Assembly (NCBI RefSeq): GCF_021869535.1
Contig: NW_026262690.1
Coordinates: 83,142,001 to 83,206,000, forward strand
DNA: 64,000 nucleotides
Direction of reading: 5' to 3'
Source of the DNA: Mytilus californianus
Lineage: Eukaryota
How positions within the stretch are numbered: the first letter of the stretch is position 1; each line of letters opens with the position of its first letter. A program made the translations under genes and the position numbers. Below the pieces are notes generated by a model. The model saw only the letters and a program-made list of their open reading frames with translations. It was not told the DNA's origin and did not search any database. Of this stretch, positions 1 through 64,000 are shown in pieces.

Positions 1-522
1 TGGTTTTTTTTTACTCAGAAGGATAAACTTTAAAAACTAACTGGAATTTGAATACAAAAGAGATAGCTCACACTGTCGATTTGATAACAATTTCACATAT
101 AGTCGTTGTTTCAGAATGCTATTCGGTACTATACATTGTTGTTATAGGCAGTTTTGAAACAGCAATGCCAAATTTACAGTTTTCGTGAAATTTGGCATTG
201 AAGGACATTCTAAACCAACTTAAATGTATTTGTATTTGAAATATAAAACATGGTTTTACTTCCAATATAATTTAGGTTTTGGTGAAGAATGGCCTCCTTG
301 TTTATTTTTGTGTGAAATCCTTAATTGTACTATACCATTCTAACAAACATTTTCACATATCAACAGACCCATACAAATATACAACGAAAATCAAATGATG
401 CTCTTTTTGGTTAACCGTCAACTGTACACATGAATTGTGTCATGTCTTATCGCATCATAAGATAATTTAGTCGAGAAGACTGATCTAGTCACGCTTACAT
501 CAGATCATCATCGAAAGTCAAA

Positions 523-1482
523 ATGAAGGGTTGTCTAGCTCTTCTTTGTCTCCTTCCAATCTGTCTATCGGCTCCACTATCTGGTAAGCACATAAAATCT
601 ATATAATGAAGAGAATTTAAAGTTTGAATAGGATTTTCGTTTTGTGAAAATACAAGCCTTGGGTTTCGAATAACTTAGTAAAACTTCATGTTATTAAGAA
701 AGGCAGTCTGTAACTATAAACTTATTTAAAATTTGGAATACAAGTACTAATATTCAAGCAATATTATATTATAAAGTGTCCATACATACTGCTTATTATT
801 GGAGGGAGCGGTCTTTTAAATGATTGTCATTAGAGCAAAAGACGATTGGCTCGTGGTAATATTTCTGATTTCTTACCTCTCATAAATCTATTTGGAATAC
901 ACTACATATAAATTTTACGATTTCCTACTAAGAGACTTCCAGACTAAAGATAAAAGAAACATACAACTTGTTCGTAAAGATGCAATTATTTCAAACTAGT
1001 TTGTAAAATATGGTATTGTGAAAAAATATTTTTACAATGTATTATTGATTGTATAAATATATTCCGATTTAGATGGGACTTTTGACCCGAACGCTCTAAA
1101 CAAGGATTTTGGTACTGGTGGTTTCGCCGGCAGTGGTGGATTTGGAACTGGCACAGGTGGTAGTTTTAATCCAAACGCTTTGAACCAAAACTTCGGAGGA
1201 GGTGGATTCGGCTCCATGTCAACATTTGCCGCATCGACTGTTGCTCCTTCTGGGACAACTGAAACATTTGATCCTAATAAAGTAAACAACTTCGGTAGCG
1301 GAACTGGATTTGGAGGAAGTGGTTTCGGTACAGGAAGTGGAAGTGGAACTGGAGGTTTTGGTTCCGGAACTGGTTTCGGTAGTGGTGGAAGTGGAACTGG
1401 TACCTTTGACCCGAATAAACTTAATGGTGGTACTGGAAGTGGTACCTTTGATCCAAATAAGCTCAATAGTTTTGGAAAATAA
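523..1482 (+). CDS. Secreted Gly/Ser/Thr/Phe-rich FDPN-repeat protein 1 (156 aa, 2 exons: 523-583, 1073-1482)
   Basis: Exon 1 reads MKGCLALLCLLPICLSAPLS+G then gtaag at 584. The acceptor tttag ends at 1072. The phase-1 join gives ...APLSDGTFDPNALNKDFG..., in frame with track ORF 1180-1482. Five F[DN]PN motifs; ends NSFGK*; AATAAA at the stop. Confidence 0.88.
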
Positions 1483-1869
1483 ATAAATTAAAGTCATTGT
1501 TGTTACATATACATTTAAGATTATTTCATTTTTAAAGTTTGATTAGTTATAATATATTTAACAAGAGGTCATCGACATAAAGTTATGTAGTTCACAAATC
1601 AAAAATGAACTGACACACACCCGTTTTAGTTTAGAAACGCTATGGAAAGAATAACAAGTGTAACAACAGGGTAGGCTTCTCAAGATGAAATAACACCATT
1701 AGACTTTTGTTTTCGTGCTTGGTTGCTGTGTGTCGTGTTTGTTTTTCGTTTATTGTTTTGTCATAAAAAGGTTCAGGATATTTAATATAGCTAGCTTATT
1801 CCGTCTAATTTTTTTTTAGAGAAATGAACGCATGTTATATTCAAACTCATCACAGATACCAAAATTAAC

Positions 1870-2475
1870 ATTTTGTACGACAGATGCGCGTTTCGTCTAC
1901 AAAGACTCATCAGTGACGCTCGAATCAAAAATGTTAAAAAGGCTAAATAAAGTACGAAATTGAAGAGCATTGGAGACCCAAAATTCCGAAAGGTTTTTCC
2001 AAATACAGCTTAGTTAATGTTTTGTTAACAGTTTATTTATGATTATGACCATATCAAAGATAAATTTTCAAGTCAACACAGAAGTGCTGACTTCTGGGCT
2101 GGTGATATCCTTGGGAAGGAAACCTCCAACAGCAGTGGCATCCACCCATTGATGATCATTGATTCTAAATAAACTCATCATAGATTTCAGGATTGAAATT
2201 TTGTACGCCAGACGCACGTTCCAAATAAAGTAGCATCGAGGACCCCAAATTCCGAAAGGTTTTGCCAAATACATCTAAGGTAATCTATTCCTGGGGTAGA
2301 AAATCTTTAGTATTTCCTAAAATTCAAATTTGTAATAACAGTTAATTTATAATAATGACCATATCAATGATCATTTAGAAGTGCTGACTACTGGGATGGT
2401 GATACCCTCGGAGAGGATACATTCACCAGCAAAGGCATCGACCCAGTGGTTGAAAATAAAACTCATCATAGTATG
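1870..2475 (+). repeat. Interspersed repeat family C, two tandem degenerate copies
   Basis: The motif gactcatcagtgacgctcgaa..gaagagcattg..gacccaaaattccgaaaggttt..ctgactNctgggctggtgat recurs at about 14665, 15390 and 42690, and inverted at 4245-4400 and 35150-35565. Confidence 0.7.
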
Positions 2476-2669
2476 AGACCTTTTGTCAGCTTCCAAGTAA
2501 AACAAATTGGTTAAAATTAAACGTCGCACGGAGTGGCAGATTTCTCATCGAGGGGATGAGACATTTATTGGAAAAGATTAGTTTGCCTACAAGTCTGTCT
2601 CAAACTCTGTTCTTAATGGAAACAAGCTAATTTTAAATCAAAATGTGAATAACACATATCGTTACATTA

Positions 2670-3425
2670 TTAAACAAGATGAAATGCTATTGATTACTAA
2701 TGACCCCCCCCCCCCCCTCCATTATAAGTGTTCAAAACATAGGATTTGAATGAGCACTGGTTATAACACCACCTCACATAATATGATCGTATGAAGCGTG
2801 ATACCAGGAAGTTCTGATTTGTAGTTCATGAGAAAATTATGACGAACTATTCATATGAAGGCTATCATGTGAAAGAATTTAAAAGTATTTGGTAAACAAG
2901 AAGTTGATGAGCAGTGGTTGTCAAAACTCCCCATGTCGTATAGCATTCACAGAAAATTGGCACCCCTCCCCCCCCCCCCAAAAAAAAAAAAGAGTCCATG
3001 CTTTGGTATGGAAAACCCCAAAAATAATTAGAACCAAAAATTAGAATGGAAAATGCACATTATGTGGTAAAGGTTCTGAGAAAGTCTTATTAAATTACGA
3101 CGAGGGATTTTGGAGCAAAAGCGGATATAAATGTGTACTAAAGTGGCAAATAAGAAAAAGTCCCTGTCATCACAAAGCAAACCCATGAAAGCATTCAAAT
3201 GAAGAAATGAAATAGGATATGTAATTTACATCATGTCAGTAAGTTTCTGTGACAGTTTCACAAAATTTTGACATGCAGTTCTGGAACAGTTGTGGATATA
3301 AAAGTGTGATAGAAGAACGAACGAACGAACGGACGGACGGACGGACGGACGGAAGGACAAACGAACAAACTAACAGATGAACGCTCTCCCCGAACACTAT
3401 ATACAGCCCGCTTAAGCAAGCAGGA
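2670..3425 (+). mobile_element. HINE/pearl-like non-autonomous element (degenerate)
   Basis: Starts aaacaag, contains poly-C tracts and an (ACGA)n(ACGG)n microsatellite at about 3315-3360, and has an imperfect 3' hairpin. The layout matches better-preserved copies elsewhere in the window. Confidence 0.5.
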
Positions 3426-4709
3426 TTATGGTAAAAGAAAAGATGAAAAGGTATGACAAGACAGGAGAATTATGTCATTTTCCTGTAATTTCTGAGTCTA
3501 ATGGTCGTAATGAGGTAAAAAGTAGGTCAACTGAAACAAAATTCATTCTACATCTGTAATTAATAATGAAAACTATTCAATCTCAAATATAAGTACAATA
3601 TTGCAGCTGAAAACTGTCATTGCCATGAAATTATTATGTCGCGGGTAGCAGGGCCATAACTAAGTCACAGTAGGTTGATTATACCAAAACACATATAGGT
3701 AGTATATGTATGAGCCTCCTCATGGGATTTTTGATTATGTGATTACTTGGCCGTTTTTATAGTGATTATTTGATTACCAGACCAACTATTTCATGATTGT
3801 TTGATTATTTGATAATCTAGGACTGTATTTTTTATTATTTGATTATCTAATTTAAAAAAATAATTAATGATTATGTGATTATATTGGCAAAAAAATTGTG
3901 ATAACTTGGACACCCCCATGAGGGGCCTCATGTATATTGTAACTACAAGTATATATAATTTAAAATTAAAAACAAAACATGAATAACCATTAAAAATTAC
4001 TATTTTGTCGCGTTTTATCACAAGTCAGTCTAGCTAGCGTCAGTCTATTCATAGTAACGGTGGTAAAGAGTGTTTGCTTGTGGTATCATAGGTTGCAATT
4101 TTAAAAATAGACCAAACCATGATGATACTTTGAAAATGGTGGCAGGTATACGAATGAATTTCACAAGACAAATACTATGAGTGATGACTCATTACCTTAA
4201 ATATGGTCTCTTCAGCTACAAAATGAAAATAACTTTATAAAGTGTGTGCGTCCGAGGCGCTTTTCTTGATTTACCTTCATCAGGAACCCCCAAACCTAAA
4301 TATTTCAAAGCTAGGCCTGTATAAATATAAATACTAGAAACTATAGAAGCTATCTGACCAAAAGGGACCAGTCCCCTAATATAATAGCTAATTTATCTAA
4401 GATGAAGTTTGTCTGTGGGAGTTGGAACCCTTAGTTTCTTTATATTTTTTATTTGTCAAGAGGGTTTTAGAACAGTTATAATACGTATTTAGAACAAACT
4501 GTTAAAATAATAAGAACTGGGCATTTAGTAATGCATATCAAATGAAATTTAAAAATACAACAGGTTTCATATAATCTTTAATAACGACTGATAAAAGACA
4601 AAAATAACAAATAATTTAATGTGTTGAACACGTGTCTGACTGCGACCTGATGATAATCTCTCTGTCTTATCTGGCAAACGTACCAGCAGGTGGAATTCAA
4701 CGACGAGAC

Positions 4710-6358
4710 ATGTTTGCTAAAATGAATATGTTAATATTATTAACTGTTTTTATTCCAACATGTTATTGTGGTAAGATTATATTTTCTTTATTAAATGCAC
4801 AAACACAACAATAGAAATATGTTAAAGGGTTCAAATTCATGATCGATTCCCTAAAAGGTTGGTATTTAGTTATTACGTTTTCGATCATAGGCGAAATGTT
4901 GGAAAAGGGTGGGGGGGGGGGGGTTGATTTCACTGATTATACCTTCTTGTCGATCTTTAAAATAAGCCTAATAGGTTATATTCATTGACAAGCTGTTTTT
5001 AAAATAGATTTCATCAATTTTTTTCTTAATTTTGATAGATCAGTAAACCCAATGCTTTTTTTAATATTAGCTGGTCGAACCCACCATCTAAAATCAAAAT
5101 CTTCGGAAACTGCCATTAACAAGTCAAGAATATGACAGTTGTTTCCAATTCGTTCCGTTGGTTGATAAAGTCACACGTTTGATTTTGTCAGATATTATGG
5201 ACTTGCCCTAATTTTAATTTATCTTGAAGTTCCGAATTTTTGTTATAACTTTTTATCAATTGGTCTAACGGCTAAGTGTTTTCTTTTTTCTGGATCTTCG
5301 ATTTTCTTAAATTGTTTTGGGGTTAGTATATTTGTAGCTTCTTATTCCTTTACATTTTTGAAAATGGTCATTTCTCTTCAGGTAAGCCGAAACTCAGAGA
5401 AATAAAAAAAGAAAGCCACCAGAAATAAAAGTTCGATTATCAAATGCAGGCTTAACTATGCATGTTTCTTTTCAAAAAGCGCTGAAAAAACATGTTGTTT
5501 TCTTGATCATTTGTCTCTTTTAAATAGTCTTGAATTATGCTTTTGTTTTGCCTGTCATTTTTTTAAACAGTGCTTAATCGAATTTTAATGCTATATGTGT
5601 TTGTAACGTGCATTTTGATTTGATAACACTTATATTTCAGGGCATCAATTCCACGATTGATGGTATGAAATTGTTCATGATTTTACAATTATGTTTTCTT
5701 TCAGCTGCATATAATTGAGGTACAGTATTTCATTTGAAGATTTGCGGACATCAATTTTTGATATGAAAGTTGCAAATATCCGATAACTTTCACAGCTTAC
5801 TTTGGAAGTTGCAAATATCTGATAACTTACGCAGCTTACTACATGTCACCTCCATTTCAGACAGCCATGCAGTTTTTGCTCGCTTATCTTAAAATACAAA
5901 ACTACAAATAGCTGTGGCATATGATTTTTTCTCCAAAATATCATCTAAAAACGAAAAATAACAAACTACTTTTAAGTACTTGTTATAAGGTAGAGTTAAC
6001 TTTTTTTTGTAATTCTATCCATATACTGTAATATACTATTTTTCTATTTGTAGCTTCCTTGAGCTTATTCAATGCAAATGGCACAGCAAGTTTCAATCCT
6101 AGTCAGATGTCAGCTGGTCAGTTTAGTCCAAACTCTGGAGCTGGAACATTTGACCCAAATAAATTAGGAGCTGGATCCTTCAACCCTAATAGTCTTGGAT
6201 CAGGAAGTTTTAATCCAAACAGTGTCGGATCCGGAAGCTTTAATCCAAACTCTATGGGAGCGGGATCGTTCTCTCCAAATAGTATGGGATCAGGCACATT
6301 CGATCCGAACAAGGCCCCATCTGCAAACTTTGATCCAAATAAGTTTGGAAAGAAATAA
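4710..6358 (+). CDS. Secreted FxPN decapeptide-repeat protein 2 (121 aa, 2 exons: 4710-4770, 6054-6358)
   Basis: Exon 1 reads MFAKMNMLILLTVFIPTCYC+G then gtaag at 4771. The acceptor tttgtag ends at 6053. The phase-1 join gives ...CYCASLSLFNANG..., in frame with ORF 6059-6358. Nine FxP[NS] motifs, mostly at 10-aa period; ends FDPNKFGKK*. Confidence 0.88.
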
Positions 6359-6964
6359 AAGCATAACATATCATTTGCAATGATGTTTCTTTTATTAACG
6401 GTATACGGTAACGGTATATTTCAATCATGGAGTTAAATCCCTCGGTCATTATTGTATGTTTAAGAAACCTGCCATGTTTAGTAGATGAGATCTTACGAAC
6501 TATTTTCTGCATAAAATCACACTAGGGAAACAATCAAAATCTAAAATTGAATATTTTTACAACTAAAATCAATTGACCATGTACATGGCAAATATCTTAC
6601 GATTTAAAGAAAAGGATTTTCGTATGCCTTACATGCGTTTTAAGGTAGTTTCAATACATTTATTCCAAATGGTGAAATTTTTTTTTTAATTGTTCTTGGT
6701 TTCACCAAATCATACATATTTCTTACACTTACAATAATGTACCATTTTTATAGATATCAACTTCTAAAATCAATTATCTTAAATCGGATTTTGAGTTAAA
6801 TGTCGCTGATCTCTATTCTTTCCTCCCATCCTCCCTCCCCAAAACTTTTTACTTATATCAGATCTGACAAAGAATATATCTGAAATACGTGAGTAAATAG
6901 GACACGATTCCAGAAAAAATCTTAACATCTCAATCTTAACTGAATTAGACTTATCATCGAATTT

Positions 6965-7535
6965 GTACTAACACGAGCAACACAACGGGTGTCACATGTG
7001 GAGCAAGATCTGCTTACCATTTAGGAGCACCTGATGTCATCCCTTGTTTTGTTTAAAAGGGCCTCGTGTTTCTCTTGCTTTAATTTTGAGTGATGTTCTT
7101 TGTGTTTTTTTAATTTTTCAATGTCTTTGTTGTTTCTACTGGTCACAATCTTTTCTATCCTACTGTCTTGAAAAACCTGTTACAATTTCACATTTGGCAA
7201 AGATTCAGGGTTAGAAAATTTACATGACCGATGGTTTACGAATTTAACGATGTCTTTGGGGCTAGATAAAATCAATTAATTCACTATTGCGTGATGCCTT
7301 ATCTCTTGATATAACTTATCACTATGTTTTATAGGAGTTACACGACAGTTGTCACATGTGGAACAGGAGCTTTTGCTAACCCTTCCGGAGCAACTGGGGA
7401 TTTTTGGCAGTGTTCGTATTGCTCAGTCTTCAGTGTTCTATTTTCTGTTTTGTAGACTGTTGTCGTTTTTCGTTTTTTACCATGGCATTGTCAGTTTATC
7501 TTCTACTTAAGAGTTTTGATATCCCTTAAGTGTCT
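6965..7535 (+). repeat. Interspersed repeat family D (two copies; third at 20480-20715)
   Basis: Shared text gtcacatgtggagcaggatctgcttacccttccggagcacctga..gtgttcgt[ag]ttgctcagtcttc..ccatggc[ag]ttgtca at about 6990, 7350 and 20495. Confidence 0.7.
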
Positions 7536-8818
7536 TTCTTATCTCGTTAACAGCTGCCAATACGGCGTCGATATCGGTCATTCGGTATATCGAGAAAATT
7601 ATCGTGAAAGAATAAGTAATAGTGGTAAAGCATTGCGAATGGATCGTGAAAGATCTGGTATAGGATTGTGAATGAAATCTTATCGAGAAGACACATGCAA
7701 CGTCAGTAAAAAATCTAATTTAATCAATTATAATGACAAATATTGGAAAAATAAAACTGTCTGTCAAATTGGTTCAACATTATGATCAGTATACGAGAAA
7801 AATCAATTCTTAAAGTACACCGTTTTTGCAAAACTACAAAAGGCTGATTGCTCATCGAAATTTCAGAGAAATTAAAATGTAAACAAACATGATTTTTTTT
7901 TCAAATTTTTCATAGAGGCCCCAAAAAAGACAAGTGTAAAACCATTCAAACAGGAAAACCCGGTCTAATCTATATAAAAAACGAGAATGAGACACACTTA
8001 TGAACCACATCAACAAACGACAACCACTGAACATCAGGTTCCTGACTTATGACAGGTGCAAACAAATGCAGCGGGTTTAAACGTTTTAATAGGCGCCAAC
8101 CTTCACCCTACCTTAAACAATAGTGTTACATCACAACATAGAAAGACACACTGTAAAATATCAATTGAAATGGCTTAACTCAATCAAAAGACATATTAAC
8201 AAAAACACGTGAACATACACTGAACGAATAAATTTGATCTATGACACAATGTAAATACAAAATTAATAAAGCAAGGGGGTTAGATGTAAAACAATATCAG
8301 AAAGACGATCATAACCGTTACCTTGGACAAAATGCCGCCCAATAAAATAACGTACACAGGTAAATAAAAATAAGTTTGTTGTAAGGTATACAGTCATGGA
8401 GTACGAAAATAAATTTTACAAAATAAATAATTTTGTTGTTCCTAGTACGAGAACAAAAGTGAAAATTTATCGTCATACTAAACACTTAACAAAGATGGTA
8501 TATATTAAAAATAGTGAGACTAGATATAACACTGAATAAGTAAACATTAAATAACAAAAATACATTACACATTGTATCAACAGGTCAAATTAACACGAAA
8601 ATACGATTTGAGAGTACTCGCAGTTTAAAAGTAAAAAAAAATTAATAATAAAAAAATCATGCATCAGAGACTAAAATCAACTAAAACACATCCCAGGGAT
8701 TTAGTGTTTTAACGTCATGGACAGTCAAGGAAGACATGACTTGTGCAAAGCCAAAATAAATGTATCGACAGGCAGTAGGATAGTTAGGAGTTAACCTGTT
8801 AATAAATATGTATAATGT

Positions 8819-8850
8819 AATATATATATATATATATAGATAGATAGAGT
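8819..8850. repeat. (TA)n/(TAGA)n microsatellite
   Basis: Directly visible tatatatatatatatatatagatagatag. Confidence 0.9.
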
Positions 8851-10224
8851 AATCTCTATATAGAAAATGAACGTGGATGTGTATTTATACATCCCAAAAA
8901 TACGTTTGAAAAGAATACAAATTTAGTTATGTTTTAATTTGCTGATGACAAAATCGATATTTGTGCCAAGGTAAACTATATTAAAAGATCTAATTACAAC
9001 ATTGGTAAGATAACCTTTATTAATAAGTTTGTTTAAAGGTTCATACATAAACTACTTTTCTCTTAAAAATATCGTTCAATATTACTATTTGAAATAGTTT
9101 TTAAATTTATTTTGATTTAGTCTAATCAAAAACTTTGCAAAAATGGTAATATTTGTAAAAAAATTATATTCCGGATCGTGAAAGATCGAGTACCGTATTT
9201 TGATGATCGTGAAAAGGATCGTGAAAGATCTGTTGCCTCTTATTCGTTATTGCACGAAAACGAACAAATCTGTCTTTAAACAAACGATAATTTATATTGG
9301 TCACATTCCAATATATCATGACATATTTGAAACTTAATCTTTATGGTGTCAGATAGTCCAGTAAAATATTTTTTTTGTAATTTATATATATATATATATA
9401 CAAGTCTAAATTGAAAACAACGTTCAAACCTATGATTGCGTTGGGTAAAAACAGCAATTTTAAGAGTGAAAAAATATATTTTAACAAAACGCATTTGACT
9501 AACAGGTCGAACAACTGATGTTCTTAAACCCTGCTGTTTGCCATTGACGATTGCCAAACAAATTGATCACAAGGTGTAACAAAATGGATCTCTATATTAA
9601 TTTAATACCAAGTAGAAAACAATAAACTTGCGGCAAAGATGGTAAACCACAACATGAGGTGCTAAATTTTTTACACCATATCCGGATTTCGACAATTAAT
9701 GTCTCTTCAGTGATGTTAGGGATCGAAAAGTATTTGGAAGGCCATTTAATTTACCTCAATTTAGGATAGACTCTTGAATTTTAAAGAGTCAAAATAGGAT
9801 GAACGGATTATATAAACCGGAGGGAAAATATAATACAAGCCCAAACGAAATAAATATAAACAAGTCTAAATTGAAAAAAACGTTCAAACCTATGATATAT
9901 ATATCCATATTTAGACCTGTTTTCATTTAAGAGACAATGCTACATGTAACTAGGCATCCAAGATAATAAGACCTCCAGGAGTGTAAATTGTCGAAAAGTA
10001 AATATCTTTGTATATGCATATAATGGTAAATGCATCCACGAATAAATGAAGCGAGAGGAGGTCTGGTCTTCCGCTGAAAATATCTTTATGTGTACGTTTT
10101 TGTTTTTGTAAAGAGTAAGGCAAAGAAGCTATCTCATTTGATTTTACATACATGTGTATCGAAGATGTTCTTTTCATTAACAATACAAATTTTCAGTCTG
10201 ATTGGGTCCAATAAATAGTCATGA

Positions 10225-10570
10225 ACCAGAGATTACAGACACCACATTTACAGCTTCCGTGGCCTCATTTTGGACATATACCCCTATTTTGACTACAGCG
10301 GTCATCTCAATACCAGCGTCATTGACAAACGAGATGATTTCAATTATGAAAATTAATTATAATTTTTCCTCATCTTAGCAGATTTACCTACTTCATCAGC
10401 GTATGGAGTATATATTTCTCAGTTCATATGATTTTCAGGAGCTTGCATCTGCAACTCAGAGTTTGTAAAATGCTTTCATTGCATGAGCAAAAATTAATGA
10501 ACCAGGGTTTGGTGAAAGAACGTCTTGTAACGAGTTTCAAAGTTGTGTGCACGATTTTTCAAATTAGTGC
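10225..10570 (+). pseudogene. Decayed reverse transcriptase fragment (Penelope-like type, C-terminal part)
   Basis: Frameshifted translation gives EITDTT..., DKRDDF, AYGVYISQF, KLMNQG. These are the same blocks as the longer relic at 46790-47690. Confidence 0.65.
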
Positions 10571-11009
10571 GCACCAGATTAAATCTCCGGTAAACGAAAA
10601 TATTTATATTTACATGACACTTAAGGTGCTCCGTAATTATGCTTTACCATACTGACTGTACTATCAACTACAAACACATTTTGTTGGTGTCTTTGTTTGA
10701 TCTAATTGTTAATTTAGTGTGTTTGAACGTTTAATTCAGCTGTGTTGTATATCTGTGGTGTATGTTTACACAATTTTGACTGCTGGATCCCAGATATGGC
10801 CACGTTAACCAATTAAGTCTATGTGGGTTGCTCACCTAATTTGGTAATATAACCATTAAAGATACAAAACGTGATTTTTTCTTAATGGTTCGCTAGGATT
10901 TTGTCGCCTTTTGTGTTTTCTTAAAAAGTACTTGGTGCATAGTATTATTAAAGAAGTTGAATCATTTTGACAGACATATATTTTTTTTCTAATTTGTTGT
11001 TCCACCTTA

Positions 11010-11442
11010 TAATTACATTACATGTATGTTTCATTATAATACGTTATTTTGATTGTCTAACAGCAATCTCGCGTCTGAAATGCACTTTGGTCAACGCTTT
11101 TTGTAAATTTATTGGGGTGTAAAAGCGTTGACCGAAGTACATTTTGTATGAAGCGCGGAAGCGCTTCATTCTAAAAATGTGCGCACGGTCAACTCTTTTA
11201 CAACCCTATGAAATTACTAAAAGAAGCATTCAATACTTCAATTACATTTTTTTGCTAGGATCATGAAAACACGATTTCTATCAAGTTTTTCTTTTATTTA
11301 CCTGTGCACTTTATTGTAGAAGCTCGTGTCGTTACATTTCATTTTGAAATTTTGAAATGAAGGTTAATTTCAGAATGACGCGAGATTGCTGTTAGCCAAT
11401 CAAAATAACGTATTATAATGAAACATACATGTAATGTAATTA
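11010..11442. mobile_element. MITE with ~66-bp terminal inverted repeats and internal palindromes
   Basis: taattacattacatgtatgtttcattataatacgttattttgattg[t/g]ctaacagcaatctcgcgtc at 11010-11075 is inverted at 11378-11442 with one mismatch. Internal inverted aaaagcgttgacc/ggtcaacgctttt blocks. Confidence 0.85.
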
Positions 11443-12801
11443 TTTCTTAAATGAAAATACAGTAGATTTTTCATAGATTTTGAAGTAGAATTACACTTAA
11501 TTGCTTTCACGAACCAATCGCAATGATTGACCACGGCACCGTTAATTATTCTTTCACGATCATTTTTCTCAATATACGGATTGACACCCGTGATATGGTA
11601 TCCCTTAAGAAAAGATTAATCTTAAAATGAAAATACTCGAAAGTCATGAACATTTCAGTACATATTATAATCAACTTTAGTGGTGAGATCGGAGTATCGC
11701 TGGTGTTATTGCTCCCGGTAATCTAGACAATTTTAAAATAAAATAAAAAGAGAGTAATCGATTTTGCAACACTTTTCGTTAGAATAACGCGGAATACAGG
11801 TTGTCAATTAAACTCCATTTAACGTCAAATATGAATCAAATTACAATCGTTGTTATAATTTTAATTTGGGCTTTTAATTAATTATGATATTTTCTCTACC
11901 TAAAACGAAATATTTAAAAGTATAAAAGGTTTAAACATTAAAGGTTTCATCACAATTGAATATCTATGAGGTGTAATTTGGGTTATAATTCTCATACAAT
12001 TATCTAAATAATTATTATGTATTATGAAGTCATTTATAATACAGTTTAATAGTGTATGCATAAAGCATGTATGCATTCTATAGAAATCTTTTTTTTTACA
12101 ATAGGAAGTTAAAAAATGACAATAACACTTTCTAAATTTGGTGCGTGTGAATTGCTTTCAAGAAGTTGAAATAATCATAAAAGATGATTTCTTTTTATTA
12201 CAGCGGATGACTTAGGTTGGGCCTCGATGGTGCAGATTGTGAAGAAGGAATCCGGTCTAGATTATCCCGACTAAAAAAGCTTCTACTTCTAATTTGAAAA
12301 TGGGTTCATAGACCAAAATGTTGTGTTTAGCACCAGTGCTGCCAAAAGCTTAGCTAGAAGTCTACAATGCACAGGTGTAGCTTTATCGAGAGAAAAAAGC
12401 AAAAGATTCCTCCGTACTGCCTACTGGTGCTAAGGACAATCTTTAAATTTCAGCGCAGTGTATGCTTTGATGAGTGTTGAAAACCTCATTGTTAACTTAA
12501 CATGAAAAACAACAATGAAAGCTTCTGGGTGTGCCGAGTATGTTTAGCGATTTTGCATCATGGATTTATACACCATATCCCTTCTTTTCCGTTCTAAATT
12601 TGGAACGAAAATTTCTGACGACCTTAGATAACCGATTTAACTTACTTTTTTTCAAATGCACGACATGGAAGTTGAAATATAAATGAATGATATTATAGAC
12701 CACTAGGCCAGCAGCTTTGACAGCTGCAAAGATTATTTTACAACCATTAAAGATACTAGTATTTTCATGTTTTTACTATTGTTCCTGGATAGACTTGAAA
12801 G

Positions 12802-15161
12802 ATGTCGTCTTATGTAATGCTCCTACTTTTGCTTTCTGTGGTAATGGGAAGACCATCTATAGGTAGGTGGATATTATTTTAAGCATTTTTTACTCCTACA
12901 TTCTATTGATTACAGACTAAATCTCATATTGTTTAGGGCTGTCAGAGACTCTAACTATTATGAATAAATGTTTCTTTTGTCAAAGTATATGTGGTGTTAA
13001 AAAAAAACTAAACACTGTTATGCAATACTTTCCCATATACCCACAACAGAAAACTAGAGGCTCTAAAAGAGCCTGTGTCGCTCACTTTGGTCTATATGCA
13101 TATTCAACAAATGACACTCTCCAACATTGTAGGCGATAATAGGATTCATGACAAAAATCTCTGTTTTGTTGATCTTGTATTGCTGATCATTTACTCCGTT
13201 TAGTTTCTCTCTATCTTTAGTTTTTGCTCAAAACACAAAAGAGGGTAAAACAAAATCCTAAATTAAGGGCAATCACTCCTATAAAGAGTTACAGTCTACT
13301 AACTCTATCGGCAAAATTTGACGTGTTAGTAGATCATGTCTTGCTAATGTATTTTGCTTATTAAAGTTTATATCTATCTATTATAATTTTTATCATATAA
13401 GGGACAACGCAAAAAAAACAATATGGTAAAAATCATCATTAAAGGGCAATAACTCCAATAAGGAGTCATCGGACGATTTCCACCATATTGTATTACTAGT
13501 AATTGTAGATCTTGTCTTGCTGATCATTTTTGCCTATTTAAGTTCCTATCTATCTATTATAATTTTTAAGATATAAGGCAAAACGCAAAAATTTGGTAAA
13601 AATTTGTCATCAAAGGGCCATAACTCTAATAAGGAGTCGACTGACGATTTCATTCAATAGACAAATTTTTAGAACATGTCTAGCTAATCAGTTTTGCATT
13701 TTAAAGTTTCTCTCTATCTATTATAGTTTTTTCAAGATAAAAGGCAAAAATGAAAAAAATGGTAAAATTTGTGAATTAAGGACAATAACTCCTATAAGAA
13801 ATCGTCTGACAGTTTTGACATAAATGGACAATAGGTAGAGCTCAACATTCTGAACATTTTTGCCTTGTCAGATATTCTTTATTTATAACGGTTTTCAAAA
13901 TAATAGACAAAACTTGCATTTTACCCCTACGTTCTATTTTTAGCCATCTTGGTTGGCGAGCGGGATCATCGGACACATTTTTTAAATTAGAAACCTCAAT
14001 GATGATTGTGGCCAAGTTTGATTAAATTTGGCCCAATAGTTTCAGAGGAGAAGACTTTTGTAAAAGTTAACGAGGACGACGACGGAGACGACGACGGACG
14101 ACGACTGACGACGGACACTGACGACGGACGCCAAGTCATGGGAAAAGCTCACTTGGCCTTTTAGGCCAGGTGAGCTAAAAATGGTTGCAGATTCACACTA
14201 TGATGAATTAAGGCAAAATGTTTTTACCTACTGAATAAAAGCCTACAAACTATTGTTTCATTTTTGAAATACATAAACATACAAAACACATACACATACA
14301 CAAAAGAAAACACAACATAAGAAGCAAAAATATATAGCAATATAAAATTTCCAGAAAAGTATTTTAGTAGCAAATTTGAATTGCAACTGTAATTTCCTCT
14401 TTAACTTCAATTAGCAAAAGGCTTGAATTAGCAGAGTGGTGAATAAACCAAATGAAAATACAGCATCTTTGTATCAATGTTAATAGTTCCTCTGTACAAA
14501 AATCTGTCAATGGTAATACTTATAATTTGACCATCTTTGCATTCTTGGAAATAACACAAGATAAAAGTAATACGATATTTGAATATACATCTACCATTAT
14601 CAAACTGTTTATTATAGTAAGAACTCGTCACAGGTACCATGTTTAAATCATGTATTCCAACACGCATTTCGTCTACACAAGACTCATTAGTGTCGCTCTA
14701 ATCAAAATCAATCTATTGATTTCGACATGTGGCAACTTGGCTTAAAATAACCAATCGGAGAAACAAAAAAAGTCCAATAAAATAAAGTATTTAATGTTTT
14801 TTTCACAGAAAAAAGACAGACTTCCAACACTAATCAACAGCTATCACCAGACCAGTTTATCAATCCCAATTTTACATCCAGTGGAACTAATTTTCAACCA
14901 CAGCAATTCGTGAATCCATCATTTCAACAGAATGGCAACAACACCAACCCAAATTTCATGCCAAGTTTCATCGATCCTTCACAGTTCTTGAAAGGAACCG
15001 GAGGTACAGGTAGTGGTAGTTCATCTGGGAACAGTTCATCTACTTCCGGTGGAATTTTTTCTCCTCAGCAGTTTATCAATCCTTTCAGTTCTGGTGGAAA
15101 TTCTTCAAGTTTTAGCTTTATTGACCCCGGAAAGTTTATCGGAAAAAGGACAGTTAAGTGA
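12802..15161 (+). CDS. Secreted Gln/Asn/Ser-rich F[IV][ND]P-repeat prepropeptide 3 (137 aa, 2 exons: 12802-12862, 14809-15161)
   Basis: Exon 1 reads MSSYVMLLLLLSVVMGRPSI+G then gtaggt at 12863. The acceptor ttttcacag ends at 14808. The join gives RPSIEKR|QTSNTNQQ..., in frame with ORF 14910-15161. Ends FIDPGKFIGKRTVK*. Confidence 0.82.
13090..14181 (+). mobile_element. HINE/pearl-like element inside the intron of secreted gene 3
   Basis: A 5' gctcac subterminal motif, 3-4 degenerate ~170-bp tandem units (aagggcaataactcc..), a (GAC/GACG)n microsatellite at about 14075-14130, and a 3' hairpin agctcacttggcc-tttta-ggccaggtgagct followed by aaaaa. Confidence 0.75.
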
Positions 15162-16452
15162 TAACGTTCAATCGTATGTCATAAAAACGCTAAATACTGA
15201 ACTCTGTCTTATTACTGACTGATATCAAAATTTTAAAGTAATCTTTTTCATAAATTAAGCCATAATGAATTAAACAAAGGGACTAGACGAGATTTTCGTT
15301 CAAGTGGTCATTGTGAACCTCCGGATAGCACAGATGTATAGGAACACACATATTTACTTCGATTCAAAAACTCATAAAAAATACCTTATGAGTTTGTTAC
15401 GCCAGATGCGTGTTTTGTCTACAAAGGACTCATCAGTGACACTCGAATAAAACAACAATAAAAGTCCAAATAAAGTATGAACATTGAATTAGGGGATTGA
15501 TTTCAGAAGTTAGATTTCCAACCAACATCTGCACCTACCTCAGCTAGTTTCCTGTAGTAGCGACCCTGCATTCCAAATTATGTGCCGCGTTTTATTTCCT
15601 TGTTCATGCTAGTGGTCATCCTGTTGGCAGCTGCACTGTGGAGGTTTTTCATTATGTGCTTTAGTTTTATGACATATGGTATAGATAGCCTTTTTGCATA
15701 CGTTAAACTAGTTTAACCCCACCAATAGTGTGCCTGTGCCAATTCAGGCTATCATAGACCATGTGTTCTTCAAAGATGTTTGTCTTGGTTTGTAAATCTG
15801 GGTTTTTGTCGTCGGAGTCGGGTGCTGGTGGTTGATGTGAGCTGTCGTACTGTGTGGTATTTTTGGCGATTCCTGTTATCCTCATAATGTTTATGTTTGA
15901 TGTAGTTTGGTTGCTGCTTCATTCACGTATAACCCTATTTTTTTTTTATTCATTTTCAACAATCAAATAATCTAATAATAGTATTAAAATATAAGAAATG
16001 CCAACCCTTTTCAATGAAATTATCTAAGTTGTCTTTATTCTTCTTACCACAACTAGTCTTCTTAACAATAAAACATGATCGCATTTGCACACAAAGAAAT
16101 GTGAAAGAGAAAACAAGTCAAGTAGCACGCGAGTAACAAGAAAAAAACAACCAGAGATACAACTTACGGGTTTCAACAATAGACAAATGTGAATGCAATA
16201 TGTCATTCCTTTCCGAGTCAGGATTTTTTTAAATAAATATTTTTACTGGATTTTTTTTTAATTTAAAAAGAAAAATTGCAATTAAATTGTTGCTGTGTAA
16301 ACCAAATTATATCTTCATGTCGTGAAAGGTCATCTATCAGTTATCTATATTATTAGTGTCATACGTCCAAGATTAAGGTTCCGTGGGATGACAGATGTTT
16401 CGTTAATATAATTTAAGACAAAGTTTAAAATTGTTCACCCTCTTTTATCACC

Positions 16453-18869
16453 ATGAAGACGGCTACATTTGTACTGCTGGTAGTATGTACCGTGCAGGGA
16501 TCTCCAGTTTATAGAGGTGAGTCTTCGTACATTTATTGCTGACGACAACATAAAAATAGTGCTGATATTAAATTGTCCAGTCTTTCAGATGCATTAGTCA
16601 ATGCTTCTTGTATTGTCTAGTTATGGATGATATATAAAAGGAGATCTAGTGTATATGTCGATGAGATAAAAACACAACCAAACAAACACAACCGACGTTG
16701 TTTTACTTAGTTTGGGGTCGTAAGTCATTATTTATTGCCATTTCACTGGACTGAGACATCGGCCTTTTCGAACTACATGTATTTGGAACTTGCGTCTATG
16801 ATGAAAATGGTATAAAAGCTTTATGGGTGCAAGATACCTCACAATCATTTACAGAATCGGCAAGGTTTAAGTAAAAGCTAAATATCCATTTGGAAAATTT
16901 ATATTATTTAAAGTTAAAATTGTTTTTAGACTATGTAAGACCATTAAGTCTGTGCCTTTTAGACACTATAAGACTATTCTAAGTATTTCCGTTCCTTTCA
17001 GACTGTGTAAGACTTTTTCGTATTACCGTTCCTTTTGTTCCTTTCAGACTGTGTAAGACTTTTTCGTATTACCGTTCCTTTTATTATATGTCAAAATGTT
17101 TAATAATATCTTTCCTTGCAGAATATGTAAGGCGAGCAAGTAGTCTCGGAAACTTCGACCCAAATGCCCTGTATCAACAACAGTCACAGTCGGCACAATC
17201 GTACCTGAAGGGTTCCGGAAGTGTAGCATCTCCTGGTGGATCTGTGCAGACAGGAGGGTCAAGTAGTGGATCTACGGGTAGTTTTGATCCAAATGCTTTA
17301 TTCAAACAGCAATCACAACAAACAAGTCAGGCATTATCAAGTAGTTCACAGCAATCATCTGGTAGTTCATCAGGTCAACAGTCAAGTGGAGGAAGTGCAA
17401 CTTTTGACCCGAACGCTGTTAATACAATGACATCACAACAAAAGTCCCCACAAACGATGAGTGGACAACAGTCTGGTAGTGGTTCAACTGGAACATTTGA
17501 CCCAAATGCCCTGAACAGTAAGATACCTCAGCAACAGCAAAGTGGTGGAGCACAACCGCAAAGTTCTGGTGGATCACAACAGTCAGGGAGTGGTTCAACT
17601 GGAACATTTGACCCAAATGCCCTGAACAGTAAGATACCTAAGCAACAGCAAAGTGCTGGAGCTGGTGGAGCACAACCGCAAAGCTCTGGTGGATCACAAC
17701 AGGCAGGAAGTGGATCAACTGGAACATTTAATCCGAATGCCATGAACAGTCAGATGTCTCAGCAACAGCAAAGTGCTGGTGGTGGTGGAGCACAACCGCA
17801 AAGTTCTAGTGGAGGTGGAATGTCTTCGGGTAGTGGTGGATTCAATCCTTCAGCTTTGAACAATCAAATGTTACAACAGAATCTGAAACAAATAGCCAAC
17901 AGTAAACCAACTGGCAGTAGCAGCTCTATGTCTGGAGGCAGTAATTCCATGGGAGGAGGCAGTAGTTCAATGGGAGGAGGCAGCAGTTCTATGGGTGGAG
18001 GAAGTAGTTCTATGGGCAGTGGCGGAAGTAGTTCTATGGGCAGTGGCGGTAGTAGTTCTATGGGCAGTGGCGGTAGTAGTTCTATGGGCAGTGGCGGTAG
18101 TAGTTCTATGGGTAGTGGTGGTAGTAGTTCAATGGGTAGTGGCGGTAGTGGTGGTAGTAGTTCTATGGGCAGTGGCGGTAGTAGCTCCATGGGCAGTGGC
18201 AGCAGTTCTATGAGTGGTGGTTCAAGTGGAGGATCAGGAGGGTTTGATCCAAATGCACTTAACAGTCCAGATAAAAATAAGATTGATCCGTCAATGTTTA
18301 TGAGTGGTGGAACAAATGCTCTAGCAAATAAGATGAGTGGAGGCTCTGGTGGAAGTTCTAGCAGTGGATCACAAATGAGTTCAGGTGGTTCACAGATGGG
18401 TTCGGGTGGTTCACAAATGGGTTCAGGTAGTTCACAGATGGGCTCTGGAGGATCACAGATGGGTTCAGGTGGTTCCCAAATGGGTTCAGGTAGTTCACAG
18501 ATGGGATCAGGTGGTTCACAGACGAGTTCTGGAGGATCACAAATGGGTTCTGGAGGGTCACAGATGGGATCAGGAAGTTCACAGATGAGTTCAGGTGGTT
18601 CTGGTGGTTCATCAAGCAGTAGCTCTCAGAGTGGAAGTTCAGGTGGTTCTGGTGGTTCATCAAGCAGTAGCTCTCAGAGTGGAAGTTCCGGCGGTGGATC
18701 GTCAGGAAGTTTTGACCCAAATAAGCTGAACCAGCAGATGATGTCTCAATCAAATATGATGAACCCATCTCAGTTTATGAGTGGAACAAATGCAGGTGCT
18801 TCTTCCGGGTCAATGGGAAAAGGACTTCAGTACAATCTGTTCAATCCAAATCAATTTGTTGGAAAATAA
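16453..18869 (+). CDS. Large secreted Gly/Ser/Gln/Met-rich FDPN-repeat protein 4 (603 aa, 2 exons: 16453-16516, 17122-18869)
   Basis: Exon 1 reads MKTATFVLLVVCTVQGSPVYR+G then gtgagt at 16517. The acceptor tttccttgcag ends at 17121. The join gives SPVYREYVRR|ASSLGNFDPN..., in frame with ORF 17088-18869. Ten F[DN]P[NS] motifs; ends FNPNQFVGK*. Confidence 0.9.
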
Positions 18870-21575
18870 AACTTTGATGAAAGTATTAGGGTTATTACTA
18901 TGTCATAAATCATTATTCAAATGGTTGAAAATACATTTTTTATACGTTACTGATTGGGCAATACGTCAATTGCGAAGTCGCTGAGATTAAACAATGCCTT
19001 GTGTATCATTTTGTCTGCTCACATGCAGTACATATAGTTAACTTAATAACAAGCTGATAGATCTGCTGCAACAGGAACCAAAAACTTATTTCTGCATAGT
19101 TAAAATAGAATTCTTAATTATTTACGAAGGTCAAATTTCAGGTTCTCGTCGCTATATAGCCGCTGACGTAACGTTAAACAACAATCAATCAATTTATCAA
19201 TCAAAAATCATTTTTGAAACAAATCGATTAGAATATGAGCTGAAAAGGCAGATATTTCAGTTTTACCCACTGTTCCATATACCGCATCTAAACATTCTTA
19301 AATATACGTTTTAAAAATGCGATAATATGTAAATGACAATTTTTACTGAGGCTTTTTTGTTGATCAATATGTAAATTATATGTCTGCATTGATAATTGAC
19401 AAATAAATGTCATGTTTACATTTTAAATGGCATTAAATGAACATGTAGATCGGATAAATCATAAGGATAAGTACTATGGCACATGCTTCATAAAGGACCT
19501 TTAAACAGTTAAATAAATTTACTTTTCATTCTAATTTTTGATCATAAATCCATTTACAGGAAAATATTGCTGTAATTAATACAGCTAGGCGACTATGTGG
19601 TCACGATCGAAACACAAACTCTCTTTTATACCTTATACAATTCTTTAATATATTGCGAATTAAAAATCCGTTTTGATTTCAATCAAAGCTCTTCATAAAA
19701 CGTACACTCACTGTAAATAAACAAGTTGATGTGAAAACCAAAACTTATGTGTTCAATAGAAATGAAATATTTATATTTATGCAATAAAGTGATTCGATTT
19801 TGGGTCGTCTGACATTTAGAAAAATATAAACACCCGATACACACAAGGAAAATAGTAAACATTCTAATGAAGCTAAATTAAATTTTCTTTGTATTTTATA
19901 TTTTTTTGTCATGAAAAAAATAATTTCCGAGTGATTAACCTCCGGCCATTGAACGCGTTTGTTCAATATGAATAAAGGAGATATACTCCATACGGCCAAT
20001 AGACACCAACAATCGACATTGGAACCATCAAAATGCACACAAAAACATACACTACCTTATCTAGCATATTGTAGTAGCGAGCACATATTTTGAACCAGTT
20101 TCTAAAGTATGTACCTTTTTTCTATTGTGTGTTTTGGTTTTAAGACAAATGGTCAAAAAAGGAAAAGGAGGAGGTTAATTCCCACGTAACACTGGTTTAA
20201 CCGAATTACATTTGAGTGTCTGTACCAAGTCAGGTTAACCGAACCATGTGTTGTTTGTTGTTGTTATGTATTTGTTTGTATGTTTGTTTTCTCGAAGGAG
20301 TCGGATGTTTGTTTTTGATGTGTTCAGTTGTAATGTGCGGTATTTTTGGTGATTCATGGTATCCTCTTTTATGAATAATTACTCAACAATAACGGCGTAA
20401 AAGACAAAAATACTTACACAAGTACAAACGCACAAACACAAAAAAAAACAATGGTTGAAAAGTTACATCGTGTCAAAGAATGCTCGAAGTTATTGTGGAG
20501 CAGGATCTGCTTACCCTTCCGGAGCACCTGATATCACCTGATATCACCCCCGGTTTTTGGTGGTGTTCGTGTTGCTCAGTCTTCGGTTTTCTATTTGGTG
20601 TTTTGTGTACTGTTGTTTGTCTTTTGGTCTTTTTCCTTTTTTGCCATGGCGTTGTCAATTTATTTTCGACTTATGAGTTTGAGTGTCCCTTTGGTATCTT
20701 TCGCCTATCCTTTTCTGAAAACAAGCTCAACTGTTGACAGTATGCAATCTTATACTCAAACATCGTTGTATAATGGTTCAAAAACATCATCTTTTTGGAT
20801 GAATATTATCAATCTATATACAGCGCGAGCAAAACCGAATACGTGCTTTGAAGAATGGACGAACATTGACAAATACGCATGTGAAATGTAAAATGTAAAA
20901 TAAGTTCAGTTTGTATTTCCAAGGTAAAATTTTATTTGACGTAAAACATAAGTAAAAGGTAGGTTTCCAAATATAAACGCTAAAATAAAATAAATTAAAT
21001 TGCTTTGTATATATAAATGCTAAAATGAAATATATTTAATTGCTCGCTTGAATCACATATATAAAATGTCTTTACCCCTTCATCTTATAAATAGTACCTG
21101 TGTTTTATTCATAAAAATGGTCTTCATGAATATCAAATAATACTTTCTGATTTAAGAGTTATTCACCTTTATCATGAATAACACAGACGTCTCTAATTCT
21201 CTATTATTTTCTTTCAACCATAGCGTTTCCATATATAACCAATGAAAAACTCTAAACCAGTTTTTTCGTGTTGTTTTATAATTTAGTTCCTATATCCGTT
21301 GTCTGGTATTTTTTAACTATTGCCTCATTCGTGTACAACATCAAAAGTTGCAGTGTTGCCTTGGGCTACTCGAAATCCATACGATTTGATAGTCGTAACA
21401 TCCAAAACTTTTCAAAACAAGTTTACATAGGAGATTGGATGTCAAAATACTACAAGAAACGCGGAAACAATCTGCCGTAATTCAATAACTAAGGCTGGGT
21501 TTCTCAGCAATATCATTACAATATTAAACGAAAAAAGCACCACTTCTAACAATGAAATATATATACGTGTCCATT

Positions 21576-22220
21576 TCAAACCGTCATGGCATCTTCTTCA
21601 ATTGGTTCACGTTTGTAAAACATCTGAAGTTTATTGTGTAGGACATGATCACTAACACTTAATCGTTTTGAAAGAATTAATGACCGTGAAATATGTGGCG
21701 TTTTCGCTTTCTCTGTTTGAGGTAGTGTTTCTAACGGCGCTAGTTTCCTATTCCTCCGGCCTCTGAATCCTTTAAGGTGATGGCAGTAAAACCGGTCACA
21801 GAATGGATCATCTGACCGAGTTGACGGTATTCCTTTAATTCCAATGGCTTCTGTCGAATATGCTTTAAATTTTCCTAAAGTATGCGTTTCTTTTTTCTTT
21901 GCAACATTCAGTCTTAGAGATAGAAAGGGTAATTCGTCCATATTTGGATATCTTCGTAAAATGCGTTCAAGGTCTCTTTCTACCACGTCTTTTCTGCTTT
22001 GACCGATCCTTAATGCATCATTTTTATGTTTGTATATTATTTTTTCTTGAACACGTAATTGTTTGTCTAACATTCGGTTTATCACTTTGACTTTTGACCT
22101 TGCATCAGAATCCAATTTATCATAAATAGTCGGCAAACAAGCATTGTTTATAGGAGGCGCTGCAACAGTCAATCCACCTCCCTCTTGAAATATTGCCGAA
22201 TTTAGAAAAGAATCTTCCAT
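21576..22220 (-). CDS. Uncharacterised basic protein, 214 aa, uninterrupted CDS (paralog A, ends DAMTV)
   Basis: ATG-initiated 214-aa ORF, collinear with the ORF at 39251-39904 (AAPPxNNACLPxIYxKLD, QEKII, PNMD, PFCxRFYxHH, DAMTV). Protein-level conservation between two copies supports coding. Confidence 0.8.
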   Translation of the reverse strand: MEDSFLNSAIFQEGGGLTVAAPPINNACLPTIYDKLDSDARSKVKVINRMLDKQLRVQEKIIYKHKNDALRIGQSRKDVVERDLERILRRYPNMDELPFLSLRLNVAKKKETHTLGKFKAYSTEAIGIKGIPSTRSDDPFCDRFYCHHLKGFRGRRNRKLAPLETLPQTEKAKTPHISRSLILSKRLSVSDHVLHNKLQMFYKREPIEEDAMTV

Positions 22221-25200
22221 GATTCTGCTAACAATTTTGAAACCTGCGGATTTTCATTTTGTGTTATCTAAAATCAATATTGTCATGCTAACGGTAATGA
22301 TTTAGTCTCCCTTTCGCATCACATTTTATGTAAATTTGTATAAAAGACAATCTTCTGAAAAGTCAACGTATTTTATAAAAAGAAATAAGCCTTTTCACAG
22401 TTTGAAGTTTCCGTGCAAATATTGACGAACTGAGAAGATTTTGTGTTTACACTTGTTCGACCGCAGTTGGTTTATAATTACATATTTGTACGACACTATG
22501 ACTGAATCAACAGAAATACATTGAATATATTTTATTAAAATCAGTGAAACGTAGGGTCGCGTTATTTCTCTAGCTTATTACGTATTGATTCTTTGTAGAG
22601 ATATCTTTTAACAAGTATCATTGAATGTAAGAAATACCAAGACTTACTTTTTTAATTTGTTAAAAAGCAATTTGATGAAGATTAATGATGTAAGGAAGAT
22701 TCTATAAGATTACGAAAAGATAGTTTTAAATCTTTGTTAAACATATAATATAAGAAAGGGTTTTACACTTAACGTTATGGTTACACAAATATTAAAATGT
22801 CATTGTTTTTCCAACAAATAATATGAGAAATTAAAAGTTTAAAGTGTACTAATACTAAATACAAGATGGTATGCCGAGTCATTTTGGTGAAAATTGTCAA
22901 AGCGTATAGTGAAATTAAAAGTTCAACGAGGTTATCAAATAAACGAATGTTTTTGTTTAAAAATCTCACAGGTGGTATAACGTTTTTAACTTCTGAAATA
23001 TTTCATTTCATGTTTTGGACACAATACAGCATATTTCAAAGGGGCCACATCAGATCGAAGAAAAAGGCGTTTAAAAAGAGCAGTGAGTTGCGTATATGAG
23101 AAATTAAAACGAAAAATCTTTAATCTCCATCAACACAAATGTTTAATTCACAGCATAAATGTCCCCAGCATCGATATATAATTGTTTAAGTTGAGAAATC
23201 CTATCTAATTACAATTTAAATACCGATATTAAAGAACTGATATTGATTTAAAATGTGTTAAAAAATTCAACAAGCAATTTATACCATTATTAAGTATTTC
23301 AACGAAACATGCAAATCTATTCATATAAAATACATTTATGGATATTTGAACAAAAAATTACGAGTTAAGTCTGGTGCAGAATTTTCACTGCATGGTGCAC
23401 TCACTTAAATCTTTGTTTAAGACCATTGTAGATAGGAAACGCATAGAATAAGTTGCTTCATTCAATCTTTGTTTATATTTTTGGCGCCATTCAATAAACC
23501 GAATTGTCCCAGTTAGGAATTTGACAGTCGTCGTTGATTTGTTCATTTGATTGAACCTGTTTTTTGTGAATAACTGTGAGGGTGGTGGGGGCGGAATTTC
23601 GTATTATTTTTTAATCTTTGGAATCTGGTAACCATTCACCTCTTTTAATTCATATTTAGTTAAATCTTGACTCGCTTCCTCGTTGACACAAAACTAATGT
23701 AATTTTACTAGTGATTACTGGGTATATCTTCCCATAGATTTGAACAAATGTCTTACATAATGTATTGCTCCCAAAGTGACGGGTTCAATGTCATCTTTGG
23801 ATAAGATAGGTTTAACAAACGTCCTCTATTAGGATCTAGTCAGTATACACAGTTTCATCTAAGTATATGGCTAATGAAGACGCGCGGTGTTTTAGTATCT
23901 GTTAGATCTTGGACATTATATATTAGTATAATAGTCCAAGGTTAAATTAATTTTCATTGAAATATATTCCAAATCTCCCGTTATGTATATTAACCTGGTT
24001 TATGAATCGTTACGTACTAGGAAACCTTAAAAAAAATATTCGATATCAGAATATTTCGGTGAATACTTTTTTGAAAAGAATCAAAATGTAATGATAATGC
24101 ATGACCATATTGTATACTAAAGTCATGACTGTAGGTCGAAAGTTCTTCTTTCGAATATATAGACATCCCCGTTAGTATAATTAATACAGATTTCACGTGA
24201 CTTAATTGTACGATTTCCATGTGCAGTAAAAATGGCAAGCCCCGCATCGTATGCTTTACATATCTTTCATGTATATACTGATAAAAATGAAAATACTGAA
24301 TGTGAAAAACAGCGTTTGAACTATATGAGTATAGAATGTTATTGGTCAATATTATTGCAAATGCTTTGAACACTTAAATAAACAAGCACCCACGGCTAGA
24401 CGCAACATATATTTTAGATTAGAGAGAAATTTAGTAGTTCATCCTCACATTAAGACAAGCTAAAAGAAGTACTTGTTTGGCAGGTAATACTGTAGAGTGT
24501 GCAAAATGTATCTATCATTTTATTGTATTTGAATTTTATAATGAAAGCTTCCACTAGAATGCATAGAGACATTTTACATTCAATTTCCATGAAATTCAAT
24601 GTTTATGCACAAAATACCATGAAGGTAAAAGAAGTACCCCCCCCCCCTCAAAAAAAAAAAGGGAAAAAAAAGACTGAATAGACAGCACTTACGAAACACA
24701 ATCTATACCGAGCTGGCGAAGTCATTGTTAGGCGCATTAGTCTCTTGATTTCCCCGCTGGTTCATAGATCGTCCTAGATTTCTTTTTCCGCTTTCACAAA
24801 TTGACATATGATAAGAAAAAAAAAAGAATAATCAAACGCCATCAAGATACTTACACTTCAATGATATGGCTGGTTCGATAACCATTGAAATAAAAAGTGG
24901 TTTCAGCGGAAGGTTAATTTCGTTCTAAACGATTTATCATATTTATTTGATTAAATATCATAGTAATAATTCAATGCCATGATACCAGGACTCCAGCTAC
25001 TGGTGGTAACTGTTTAATTGTTTAATTAGTAATTCAATGCAGTACAGTGTTTTAAAATGAACACGATTTTACGAAAGTAAACATTGTACGTAAAATAAAG
25101 ATGATTTCCTTCAATTTTTGTTTTTCCCCATGATTTGCATCTTTTTAATGGATTCATGAGATTTGAAAATTGCTAACCTACAAGCTGTTGTTTTTAATTT

Positions 25201-25814
25201 GAAATGCCAGAGATTTTCTTAAGAATAAACACTCCCGTTAGTATAATTTCTAGATTTCGCGTGACCATTACGACTTACTGTACAGGTATAGTTAAAAAAA
25301 CAAGCTCGCATCTTCTCTTTGCTTAAAATAAAAGTAGCATGTGCAGTTGTACTTATAGATAACGCAGACTACAAACTTATCCTGTCCTGGAGTGAAATAT
25401 CTATCTTCCTTCAATCCGCTAAAATTGAATTCTGTGGTTTTGTTGGTTTTGAATTGGCTTTAGAGTTAACCTTGACCTTCTGTCTCGTTCCTTCTTTATT
25501 CCGTGCCAAGTATTACTAAAATTCTATTAGTAAGTATTTATTGTTTGTCCATCAAAGATGCCAGACCGGTTTTTCATTTTGCATGGTGTACTCGGTAAAC
25601 GAGCGTATCGTCTATATCGGAGAGCTGAATCAAATAACAATATTAAAGAGCATTGAAAACCAAAATTTTAAAGTAGCAACAAATCTGGTAAGGGACATCT
25701 ATGACTGGGGATAGTAAAACATTAATGTTTCGAATAATTTTATGTTTTAAGAATAGTTTATAGAGTAAATGCCGCGTCAATGATATCTCATGTCAGCTTA
25801 CAGCAGTGGTATCT

Positions 25815-26290
25815 AAACAATGAAGAGTAAAATAACAAAAATACCGAACCCCAAGGGAAATTCAAAACGGAAAGTCCTTTATAAAATGGCAAAGTCAAAA
25901 GCTCAAACACATCTAACGAATGGAAAACAACTGTCAAACTCCTGACTTGGTACAGGCAATTCCTTATGTAGAAAATTCTGGATTAAACCTGGTTTTATAG
26001 CTAGCTAAACCTCTCACTTGTATGACAGTCGCATTGAATTCCATTATATTGACAGCAATGTGTGAGCAAAACAAACAGACATAGTAGGTAAAAACGTCAA
26101 AAATTGGAGTACAGCAGTCAACATTGTAATATAATCTTAATCACTATAAAAAAAATAACTGTTTCAACAAAGAAACACAAAATGGCATATAGACAAAGTA
26201 CATAAGCAAAAATGAAAGACAAGAATTCAAAATTGACCATAGCACAATAACACAATGGCGGGATGTCTAAGTACCGAGCCATGTCATAAG
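25815..26290 (-). repeat. Interspersed repeat family B copy
   Basis: Reverse complement of the repeat at 43975-44350 and 46185-46580 (ggtttagctagctataaaaccagg..gtaccaagtcagga..gacagttg). Another minus copy lies at 43140-43400. Confidence 0.8.
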
Positions 26291-27197
26291 TATATAATCA
26301 AAAATGGACTAAACAGTAAAGGTTAAAAATATACAAGGACAACAAAAAAGGAAACTTTAACACGTAATTCAGATGATTAACAACGTTAGTACCTAGAATC
26401 TATACTTCAAGACTATTATGTATTATTTGTGAAGTTGATACGGAATATTTATCAACTGATAGTCAGACATTTATTACATTTGAACCATTTGGAATTTATA
26501 GTAAGAGTCCGAATTCTTTACATATACCTAAAGTTACATATACTTTTTTTTTTAAATAAGTGCTGACGAACCAATCACGTATTATCTGAGAAAGGGGGTT
26601 AGTGTTAAGTTCAATATTATATTTACTTTTACTGTAGTGGATTATCAGTGTTAGTGTGTAATCACGGTAATTTGTCAAAAAAGGTTTTTTAAACTTAGAA
26701 TAAAAGAAAATTGACCTTCTATCAACACTGCAACATTAACATATTTATCTTTTAGATTGAATTTAAATGTTACTTTTTGACATAAGAAATTCTAACCTTC
26801 GGGTGTACAAACAGTATAATGCTCCCAATGAATTAAATCTCATGATATTTCTATTGTTAATGAAAGGAAGAAAAATAATATTTGCCAAAATTATTATACA
26901 TTTAATTCCTTTATAACTTTAATATGATTGACGTAGAGTATTATAGAACTAATCTGTAATACCCCTACATAGCTTGTTAAAAAAGTAGCAATAGAAAGAA
27001 ATGAATTGGATGTAACGTTTCGAATATCGTGCATATAATTAGGTCTAATGTGACATTTCGAATATAGTGGTTTGTGGTTATCTTTCGAAATCTGACATTG
27101 TCAAAATCAATCGAGAATTATATATAATTATAAAATGATTAAAGAAAAATATTATTCATAGGAATAATTCTTTTAAGAAAAGAAAAAATAATACAAA

Positions 27198-28955
27198 ATG
27201 GATTTACGAAATTCTCGTCATAATTCATATTCGGACGTTCGGATATTACATGATGAACCATATATGCCACTAAGTGCCCGAGATTCATACGGTATACAGA
27301 AGGCACCAGTGATGATGTACAATCAGTATGGAGATGATCTGGATTATTTAGACAAAGCCTTGTATTTAGAAAACAGGATGAGAATCCAAAAGAACATCAT
27401 CAGCCGTCACAAGACCGAGGCTGTGAAAACACAACACAAAGAGGACAAAGTGTTGTCAAAACATCACAGTATGAATGATTTTCAGAAACCCCAAAAGTCA
27501 TATTCAAGTTTGTTTAGTAAACAAAATAACAAATCTTACAAAGGACAGGGAAATAATCAAAGTGGTGGTCCTAATGTGGAGGATGTATGGATTCCGAAGG
27601 ACATGCCCTTGGATAGGAACGACCTTGATTATCAGATCCCTGAAACATTGGATACAGCAAGGGGTAAAGCGAGGTATGCTCTAGTCAGATTGGATAGTTA
27701 TGAACAATCAAATGTTTCACAAATGCATTTGGAGAGTGTAAATCCGTTAGTTTTACCGACATCATTCGCGAGTCAAAATATGCCCGTAACTTACAATGCA
27801 AAAACGGGCTTTCCTAACAATCTAGTGAAACGACATTCAGTCGATCCGAACAATTTCATTGGATCAGAAAATCGTGAAATTCTTGAAAAGGTAAATAACG
27901 GTCATGAGAATATTCCAGATGAAACGGAGACATACAGCAATAAAAAGGAAGCTACATACAACAGCAGAAGGTTAGTCAAGAAAAACTCAAAAATCACGCT
28001 TGATGACTTATATATGAATGAAAAAGATAAGAAACATCCACTGATGTCACGAAAATCTAAACAATCCTTGAAAGTTCCTACAAAGGAACCCGGAAATGAA
28101 ATTGACAAGATAAACTATGAAGAATTAGACCAAAATATGAAATTAGAGCGCACACAAGAAAGACGTCCATCACGTGATACGAACCTTACTGTTTCTAGGA
28201 AAAGCTCGACGGTCAATAGTCGTCAGTCTACCATGAGTAAGATTTCAAGGAAACAAAATGATACACCACTTTCTGTTCGATCGGTACCTTCTTCTGCTGC
28301 AACTGCAGCCCCCGTTTTAAAACATTATCGTTCGAAGAAACGTGTAAACAAGAAGAATGGAAAGGATGATGAAGTTACCCAAACTACTGATACTATGGTT
28401 ATATCTGATAGAACAAAAACTGAAAATGAAGTACGAGTGAAGAAAAAGGACACACGACAACAAAATCATTCTCAATTAACCGATGCTGCTAAATTAGATT
28501 CGTCGCCTCCTACAAAGAAACAACATAAAACCGTGAAATCAAACAACTCAGTGCCGTTGGAAAACTCATTTTCTAAAACGTCCGAAAATAACGTTGAAGG
28601 GAATAATTATGGAAGAAAAAACAATAAGATTTCAGAAGACAGAACCAAACAAAGAAATTCTAAGTCCAATACACAAAAAACGGACAGGAGTGATGTATCA
28701 GATGTAGGCAAAGCAAAAAACAAGATCTCAAATACAGAAAATTCAAAATCAAACAAAGCAAATGCGAATGAACAAACGAGAAAATATGCAGATAAAAATC
28801 GAGGTTTAAGGAAAACAGATTCGTTCAAAATGATGGGAAACAGTTCCGAGTTTTTCGGCTACTGTTCTGTTCCCGAGGAGGAAGGCACAACTAAAAAACC
28901 AAAATCAATACTTAAGAAATCAAGGTCGGATCCAGATAGACCAGATACCGCATAA
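27198..28955 (+). CDS. Uncharacterised 585-aa Lys/Ser/Asn-rich, largely low-complexity protein, uninterrupted CDS
   Basis: A 1.76-kb stop-free ORF in AT-rich DNA. The N-terminal segment LENRMRIQKNIISRHKTEA aligns by eye with paralogs A and B. No domain recognised. Confidence 0.8.
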   Translation: MDLRNSRHNSYSDVRILHDEPYMPLSARDSYGIQKAPVMMYNQYGDDLDYLDKALYLENRMRIQKNIISRHKTEAVKTQHKEDKVLSKHHSMNDFQKPQKSYSSLFSKQNNKSYKGQGNNQSGGPNVEDVWIPKDMPLDRNDLDYQIPETLDTARGKARYALVRLDSYEQSNVSQMHLESVNPLVLPTSFASQNMPVTYNAKTGFPNNLVKRHSVDPNNFIGSENREILEKVNNGHENIPDETETYSNKKEATYNSRRLVKKNSKITLDDLYMNEKDKKHPLMSRKSKQSLKVPTKEPGNEIDKINYEELDQNMKLERTQERRPSRDTNLTVSRKSSTVNSRQSTMSKISRKQNDTPLSVRSVPSSAATAAPVLKHYRSKKRVNKKNGKDDEVTQTTDTMVISDRTKTENEVRVKKKDTRQQNHSQLTDAAKLDSSPPTKKQHKTVKSNNSVPLENSFSKTSENNVEGNNYGRKNNKISEDRTKQRNSKSNTQKTDRSDVSDVGKAKNKISNTENSKSNKANANEQTRKYADKNRGLRKTDSFKMMGNSSEFFGYCSVPEEEGTTKKPKSILKKSRSDPDRPDTA

Positions 28956-29904
28956 AGACATGTATAAACAGAAATAATTATAACTTTACACATTCAGTAT
29001 TATTCATGATATTTTTTCAATTTCGGAAGATTTTGGTACATTTTGACACTATTCAAAAGGCGTTTATAGTCATCTGATTGGTATGTGTGAGTGATACTTT
29101 TTGGTGATCCGATAAAGATTTTAAGCTCACTCCTTTAAATATTTGCAAAATTTAAAAACATTGGAATTATTGTACAGTCACGTGATAAATGTTTGTATAT
29201 ACGGTCGCTAAGATTAATTCATATAAATAGTTTCATTTTAAATCTATATTATAAATCATAAATTCAAGTATTGTTCTTTTTAACAAATGTCATTATACAA
29301 ATATCATTATCCTATATGATTACCTTAATCCTATTTTATAATATAAATATGATTTTACTGCGTTCGACATTCCACTTTACAGACTAAATTCTTAATAATT
29401 AAGCTGACAAATGTGTTAAAATGTGTGCCGAAAAAAAATTAGATTAATCTCAGCCGGTTCCCGTTTAGTTTGAGACTGCAATCTTGAATACTTAACATAG
29501 ATAATAGAAAAGAAAGGATATGGGGTATCCATCAATAACACAAAATCAGTATATGCACAGCAAAAAACACTAAAAAGCAAAGCAACACCGCTTTTATTGC
29601 TGTTCTTCATATCAAAGTCAAAGTGAGGCCTTCAACACGGAGCAAAAAAAACATACATTTTCAAAACAATTATAGTTATCAAAAACCTTAAATGTTAAAA
29701 AAAAAAACTATTGTTCTTGCCTAACTTCGGGACAGGGACGTTTACCCAATCTGATTCTATTCTAGCTTTATATGATTCCGTAAAAAAATAAGAAGATTTG
29801 GTTCGATTGCCAAGGAGACAAGTATTCACCAGAAACCAAACAATGTAGATTTCAGCATCTATGGGTCAAGGTATATGGACTACAACAATGAACAAAACTC
29901 AATC

Positions 29905-30320
29905 CGAATAGGATAAAATTGAGAATGGAAATGGGGAATGCGTCAAAGAGACAACAGCCCGACCAAAGAGCAGAAAACAGCCGAAGGCCACCAATGGGTC
30001 TTCAACACAGCGAGAAAATCCCGCACCCGGAGGCGGGCTTCAGCTGGCCCCTAAACAAAATGTGTACTAGTTCAATGAAAATGGACGTCACACCAAACTC
30101 CAAAACATATAAATGAACTAAAATTTAAAAAAAACACACAAGACTAGCAAGGAAGCTATATTTGACGAAATTTTTAACAACTCAAACGAGAAAACCAAAG
30201 GCCTGATCTATGTACAAAATAATAAAGAGAAGACTTATGTACAAAACAATTAACGAAACACAAATATAATCTACATCAACGAACCACACGGCATTATAGG
30301 TTCTGACAGACAGACACAGA
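29905..30320 (+). repeat. Interspersed repeat (GC-richer head, family-A-like tail)
   Basis: The tail aaacgagaaaacca..gcctgat.tatgtacaaaa matches family A copies. The short ORF 29919-30116 lies inside it. Confidence 0.5.
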
Positions 30321-31004
30321 ATCTGAACAATTTACCATGTTTTCAAATGTCCACAGCGAAAGTTACGATACTTTTTATTTTGTAAAAATCGAAGAGATTA
30401 TGAAATCATTTTGACAATAGATATTAATATAATTTTTTTTCCTGCCAATGCTTTTAAATTTTCACATATAAAAATTTCAGAAAATGGTCAACTAACAGTA
30501 TTCATAAAAAGAAAAAAGGCGTGACACTGAAAAAGACGAAGAAAAAATCCCACATTCAATTTTCAAATTAAAAACTCTTATATTAAGAAAAAAACGTCTA
30601 CTGTTTTTTGCCCCCTCCCCCCCCCCCCCCCCCCCCCAAAAAAACAAACACCATCAAGCCCAAACAAAAACAATAACAAAGTTAGGTTGTTCAAAAAGGC
30701 ACAGCGTATCATCGGAAAACATTCCTTTTTTTAGGTATTTCCATGACAACCTGCTTTTTTTTTTCTTTTATCGTATCCAGTACATCTATTTTGAGTGAAG
30801 CTCAAACTTACATGGTTATACTCACAACCTTACGGCATTATCAGGGTTTATTCAAGAAGAGCGTCTTATGTATTCTCAAGTAAAGGATGATAATTATAGG
30901 AGCAGGACCATTTAACGTAGCACTAGAGTCTGATTTATGAAAATATAAGTGTTTCTTTTTGTATTACTATACACATCTGTTGAGTTAAGCCCTTTTTAAA
31001 TGAT

Positions 31005-31385
31005 TTATTTTATAGTTTGTTCATATGTTGTGCTGTTACACCACTGTCCCAGATTAGTGGAGGGTTGGGTGCCCGCAAACATGTTTAGCCCCACCACATT
31101 CTGTATGTGCCTGTCCCAAGTTAGGAGCCTGTAATTCAGTGGTTGTCTTTTGTTACTGTATATCATGTTTTTCGTTCATTGTTTTGTACATAATTCAGTC
31201 CATTAGTTTTCTCGTTTGAATTGTTTTACATTTGTCATTTCGGGGCCTCTTATAGCTGACTATGCAGTATGGGTTTTGCTCATTGTTGTACGGTGATCTG
31301 TAGTTGTTAACCTCTGTGTAATTTGGTCTCTGGTGGAGAGTTGTCTCATAAGCAATCATACCACATTTTCTTATTCTTATATTTG
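31005..31385 (-). repeat. Interspersed repeat family A copy
   Basis: Reverse complement of gatgtggtatgattgccaatgagacaactctccac..ctataaaaggccccgaaatgac..caggctcctgacttgggacaggcacat at 35645-35940 and 37640-37955. Confidence 0.8.
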
Positions 31386-31704
31386 AATAGAAAATTAGAT
31401 TTGCAGAGTAATAGTTGAGATATATAGCTGAAGGCATCGCCATGTTTATCATTTGAGTGATGTATATATAATGCGATGTATTCGAAACAATCACTAATAG
31501 AATACTAACAACAACAAAAACAAATATATTGCAGGAATATTGCTTTTATAGCTGTTCTTCATATTCATATATTATATATATATGCTGGAAACTAAAGAGG
31601 TCACACCTTACAGATTGTCCAATGCTAGTGTCTACGGAACTCGTTGATATTCATCGATAGCCACCAGCTGACTTTGGTCGGGTAGTAATAATAAACTGTT
31701 ATCA

Positions 31705-32350
31705 CAGAGATATGTCTCGCCTTTTTGTAATTTTGATTATGTAAATGTTGAAATTAAAATAGCAATACTTTAACATGTAAGTTATGCAAATATTCAAAGT
31801 CAATGAACCTTGACTGAGGTACATGGCTAAACAATCTCCATGGAAATGAGATGTGCCAATGATAATACAACTGCATACCAATTAACATTGGCCTTCCACT
31901 AATGGTTCCCCATGAACTGACCTAATCACAAACTAATACATGTTAACTAAGCAAAATTTTCAAAGTCAATAGACCATGACTAAGGAGGCGGAGCCAAATA
32001 ATCTCCATGGAAATGAGATATGCCAATGCTTATACAACTGCATACCAAATATCATTGACCTACCACTTGTGGTTACCCATAAACACCTAATCACAAACTA
32101 ATACATGTAAACTAAGCAAAAGTTTCAAAGTCAATAGACCATGACTGAGGGGGCAGGGCCAAAATATCTCCATGGAAATGAGATGTGCTAATGCTAATAC
32201 AACTGCATACCAAATATGATTGACCTACCACTTGTGGTTCACCATATAAACTAGACCTAATCACAAACTAATACATTGTTGACGCCGCCGACGCCGGTAA
32301 CAGCATACCTATGTCTCGCTTTTTGACTCTGTCAAGGCGGGACAAAAAGT
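31705..32350 (+). mobile_element. HINE/pearl-like element with three ~165-bp tandem units
   Basis: 5' cagagatatgtctcgcc, units containing atctccatggaaatgagat, a gacgcc microsatellite remnant, and a 3' hairpin tgtctcgctttttgac-tct-gtcaaggcgggaca. The same family occurs at 51885-53620. Confidence 0.8.
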
Positions 32351-32621
32351 GTCAAACTTTTATAAATCTTCTTACAAATGATTATCATTGATTTCATATG
32401 GCCATATTTTGAGAAGGTTTTCATATTTCTATTGAATAATTTTCTGAAAACAACACGACTTTCAAAATTACTGCTACAAAAAAAACACATTACACGTGAA
32501 TAAAAGATACATAACACAAGAACAAATATGTATCACATTTTTTATATGCTTTCCCATTTTAAAATAACAACAAAGACTTGTTGGATTAATAACCTTTTCA
32601 ATACCGAATATCGAACTTTAA

Positions 32622-32755
32622 TTTTCCTCTAGAAGGTCGGTGGTTTTCTCCGGGCACTCCGGCTTCCTCCGCCAATAAAAACTGGCCGCCACGAAATAGC
32701 CCAAAAGCGGTGCTTAAAAGTGGCGTTAAAACACCAAAAATCAAAATCAAATCAA
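32622..32755 (+). mobile_element. 5'-truncated SINE with 12-bp target-site duplication
   Basis: Matches the 3' half of the full SINE at 54392-54657, has an (aaatc)n tail, and is flanked by atcgaactttaa at 32610-32621 and 32756-32767. Confidence 0.85.
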
Positions 32756-33884
32756 ATCGAACTTTAAAAAAATCAAAATTCATAAAAGTAAGTCATTCGT
32801 AACGATGGTAATGGAAAACAGAATACAAATAAACGATATTACAATACCAGTAGTTTATATAGTTTGCTTCTCTAGTTGAACGAAGCACAGAAAACTTCTA
32901 ACATGAAAATAAACGACACAAATTACGTACGGATCTAAGAGTACTTGCAGGTACTGAAAAGACGCCATAAACAGTCTTAAGAAAATCATGACCTTTGTGC
33001 AATTACAAAAACATAAGTAAATAGCATCGACTGGATGTATGACCATAAGAGGTGTGTTCTTCGGAGATGAGAGATGTATACATATCAAAAGATGCTTGCC
33101 CTATCGATGCACCTGATTTCACTCCGTTTTACTCCCAATTATTTTTAAAAATGAGCTCCTGGCCTGATATTTGATCTTTTTCCAAATATACTACCTTTAT
33201 ATATCTATATATCGATATTTGGATTTAGTCAAGGGTTGGTTTCAAGCAATAAGTCAAAAACCGAAAATTTACCAAATAAAATATATACTAATTTCTTTCT
33301 TATTGGTCGCGAAAGATAAGTTTGATAACTAGGGAGTAGGAATAGGAAAGACAGAGTTAAATGTTGGTAAAAGATAATTTATTGACAAGCAATAAAACAA
33401 GTATAAAAAGTTTATTCCTTATTCCGTTACCATCGTTATAAATAAGTAACTTTCATGAATTTTAGATGGTTGCTATTCAGTATTTTAACATTTTTCAGTG
33501 GTAAAAAATGACTTCAAAAGTAAGCCGCTTTAGTTTAACTGGATATATTATTTTTTTTAAACTCTTTTACCGCAATTTAAAATATTTGGTTGCTTCTTGG
33601 TGCTTCTATGCATATATTCAGGCAGTGGACAAATATTTTGCATTGCATAATTGCAAAGAATACAGAGAGGCATTGAAGTCTAGGCTAAGTTATTAACTGA
33701 AATTGGGCTTTGATCTAACTGTCAGTAACTGCAAGTACTCTTAGACCGGAAGTTTGGGTCACTTGTTTTTGTGCGTTCTTTGTATTGATCTGCTGAGTCA
33801 ATCCCTTTTAAAGTGATTTTTACAGTTTGTTGCTACACCACTGTCTTCGCTTTAAGATAGCGTTTCAGCGCTGGCAAACATATT

Positions 33885-35150
33885 AAATAAATTGCTTCGC
33901 CGAGCGCAGCTGGATACGACCGCAGAGGTCCAACCCTGAACAGTTGGGGCAAAAATGGACGCAATATTCGCGCTTGATACAGGTCTGAATTTGGACTGTA
34001 TTTAAATATTTGACACAGAAAAGGTTTCTGACACAGAATAACTGTAGTCAAAGAACTTAGAATTTGTTATATGATTTGATTTTGAACATTTTTTGCTTTT
34101 GTGCAATACACTATGCTATTGCGTATTAACACCCCCCCCCCCCCCCCACACACACACACACACACACAGACTTTTTTTTTTGCAAAAAAAATATTTGAAG
34201 AATTTTCTTTTTAATTTCTGAAATCTGAAATGAGAAAAAATTTACACCCCACGATTTCTTTTTACCCCCCCCCCCCCCTCTTTTCCCCCCAAAAAAATTC
34301 TTTCCCTCAAGATATGGTCATAATCTCAATTCAAATTTCCAATGGAGTTTGCAACCATAATTACCCATTTAAATTTACCATAGTGCTAACTTAATCTATT
34401 TTATAATAGAATTTAAAATATGGTGTCAAATCTTTCATACGGATTTTTTTTGTAAAAAAAAGATGCAACATTTGCAGATATTTTTATTGGTCTTCCTTTA
34501 TAAATATGCATTTCTTTAAACATAATTTAAAAGCAGTGTAAGGGAGGTAATCAAAACGTTGTATTTGGATTACCTCCCTTACACTGCTTTTAAATTGTCT
34601 TAAGTGTTCATTAACCATTACTTTATACATAATTTAAAAGCAGTGTAAACGAGGTAATTCAAATGATGTATTTGAATTACCTCCCTAACACTGCTTTAAA
34701 TTATGTTTTGTACTAAAGTATTTGTCCATTAACCAGGACACCCTTGTTTTTCCTTTTTTTTTTGCCCCTAATTCCTAAACGGTTTGAGCCATAACCCCAC
34801 AAAGCAAATCCTAACCATCCCTTTGTGGTATTGAAACTTGTGGTATAATTTCAGAGAGTTCCATACACCGTTCCACAAGTTATTGTCTGGAAACAAGAAA
34901 AATGCTTACTTGGCCCCTTTTTGGTCCCTAATTTTTTTAACTGTTGGTACCATAACCCCCAAAATCAATCCCAACCTTCCTTTTGTGGTATTGAACCTTA
35001 TGATAAAATTTCACAGAGATCCATTCACTTAAACTAAAGTTGTTGTGCGAAAACCAATGTGTCTTCGGACGACGACGACGACGACGACAACGACGACGAC
35101 GCCGTCATACCAATATACGACCGCAAACATTTTTTGCGGTCGTATAAAAA
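33885..35150 (+). mobile_element. HINE/pearl-like element with a nested hairpin insert
   Basis: The 5' block gcgcagctggatacgaccgcagagg is shared with 48775, 55875 and 62722. (GAC)n at about 35068-35102. The 3' hairpin tatacgaccgcaaa-catt-ttttgcggtcgtata repeats the 5' atacgaccgc motif. Confidence 0.75.
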
Positions 35151-35565
35151 TGAAAACAAAACGTTATAAATTTTAATGCGTCCGAAGCGCTTTTCTAGAT
35201 TTACCTTCATCAGGAACGCTCAAAGTCGAATATTTGAAAGCCAAGGATGTATAAGAACCAAAACAAGAGCTATATGACCAAAGAGATCCTAAAAATAGCC
35301 AAATCCATCTACGGTCATCTTTGCCTGAGGGAGTTGAAAACTTAGTTTTTATAATTTCAAAATTTATTAACGGACAATTTTAGAAAGGTTTGTTATATAT
35401 CATGTCAGTACCGAAGTACTGACTACTGAGCTGATGATACCCTCGGGGACAAAGTCCACCAGCAGAAGTATCGACCCAGTGCTGTAAAAAACGAAAACAA
35501 CACGTTATAAATTTCATGCGTCCGAAATGCTTTTCCGGATTTACCTTCATCAGGAACGCCTGTCC
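35150..35565 (-). repeat. Interspersed repeat family C (inverted, partly duplicated)
   Basis: Reverse complement of the 2100-2475 region; gatttaccttcatcaggaacgc occurs twice. Confidence 0.7.
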
Positions 35566-35644
35566 CAAGTCAGAACCCTGTTATCTAGTGGTTATTGTTC
35601 GTTGATTTCTGTCATGTTTGTTTATCGTTCATTTTTTAATATAA

Positions 35645-35940
35645 TATAAAAAAGAAGATGTGGTATGATTGCCAATGAGACAACTCTCCACAAGAGACCA
35701 AATAACACAGAAATTAACAACTATAGGTCACCGTACGGCCTTCAACAACGAGCAAAGCCCATACCGCACAGTCAGCTATAAAAGGCCCCGAAATGACAAT
35801 GTAAAACAATTCAAACGAGAAAACTAACGGCATAATTTATGTACAGAAAATGAACGAAAAACAAATATGTAACACATAAACAAACGACAACCACCGAATT
35901 ACAGGCTCCTGACTTGGGACAGGCACATAAGTCAGGCCGT
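35645..35940 (+). repeat. Interspersed repeat family A copy
   Basis: High similarity to 37640-37955 and, inverted, to 31005-31385. Confidence 0.8.
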
Positions 35941-37639
35941 AAATAAGGCCGTAAGTTTTCTTTTTAATTTTTAAAATTTTGTCATACAGGACCTATGATC
36001 ATCAACTTCACAAATTTCCATAACAACAACTGTTGTTCAGTGTCACAAATAACTATTGATACATTATGGATACAAACAATATTGCAATATTTTTAACGTT
36101 TTTTACTATAATTTATTGAAATGAAGCTAACAGCCATCTTTAAGCATTTATCATTTGATGTAATACTCTCAATTAATTAAATACTTTTTGAAAACAGACC
36201 TTGAGCAAATCGGCCTTAGTTAAATTTTCTTAGTTACCGTTAGCAATACAAGTAAAAGACTATTGACTTTGATTTTGAAAAGACACCAATGAAGTTTCTT
36301 TACGATGTATTCATAAAGTACAGAATTTTATCCTGGGTATTGCACTCGTCCCTCTTCTCTCCACTTGGGGTAACATTTTCGTGAAAATATACCTTACCAA
36401 TGATGAAATCTCCAATAAACAAATGACTCTCATAAATCATTTCTTAAATCATTATAACGTTGCTTTGATATAACACTTATCACCTGTCGTCAGAGAGTAT
36501 TGGGTTTTATATAACACTAATCCATTTGTTATAAAATTACGAAACGTTCGATCTACAACTTTTTTGAAACTTTATTCTTTACTATGTTCAAAGCCAGTCA
36601 TCAATATATTTTGAAAACACTATTAAAATTCTATTCTGCCTTTGCCAACAACGATGTCGTTAGATTTTAAAGAGGGATAATCGATTGCCTTCATCGGGAT
36701 AATTGGCAAGTCGAGAACTATAAAAAAATACTTGCGACTGAGGAATAAAAAAAAAGTGGATTAAAAGTTATTTTCAAACCCATAGTTATACATATCAGCG
36801 CGTAACAATTGCGCGAACTTGTCCCATATTGGGCGAACAATTGGCCAATGATTGCGCGACAAAACGCATTACGTTTGCGCGAAATTTACCGCTGAAAAGT
36901 TACTACGTTTGCGCGAAATTTACCTGCTGAAAAGTTACTACGTTTGCACAAATCAATCAAATTAATTAAATAGAACCTACGAGTTTTTTGTATCATTAAT
37001 ACGAAAATTTATTCATCAACATATAGTTTTTTAAGAAAAATCTATGCACTTAAAATTGGGGATTTCATGATTAAAAGAAAAATTTAAGGACGTTTTTCGC
37101 TTATTCAATGTTCTTTCTATACAAATGTTTACCTACTTCGAAAGAATTCAATCATTAATATTTCAGATACAAGAGATAAATGCATTATTTTCTAGATTTT
37201 CAAATATAGTTCATAGAGCCAAAGTTATATGCAAAATTTTACCAAAATCCTTGACATGACCCATTTACTGTTCCTTGACATCAAGACCAATTTTTCTCTA
37301 TTTTTGTTTTTTGTTTTTGGCCCATAGTGTTCTGTATACACTATCCGGTCCTCCATTTGTCACCAACATCAATTCAATTTGTTAATTATTTTTAAAGAAT
37401 GCAAATTATGTTCCAAAATGTTGACATGTTTTCATGTTATTGAACGGTGGTAATATAGTTTTGAGTATTTTTCTAGTATGCCAGAACAGAGATCCTCATT
37501 AAAATGATTGCCTGCCTTGCTATTACTCGGGAATAAACCATCATCTTGATCTACTCAGCCCTTCATGTCATGTTCGCTTAGTTTTAAACAAAAAAGAGCT
37601 GTTTGTCTGTAATTATCTATAAATGTTATATATATATAA

Positions 37640-37955
37640 ATAAGGAGATGTCGTATGATTGGCAATGAGACAACTATCCACCTAATTTCAAATGAAGTGG
37701 ATGTAATCAATTATAGGCAACCGAAAACCTTCAACAGTGAGAAAAACCCATACCGTATAGTCGGCTATAAAAGGCCCCGAAATGAACAATATGAAACAAT
37801 TCAATTGAGAAAACTATAACGGCCTAATTTATAACAATTAAATTTACGAAAAACAAATATGACAGGCATGGACTAAAGATAACCACCGAATTACAGGCTC
37901 CTTACTTGGGTCAGGCACATAAAGAATGTGGCGGGGTTAAACATGTTTGGAGGCG
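37640..37955 (+). repeat. Interspersed repeat family A copy
   Basis: gatgtcgtatgattggcaatgagacaac..ctataaaaggccccgaaatga..caggctccttacttggg, as in 35645-35940. Confidence 0.75.
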
Positions 37956-39250
37956 CCAATATGCATTTCAGTAGAAAAAACAGGGTTTAGTACAACAAAG
38001 TTTATTAAAGTTTTTTTTAAGTAACTAGAATATATATAGAAAAAAATAGAAGGCCCTGCTTACCAAAATACCTAACTAGACCGATGACATTCACCAAGTA
38101 TTCACAATGTAGTAACGACCACAAACCAAAATAAGCCGACACAAAATAGAAAAAAAATTTATTTTTCAATGAAATTTTCAAGTTGAAAGAGAAGTGATGT
38201 AGTAAAAAAGAAATGTTAATGGGAACAAAAGTCTAAAACTCACATTGAATTTGTTATTACGCAATATGAATATAAAATAAAGATGGAAAATCCGATTATT
38301 TAAATTTAACAACCGTCTATATTCAAATCTAACTTTTGTTTATACAATAACTGCTCTAAAACAACTTAAAACACCTCCTAAGTGAAACAGTAAAAACAAC
38401 TGTGCATTAACTATACAGTTTTGTGCCATGCAGTGACGATGTCAACACTTCCTAAGTTTTAAAATGTAAAACAGTAAAAACAACTATGCATTAAATATAC
38501 TGTTTATTGCCATGCAGTGTCAACGTATATATTTGTTCTGTTTAGCAAAAATTCCCCTTGACACTTTTTAAAACGATGCTATAATATATTTTCCTGTTGG
38601 AACAAATATTCTTAATCTTTTTTTCGTTAGGAACTAATTCTGTAATCTTTGTTCCAGTGGAAATAATGTAACAGAGTATTTCTTCCATTTGTAACTTATA
38701 TTATATTCATGACAACAAGTCTCGCGCAAACCCGTAAAGAATGGATAAACTTTATCCAAACAAATAAAGAACAAAATAAAATGCCGTTTAAACAATGATG
38801 TGGTAGGTTTAGAAAACTTTTGGTTTTTGAAGAAACAAAAATATGGTCATGGTATACTAAACATGTTTGGGGGCAACAATGTTCCCCTTTCAAAATCCTG
38901 GTTCCGCCTATTAAAAGTAAGAAACTTGCTTAAATCTGTTCCATAAAACATTATACGTATATGCGAGTTCAGTTATTGTTTAGACAAATTTTGATGTCAA
39001 GTTTTTCAATGAAAGTTACTTTAGAAAAAAGGTTGAAAAAAAAATGTTTTCTTCCTTGGATCATGATTTTAAAAAGGGATATATTACATGTAGCTTGACC
39101 AAAGAATATAATAAGACAACTCACAATATTAATGTTTTCATTTATGAATAAAAAGCCATCCTCAATATTTACAACAAAGTATAATTTCTTTGGTCGCACG
39201 TGTGTGTATTGCACCAAGTGAAAGCACCAAACTTAAATAAACCGAACTAA

Positions 39251-39904
39251 TTAAACCGTCATAGCATCATCATCATCAACAGTTCGACTTAAACTTCCGC
39301 CCAGAAGATCTAAGTTGGCCATTCCTGACACTAAACAGTTTTCACTGGCACTCATTACCCGTGATAATTCTAAACCACGGGATCTGTCTTTTGACCTTCC
39401 GGGAATATATCTCGCCATTCTAACGGGTTTAGTGCGGGATTTAACAGGCATATGATGAATATAAAATCGGGAACAGAACGGATTATCGTCTTTTTCTGAA
39501 GCTAGCCCTTTCATCTCCATGGGTGTGGTCGTGTACCCGGTCGGGGTGTGAACATGATGATGTTTTTTTCTTAGCGTCTTAAGCTGCATCTGCGTATCCA
39601 TAAATACCATATCGTCCATATTTGGTAGGTGATTACGTATCTTTTTCAAATCCTTGCGAACGCGTGCTTTCTCATTCTTATGAACAACTGTTGCGCGGAC
39701 TTGATATTTATTTATTATTTTTTCTTGCAATTTCAATCTTTGTTCCAAAAGTTTATTAATGACACGTGTTTTCTCTATAGTATCCGCATCCAGTTTATTA
39801 TAAATGTCTGGTAAACAGGCATTATTCACAGGAGGTGCTGCGATTTTAGAACTTGTAATTCTGTCCAACACCCAATCTTCCGAAATTAACGTCATGTTTT
39901 CCAT
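39251..39904 (-). CDS. Uncharacterised basic protein, about 217 aa, uninterrupted CDS (paralog B, ends DAMTV)
   Basis: The track ORF starts at a non-ATG codon at 39964. The first in-frame ATG is 39904 (MENMTLISEDW), which fits the length of paralog A at 21576-22220. Confidence 0.8.
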   Translation of the reverse strand: MENMTLISEDWVLDRITSSKIAAPPVNNACLPDIYNKLDADTIEKTRVINKLLEQRLKLQEKIINKYQVRATVVHKNEKARVRKDLKKIRNHLPNMDDMVFMDTQMQLKTLRKKHHHVHTPTGYTTTPMEMKGLASEKDDNPFCSRFYIHHMPVKSRTKPVRMARYIPGRSKDRSRGLELSRVMSASENCLVSGMANLDLLGGSLSRTVDDDDAMTV

Positions 39905-42900
39905 TTCAATTTTCCATTCCAAAATGCCGATATAAAAATGTTTTAATAATTCACATTGAACCACAATCTGTCCGCTCCTAGGAAATGCCTAGACCGAAAG
40001 TACGTTTCCGTTGCGAAGGATATTTCAGGTGCAATAATTTATGTTCAGTAACTATTCAACTGTTGCCCAATTGTATTCTAGTTTATAAATAATAAGTTGC
40101 TGATAATACATTTAATGAAATCTGGAAGATGACGTGACGATATTTTTAATTAAATCACTTGAATGGTATATATTGTCTAGGGAAACAATTACAAGTGTGT
40201 ACCGTATTACCGATCCTAAATTTTCTCCATTCACCGTCAAATAATTAAAATCTTTATCACTTTTCTGATTTTACTGATATTTTTTTACTTATATTCTTTA
40301 CAGAAATACTGTTATCTTCCAAAATCATATTAATTGTTGCTTTGTCAAATGAAATTAATCCCTTGTCAGTCTGATAATGATTGACTTTGCATATTAGCCT
40401 ATAACTGAATTCGTATCATAGCAATGCGCTGTATTCCAATTAATATGTATTGTTGTGACTCCGGTTTTTCTGTGTATTTATACATATATTGTTCTTTGAA
40501 ATTTCACTTCGTTCAAACATATTAATTTTCTCAAGATCTCTATCAACAACTTTTGATGGTTTGACATCATTTAATCCGTGCGGTTGTACATCCCACTTTA
40601 ACTTAAGAACAAGCTGGAGAGTTCGTGGAACCTCGAGTGCATATTATGTTTATAATCCCGAATATTTTTATTGCTAGCCTTGAAAAATCCCTGCATGTAT
40701 AGACTAAAAGGATCTTGTCCACTCTTTTATTAACGTCAAAAATAAAGTTTTGAATCATAAATGGAGTGCTTTTAAAGTCCAATTCAATTAGTTGTTATAA
40801 ATTACTGAAATGGCTTATTTCCACTTAAAGCCCATCATAAGAGTTGCTATATTTCACTTTAGACGATCATTTATCAACCGGCATCCACCCGAAGATTTAC
40901 AAACATTGTGAATGACGCTGTTTGTTTGTTTTTAAATAATTTCAATTTGCATATAGATTTAATGGCTATATAAACCATATAACGGGAATGTAACAAACTT
41001 TGATTAGCCATCTATATACAGCGAAGGCCGGTGGATTAATGGACCGTTCATGTAATATCCCCACGTTTTCACTAATTGATTTCCTAATGGGTCTATGATC
41101 ATTCATAAAATTTATGATTATCAAACAAAGGAATCTGAGATGTAATAGGTACATATAATGAAATTTCTATAAATGGTATATCTGATGAAAATTCTAGGTT
41201 ATACAGTCATAAATCTGTAATGACTTGTTACATATTTAAATATGCGTTATTGTCGTGTCAGCAATCGGGTCACGTCTACAAGGTAACAGTGAAACTTGTA
41301 CTGGGGAGGAGGCGACAAGGGACCACCATCCCTGTATGTCCGAAAAATTGTTTTTTAATCCTTTTTTTCTTATTTTTGACTGCTGTTATTTTTCAGTACC
41401 CCGTCCTGTTCCAATTTAAAAATCCAGGATCCACCAATGGAGATATCTCATTAAATGAATCTTTTTAAAAGATGTCGACGACAGTGACGGATTAAGGAGG
41501 GTCGAAGATCGGAGAAAGATATCATATTTTTACATGAAGTAGCCACGCTACGCTCGGAAGTTTACATGGTATATGTTTAGTTTTATGGAATACCCTCCCT
41601 CTCCTTTTCAAAATTCCTGGATTGTCCATCATTGCAGACCGTATCATGACCTCTTTGTGTTTTAGTTTGACAGTTCCTGTACTTGTTTATTGTATAAGCT
41701 GTCTCATTGATTATTAAACTTTATCAGACAAAGTTGACATTAAATGGATTTGGCTGTTCTTTTTAGATCCCTTTCGTTTATTCAGCTCTTCAAATTTCCA
41801 CGTACTTATACATCCTTGGGTTTCACATTTTTAGGTTTTAGCTTTCCTGATGAAATTACGTCTAGAAAAACTCTTCGGACGCACGAAATTTATAAAGAGT
41901 TATTTTCATTTACTAGAATCCCTCATCTGTATTGTATCCACCCTTAATGCAGTTTTTTGTTGTTGTTTACTTTGTTAACTATAATTACTACTTGATCTAA
42001 TCAACCAATCAAGTCCACAATCTGTATACCAATAATGAAGCATTCTCTGTATATCAGTTTTCGTACTTCCTGACCAATGTAAATATCTAATTCAATGTTT
42101 TGTGCAATTCATTTCTGTTATTGATTTTAGCAACGTTGGATTTATTTGAATCATTTATAAAACATTACTGGAGTGTTTAATAATTCCCATGATGATTGAA
42201 TGAAAACATTAAAAATATATTGGTAAATATAATTAACATTGGTGTAAAACTAGTGTTCAGAGTGATTTAACTTGTATATGACTTTTAACACACTTTAGGT
42301 GACAATGGCCTTGTCAGAGAATATTAGCCTATTTTACTATGTTCAAATATATTTCCAATCTCAACCCTTTTATGAATATAGGACTTGTTAGAGTTTGGAT
42401 AAAGGCTCAAAGCTGCAATTGACACTGATTGTTACAAGTATAAATTGGAACTCAACCCATCTTTATTTGATCTGATCGTGTATACCTAACATTTAAAGGG
42501 TATCATTATAGCCAGCGGAGGGTCACCTCGAGGTCATTTGATAAGCACACTTTCACAAAAACAAGTTGTCATTACCACTTGAACTGAAGGACACAATCAA
42601 TTTGTTATTCTCCTCTCCGTCTCTTTTGTCGCAATTATGTGCGTTGGTATATATATTTTCAAAATACCGAATGTCTGTCTAAATGTGGAAGGTAAAATCA
42701 AATACGAAATTGAAGAGCATTAAAAAAAACAAAAAATCCAATAAAGTTGTGCCAAATAAGGTGTAGGCAATCTGGGACTATTATACTGTCCAAGAGGCAA
42801 TCTATAGCTAAAAGTAAATTTACAGAAAAATGAATATATCAATGATATGCTATGTCAAGACAAAAGCGCAGACTACTAGGCTGGTGGTGTATTTTGTATG

Positions 42901-43609
42901 CGGTGATAACAGTTGCCTTCGATAGAAGTTTTCTCATACAATGATGTTGGTTGCCCTGTGAGAATGTAATTACACATAATAATTGCAGCTGCCTTTGAAG
43001 GACTATTGTGTATTTCTGATACAACAAAATTGGTTGTCTTTGGTGGGTTAAATTACAATGTAAGGCGACAATAGTTTACCGATGTTCAAATCTCGTAAAT
43101 CGGAAGAGACAAAACAAGGTAACAAACAAAAACTGAGGGAAAAAAGTATTAAAAAAATACCGAACTCCAAGGTAAATTCAAAAAGGGGAAGTCCATAAAA
43201 ACCGACAAAATCATACGTTAGACTATATCAACCAACAGAACGTATGGAAAACAACTGTCATATTCCTGACTTGGTACAGGCATTATCCGAAGAAAATGGT
43301 GGGTTAAACCTGGTTTTTGAGCTAGCTAAACCTCCCACTTGTATGACAGTTGTCTATAGTTATATTGACAATAATTGGGATCCAACAGCCAAAACTATGT
43401 AAACATCCAACATAACTGCCTAAAAATTTCAAACTCACATACAAATAAATCTGTCAAAGACTCCAACAAAAAAGTTATTCTACTTGATAGTAAATCTGAA
43501 AAGCATGAACTCCAAATGGAGCGATAACGTATGCGTCTATAAGGTCGGCGTCTCATGGTCTTGGAGTATAGATTCTGCGTACTGACGTTGTTTATCATCT
43601 TAATAACGT

Positions 43610-43850
43610 GTCATAGTATTCTTTTATTTGTCTTTATTAATATTACTTTTACTGTTAAGTCTGTTTTTTGAGATATCCATTTGACGTGACTGTGTACTTA
43701 TGTATCCCGTCATACTTTGAACCACAAAATTATTTTATTTATTAATATTACTTTTACTTTTACTATTAAGTCTGTTTTTTTGTGATATCTATTTTACGTG
43801 ACTCTGTACTTATGTATTCCGTCATACTTTGAACGATAAAATTATTTTAT
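43610..43850. repeat. Two-copy tandem repeat, about 130-bp unit
   Basis: tattaatattacttttact..ttaagtctgtttttt..gtacttatgtat.ccgtcatactttgaac occurs twice consecutively. Confidence 0.8.
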
Positions 43851-43974
43851 GTCTACCTGTGCGAATTTCAAACGCGCGATTTTACGCCAGTACTTAAAAC
43901 CTTCCATCCTTTATGGGTGGATTTTACATAGATAAATAAAATCGTATAATAAAAAAGCAAAATGAGGATGTTAA

Positions 43975-44350
43975 CTTTGATGTATGCCTTTTTGTGCTTC
44001 TTCGTTACATTTGTATGTTTTTATAGTGATTAAGATGATAACACAATGTTGACTGCTGTACCCCTATTTTTGACATTTTTACCTATTGTGTCTGTTTGTT
44101 TTGTTCACGCATCGATGTCAATATAATGGAATTTGTTGCGACTGTCATGCAAGTGAGAGGTTTAGCTAGCTATAAAACCAGGTTCAATCCACCATTTTCT
44201 CATTTTCTACATAAGAAAATGCCTGTACCAAGTCAGGAATATGACAGTTGTTATCCATTCGTTTGATGTGTTTGAGCTTTTGATTTTGCCATTTGATTAG
44301 GGACTTTCCTTTTTGAATTTTCCTCGGAGTTCAGTATTTTTGTGATTTTA
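43975..44350 (+). repeat. Interspersed repeat family B copy
   Basis: Near-identical to 46185-46580. Confidence 0.8.
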
Positions 44351-44476
44351 CTCTCTGCTATGAATGTATCACCAGCCATGCGAGTTTTCACTCACTAAAA
44401 ATATCACAATCGGTATGTGAATTTAGCATGTTTCTTATACAGTGATATCACTTGCTCTTAATGTATATTTCTAATA

Positions 44477-45331
44477 CTGTGGATTCATTTATTTTCGTGG
44501 GTATCAATTTTCGTGGATAGAGCAAAAAAGGCATTTCGTGGGATATGTAAATTCGTGGTTCGCTGTTTAAAAAATTAAAAAAAAAATGTTTCAGATACGT
44601 AAATTCGTGGATCTCTGTATGAAGAATAGTTAAACAAAAGATAGTAGTTCATTGAAAATGTTTTGAATCGTCAAAATCCTCGCGTGGTCATTTTATGTTA
44701 AAGTGTTCATTTACAAGCGTGGACAAAGGCAACTAATGATTTGTTTGCTTTACAATTTATAATTTGTAGTTAGAATTTTATAAGGTATACAAAGGCCCTT
44801 TGATGTTCAACTGATTGAAAGTTATTTTTCCTAATCAAGACATAATAAGAAGTAATTAGAAAATGATCAAAAGTAAGAAACAAGTTAACGAAGTTTGCGA
44901 TCCAAGCTGGAACCCAAGCCATACAACAGTGAAAGATATACTCATCTCACGATTTTGTTATATATACTCTGGGGAATATGATTCCCTCATAACAAATAAT
45001 GTCGCTTTAACAGTGGTTAAAGTCCGGTAGTATTAAGGTGAAAGCTCCTGCCACGCAAGGCTTGCCCGATCCATCTCAATGCAGTACACAACGTGATGTT
45101 CTTGTGACCCAAGCAGCCAACGACGGTATTGACACGATGAATTCTGCTACTAGCCTTCCAACTACTCCAACCAGAAAACGCAAACGGGGAGAATCAACAC
45201 TACACTAGTAAACATCCGATTTATTTCAAATTTGTCGGGATTATTGTTCGTTGAATTCTTAAATTCGTGGTTTGCTGTGTCCGTCGAAAACCACGAAAAT
45301 TGGTATACCACGAATAAAAATGAATCCACAG
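44477..45331. mobile_element. TA-flanked MITE (Tc1/mariner-like ends)
   Basis: TA|ctgtggattcatttattttcgtgg ... ccacgaataaaaatgaatccacag|TA, with subterminal (aa)ttcgtgg repeats. A related copy lies at 56866-57703. Confidence 0.8.
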
Positions 45332-45364
45332 TACATTTATGTTGGTTGCCTTTGCATTATATCG

Positions 45365-46150
45365 AATTTCTCATACAATGAAGGCAATTTTCCTTGCTGT
45401 ATTATTCTGTATTTTTCATGCAATGCAGTGTGTTTCCATTGATTGATTATAGTGTATTTCCACAGGCACTCGTCTCTAATTTTTAAAAAATTTTTTTTTA
45501 TAACTTTATATATATTATATTAAGGTATATAGGTAAAATATATTTTATAGACAAGTGCCTGTGTATATTTCTGATAGTGATGGCAGATGCTTGTGATTGG
45601 TTATGGTGTAGTTCTCATTCAATGATATCAGTTGTCCTTGCTGAATTATTGTGTATTTCTCATGAAGTGATAACAACTATAAATACGACGGAATACGGTA
45701 AATTTCTAATGCAGAGATGTCAGTAGTCCTGTTGTATGGTTGCACATTTATCTATATATTGTAGCTGGTATGCTTTGATGGATTAATCTCTAGATTATTG
45801 TTAATTTCGCATACAGAGATGTCAGTCTTTGCTAGATTATGGTAATTTTGTCAAATAGTGATGTTGGTTGTCTTTGATGTATTACTTTAACAGCATATTT
45901 CTCAAAGAATGAAGTTGTTTTCTTTTGATAGATTATGGCATATTTCAAGTTGCTTGGTGGATTAAAGTGCATTTCTCAAACACTGATGTAAGTTATCTTT
46001 GCTGGAGTATTGTGTATGTCTCATACTCAATACTTACATATTAACTTACATCAGTTATCCTTGCTGATGTAAGTTAATATGTAAGTTATCCTTGCTGGAG
46101 TATTGTGTATGTCTCATACAGTGATATTGCTTTAGTTGAGTTTTCTTGTT
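45365..46150. repeat. Degenerate minisatellite (about 45-bp unit, ..gttgtccttgctggattattgtgtatttctcatacagtgat..)
   Basis: The motif recurs many times with divergence. Inverted remnants lie at about 42850-43060. Confidence 0.6.
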
Positions 46151-46184
46151 ATTGTGATATGGTCATTTTTGTATTCTTGTCTTT

Positions 46185-46580
46185 CATTTTTGCTTATGTG
46201 CTTTGTCTATATGCCATTTTGTTTTTCTTTGTTGACATATTTGTTTGTTTTTATAGCAATTAAGATTATAACACAATGTTGACTACTGCACTCCTATTTT
46301 TGACATTTTCACCTATCATGTCTGTTTGTTTTGTTCACACATTGTTGTCAATATAATGGAATTTTATGCAACTGTCATACAAGTGAGAGGTTTAGCTAGC
46401 TATCAAACCAGGTTTAACCCACCATTTTCTACACAAGGAAATGCCTGTACCAAGTCAGGAATATGACAGTTGTTTTCCATTCGTTTGATGTGTTTGAGTT
46501 TTTGATTTTGCCATTTGATAAGGGACTTTCCGTTTTGGATTTTCCTTGGAGTTCGGTATTTTTGTTATTTTACTTTTTAT
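46185..46580 (+). repeat. Interspersed repeat family B copy
   Basis: Near-identical to 43975-44350. Confidence 0.8.
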
Positions 46581-46789
46581 TATGGTTTATTTTTTATACT
46601 GATGTTGGTTGCCAAATGGATTCTGGTGCATTTCTCATATAGTGTAGTAGTTTGTCTATCAGGCATTTTTGGTGTATTTCTTATATGTAATTATGGTAAA
46701 ATCGTTTGATGTACAATTGGTTTAGGTAAATAATTGTGATTACATTCATGGACAACTAACATATCCCAGACTGAAAGTCAGACCATATG

Positions 46790-47690
46790 AAATCTGTATA
46801 CAAGTTATGGTTTGTCCACCCAACACATTCGAAATAGTAAAGCTGTATACAAATAATTTACAACATTGCCATCCCACCACCAGATAAGTATTTCTATGTC
46901 TTCCATTCTGCTAAATTCTTCGCAGGCAAGATAATAGCTTCTAAATGTAAAAAAGACCAAAACCTGTCATGGCTGTCTACACCAAAGATGATATTATCAA
47001 AATGCTGGACTTTTAGATTGACAATATATTTGTTTGGTGGATTGATATTTCAGTATACTCAGAATTCCAATGGGTACTAATTGTACACCATTACTAGCAG
47101 ACTTGATTTTTTTTTTCATATGAAGCAGATTTCATACTGAACCTGCTCAAAAATAAAAGAAAAAGCAACTTGCAAAGTTCTTTTATTTCACTTTCAGATA
47201 TATATTGATTATGTTCTGTTAATCATCTTTAAACACCAACATTTCAATGATTCCTTACATCTCATATATCCTAATGAACTTGAGATTGGAGATACTATTT
47301 AAGCCTGGTATCTATGATGAGTTATTTATTATACAGTAGAAGGTCTGCATCATATATTGGTCACTATTATCTATGACAAACGTGATGATTTCAAAGTGTC
47401 AACTTCCCATTTTTCAGCAGTAACACACCCTCTGCTACATCATACATTGTCACATAGCATTTACCTATCTCAGTTAATGTTATGCTCGTGCATGTCCACT
47501 ATTTGGAATTCAAAAACAGGGGTGTCAATGTGCTCCTTACACAAAAAATGTTCCAACAGAGTTATGAGGAAGAACGACTAGATAAGTTTTATGGTCACCA
47601 TCTTGAATTAGTTGGCCCATACAATCTGCCAGTGTCTCAACTCACGATCATGGACGTGTTTTTTGGTCTTAGATCTTTAGATACCAGGAC
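46790..47690 (+). pseudogene. Decayed Penelope-like reverse transcriptase
   Basis: Broken-frame translation gives DIIKMLDF*IDNIFV, IPMGTNCTPLLADL, YEADF, FRYI(D), YPNELEI.DT, YDKRDDF, KFYGHHLELV. These are RT core motifs with stops and frameshifts. The clade is not assigned. Confidence 0.75.
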
Positions 47691-48769
47691 AGTTGTCTGA
47701 TCTGAATTTAACTGATTGTGACATTTTAACTGAGTGTTAATTTACATGGGGGTGATGCTTACTGTGACGATGCAATCTCACTCCTTTTGCAATTCATGCC
47801 ATTCCCTATAGTTTTAACCAACATTACATAGTTGTCAAATTGCTAACATTTGGGTGTGAAATCGAGGATAATTTTCATATACAGGTAAGCTGATGCAACA
47901 TTACTCCCAACTGTTTTGTTTCATGCACCACTGATGAATATTATGTAGATGAAATACTTGTCTTGCATACCAAATTGTAAGCCTAGCTAGTATCTTTGAT
48001 TAATTTTTATTTTGGTGAAATTGGAGATAGTTCATCCTTTGTTATTAATAATCATTAAACATGTTAAAGGTACTGTTAATTCAGAAATGATTGCGAAATT
48101 TTTATTTATAGTGAATAATGTGACTAGGTGAGTTTCGCAATAATAAGAATTCACATTCTCATATCTGATGCATATAAATGAAATCATCACAATTAATCTC
48201 ACATTTATGTCCATTCCTCAAAAATCACAATGATTAATGCACGCAATAATTTCTGATTTTACAGTAAATGATTTCAATTGGAATAAACTACAACCCTATG
48301 TGCTTGTTTTATCAAAATATTTTGAAAAGTAAAGACTATTTTACTGCTATTATGGCACAACAGGCTACAGGTATGTCATTGCTAAGAAAATGTTATTTTG
48401 GAATTTTACATTTACAAGCCATATCAAAAATAAATTTTAAAACTTGATGGTCTGATTATTATTTAGACCAAGATTGGTATAATTATATAATATGGCCAAA
48501 TGGTTGAAGAAAATCTTATAATCAATATCTGATGATTTCTTCAATAAGGTATCAATTAATCTGTTTGGTAGCGGTTTCTATCTTTGAACTAGATGTAAAC
48601 TTGAAAACTTATCATATAAACAATATATATGTTAATTAGGATGGGGGATTGTTGTAAAAAGAAAAAAATCCATTTCACTAACATATCTTATTTAGAAAAG
48701 TTAAAGAGTCTTTAAGTTTCTTGTTTATCATGTTTATACCTCACTTTCTTCACGGTGAAATCTGTTATA

Positions 48770-49741
48770 AAAAATGCTTCGCTGAGCGCAGCTAGATACG
48801 CCCGCAGAGGTCCAACCCTGAACAGTTGGGGCAAAAATTGACACAATATTCAAGCTTGATTCAGGTCTGAATTTGGATTGTAATTAAATATTTGACATAT
48901 TATAGGTTTCTGAATAAATGTAGTCAAAGAACTTGAAATTGGTTATATGAATTGAATTTATATTCAATTAAAGATTTCTTGCTGTTGTGCAATACTTAGT
49001 AAATCTGTTGTCAGACTATAAACAAATAAAGTTCAATAAATTCTCAATGTCATATTAGAAAATAGAAATTTATGAAAATAAAAAGGGAGCTTACATCAAT
49101 AGATATAAACAATTCACCAACGTTTCATGGGAATTGGTGACAGCATTTTCGAGTTATTGTCCGAAAACTGGAAAATCACCCCTTTTTTAATGAATAAAAC
49201 CCCATAACTCAAAAATGTAAAACGTAAAATTTATAAAATTCTAAAGGGAGCTTACATCAATACATACAAACAATTCACCAAAGTTTCATAAGAATTGCTG
49301 GAAGCATTTTTGAGTTTTTGTCCGAAAACTGGAAAATCCCCCCTTTTTTTATGAATAAAACCCTGTAACTCGGAAACGTAAAATCTAAAATTTATAAAAA
49401 TAGAAAGGGAGCTTACATCAATAGATATAAACAATTCACCACAATTTCTTGCAAGTTGGTGAAAGCATTCTTGACTTATTGTCCGAAAACTGGAAAATCC
49501 CCCTTTTTTTACTGAATAAAACCCCATAACTCGGAAACGTAAAATCTAAATTTTATAAAAAACGAAAGGGAGCTCACGTCAATAGATATAAACAAGTCAC
49601 CAAAGTTTTATGCAAATTGGTTAAAGCATTTTTGAGTTAATGTCCGACATGTTGACGACGGACAGACGGACGGACAGACGGACGGACGGACGGACGGACA
49701 GAGGTATGCCATAATACGTCCCGTAAACGGGCGTATAAAAA
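48770..49741 (+). mobile_element. HINE/pearl-like element with four ~165-bp tandem units
   Basis: Units gggagcttacatcaata.atataaacaattcacc..tgtccgaaaactggaaaatc, (GACG/GACA)n at about 49655-49702, and a 3' hairpin tacgtcccgt-aa-acgggcgta followed by taaaaa. The shared 5' block is at 48775, but whether 5' and 3' parts form one element is uncertain. Confidence 0.7.
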
Positions 49742-50562
49742 TGATAGCCCTGTTTGAACTTTCTAGCTAAAACACTGTTCACCTAAAATCAATTTGAACC
49801 TTAAACTTAACTAGGCTATCTAGACTAAGATCCTACAACAATCATTTCTATTTCTATATCATATATATATGCACTTCTTATCTCTAAAGATATGACAAGT
49901 TCTTCACTTCTTGTGGCCTATTTTCTAATGTAGGACATGAGGAAATAAATAGGAAAACCAGATAAAACATGCACATTTGCGACACATTTTGACTTCACTG
50001 TAAAAAATCTAGAACTTTTTTTAAAGGTATAGTGGTGTCTAACAGTTTACATGATTTGAAGTATATTTCTGACCATGATTTTTATTTTGCATTTGTTTGA
50101 TGTCGTCAATGTAGAATTGCATGTTTCTAATGGAGAAAGTCAAAATATAGCTGTATATCATTAACTGCAAATCTATATCAATAAGACAGTCAATAAAATT
50201 TACAATATTTTTATTATACTTAACACTGACCCAGCATTAATACACAAATTTTCCGTTGACAGAATGGACAGGTTTCTACTAAATTTCCCACGATTCACTA
50301 TTGACAAACTGTAGAGTCTCTTTAATAGCCATGCTAACCATCCAGTTATATAAACATACTGCAGAAACAACTATTCACTTTGCACTTGAAATTTCTAGGC
50401 CAGAACTGCATGTTATGTAAAAATGATTTATGATATTTACATGATTCTGACTGAAGTTATGATAAAATGAGGATTTAAAAAGTGATCCATGTCCTTGTAA
50501 AATAATGAATGTCACAGATGTAATTTTCCTCACATGGAAAAGTCATTTGTTCATTGTTGGTC

Positions 50563-53500
50563 TCAAATCAAGTCAGCAACTGAAAATAAAAACAAAAATT
50601 TGTGTCAGTCAAAACTGCATTTTTTATTTAACCCCTCTTCTTGTATTTGTTTAGGTTAACCTTATTTATGCCCTAATTTTCTCTTATAACATGCTCCTAT
50701 AATTAACAGGCTTCAAACAACATAAAGTTTTTTTTTAAGTTAACATAATGTTCGTGATGGTGAACTGGTTAAAAAAAAAGATTTTGGTGGTAATTCATTT
50801 GTGAATGCTGGTGCATGAGTAGATTCACTCTAATATATCAGATCATTCACTGTTAATCACCATTATTCAGTGTTTCACAGTGATTCACATTATCAGACAT
50901 TATCGGCAGAACTTTAACCTTTCTTTATATAAACCAATGCTGAGCTCCAATCAGCATAAACAATATATACAATGTACCCATCAATAAAATACCTTAACAA
51001 CAAATATCATAAATGGAAAAACAAACATCCATTATTATATTTAGTACAATTTATACACATCTTCTTCACTATCAATGGGTATAAAAATGAAATCATTGCA
51101 AACAACTTAGTTTAACAAGTTTATTTAAATTGGGCACTGTTGTGCATTGCATGAAGTTGTGCAATTAAATTAGTTTCACGAAATAAAATCTACTGAAAGG
51201 TTAGAACAGGGTTGTATACTTCATGGTACTATGCCTAATAAGTCTTATCATCATATCATATCATAAAACCAACCTTAGGGTATTTAACAGATCGTTTAAA
51301 TTTTTTTCTTAATTACATGTACCAGCTTTCCCAGTTTAATGGAGTTCATTTGAACTTTAAACGTGTTAAATGAGCAGAAATATGATATAACTTAAAAGAG
51401 GTCTTTATATAAACATTTCATTTCACTTAACATATTTTAGTCAAACAAAATTTACACAAGCAATTCAAAAAAGTCCTAAACAAGATATTAAGTAAATAAG
51501 AAAATGCTGGGATGACTTGATAGTGAGACAAAACATATTTACAGACATACATTGTAATTAATCCAGGACCCCCTTATGAAACAAAATCTGTTAGGGTACA
51601 TTTGTGTGATTTTTTACTATCAGGTCTCCGTATGTTTGGATGATTTCCTTTTTGAAAATTCTGGATCCGCCTTGAATCCAGACTATCACAACTTCCAATT
51701 ATCGTCACTAAATGTGATATTTTACTACAATGAAGTGATGCAGATATTGTGAGAAGCACATGTAGTAGACTTTCATATCAAAATAATAAATATCAGCCTT
51801 TTCCCCGTGGTTTTTTCAAAGCTGATTACCATGATTAAATCTGTGATATTTTACCCTAATTCTATCTCAAATAAACTGTTAACACAGAGATATGTCTCGC
51901 CTTTTTGTAATTTTGATAATGCAAATGTTGAAATTAAAATAGCAATACTTTAACATGAAAGTTATGCAAATATTCAAAGTCAATAGACCATGACCGAAGG
52001 TACATGGCTAAACAATCTCCATGGAAATGAGATGTGCTAATGCTAATACAACTGCATACCAAATACCATTGACTTATCATAAGTCATTCCCTTTAAACAC
52101 AAACATTAACAGTCAGGGGACTTACTTAAATGAATGATTTTCTAAATCACTGCTTCAAGTAACATTACCTCCATAAAGGTTGGAAGTAAGAGTTGTCTTT
52201 CTTTAATAATCACCTATTTAAGTAGTACAAATTAATCACTAGCCTAAGTGATTTAATTTTATTGTAGCTTTAAATATAGAATACTAATGATCCAGGGACT
52301 AATTATGTTGCTAAAAATATCAGAACCAACATCTGTGTTGATAGGATGACCAGGTCATGTCAGGTGATGACCTTGTACTAAATCTAGGATAATGACATAA
52401 AAATCACTTGTTTAAGTATCATACCTCAATTTCCTTCCAAAAAATCACTTCTTTAAGTATCATTATTTTAATAACCCCCACTAATTTCAACACCCCCAAA
52501 CAGTGAAATTTTGATCGCGAACAGTAGAATTTTATTACATAATCTATAAGATGAAACCTTGAATTTGACAGGAAAAATACTCCCACTACTGGGAAAAATA
52601 TGTTAAGAAAGTATCAGTTCATTATGCAAAGCCATTTTTATAGCATTTTTTCAACTAAAATAGAATTTGCAGCTAAATGATTGCATCAAAGGCATAAACA
52701 TTGCTGCTTAAAAGAAGCAAAAAGTTCATTTTTTTCAATTTTACTAATGAAAAGATATTATCTAAACCTATGTGTTTAAAATTTTGGTAAAACTACAAGA
52801 TCACAATTTGTGACAAAACTTCGAATTTGCTACTTAAATAAGTGATTTAAAAATCACTTATTTCAATAAGTCCCCTGACTGATTAACTTGTAAACTATGT
52901 AAAAGTTTCAAAGTCAATGAACCATGATCAGGGGTGGGGCTATATAATCTCCATGGAAACAATACTTGCAAATGCCAATAAATTTGCATACCAAATATCA
53001 TTGACTTAACATAAGCAGTTCATCTTAAACTGATCTAATCATAAACTAATACATGTAAACTAAGCAAAAGTTTCAAAGTTAATATCCCATGACTGAGGGG
53101 GCGGGGTCAAATAATCTCCATTGAAATGAGATGTGCTAATGCTTATACAACTGCATACCAATTAACATTGGCCTACCACTGATGGTTCCCCTTGAACTGA
53201 GTTAATCACAAACTAATACATGTAAACTAAGCAAAAGTTTCAGTCAATAGACCATGACTGAGGGGGCGTAGCCAAATAATCAGCATGGAAATAAGATATG
53301 CCAATGCTTATACAACTGCATACAAAATGTTATTGACCTACTACCAGTGGTTCCTCATAAACTGACCTAATCACAAACAAATACATGTAAACAAAGCAAA
53401 AGTTTCAAAGTCAATAGACCATGACTGAGGGGGCAGGACCAAATAATCTCCATGGAAATGAGATGTGCCAATGCTAATACAACTGCATACCAAATATCAC

Positions 53501-56500
53501 TGATCTACCACTAGTGGTTCACCATAAACTAGACCTAATCACAAACTAATATATTGTTGACGCCGCTGGAAACAGCATACCTATGTCTTGCTTTTTGACT
53601 CTGCCAAGGCGAGACAATAAAATCTCTAAGGTTAGCTCATTAAATTTGGTTTACACTGATGCTATTGATTTTTGAATCAAATTTTTTATATTATTGGCAA
53701 ATGATGTTCAGATTTGCTTCAAAGACAATCACATACTTTTTACTACTGTAAATTCAGATATTATTGCGATGTTTTTATTATTGCGAAAAATGCAACAGGG
53801 TTATAATCGCAATAATTTAAACTCGCATTTTGAAATTTTTTATATGAATTAAACAGGACTTTTCTCAATATCGCAAAAATTAAAATCGCATTTTAGTATA
53901 AAATGACAAAATCGCAATAATAAATGCACGCAATAATTTCTGAATTTACGGTATTTAATGCAATATTCCTCAAATTTGATTTTTCTTGATCTGATCTGAA
54001 CTTGATGTCAAAGCAAAGATCAAAAAAAAAAGGGGAATGTGTCCATGGGACACAGATGCCCCTGCTTGAATATAACGTTATAGAGGGACATAACTCAAGA
54101 ACTGTTAAAGTGACGCTACCCAAATTTGTACTTGATCTGAGTTTTGTGGTAATAAGTATTGTGTATAAGTTTCATAACATTTGGTTGAGGCAAACTGAAG
54201 TAAGAGAACGGAAACGAAAAAAATTGTAAAGGGGCATAACTCTAGAATGGTAAAAGTGATGCCACCAAATTCAAACTTGATCTGTGTTTTGTGGTAATAA
54301 GCATTGTGTATAAGTTTCATAACATTTGGTTGAGGCAAACTAAAGTTAGGGAACCAAAACAAAAAATTCAGCAATTTTTCCATTTGTAAAGATTGATTTG
54401 ATTGATTTTTGGTGTTTTAACGCCACTTTTTAGCACCGCTTTTGAGCTATTTCGTGGCAGCCAGTTTTTATTGGTGGAGGAAGCCGGAGTGCCCGGAGAA
54501 AACCACCGACCTTCGATAGGAAAACTGACAATCCTAGTCAATTAAGATTGGAGTCTAGTGCACCCGCACGAGTGGGGTTCGAACTCACAACCTCAGTGTT
54601 GACTGGCTAGTGATTACAGTAATAACTACTTAGACCACTAGGCCACCAAGGTCCCCAATTTGTAAAGAGGAATAACTCTAGAACGGTTAAAGTGACGCCA
54701 CCAAAATTCAATCTTGATCGGTGTTTTGCGGTAATAATAAGCATTGTGTATAAGTTTTAAAACATTTGGTTGAGGCAAACTAAAGTTAAAGAACGGAAAC
54801 GAAAAATTCAGCAATTTTTCCATCGGTAAAGAGGAATAACTCTAGAACGGTAAAAGTGACGCCACCAAAATTCAAACTTGATCTCTTTTTTGTGGTAATA
54901 AGCATTGTGTATAAGTTTCATAACATTTAGTTGAGGCAAACTAAAGTTCGAGAACGGAAACGAAAAATTAAGCAATTTTTCCATTTGTAAAGGGGCATAA
55001 CTCTAGAATGATAAAAGAGACACTAATCAAATTCAAACTTGACCTGTGTTTTGTGTTAATAAGCATTGTGTATAAGTTTCATAACATTTGGTTGAGGCAA
55101 ACTAAAGTTAGAGAACGGAAACCAATTTTGGGACGTACGGACAGACGGACGTATGTACAGACGGACAAGGGTAAAACTTAATGCCCCCCTCCGCTATGGC
55201 GGGGGCATAAAAAACAAAAAAATAGTAAAAAAATTCTTTTATCAATATCTTATTGGAGCATATTTTTTCGAACTTTTCTGGAAAGAGCAGTTGGAAGATA
55301 CTAAAAGAGGTAACTTTATAGTTAATATCAAACCGTATAAAAAAGATCAGCATGACTGATAATAAGACAGATCTCTATCAATTGTAGACCAAAAGACGAA
55401 AAATGAGCATTTAAAGATCACTACATCACCAACCTATATGCATACATATTCTAAGGTAAGCTACGGAAATTCCTTTAAAAATTAACAGTTTAGGACATGA
55501 AATATTTGCCACTGGATGTTAAGCAATCATCAATCAATCAATAATAGAGTAAAGGAGACTTGTCTTTAAAATGAGATTTAAACATGTCTAGTTACTTGAA
55601 AAGCATTGGCAAGAGGCTCCTCAATGATGTCTTGAGAGATAAATAACAGGCAAATATAAAGTTACAAATAATTTTAAATAATATAACAGCTTAAAATTTA
55701 AACAATTTTCATCTTTGCAACTCAGCTTCCATATGTCAAAGAATAATTCTTTTTAATAATAGGAGATAAATTCTGAAGACACAAAAGGGTTCTTCTTCTT
55801 CAGGTATACAACAAAACTTCACGATGCTGAAGATTACTTGTCGTTGAGCATGCATAGTTACCAAAAGTTCTTGTAAATGCCAATAAAATGCTCCACAGGG
55901 CGCAGCTTGAAAAAGATCACAGAGGTCGAACCCTGAACAGTTGGGGCATGTATGGACACAACATTCAATTTTGATACAGCTCTGAATTTGGATTGTGATT
56001 AAATATTTTACACAGCATAGGTTTCTGATTCAAAAAATGAAGTTACAGACAGACTGATTGGTAGATGTAGACCTGTATAACCTCTTTAGAGAGGTATTAT
56101 AATATCTCAAATTTACCTCCCAAATCCTGTTAATAACCAAATTTTACAGTTTTGATATGTTTTAATTCTCTGCATGATTGTTTTTGCATCTTCAGGGTAT
56201 AACATTTAGTTCAAATGAAAGTGAAAATTTTGTTCTAATCTACTATTCAGGAGATGTGATAATAGCATGTCCTTAGAAGATACAATTTTATTTTGAAAAT
56301 GGTCATTTCCCTTTCAATTCATCAAAGTAATTATTCAAATTTCTATTTTGCATTGTGACCAGAGCTTCAGATAAGCAGCTTTTTGGAGCAATGATCTAAT
56401 TAGTAATACTTAAAACCAAACACATTTATCTTGTCACAAGATTTAAATATTGTTTACCTAAATGTTTGCAAATAATAATATTAAAGCAAAAATTATACAA

Positions 56501-59500
56501 CTTAATTCATTTACATACTGTAAATTCAGAAATTATTGCGTGCATTTATTATTGCGATTTTGTCATTTTAGACTAAAATGCGATTTTAATTTTTGCGATA
56601 TTGAGAAAAATCCTGTTTAATTCATATAAAAAATTTCATAATGCGAGTTTAAATTTTTGCGATTATAACCCTGTCGCATTTTTCGCAATAATAAAAACAT
56701 CGCAATAATTTCTGAATTTACAGTATTGACCCAAAGGAAAATTAAGTAGATGGATAAAATATACATTCACTTAAGGCTTTCTTAAATGGCATTATGCTAG
56801 TAAAATTACACACTTAATGAGCAAGATGTGTGAAAAATAAATATGAATTCACCAAAAAGTAATTACTGTGGATTCATTTATTTTCGTGGGTAGAGTGAGA
56901 GACCCATATTCGCCGCATAATTCGTTCATTTCCACTTACATCTGACCTACATTCGAATATTTGGAACTTTTTATGAAGGTTTCAGAAATTTAAAAGAAGG
57001 TTTCAGAAATTTAAAAGAAGGTTTCAGAAATTTAACTATGTGAAAAAAATGTTTGATAAAGAAATTATATTCAAAACATTAGTTAATTGTTCTAAAAACG
57101 AACGCAAACTCAAGAGGAAATCAAGTTGTTCGTGTACCATGGGGGACACATTTTCGCCGCAATGTATTATATGACCATCCTCATTATCCTGGTATATTAT
57201 AAAAACGAATGTTTGCAATTACATGAATTAGCTTGAGAGATCATTTCTATACGATTTTTCTCACAAATATTTACTTTAAGACTGCACATGATTGCCATAT
57301 AAATCTTACATAATTGCCAAAATCATTTAAAAACACCTGCGTATTTCTCAATATGTGCGAATAACCTTGGAAATGGGGTAAAGAGGAATATCAACAGTTG
57401 TAACATTACAAACAGCCTTTACCATCTATTTAGGCAAGTATTGGGTAAAGGCACACAAATTTTACAGAAAAAATAGCAAAACGGCAAAAATGTGTCCAAG
57501 GCGAATATGCGCCACCCACTCTACCAATTTTTGTGGATTGAGTAAAAATCTTATTTTCATGGATATTTGATTTCATGGCTTTACAAAAAGCTGCATTCAT
57601 TCCAATAGAGAATTCCTTCTTCTTTGGACATTTAAATTTGTTGTTCACCCTTTCCCATGAAATCAACTAAAATTGGCATCCCACAATAATAATGAATCCA
57701 CAGAAGTACAATGTATGGCCAAGAGTAAATTTTAAAGTATGTGATTTTGTACCTAGTAGCCAATATTTACAACCTAAAATAATTAGGAAGCCAGATCTAT
57801 ATCTGTCAAGTACCTTATTATATTATTTTCAACTTTGGGACAGCCATCTTTGAGTTCAGATCTACATAAAGTCACAAAACAGGACAATAGAATGACCATG
57901 AAACAAGCTTTTGCTGTTTTATAACTATGAAGAAGTGCAACTATTGATAATTCCCTCCAATTTCCTGCCATAGGTGTGTGTATGTGCGTTACTGTGTGTG
58001 TTAAGGACACCATTGTTTTCAACATTAATAAAAAGCAAAAGAACTTACCATTCATAGGCATTTCATCAATCTGTGTAGCGTAGTACTGTTCAATATCTCT
58101 TAATATCCTGATATCATCATTCTTTACAAAGTTGATGGCTACACCCTTCCTACCAAATCTTCCTGATCGACCAATTCTAAAATAATAGTTTTAAAATTCA
58201 CATGTATATATTTAATAGTTATATAGGTTATACACATACACATGTAAAATGTTATCCTAAACTCTTAAAATCTATCCTTTTAATTTTATGTACAATGTTA
58301 TATTGTGTATACATTATATCTGAAAATTTTGAAGACATCACACTTAATCTTATTTAATAATCTTAAGATAAAAATATGAAAATTCATTAACATTTGAAAC
58401 TATGTGCTGAAATTTCCTGAAATTGTTTGCCCAACATGAGCAAATTTATAAATTTTTCAGCTTTGTGAAAGTATGCATACCTGATGTATGGAAATTGCAT
58501 CAGTTATAAGACACAAATATTACTTTTCAAGATGAAAGTTCTATAAATCTACATTTCATATAGCCTTAATTTCTAAGGAAATATTTACCTGTGTATATAC
58601 AATTCTCTGTTGTTTGGTAAATCATAATTTATGACAAGGGAAACTTGCTGTACGTCTATACCTCTGGCCCATACATCTGTTGTTATTAATACCCGACTGA
58701 AAAATAACAATTCCTATATATTTACCAACATAAAAAATTTGCAATGGTAAAGCCTCTCAATCTTAGATATGAATATATTCACATATTGATTATCGTTAAT
58801 TGAAGGTATGATAGAGTGAATTCCCTTTCATTGATAATAAAATGCATAGAAAGTTCTGTATATCTAAATGTGCATAGGATTTATATTCTATATGAAAAAG
58901 CATGAAACCACTAAAATATAAACTCTAATATTCACAGAATACTGAAGACCCTGGACTGTCATTCACATCAAAAAGCAAATAATGAGCGAGAAATTAAACC
59001 TGAAAGTCTTTCTGTAGAGTTTTTCTTTAAATAAAAGAAGAATGTGTCTGAGGACACAAATGCCCCCGCTCAAGCTTTGCAATTTTCCAAGTTATAAAGG
59101 GGCATAACTCTAAAACGGAAAGTTACTACCCAAATTCAAGCTCTGTCTGCTAGTTTTGGTTCTTAGCATTGTGCACGAGTTTCATAAAATTTAGATAAGG
59201 CAAACTTAATTTAGAATGTGGAAAAGAAAATTGGACGGATGGAAAGACGGACGGTCAAAGATAACACTTAATGCCCCCATAGCATAGAGGGGGCATAAAA
59301 ATAAATTCACTATTTACCTTGCCCCAGATCTAAATTCTTTCATGATTGCTTCTCTCTCTTTTTGTACCATATCACCATGCATAGAGGAGACAGTGAAATT
59401 AGCTTCCCTCATCTTCTCTGTTAACCAATCCACCTGTAATAATATCCATCAATAGTGGTATCAATTTTCTTTTTTTTGCTATGAAAAAGATATTTTTTCT

Positions 59501-62500
59501 TACTTCCCTGTTAATTTAAGAAAATGTATTTTCAATGGTATATATATTCAAAATAAAAAATTTGAATTTTCCTTAAAAACGAAAATTATTTTGTTAGAAT
59601 ATATTTCGACAGTAATAAGGTTTCAGTTGTTTCATTTTATGTACGAGCATAACAACACATAACTTTGTAAACACTTAAAATACTTGAGAGTTTATTTTGT
59701 CTTGTTAACTGAAAAAATATTTTAACACATAAAATTTTATGTTATGAAAGGAAAGAGAAATAACTCTGATTTGAAAAACAAAATTAATGCTTAACCTTAA
59801 AAATCTCTAGAGGTTTCAAAGGATTTTCAGAAATTTCAGAGAACCCAAATTGATTAAAATGGCAAAATTTTAGAATTTTTCCAGAATTCAAGCTAATAAT
59901 ATTGTCATTTAAGAAGCAAAATTGCATGGCTTAATAAATGAGTAATAAGTTTTGTCTAGTCTAAGTATATACAGCACATTGTCAACCAACATTGAGAGAA
60001 TAATAATACAGAATTGGACAACTTGTTAAGTTTACACACCAAATGTATTGACTTGTTATAGCCAAATACAGCAATTTTTGAAAGAGTGGTTCTGAGGTTA
60101 TAAAAATAAGGTGTGATCTAAACATGCAGTATTCCACTCTAGCTCTGTACTTTTTAAATTATTGTTCGCATATGACAACTTGTCTAATGATTAGTGTTCG
60201 AAAAAAAACCAGTTCCTTTCTCCTTGAAAATACCACACCAACATTGATTTTTCTACTGTTCTACATACTAGACTTACTTTTCTCCTTGTGTTACAGAATA
60301 TGACTGCTTGTGTGATGGTTAATGTATCGTACAAATCACATAATGTGTCGAACTTCCATTCTTCTCTCTCTACTGCGACAAAGAACTGTTTGATTCCTTC
60401 TAAAGTCAACTCATCACTGGAAATAAAACAGATGTAAACTTGCAGTGGATAATTTAGGTTAAACTACCATAATATGATTTTTTTTAATTCAAAGCTAAGC
60501 AAAAGTTCATTAGTTTTTTTTTTTATTTAGCTACACATATATTTGAAGGTAATATTATAAATATTTTATAATATATTCAAATTGCAAGTGAATTTGGAGA
60601 AGTATCATATTCTTAAAAATATTCATTCATCTGAAACTCTCCACTTCTTCCCATTTACATTTAAACCATACCCTTCATAAAAATGAACACATTTTTCAAC
60701 ATACATACAGCAAAATAGACAAATTATATTTTCATGTGATGGCAAAGGGTATAAGATTATTTTCAACAAGTTTTGATGCTATAATAATTGATGTAAGATA
60801 TGTATGGTATGTACATGTATGTCTTTCATGAAAGCTATGAATGTATGTGACATTAATGCTGAAATTAAATAAAATCTAATAAACAGGAAATTGAAACAAA
60901 CAGGGATCTCCAATGCTTTACAAACAAGTGAAAGTGTGAGCTACTGCTCACTGATGATATCCCCGCCCAAATATTTCGGTAAACAGGAAGTTATTGAGTC
61001 ATGAAACTAAAATGCATCACACGGTGTAGCTGACTTATATAAACCCTGAAACCAAATTTCAGAAATTCTTGTATTGTAGTTCTTGAGAAAAATGTGACGT
61101 AAATTTTTCAACTTGGCTATCATGTGTAAAATGATACAAGTGTTCGGTAAACAGGAAGTTGTTGAGTGATGAATCTGAAAACGCATCACACGGTATAGCT
61201 GACTTATATAAACCCTGAAACCAAATTTCCGAAATCCTTATGATGTAGTTCCTGAGAAAGATGCGACGAAAAGTATATCATGGGATGGACAGACGGACTG
61301 ATGGACGGACTGACGGATGGACAGACAGAGGTAAAATAGTATATCCCCCATTTTTAAAGCGGGGGTATAATAATAAAACAAAATATAGATAAAACTTTTA
61401 CGCATTTATCAATCCCATTTGTTGATAAAAATATCTAACAAGTTTTTACCGTTTGACTAAGATACGGATGGGTTCTGTCATAAATTTACTGGTCATTTCT
61501 AAAATCTCATGTGGCAATGTGGCTGAGATCAGTAGTACTTGTGTGGCAGGTGGCAAATATCTGTATACATCATAGATCTGTTCTTTGAAGCCTGAAAAAG
61601 AAAATATACATAATGATACAATTATAAGCAATGGAAAGTGATACTAGTGTACAAATAAACTGTTTACAAAGTGATATGTCTTGCTCTTTGTAAAAAAAGC
61701 AGACAAGACAAAAACAGATATTTTATAGCCTATTGCCTTAAATTTGAGAATCAAGCTGCAATAGAAAAAAAAATTAATTCAAGGGGTGCTTTTTGAAATT
61801 TCTAGCCACCTAACTGTCTAAATTGTGCAGATTTATTTCATCAACCATGTGATAATAAATGTTTCACCTTAATCAATATTATCAAACACATAACCCCAAA
61901 TCATAATCAATTGCTTATGTTGGGGACTTGATAGATTACTAATGTATCACTTTAAACTTTCCCTCCATTCATATAACTTTACTGTATGTTCCTTACAATG
62001 AAATACCAAATCATACTTAAAACTTACAGGAAAATTTGCATTAATATCTTTACTTGAGAAAAAGTCTGAATATAATCTAAAAAAAAAAAAAATTCAAACT
62101 TGATCTGTGTTTTGTGGTAATAAGCATTTTGTATTAGTTTCATAATATTTGGCTGAGGCAAACTAAAGTTTGAGAACGGAAACCAACTTTGGGACGTACG
62201 TAAGTACGGACAAGGGTAAAACTTAATGCCCCCTACTCTACGGCGGGGGCATAAAAAACTCATATGTTATTGACGGTTAATCTTTTGGAATATTTTATGA
62301 AATCATTGACAACTTGTCTGGACTCTGTAAGATAATTAATTTTACATATGGTTCATAGAAGACACACCTCTAGATGACTTTTTAAGGTTTTATCATTGCT
62401 GAGTTGCTGTTTCATCAAATTTAACAACACACCTTCTTTTACTCCCATTTATTAGAATAAGTTATCTCTATACCAAACCCCATTCTTTATATATCTAAAA

Positions 62501-62651
62501 GTTTTATATGTGTCAAAAGGGGTCTATAACTGAAATATGTTTAAAATGCCTCTTAATTATCTGTTATTACCTTTATTCAACATCTCATCTGCTTCATCAA
62601 GCACCAGCATCTTTATAGATCTTGTTCTCAAATTTCTTCTTTTTATCATAT
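50563..62651 (-). CDS. eif4a3: Eukaryotic initiation factor 4A-III (exon-junction-complex DEAD-box helicase), 3' seven coding exons; 5' part outside window
   Basis: Exons, all GT-AG and phase-compatible: 62651-62571 ([27 protein letters not shown]), 61591-61450 ([25 protein letters not shown]), 60416-60278 ([47 protein letters not shown]), 59433-59318 ([22 protein letters not shown]..), 58696-58589 ([22 protein letters not shown]), 58176-58049 ([18 protein letters not shown]), 50579-50563 (VADLI*). The [19 protein letters not shown] and VWARG segments are characteristic of eIF4A-III rather than eIF4A-I/II. Confidence 0.96.
51885..53620 (+). mobile_element. HINE/pearl-like element (same family as 31705-32350) in the last eif4a3 intron, interrupted by a TIR element
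   Basis: Same 5' cagagatatgtctcgcc, about five atctccatggaaatgagat units and the same 3' hairpin. Confidence 0.8.
52110..52881. mobile_element. Non-autonomous TIR DNA element nested in the HINE-like repeat
   Basis: cagtcaggggactta (52110-52124) is perfectly inverted as taagtcccctgactg (52867-52881), extending imperfectly inward. attaa is directly repeated on both flanks. Confidence 0.75.
53746..53951. mobile_element. 206-bp TA-flanked MITE
   Basis: TA|ctgtaaattcaga.attattgcg ... cgcaataatttctgaatttacgg|TA. An equal-length copy in opposite orientation lies at 56518-56723, and a partial end at about 48225-48266. Confidence 0.85.
54030..55212 (+). mobile_element. HINE/pearl-like element with ~165-bp tandem units, interrupted by a SINE
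   Basis: 5' gaatgtgtccatgggacacagatgcccc, units with taagcattgtgtataagtttcataacatttggttgaggcaaac, a GACG microsatellite, and a 3' hairpin atgccccc..gggggcat. Shorter relatives lie at 59035-59300 and 62085-62256. Confidence 0.8.
54392..54657 (-). mobile_element. Full-length tRNA-derived SINE with 10-bp target-site duplication
   Basis: The minus strand starts ggggaccttggtggcctagtgg (A box) ... gttcgaacc (B box), has a central ggttttctccgggcactccggcttcctcc block and an (aatc)n tail. atttgtaaag is duplicated at 54382-54391 and 54658-54667. Confidence 0.88.
56518..56723. mobile_element. 206-bp TA-flanked MITE (second copy)
   Basis: Reverse complement of 53746-53951, with TA on both sides. Confidence 0.85.
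56866..57703. mobile_element. MITE related to 44477-45331
   Basis: ctgtggattcatttattttcgtggg ... aatgaatccacag ends. An internal 22-bp tandem (gaaggtttcagaaatttaaaa) x3 lies at about 56975-57035. Confidence 0.65.
60890..61371 (+). mobile_element. HINE/pearl-like element with two ~170-bp units
   Basis: 5' aaacaagtg..gatatccccgcc, a duplicated cggtaaacaggaagtt..aaaccctgaaaccaaatttc unit, a GACG/GACT microsatellite, and a 3' hairpin tatatccccc..gcgggggtata. Confidence 0.75.
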
Positions 62652-62721
62652 CTGTAGTGAAAAGTAAAATGTTGAAACTATCTCACAGGATGAAATGTGA
62701 AGACTTTTTCATTTACAAATA

Positions 62722-63722
62722 AAATGCTTCGTTGGGGCGCAGCTTGATACGACCGCAGAGGTCGAACCCTGAACAGTTGGGGCAAGTATGGACACAACAT
62801 TCAAGCTTGATACAGCTCTGAATTTGGATTGTTATTAAATATTTGACACAGCATAGGTTTCTGACACAGAAAGAATGTGGTCTAAGAACTTGAATTTTTT
62901 TAATTTACCTATTATGGTCCAATGTCCAAAATCAAAATACATGGTTAGATTCAGCTTACAAAGAACCCCATATATTCAATTTTTGTTAAAATCAAACAAA
63001 GTTTAATTTTGGACCCCAACTTGGACAAACTTGAAAACTGGGCCCATAATCAAAAATCTAAACACATGTTTAGATTCAGCATATCAAATAACCCCAAGAA
63101 TTCAATTTTTGCTAAAATCAAACTAAGTTTAATTTTGGACCCTTTGGACCTTAATGTAGACCAATTTAAAAAATGGGACTTAAAATTAAAAATCTAAATA
63201 CACGGTTAGATTTGGAATATCAAAGAACCCCAATAATTCAATTTTTGATGAAATCAAACAAAGTTTAATTTTGGACCCTTTTGACCTCAATATGAAACAA
63301 TTTGATAGCGGGGCCCACAAATAAAAAATCTAAATTCATGGTTAGATTCAGCATATCAAAGTACCCCATATATTCAATTTTTGTTGAAATAAAAAAAAGT
63401 TTAATTTTGGACCCCAACTTAGTCCAACTTGAAAACTGGGCCCATAATCAAAAATCTAAACACATGTTTAGATTCAGCATATCAAAGAACCCCAAGAATT
63501 CAATTTTTGTTAAAATCAAACTAAGTTTAATTTTGGACCCTTTGGACCTCAATGAAGACCAATTTAAAAAACGGGACCCAAATTAAAAATCTAAAAACAC
63601 GGTTAGATTTGGCATATCAAAGAACCCCAATAATTCAATTTTTGATGAAATCAAACAAAGTTTAATTTTGGACCCTTTTGACCTCAATATGAACCAATTT
63701 GATAGCGGGGCCTACAAATAAA
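62722..63722 (+). mobile_element. HINE/pearl-like element 5' block plus higher-order tandem array (about 80- and 120-bp subunits), 3' end missing
   Basis: The 5' gcgcagcttgatacgaccgcagagg block is followed by about eight ttagattcagcatatcaaagaacccc..aattcaatttttg..aaatcaaac..agtttaattttggaccc subunits. Confidence 0.7.
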
Positions 63723-64000
63723 TCAAAGCACGAAAGCGCTGTAAAGGCAGTTAATTACAGGTTGTGTGTATTTTAAGTCCAGTTATATCATTATCTTGCA
63801 TAGTACAGTGTACTTATCAGAGGTGGCTTTCAGTATTTAAGATTTAGAGTTCTCTAATGATATTGAATAAGTTTTATGAATGTCATATTCTGAGCACTAT
63901 ATGAAGGCGATTGTTCTCACTTGTTTATGAACTAGTGCATTATGTCCAGTTTGTACCTTTTTTATCTATGTTTATAGTCAAATTAGTTATCAAAGGTACC

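What the first reader, a model, noticed from the sequence alone, without database searches (positions are those of the whole stretch)
523..18869. Four-gene tandem cluster of unrecognised secreted low-complexity F-[D/N]-P-[N/S] repeat proteins
Seen: four same-strand genes spliced by hand (156, 121, 137 and 603 aa). Each has a signal peptide and a mature chain made of Gly/Ser/Asn/Gln/Thr spacers, punctuated by F[DNS]P[NS] or F[IV][ND]P motifs (5, 9, 5 and 10 copies). The mature chains lack Cys and have almost no Tyr or acidic clusters. Established: DOPA-type mussel foot proteins are Tyr/Lys-rich, and acidic shell proteins are Asp-rich, so neither fits. Inference: this is a divergent paralog family with a sticker-and-spacer design (Phe-Pro-Asn turns as stickers) that could coacervate or self-assemble into an extracellular material (mucus, egg coat, periostracum/ligament, byssus component). 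It could alternatively act as Gly-rich defence peptides. I recognise no described family.
Basis: partly seen in the sequence, partly recalled or inferred. Interest (0 to 1): 0.88.

Follow-up and report, generated by a model that had tools for sequence, protein, structure and literature searches.

The report
Bivalve secreted Phe-Asp-Pro-Asn repeat protein cluster
Four neighbouring genes encode secreted, floppy repeat proteins of a bivalve-only family that nobody has named; the same gene cluster is present in oysters and pearl oysters, and its job is still unknown.

Summary
All four two-exon models reproduce exactly (156, 121, 137 and 603 aa). Each has a signal peptide in exon 1 and a phase-1 GT..AG intron. 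Motif counts of 5/9/5/10 compare with 0.15 or fewer in shuffles. RNA contigs from a related organism confirm the g1 and g2 junctions. Twelve of 14 listed exon differences are synonymous. The g3 and g4 junctions were not tested.

The genes belong to an unnamed, bivalve-restricted family: no Pfam match, and only 13 hits among 1.84 billion representative proteins. The few annotated members are misnamed (keratin, hnRNP A1, a GPCR). The cluster is syntenic in Magallana gigas, Crassostrea virginica and Pinctada imbricata.

New here:
- The unifying motif is Φ-[DN]-P-[NS]-x-Φ.
- Every family member ends Φ-Gly-(Lys/Arg)0-3, an amidation-type signal.
- Many members begin [KR]R|Gln, a convertase site that would expose a pyroglutamate-forming Gln.

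AlphaFold models are disordered apart from short helical turns after D-P-N.

The best reading is convertase- and amidation-processed, end-capped, nearly uncharged disordered polypeptides that self-associate through Phe stickers. The material, tissue and modifications remain untested. The family fails the tests for DOPA foot proteins, abductin and classical neuropeptide precursors. The same scan noted the amidation signal separately on this stretch.

The parts
523..583 (+). g1 exon 1 (coding part): start codon and signal peptide MKGCLALLCLLPICLS
   Evidence: An RNA contig (X3 record 17) covers 508-582 and continues at 1072.
1073..1482 (+). g1 exon 2: Gly/Thr/Ser/Phe-rich chain with 5 FDPN/FNPN motifs and 10 FG dipeptides, ending NSFGK-stop. 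AATAAA at 1482-1487 overlaps the stop codon.
   Evidence: The RNA contig runs to 1492. All 9 listed differences to the RNA contigs are synonymous, and the one indel is an in-frame 6-nt deletion. Orthologues exist in oysters, Pinctada and Dreissena.
4710..4770 (+). g2 exon 1 (coding part): signal peptide. In-frame alternative ATGs lie at 4722 and 4728.
   Evidence: The joint 4769->6053 (GT..AG) is seen in RNA contigs of runs X1 and X3.
6054..6358 (+). g2 exon 2: about nine decapeptide-like units (G-S-G-S-F-N-P-N-S-L/M/V), ending NFDPNKFGKK-stop
   Evidence: 41% identity over the full length, E=1e-25, to the M. gigas gene next to the g1 orthologue. 72% identity to P0012.
12802..12862 (+). g3 exon 1 (coding part): signal peptide MSSYVMLLLLLSVVMG plus the start of a short pro-segment
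   Evidence: The junction was not tested with reads.
14809..15161 (+). g3 exon 2: begins (E)KR|Q, carries five F[IV][ND]P motifs, and ends FIDPGKFI-GKR-TVK-stop
   Evidence: Oyster g3-like units have the same plan, but BLAST similarity is not significant.
16453..16516 (+). g4 exon 1 (coding part): signal peptide MKTATFVLLVVCTVQG
   Evidence: The junction was not tested with reads. An unspliced alternative start at 17088 is not excluded.
17122..18869 (+). g4 exon 2: begins EYVRR|ASS, has 10 FDPN-type motifs in a Ser/Gly/Gln/Met-rich chain, and ends NLFNPNQFVGK-stop
   Evidence: Non-repeat anchor segments are conserved with the M. gigas 548-aa gene.
17465..17813 (+). g4 repeat block 1: 120-nt (40-aa) units, about 2.8 copies, each carrying one FDPNALNSKIP motif
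17934..18212 (+). g4 repeat block 2: 24-nt (8-aa) GSGGSSSM units, about 9 copies
18364..18695 (+). g4 repeat blocks 3 and 4: 21-nt (7-aa) GSGGSQM units x 11.3, then 48-nt units x 2.2
446..465 (+). Two GATA-type sites in opposite orientation (CTTATC at 446-451, AGATAA at 460-465) upstream of g1. Similar sites start at 4589, 4651 and 4667 (g2) and at 16334, 16341 and 16445 (g4).
   Evidence: This is a lead for shared regulation, not a demonstrated element.

Best explanation
This is a tandem cluster of four paralogous genes of an old, bivalve-restricted, so far unnamed family of secreted, intrinsically disordered repeat proteins.

Each gene has a signal-peptide exon, a phase-1 intron and one body exon. 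The body is a nearly uncharged Gly/Ser/Asn/Gln/Thr (in g4 also Met) chain. It is punctuated by a short motif, hydrophobic-[Asp/Asn]-Pro-[Asn/Ser]-x-hydrophobic, which AlphaFold2 models as a short helical turn.

Inferred processing: the proteins pass through a regulated secretory route. A convertase removes a short N-terminal pro-piece (KR|Q in g3, RR|A in g4). The terminal Gly-Lys/Arg is trimmed and converted to a C-terminal amide on the last hydrophobic residue of the last motif. The released chains would therefore be end-capped and carry almost no charge.

Inferred action: the Phe-containing motifs (plus FG dipeptides in g1) act as weak cohesive stickers between flexible spacers. At high concentration the chains would condense into a gel-like or granule-packed extracellular material. 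The tissue and the material are not known.
For: Shown:
- Gene models and motifs.
- Spliced transcripts for g1 and g2.
- Purifying selection: 12 of 14 listed exon differences to RNA contigs are synonymous, and the one indel is in frame.
- Family restricted to bivalve-type sequences: 13 hits at E<=1e-3 among 1.84e9 representatives, no Pfam family, relatives unnamed or misnamed.
- Synteny. M. gigas and C. virginica carry g1-like and g2-like genes adjacent on one strand, a g4-like gene, and g3-like units (read in M. gigas only) within 20 kb. Pinctada carries g1-like, a second FG/FDPN gene and g2-like ORFs.
- Every family member read in five species ends hydrophobic-Gly-(K/R)0-3, either at the stop or before a short tail.
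- [KR]R|Q sits at the start of the body exon in g3, oyster g2-like and g3-like genes and a C. virginica FG gene. Dreissena has signal peptide|Q.
- Predicted disorder, pLDDT 54-55, with helical turns only after D-P-N.
- g1 and g2 contigs are present together in three RNA runs and both absent from a fourth.

Inferred: cohesion of uncharged Phe-rich disordered chains, by analogy with FG-repeat domains (established knowledge). The protein-atlas feature search also listed nucleoporin FG clusters, but at non-significant scores.
Against: No tissue, proteomic or biochemical evidence for any material. The family is not among Pinctada insoluble nacre, prism or ligament proteins or Perna viridis shell proteins.

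Amidation, pyroglutamate and convertase cleavage are read from sequence only. g1 and g2 of this window lack the N-terminal dibasic site.

g2, g3 and g4 have few or no FG dipeptides, and Phe is only 2% of g4, so cohesion may be weak there. The many Ser-Gly pairs could instead carry glycans, which would change the physics entirely.

g3's kinship rests on architecture and motif, not on significant alignment. The g3 and g4 splice junctions are unverified.
Confidence: 0.5

Rival explanations
1. Precursors of bioactive signalling polypeptides (hormone, neuropeptide or pheromone-like). The conserved end signals yield pGlu- and amide-capped ligands whose C-terminal [DN]-P-x-x-hydrophobic-amide is the receptor-binding end. 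The low-complexity part is a spacer or carrier.
For: C-terminal hydrophobic-Gly-basic endings are conserved in all members across five species, and [KR]R|Q starts are frequent. g4 and its oyster orthologue end NP[NS]QF[VI]-G-basic, which recalls the P-x-F-V/I-amide ends of Mytilus inhibitory peptides (my own knowledge). Earlier scan notes report other prohormone-like genes 27-39 kb upstream (unchecked).
Against: g1, g2 and g4 have no internal dibasic sites, so the products would be 100-580 residues long, far larger than typical neuropeptides. The motif is repeated 5-10 times along the chain rather than only at the end. Synonymous-only change along the g1 spacers suggests the whole chain matters. 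g1/g2 transcripts assemble in 17 listed RNA runs from five studies, which is more than expected for a ganglion-restricted peptide, although the tissues are coded and unknown. The P-to-F spacing differs from the Mytilus inhibitory peptides.
Confidence: 0.17
2. Glycine-rich, C-terminally amidated host-defence polypeptides, comparable to arthropod glycine-rich antimicrobial proteins.
For: Signal peptide, Gly-rich chain of about 100-140 residues and an amidation-type end in g1-g3. Such a design is known from spider and isopod Gly-rich antimicrobial peptides (my own knowledge, not tested here).
Against: Net charge is -2, +2, +3 and +7 over 586 residues, so the chains are not cationic. They have no His or Trp and no amphipathic segment. 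Orthologues are conserved one-to-one with synteny from oysters to this species, unlike the fast turnover usual for bivalve antimicrobial families.
Confidence: 0.08
3. Core proteins of secreted or granule proteoglycans and mucin-like glycoproteins. The many Ser-Gly and Ser/Thr runs carry glycans, and the FDPN motifs are docking or spacing elements.
For: Long (S-G)n and GSGGSSSM / GSGGSQM runs in g1, g4 and the orthologues. Small size and a signal peptide, as in serglycin-type cores (my own knowledge). In Dreissena the next gene downstream is a polypeptide GalNAc-transferase-type gene, which may be coincidence.
Against: Few acidic residues lie near the Ser-Gly pairs, and the spacers lack Pro, unlike typical mucin domains. 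No glycan data exist. g2 has almost no such runs yet is the best conserved member.
Confidence: 0.15
4. Hinge-ligament or shell-framework elastomer proteins related to abductin or to Met-rich ligament proteins.
For: g1 and its orthologues contain GGFGG-type stretches and are about the size of abductin. g4 and its oyster orthologue have Gly/Ser/Met repeats. Ligament proteins are Gly- and Met-rich (abductin description in PMC9999432; PMC7591529).
Against: g1 is 30% Gly, 5% Pro and has a single Met, against 58% Gly, 1% Pro and high Met in abductin, and it has no GGFGGMGGGX decapeptide. None of the 13 profile-search hits whose sequences were read shows the abductin-type repeat. No family motif occurs in the sequences of Pinctada insoluble ligament, nacre and prism proteins or in the Perna shell proteome files.
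Confidence: 0.1

Closest known systems
Uncharacterised bivalve proteins XP_022329287 (Crassostrea virginica LOC111128120), XP_011413369 (Magallana gigas), KAH3845421 (Dreissena polymorpha), KAK3089162 (Pinctada imbricata)
   Same: True homologues of g1: signal peptide, FDPN[AKS] motifs, GGFG spacers and a terminal F-G-[KR][KR]. Identity is 41-53%. They sit in the same gene neighbourhood in the oysters and Pinctada.
   Different: They carry no functional annotation. Their database names (keratin type II-like, hnRNP A1, glycoprotein-hormone GPCR) are composition artefacts. The oyster genes have an extra intron in the body.
Abductin (scallop hinge-ligament elastomer)
   Same: A small secreted bivalve protein that is Gly- and Phe-rich, disordered, and contains GGFGG-type elements (PMC9999432).
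   Different: Abductin is about 58% Gly and 1% Pro, is Met-rich and is built of GGFGGMGGGX decapeptides. g1-g4 have 12-30% Gly, 4-10% Pro and the D/N-P-N/S motif. None of the profile-search hits read shows the abductin-type repeat.
Cohesive FG-repeat domains of nucleoporins
   Same: Uncharged, Asn/Gln/Ser/Thr/Gly-rich disordered chains in which Phe is almost the only hydrophobic residue. g1 has 10 FG dipeptides. This is a works-like analogy for gel formation.
   Different: FG nucleoporins are intracellular, have no signal peptide and are not homologous. The atlas similarity score was 0.61, which is not significant. g2-g4 have at most one FG dipeptide.
Prohormone and neuropeptide precursors, e.g. 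Mytilus inhibitory peptide (P-x-F-V/I-amide) precursors
   Same: Signal peptide, dibasic cleavage sites, Gln after the cleavage site, and a C-terminal Gly-basic amidation signal after a hydrophobic residue.
   Different: There are no multiple short peptide copies flanked by dibasic sites, so the products would be 100-580 residues long. The P-to-F spacing differs by one residue.
Repetitive low-complexity secreted proteins of molluscan mantle secretomes (shematrin/KRMP type)
   Same: Lineage-restricted, tandemly duplicated, repeat-rich secreted proteins with short basic C-termini (my own knowledge).
   Different: Those are Gly/Tyr-rich, evolve fast and are shell-bound. This family has no Tyr, is conserved with synteny across distant bivalves, and was not found in the shell proteomes checked.

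Membership tests
DOPA-type mussel foot proteins | Tyr- (DOPA-) and Lys-rich repeats | tested here: not met
   Tyr counts are 0, 0, 0 and 5. Lys is 4-5% in g1-g3 and about 2% in g4.
Acidic shell matrix proteins | Asp-rich or acidic blocks | tested here: not met
   D+E is 7, 3, 4 and 10 residues with no clusters. Net charge is -2 to +7.
Abductin | GGFGGMGGGX decapeptide repeats, about 58% Gly, about 1% Pro, high Met (PMC9999432) | tested here: not met
   g1 is 30% Gly, 5% Pro and has one Met. No such decapeptide is present. None of the 13 profile hits read looks like abductin.
Neuropeptide / prohormone precursor | Signal peptide | tested here: met
   N-terminal hydrophobic segments with small residues at the predicted cleavage site. 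No dedicated signal-peptide predictor was available.
Neuropeptide / prohormone precursor | C-terminal Gly followed by basic residue(s) as an amidation signal | tested here: met
   FGK, FGKK, IGKR-TVK and VGK in g1-g4. The same holds in all orthologues read. This is sequence level only; the modification itself was not tested.
Neuropeptide / prohormone precursor | Several short peptide copies, each flanked by dibasic sites | tested here: not met
   g1, g2 and g4 have no internal dibasic sites beyond the N-terminal RR of g4. g3 has them only at its two ends.
Mytilus inhibitory peptide type (P-x-F-V/I-amide) | C-terminal Pro-x-Phe-Val/Ile-Gly | tested here: not met
   g4 ends P-N-Q-F-V-G-K and g3 ends P-G-K-F-I-G-K-R, with two residues between Pro and Phe. 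The family definition comes from my own knowledge.
FG-nucleoporin cohesive domains (analogy only) | FG dipeptides in uncharged polar disordered sequence, located at the nuclear pore | tested here: not met
   The composition criterion is met by g1 only (10 FG). All four have signal peptides, so location and homology fail.
Glycine-rich amidated antimicrobial polypeptides | Cationic net charge | tested here: not met
   Net charge is -2, +2, +3 and +7 over 586 residues.
Any Pfam family | Score above the gathering threshold | tested here: not met
   The only hits are PMG (20.3 bits against a cut-off of 29) and Decapeptide (18.8 against 45), both on g2.
Pentapeptide-repeat beta-helix | Contiguous five-residue repeats that fold into a beta-helix | tested here: not met
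   In g2, Phe and Leu alternate every five residues. However, there is no Pfam pentapeptide hit and the AlphaFold2 model is disordered: pLDDT 54, pTM 0.15, no strands.
Unnamed bivalve hydrophobic-[DN]-P-[NS]-x-hydrophobic secreted protein family (defined here) | Signal-peptide exon, phase-1 intron, repeated motif in an uncharged low-complexity chain, ending hydrophobic-Gly-(K/R)0-3, and located in the conserved cluster | tested here: met
   g1, g2 and g4 meet all features and have significant or anchored orthologues. g3 meets the architectural features, but its alignment is not significant.

The most novel reading that the evidence does not exclude
The cluster encodes an extracellular counterpart of FG-nucleoporin cohesive domains. 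These would be uncharged Phe-sticker disordered chains, capped by pyroglutamate and a C-terminal amide so that no terminal charge disturbs the last motif. They would condense into a selective hydrogel or elastic gel used by all bivalves, for example a mucus, crystalline-style or ligament matrix. The cluster would have been kept together, possibly under a shared GATA-type promoter logic, since before oysters, pearl oysters and this lineage diverged.
Probability: 0.2. Interest if true: 0.8.

Novelty: new variant of a known kind. Interest (0 to 1): 0.58.

Why it matters
Bivalve genomes hold many lineage-specific secreted low-complexity proteins. Most evolve fast and have no traceable orthologues. 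This family keeps a short linear motif, its exon plan, its end-processing signals and its gene neighbourhood across distant bivalves, with relatives in oysters, pearl oysters and zebra mussel. That implies a conserved and probably basic function that nobody has assigned.

Databases currently label the few annotated members as keratin, hnRNP A1 or a GPCR, and those names will mislead expression studies.

If the proteins do form a material, they would be a Tyr-free, charge-free, Phe-based design. That differs from DOPA adhesives, abductin and silk-like matrices, and it would be of interest for biomaterials. If they are ligands instead, they would be unusually large amidated polypeptides.

Either way, the motif definition and the orthologue set given here make the question testable.

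Tried and rejected
- Pfam scan of all four body exons: nothing above threshold.
- Protein-atlas feature search with g1: best score 0.68, bacterial hypotheticals and nucleoporin FG clusters, not significant.
- Word-indexed homology search with the first 270 residues of the g4 body exon: nothing.
- Paper searches for the orthologues' accession numbers and for the motif strings: nothing relevant.
- General searches on glycine-rich amidated bivalve proteins, crystalline style and low-complexity secretomes: no description of this family.
- Supplementary sequences searched for the family's motifs: Pinctada insoluble shell and ligament proteins, Perna viridis shell proteome and shipworm style study. 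There were no members, only single chance matches in unrelated proteins.
- Pentapeptide-repeat beta-helix idea for g2: rejected by the disordered model.
- DNA alignment of the four upstream regions and signal exons: no alignable similarity, so the duplications are old.
- Identifying the source organism. Exact look-up of a 585-aa window ORF found nothing. Metagenome contigs carrying the g2 relative P0012 are only 69% identical in the exon and unalignable outside it.
- A raw-read RNA run of the second coded organism showed no reads on g1 or g2 exons. It neither supported nor refuted the models.
- Dreissena locus: no second family member within 10 kb on either side.

Full report
**1. The observation**

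Reading the sequence and splicing at the stated junctions gives open frames of exactly 156, 121, 137 and 603 residues. The coding parts are:
- g1: 523-583 + 1073-1482
- g2: 4710-4770 + 6054-6358
- g3: 12802-12862 + 14809-15161
- g4: 16453-16516 + 17122-18869

All four donors are GT, and all four acceptors are AG after a pyrimidine run. All four introns split a codon after its first base (phase 1). Each exon 1 encodes little more than a hydrophobic signal-type segment.

The motif counts of 5, 9, 5 and 10 are reproduced. Shuffling each mature chain 5000 times gave means of 0.04-0.15 motifs and never reached the observed number. Across all six frames of the 64-kb window, F[DN]PN occurs 20 times, always inside the body exons of g1, g2 and g4. 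The mature chains have no Cys. Tyr counts are 0, 0, 0 and 5, and net charge is -2 to +7. The window has no N.

**2. Are they real genes?**

In RNA-run contigs of a closely related organism or allele (about 97% identity), one contig covers 508-582 and continues at 1072-1492. Contigs in two runs join 4769 to 6053 with GT..AG ends. The g1 and g2 junctions are therefore confirmed.

The g1 transcript ends about 10 nt after the stop, where AATAAA overlaps the stop codon.

Of the 15 base differences to these contigs listed inside the exons, all 9 in g1 are synonymous. Two adjacent ones jointly turn TCC into AGC, Ser to Ser, so the 15 bases make 14 events. In g2, 4 of 6 are synonymous. The one indel is an in-frame 6-nt deletion in a GSGSGT spacer. 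Twelve synonymous events out of 14 argues for purifying selection on the protein, spacers included. Only the best-supported differences are listed by the tool.

A raw-read RNA run of another coded organism had no reads on the exons, so expression is not ubiquitous. The g3 and g4 junctions remain untested. For g4 an unspliced start at 17088 cannot be excluded. The two-exon model does fit the family pattern, and the oyster orthologue aligns from just after the predicted acceptor.

**3. What family?**

Pfam gives nothing above threshold.
- A word-indexed search with g1 found four bivalve proteins at E of 1e-7 to 2e-4: Crassostrea virginica XP_022329287, Magallana gigas XP_011413369, Dreissena polymorpha KAH3845421 and Pinctada imbricata KAK3089162.
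- All have a signal peptide, FDPN[AKS] motifs, GGFG spacers and a terminal F-G-[KR][KR].
- Their database names (keratin type II-like, hnRNP A1, glycoprotein-hormone GPCR) are composition artefacts.
- A profile of these sequences run against every one of 1.84 billion representative proteins returned only 13 hits at E<=1e-3. These were the same proteins plus unnamed exon-sized fragments with the same motifs. Nothing recognisable came from other molluscan classes or phyla.
- Paper searches by accession number and by motif found nothing.

I found no description of the family.

**4. Synteny**

Fetching the DNA around the orthologues showed that the cluster itself is conserved.

*Magallana gigas (L005):*
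- The g1 orthologue is followed on the same strand by a 145-aa gene ending NFDPSTFGKK. It aligns to g2 over its full length (41% identity, E=1e-25).
- Within 10 kb lies a 548-aa gene with GGSSQMM repeats. Its non-repeat anchors match g4: FDPNAL[YF]QQQ..KG[ST]GSVASP at the start, FDPN..N.P..NKIDPS.FMS in the middle and NPSQF near the end.
- Upstream are several g3-like units. Each begins [KR]RQ[ST]S and ends FFNPQ..[VL]G[KR]R. They contain both FINP-type and FDPN-type motifs, which links the g3 motif to that of the others.
- A 978-aa gene with F[ND]P..[VI]NN motifs also lies there.

*Other species:*
- C. virginica (L008) has the same order, plus an FG/SNP[MF]GG repeat gene that starts VRR|Q and ends VV-Gly.
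- Pinctada (L007) has a 356-aa FG/FDPN gene, the g1 orthologue and g2-like ORFs ending FDPSVFG.
- Dreissena showed only the g1 orthologue within 10 kb on either side.

The four upstream regions in the window share no alignable DNA. The duplications are therefore old. g3's direct alignment to the oyster units is not significant, so its membership rests on architecture, motif and position.

**5. Anatomy**

Collecting every [DN]-P-[NSDG] site in the four proteins gives 29 instances with one pattern:
- Position -1 is Phe in 22 and Ile, Val or Met in 6.
- Position 0 is Asp or Asn.
- Pro is invariant.
- Asn or Ser follows in 28.
- Position +4 is Leu, Phe, Met or Val in 26.

The unifying motif is thus hydrophobic-[DN]-P-[NS]-x-hydrophobic. 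It is usually preceded by G-[ST] and followed by Asn.

AlphaFold2 models of g2 and g1, built with their few homologues, are disordered: mean pLDDT 54 and 55, pTM 0.15. The only secondary structure is a set of short helical turns beginning at the P-N of the motifs. This rejects my idea that g2's five-residue Phe/Leu alternation forms a pentapeptide-repeat beta-helix.

g4 is a mosaic of four tandem-repeat blocks with units of 120, 24, 21 and 48 nt.

**6. Processing signals**

Every family member read ends with a hydrophobic residue followed by Gly and zero to three basic residues, either at the stop or before a short tail:

| Ending | Where seen |
|---|---|
| FGK | g1 |
| FGKK | g2, oyster g1 and g2, P0012 |
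| FGRK | Pinctada |
| FGRR | Dreissena |
| FG-stop | Pinctada g2-like, P0020 |
| IGKR-TVK | g3 |
| LGRR, VGRR-SEYL, VGKR-GKKIYL | oyster g3-like units |
| VGK | g4 |
| IGRKR-FVQ | oyster g4-like |

By established knowledge this is the substrate pattern for carboxypeptidase trimming and peptidylglycine alpha-amidation.

Many members also begin their body exon with [KR]R followed by Gln, or have Gln directly after the signal peptide. After convertase cleavage this pattern yields pyroglutamate. g3 has EKR|Q and g4 has VRR|A. g1 and g2 of this window have neither.

The protein ends exactly at the second hydrophobic position of a final motif copy. Amidation would therefore leave that last motif uncharged. 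This is inference; no modification was measured.

**7. How it most likely works**

*Shown:* a conserved, selected, transcribed (g1, g2) cluster of secreted disordered repeat proteins with prohormone-type end signals.

*Inferred:* the chains are packaged in a regulated secretory pathway and end-capped. Being nearly uncharged, with Phe as almost the only hydrophobic residue (12% in g1-g3, plus 10 FG dipeptides in g1), they would self-associate through their motifs. The outcome would be a gel or a condensed material.

Points bearing on the material:
- Byssus is unlikely as the common role, because oysters carry the family.
- Shell or ligament framework finds no support in the sequences of Pinctada insoluble nacre, prism and ligament proteins or in the Perna viridis shell proteome.
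- These proteins have few Lys/Arg and would be largely missed by tryptic proteomics, so that absence is weak evidence.

Rivals:
- Large amidated signalling polypeptides. The end signals favour this. The absence of internal cleavage sites, the repeated motif and the selection along the spacers argue against it.
- Proteoglycan or mucin-like cores. The many Ser-Gly runs favour this; it is untested.
- Glycine-rich defence polypeptides. The charge is wrong.
- Abductin-like elastomers. Composition and repeat differ from the published description.

**8. Regulation lead**

WGATAR sites are about twice as frequent in the 250 nt upstream of the start codons of 15 cluster genes in four species as in the window overall (28 sites against about 12 expected). 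Ten of the 15 have one between -99 and -126, against 7.8% of random positions. Several share the extended form (T)CTTATCT.

The distance window was chosen after looking, and the oyster pairs are not independent. This is a lead for co-regulation, not a result. In keeping with it, g1 and g2 contigs are present together in three RNA runs and both absent from a fourth. Those runs were selected for holding this stretch.

**9. Novelty and verdict**

'No described family' stands within the reach of the tools.

The kind of thing is known: lineage-restricted secreted low-complexity repeat proteins, and convertase/amidation processing. The combination appears undescribed. It comprises a Tyr-free, charge-free Phe-motif design, universal amidation-type ends on 100-600-residue chains, and a gene cluster conserved across distant bivalves.

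Function remains open, so interest is moderate to high rather than very high. The same scan separately noted the amidation-type ends and the block structure of g4 on this stretch, and prohormone-like low-complexity genes 27-39 kb upstream. I confirmed the first two here and did not examine the upstream genes, which lie outside the window.

Noticed in passing
window 1682-2469, 3652-4045, 4243-4439, 5031-5227: Segments between g1 and g2 and inside the g2 intron attract very high depth in all four runs: summed contig word depth up to about 45,000, plus raw reads in X21. They show many rearranged joints and loose ends. They behave as high-copy interspersed repeats or transposable elements, not as part of the genes.
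   Followed up: no
window 21576-22220 (-) and 39251-39964 (-): Two paralogous ORFs of 214 and 237 aa share the segment AAPP[IV]NNACLP.IY.KLD and the same C-terminus, DDAMTV. They look like a duplicated gene of unknown function unrelated to the cluster.
   Followed up: no
window 27198-28955 (+): A 585-aa ORF rich in Lys, Ser and Asn, probably a disordered intracellular protein. Exact look-up found no recorded gene with this product.
   Followed up: partly
window 446-465, 4589-4672, 16334-16346; L005, L007, L008 upstream of cluster genes: GATA-type sites, often (T)CTTATCT, recur upstream of cluster genes in four species. Ten of 15 have one at -99 to -126 from the ATG, against 7.8% at random positions. 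The distance window was chosen after looking.
   Followed up: partly
L005 1460-3905 (-): The M. gigas annotation gives one 611-aa gene here. The DNA shows four body ORFs. Three begin [KR]RQ and end with Gly-dibasic, then a stop or a short tail. The fourth (3128-3493) begins CKRN and ends GRS. This looks more like a tandem array of g3-like two-exon genes fused by the annotation, or a polyprotein.
   Followed up: partly
L004 24258-30917 (+): In Dreissena the gene downstream of the g1 orthologue is a polypeptide GalNAc-transferase-type gene (Glycos_transf_2 plus Ricin_B_lectin). This may be coincidence, or it may be relevant if the family is O-glycosylated.
   Followed up: no
L005 13871-14919 (-), L008 13033-14073 (-): A conserved gene of 310-325 aa with no Pfam match and no family motif sits between the g2-like and g4-like genes in both oysters. 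It has no counterpart in the window between g2 and g4.
   Followed up: partly

Follow-up and report, generated by a model that had tools for sequence, protein, structure and literature searches.

Amidation is usually seen as typical of short peptides that serve signalling and defence, and the X-Gly-Lys/Arg ends of classical amidated precursors are processed by a convertase, carboxypeptidase E/D as well as peptidylglycine alpha-amidating monooxygenase (PAM). To our knowledge, there is essentially no described case of an amidated polypeptide longer than 100 residues. Shematrins, the glycine-rich molluscan shell matrix proteins found in shell proteomes, carry XGnX repeats and an RKKKY-type C-terminus; we know of no invariant Gly in front of their RKKKY-like end clusters and of no FDPN motifs in them. 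Myticalins are antimicrobial peptides of the Mytilus gill that frequently close on a Gly-Arg end, so that amidation by CPE and PAM has already been predicted for Mytilus gill peptides in non-neural tissue, outside the nervous system (PMC5577615).

Here, we describe four tandem genes (G1 to G4), all on the plus strand and of two exons apiece, in a 64,000-nucleotide stretch of Mytilus californianus DNA (GCF_021869535.1 NW_026262690.1:83142001-83206000; the window), which contains no N. Exon 1 of each gene encodes a hydrophobic signal peptide and closes on a phase-1 GT donor, and the products continue as a Cys-free chain rich in Gly, Ser, Asn and Gln, through which F-[DN]-P-[NS] repeats run, with the C-terminal signal in the last exon of each gene. 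The features, in positions counted from the first letter of the window, are as follows.

523..583, plus strand: G1 exon 1, signal peptide MKGCLALLCLLPICLSAPLS plus 1 base; phase-1 donor G/GTAAGC, with the same donor in M. galloprovincialis
1073..1482, plus strand: G1 exon 2, 135-aa Gly/Thr/Phe-rich chain with five F[DN]PN(A/K)(L/V)N..FG units (translation; orthologs)
1471..1482, plus strand: G1 end ..FDPNKLNSFGK-stop, with F at 1471-1473, G at 1474-1476, K at 1477-1479 and the TAA stop at 1480-1482
4710..4770, plus strand: G2 exon 1, signal peptide (M)FAKMNMLILLTVFIPTCYC plus 1 base (conservation in Mytilus); the start is the Met at 4722, conserved in M. galloprovincialis
6054..6358, plus strand: G2 exon 2, 100-aa chain with nine GxGSF[NSD]P[NS] units (orthologs P0012, M. 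galloprovincialis and Magallana gigas)
6344..6358, plus strand: G2 end ..FDPNKFGKK-stop, with F at 6344-6346, then G-K-K and the TAA stop at 6356-6358
12802..12862, plus strand: G3 exon 1, signal peptide MSSYVMLLLLLSVVMGRPSI plus 1 base (conservation; RNA contigs)
14809..15161, plus strand: G3 exon 2, which opens E-KR-Q with KR at 14811-14816 (annotated orthologs P0035 and P0036)
15138..15161, plus strand: G3 end ..FIDPGKFIGKRTVK-stop, with I at 15138-15140, G-K-R (R at 15147-15149), T-V-K and the TGA stop at 15159-15161
16453..16516, plus strand: G4 exon 1, signal peptide MKTATFVLLVVCTVQGSPVYR plus 1 base (spliced to 17122 in X1)
17122..18869, plus strand: G4 exon 2, 581-aa Ser/Gly/Gln/Met-rich chain, which opens E-Y-V-RR-A with RR at 17130-17135 and holds ten FDPN-type units plus GSSSM and GSQM arrays (RNA joint; M. 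gigas ortholog)
18858..18869, plus strand: G4 end ..FNPNQFVGK-stop, with V at 18858-18860, then G-K and the TAA stop at 18867-18869

The signal peptides were assigned by eye. The exon 1 sequences and donors of all four genes are kept in M. galloprovincialis and M. trossulus, as are the small residues that precede the predicted signal-peptide cut. Furthermore, the exon 1-exon 2 junction of G4 is borne out by a spliced RNA contig in X1 (joint 16516/17122, GT..AG) and that of G3 by loose contig ends at 14807 in X1 and X8, which correspond to the 3' end of G3 exon 1. The single RNA run from the window's own species holds no reads of G3 or G4. One RNA contig of a related mussel (run X1) gives a G3 that reads ..FIGKY-stop, which counts against an amidation signal; this variant 3' end (28 nt) is absent from the window. 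The chains, which are intrinsically disordered by prediction, are near-neutral with few charges, Gly being the commonest or second commonest residue (12-31%) and Gln making up 11% of G4. Their layout is one of short F-[DN]-P-[NS]-x-(L/V/F) units with Gly/Ser/Gln-rich spacers between them.

Set beside the described systems, G1-G4 share with classical amidated precursors of the molluscan FMRFamide type a signal peptide and a hydrophobic-Gly-basic(1-3) stretch at the end of the product, together with dibasic sites, a Gln after the N-terminal cut in some members of the family, and a conserved Gly followed by a variable basic part. The classical precursors yield short multi-copy peptides, whereas each of G1-G4 encodes one low-complexity chain of 100-580 residues. 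Like G1-G4, the myticalins are a Mytilus-lineage group of secreted, Cys-free, linear products with a phase-1 intron and a dibasic site, but they are cationic, Pro/Arg-rich peptides 23-42 residues long whose propeptide is C-terminal and anionic, whereas the G1-G4 chains are near-neutral and Gly/Ser/Asn-rich, have no anionic extension and show no sequence similarity to them. The shematrin type, as generally described, resembles G1-G4 in being secreted, Gly-rich and repetitive with a basic C-terminal end.

All four chains end in a hydrophobic residue, Gly and basic residues (NSF-GK, NKF-GKK, KFI-GKR-TVK and QFV-GK, each followed by the stop), and rereading them with coordinates gave exactly the C-termini reported in a preliminary description of this DNA. 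The chance of such an end is P = 0.0009-0.002 per protein when the last 8 residues are drawn from the protein's own composition. Among the 35 internal [FILVM]-Gly dipeptides of G1, G2 and G4, none is followed by K or R save the MGK of G4, which sits 16 residues from the chain end, and dibasic pairs occur in G1-G4 only near the start of exon 2 (KR in G3 and RR in G4, at its first 1-4 residues) and in the C-terminal signal.

The last hydrophobic residue of internal repeat units likewise has Gly after it, and the terminal unit stands in the same register as the internal ones in G1 (internal FDPNKVNNFG-SGTG, terminal FDPNKLNSFG-K) and in G2 (internal FDPNKLG-AGS, terminal FDPNKFG-KK). The preliminary description had taken FxPx[KQ]F..GK as a whole for a terminal signal; the stop right after Gly, with or without basic residues, holds up as such, but F-x-P-x-x-F-G is the last copy of the internal repeat, so that the Gly is partly explained by repeat register. 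As read from the sequences, what is specific to the terminus is ending exactly after the unit's Gly, with basic residues or with none, and only that. Since Gly is abundant and in repeat register, a chain that ends at a unit boundary would have a hydrophobic-Gly end without selection for amidation. The chains might then close at a repeat boundary with an optional basic tail and no amide, the Lys and Arg being merely trimmed or serving a charge role, such as binding anionic matrix, mineral or mucus or keeping a nearly uncharged chain soluble; with so few charges, 1-3 terminal basic residues do weigh on the net charge. We regard this explanation as unlikely, since a charge tail need not adjoin Gly at every one of about 20 sites, two Pinctada members without basic residues still end in Gly, and the basic residues of G3, of the oyster G4 and of a neighbouring polyprotein (below) are non-terminal, with a neutral tail or the next module after them.

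We looked for orthologs without the Gly-basic end and observed that the hydrophobic-Gly pair is invariant in at least seven bivalve taxa (M. galloprovincialis, M. trossulus, Magallana gigas, Crassostrea virginica, Pinctada, Dreissena and another bivalve) as well as in several paralogs. X-Gly is followed by basic residues or by the stop in all four genes and in about 20 ortholog and paralog ends, with K, KK, RK, RR, RRR, RKR plus FVQ, KR plus T[VF]K, KR plus GNM, or the stop at once after the Gly. Among the G1 orthologs, the last residues are FGKK in C. virginica and M. gigas, FGRK in Pinctada, FGRR in Dreissena and FGRRR in L011, and their alignment (A1) has an invariant terminal F and G at a mean column identity of 44%. 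For G2, FGKK closes P0012 and the M. galloprovincialis and M. gigas orthologs, and the Pinctada ortholog ends FDPSVFG-stop (GGC TAA), with Gly as its last residue and K+R at 0% in that exon; the ..FDPSVFG end of P0020 was confirmed at the Pinctada locus, and a 347-aa Pinctada paralog ends FSG-stop. The G3 end GKR-T[VF]K and the G4 end VGK-stop are each kept in three Mytilus species, and the syntenic M. gigas ortholog of G4 ends QFI-G-RKR-FVQ-stop, with 3 of the 7 basic residues of its 532 aa falling in the terminal site. The residue before the terminal Gly is F, I, V, L or A across the family, and these residues suit PAM.

The Gly is thus constant while the basic part swaps K and R, alters in number, acquires a tail of 3 residues or is missing, as an amidation signal predicts, and the earlier proposal that the ends have the form of such a signal and are under selection is upheld. 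The same pattern speaks against Lys chemistry, the need for a basic tail and overlap with a poly(A) signal. It is hardly credible that the terminal Lys is kept for a reason other than processing, either because AAA TAA A forms AATAAA over the stop in G1, G2 and G4 (kept in M. galloprovincialis and M. trossulus) or as a cross-linking residue for lysyl oxidase or for transglutaminase acting with the Gln-rich G4, of which Gln is 11%. Arg takes its place in L011 (AGA CGG CGA TAA), Dreissena (RR), Pinctada (RK) and the oyster G4 (RKR), some bivalve members carry no basic residue, and G3 stops on TGA without an overlapping hexamer; these K/R exchanges and Gly-stop ends contradict both poly(A) overlap and Lys cross-linking as the cause of the terminal Lys.

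The N-terminal KR and RR sites of G3 and G4 are conserved, and KR-Q and RR-Q are present in oyster and Pinctada G2-like genes. Because none of these N-terminal sites has Arg at P4, they would be dibasic rather than furin-type sites. Use of the same signal inside a chain is seen in a paralogous neighbour outside the window.

About -31000 to -28200, window-relative, minus strand: neighbouring paralogous polyprotein gene

This gene, which is syntenic with G1, G2 and G4 in M. gigas, carries FDPN/FNPx motifs, Gly/Ser spacers and a hydrophobic-Gly-[KR]R signal. The mussel modules end ..LG-KR or ..AG-RR, then Q, and the oyster ones ..VG-KR, ..VG-RR or ..LLG-RR-stop, so that the signal recurs inside the chain, between modules and with Gln after it, whereas G1, G2 and G4 use it once, at the very end. 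Since the polyprotein has hydrophobic-Gly-basic at its module ends, the signal is there in internal use, for which cleavage is the only obvious reading. The signal is missing from the largest cluster member, of 888 aa in mussel and 967 aa in oyster, which counts against the amidation reading.

The signal peptide, dibasic sites and Gly-basic ends would also suit neuropeptide or hormone precursors in which the Gly/Ser chains act as spacers and monobasic cleavage frees a short, amidated C-terminal peptide as the active product, such as GLQYNLFNPNQFV-NH2 from G4 after a conserved MGK; the ..SMGK in question lies 13 residues ahead of the terminal Gly in three Mytilus species. This seems to us quite improbable. 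Apart from the Lys of the FDPNK motif, G1 and G2 lack basic cleavage sites inside the chain, multiple short copies with dibasic flanks are missing, with dibasic pairs only at the extreme N- and C-ends, conservation lies in the repeat motifs all along the chain and is not confined to its end, and no known peptide family matches. Contig depths of 45-180 (47-97 Mb assemblies, several studies) suggest bulk expression, which is a weak argument.

Searches with exon 2 of each gene as query found no homology to described peptide families in Pfam, HMMER or Atlas. None of the four chains scored above cut-off in a Pfam scan, and HMMER against a set of 1.84 billion proteins matched only unnamed bivalve proteins. 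ESM Atlas gave no usable match for G1 or G4 residues 1-270, and a word-indexed protein search with G4 gave no match, its candidates being dominated by low complexity. Two Pfam assignments for G2 were rejected as low-complexity matches, namely PF05287 (PMG; score 20.3, gathering cut-off 29) and PF25296 (Decapeptide repeat; score 18.8, cut-off 45). A literature search by ortholog accessions, motif strings and PAM in mussel glands found nothing on the G1-G4 family, and six related terms, including keratin and glycine-rich, were all absent from one oyster larval-adhesive paper.

The gene models, the secretory signal, the predicted disorder, the terminal signal and its deep conservation are established here. 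We consider it reasonably probable that G1-G4 form an orphan family, specific to bivalves, of secreted and disordered proteins that are trimmed by a carboxypeptidase and amidated by PAM, so that chains of 100 to 580 residues are, judging from their sequence, probably end-capped with an amide as hormones are. Each enzymatic step and the purpose of the end-processing are what we infer. The signal peptide would be removed first, and a convertase would cut the KR or RR site that lies 3-6 residues into exon 2 in G3 and G4, which in G3 would bare a Gln that could cyclise to pyroglutamate; in G3, a further convertase cut is expected after GKR. An E/D-type carboxypeptidase would then strip the C-terminal Lys/Arg and PAM would turn the bared Gly into an amide, with predicted products ending in Phe-NH2 (G1, G2), Ile-NH2 (G3) and Val-NH2 (G4). 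As for purpose, we favour removal of the end charge and the shielding of long unfolded extracellular chains from exopeptidases.

The span from mussel to oyster, pearl oyster and zebra mussel is estimated at hundreds of millions of years of bivalve evolution, and these long repeat proteins, secreted and unfolded, keep a textbook amidation signal constant at their ends while nearly all of its surroundings change. Should the chemistry be confirmed, the known substrates of PAM would reach lengths an order of magnitude greater, end-capping would be a way to stabilise extracellular disordered proteins, and a conserved bivalve gene cluster, as yet unnamed and perhaps coding for a biomaterial, would become easier to approach. 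More tentatively, G1-G4 and their cluster relatives could be bulk exocrine products, making up a "sticker-and-spacer" extracellular material or a mucus component found in bivalves only, with unfolded chains end-capped by neuroendocrine-type machinery (an amide, and pyroglutamate at KR/RR-Gln). Were this true, they would exceed every other known amidated polypeptide in length by a wide margin (about 100-570 residues), and PAM would serve to build or stabilise an extracellular material, as opposed to signalling. In the genome, there are at least 25 Cu2_monooxygen exon matches, with PAM and DBH-like genes pooled.

The window is AT-rich (GC 30-39%), contains no N and lies on a 127-Mb contig of the searched mussel genome (1.65 Gb in 175 contigs). 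Within 523-18869 we observe four plus-strand genes, G1 to G4, that follow a common plan, with a short exon 1 coding for a hydrophobic signal peptide and ending in a phase-1 GT donor, and a single, long exon 2 coding for a low-complexity chain without Cys:

523-583 and 1073-1482, plus strand, exons 1 and 2 of G1, chain end FDPNKLNSF-GK
4710 (or 4722)-4770 and 6054-6358, plus strand, exons 1 and 2 of G2, chain end FDPNKF-GKK
12802-12862 and 14809-15161, plus strand, exons 1 and 2 of G3, chain end FIDPGKFI-GKR-TVK
16453-16516 and 17122-18869, plus strand, exons 1 and 2 of G4, chain end FNPNQFV-GK

The exon-1 peptides and their donors are kept in Mytilus galloprovincialis (G1 to G4) and Mytilus trossulus (G3 and G4), and G3 is 92% and 90% identical to the annotated proteins of these species, respectively; homology searches used exon 2 as the query throughout. 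A mussel that is ~5% diverged supplied sequencing runs X1 and X8, whose assembled contigs contain the spliced forms, with the G4 joint running from 16516 to 17122 (GT..AG) and with G3 contigs that begin at 14807 and carry the end of G3 exon 1 as their preceding letters. A contig from run X2 (18788-18914) crosses the G4 stop, indicating that the G4 frame is not spliced away there. In the related mussel's contigs the GSSSM array of G4 (17900-18150) has in-frame deletions of 24, 3 and 9 bases, so that the number of Ser/Gly/Met repeats differs between close relatives.

With respect to expression, X1 contig depth reaches 180 for G3 and about 45-50 for G4, and both genes are also found in X8. Across 17 runs of the related mussel, drawn from six studies, roughly a tenth of the sampled words is present in each. 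No G3 or G4 reads occur in the 6% sampled of the one RNA run from the window's own species and, given the depth in X1, expression of the two genes looks tissue-restricted. The G3 intron (13000-14200) contains a multi-copy repeat with a GACGACGGAC-type microsatellite at ~14070-14130. Many joints in the repeat are rearranged, and depth is very high in each of the four runs, the RNA run X21 among them, as if a mobile element were transcribed or very abundant.

Our reading of G1 to G4 reproduces exactly the four C-termini of the preliminary description, and the chance of such an end, given each protein's own composition, is about 0.001-0.002. Dibasic pairs occur only in the first residues of exon 2 (E-KR-Q in G3, EYV-RR-A in G4) and in the C-terminal signal. 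The same description had taken FxPx[KQ]F..GK as a special end motif, which needs correcting: F-x-P-x-x-F-G is simply the internal repeat in its final copy, as the registers of G1 (internal FDPNKVNNFG-SGTG, terminal FDPNKLNSFG-K) and G2 (internal FDPNKLG-AGS, terminal FDPNKFG-KK) show, and the terminus stands apart by ending directly after the repeat's Gly, with basic residues appended. The main rival explanation starts from this register, namely that the chain merely stops at a repeat-unit boundary and for that reason has a hydrophobic-Gly end; Gly makes up 12-31% of the chains and also closes internal repeat units, and we consider this possible but rather unlikely in view of how the ends behave across bivalves.

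Ends of G1 to G4 relatives in bivalves (last residues before the stop)
G1: M. galloprovincialis, FGK; Crassostrea virginica and Magallana gigas (both oysters), FGKK; Pinctada, FGRK; Dreissena, FGRR; bivalve assembly L011, FGRRR
G2: ortholog P0012 (metagenome contigs), M. galloprovincialis and M. gigas, FGKK; Pinctada, HFDPSVFG
347-aa paralog: Pinctada, FDPNSFSG
G3: M. galloprovincialis, FIGKRTVK; M. trossulus, FIGKRTFK
G4: M. galloprovincialis and M. trossulus, FVGK; M. gigas, NPSQFI-G-RKR-FVQ

The preliminary description had named orthologs lacking the Gly-basic end as a refutation of its reading, and the family passes this check. Hydrophobic-Gly is kept throughout the collected ends, and the part after it changes, with K and R exchanged, the number of basic residues altered, neutral tails gained or the basic residues lost. 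In Pinctada G2, whose exon holds no Lys or Arg, the final codons are GGC TAA and nothing follows Gly. At the G3 end an X1 RNA contig departs from the reference after ..GGA AAA (15141-15149) and reads TAT TAA (..FIGKY), unlike X8 and both sequenced Mytilus genomes, which follow GKR (T[VF]K); the window does not contain the 28 bases that diverge. In M. galloprovincialis G1, exon 2 (locus L013, 2291-2720) is split over two frames in a draft locus with 2032 N, through either a genuine frameshift or an indel in the assembly, and the C-terminal NSFGK is intact despite the split.

From these comparisons, the invariant is a hydrophobic residue, Gly, and then a stop or a basic cleavage site. A fixed Gly beside a variable basic part is what an amidation signal would be expected to show, since there Gly donates the amide and the basic residues do no more than expose it. 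The Gly-(basic) end is, with high confidence, a functional signal that has been conserved; it is real, ancient and selectively maintained as an amidation signal predicts. Lys-specific chemistry (transglutaminase, lysyl oxidase) is argued against by the Arg-only ends, and a required terminal basic charge does not fit the Gly-stop and neutral-tail ends.

In G1, G2 and G4 the stop is overlapped by AATAAA (AAA-TAA-A; 1477-1483, 6353-6359 and 18864-18870), as it is in all three Mytilus species, and this may be a poly(A) signal in use, which would make the 3' UTRs very short; G3 stops with TGA and lacks the overlap. A nucleotide-level AATAAA constraint on the ends is argued against by AGA, CGG and CGA codons in other bivalves, as well as by the G3 stop.

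Of the amidation reading put forward in the preliminary description, the signal and its maintenance across bivalve orthologs stand; that the chains are actually amidated is somewhat favoured, and dense-core-granule routing and the function are inferred. A dibasic site also lies a few residues past the signal peptide in G3 (KR) and G4 (RR), each in three species; the G2-like genes of oyster and Pinctada have KR-Q and RR-Q. Pyroglutamate usually derives from a Gln exposed by a dibasic cut, and M. galloprovincialis G3 has Leu in place of that Gln, so the cap would not be universal. Arg at P4 is absent from all these N-terminal and module sites, which suggests neuroendocrine-type dibasic rather than minimal furin cleavage. 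PAM (peptidylglycine alpha-amidating monooxygenase) and prohormone carboxypeptidases are present in molluscs. Cu2_monooxygen (PF01082, PHM/DBH family) has at least 25 exon-level matches in the mussel genome, most of them grouped into three clusters on contig C88 (3.43-3.75, 33.6-33.8 and 109.0 Mb), and also on C1 and C121, representing either a DBH-like gene expansion or multi-PHM PAM genes. For Mytilus gill peptides, amidation by CPE and PAM has been predicted (PMC5577615).

G1 to G4 have no Pfam match above cut-off. With G1 as query, a word-indexed search retrieved four proteins, unnamed or misnamed, from C. virginica, M. gigas, Dreissena polymorpha and Pinctada imbricata, and the profile built from them (A1), searched with HMMER against 1.84 billion representatives, matched only 14 proteins at E <= 0.001: 13 with FDPN-type repeats (four named bivalve proteins and unnamed fragments) and one unrelated repeat protein. 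Within the mussel genome, matches to A1 are confined to the G1 to G4 locus. AlphaFold, run on G1 with A1, predicts a mostly disordered chain (pLDDT 55, pTM 0.16) with short helices on DPNALNxxFG.

The minus strand upstream of the window carries two further relatives. FDPN/FNPx motifs are numerous in one, a protein of 888 aa, and the other, the nearest relative of the family, is a polyprotein whose modules end in FFNPSAMTAG-RR and FFNPQNQLG-KR and begin anew with Gln (RR-Q or KR-Q), the final one ending in NQLG-KR-GNM. The largest cluster member lacks a Gly-basic end signal. The cluster is syntenic in M. gigas (locus L014, 1460-21650), with G1, a G2-like gene, a G4 ortholog in inverted orientation, the polyprotein and a large 967-aa protein; no G3 counterpart occurs in the 22 kb read.

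At its ends the family resembles prohormone and defence-peptide precursors, but it belongs to none of the described peptide families and lacks their multi-copy short-peptide architecture, with myticalins being the nearest published parallel within Mytilus. The literature, searched by ortholog accession, by motif string and for PAM in glands of mussels, yielded no account of this bivalve family of long disordered secreted proteins.

Elsewhere in the window, a 585-aa ORF rich in Lys, Ser and Asn (27198-28955, plus strand) and two single-exon minus-strand ORFs of 214 and 237 aa (21576-22220 and 39251-39964) have no Pfam match. The latter two are paralogs (35% identity, E 5e-40), and both end in DAMTV, which is PDZ-ligand-type in look.
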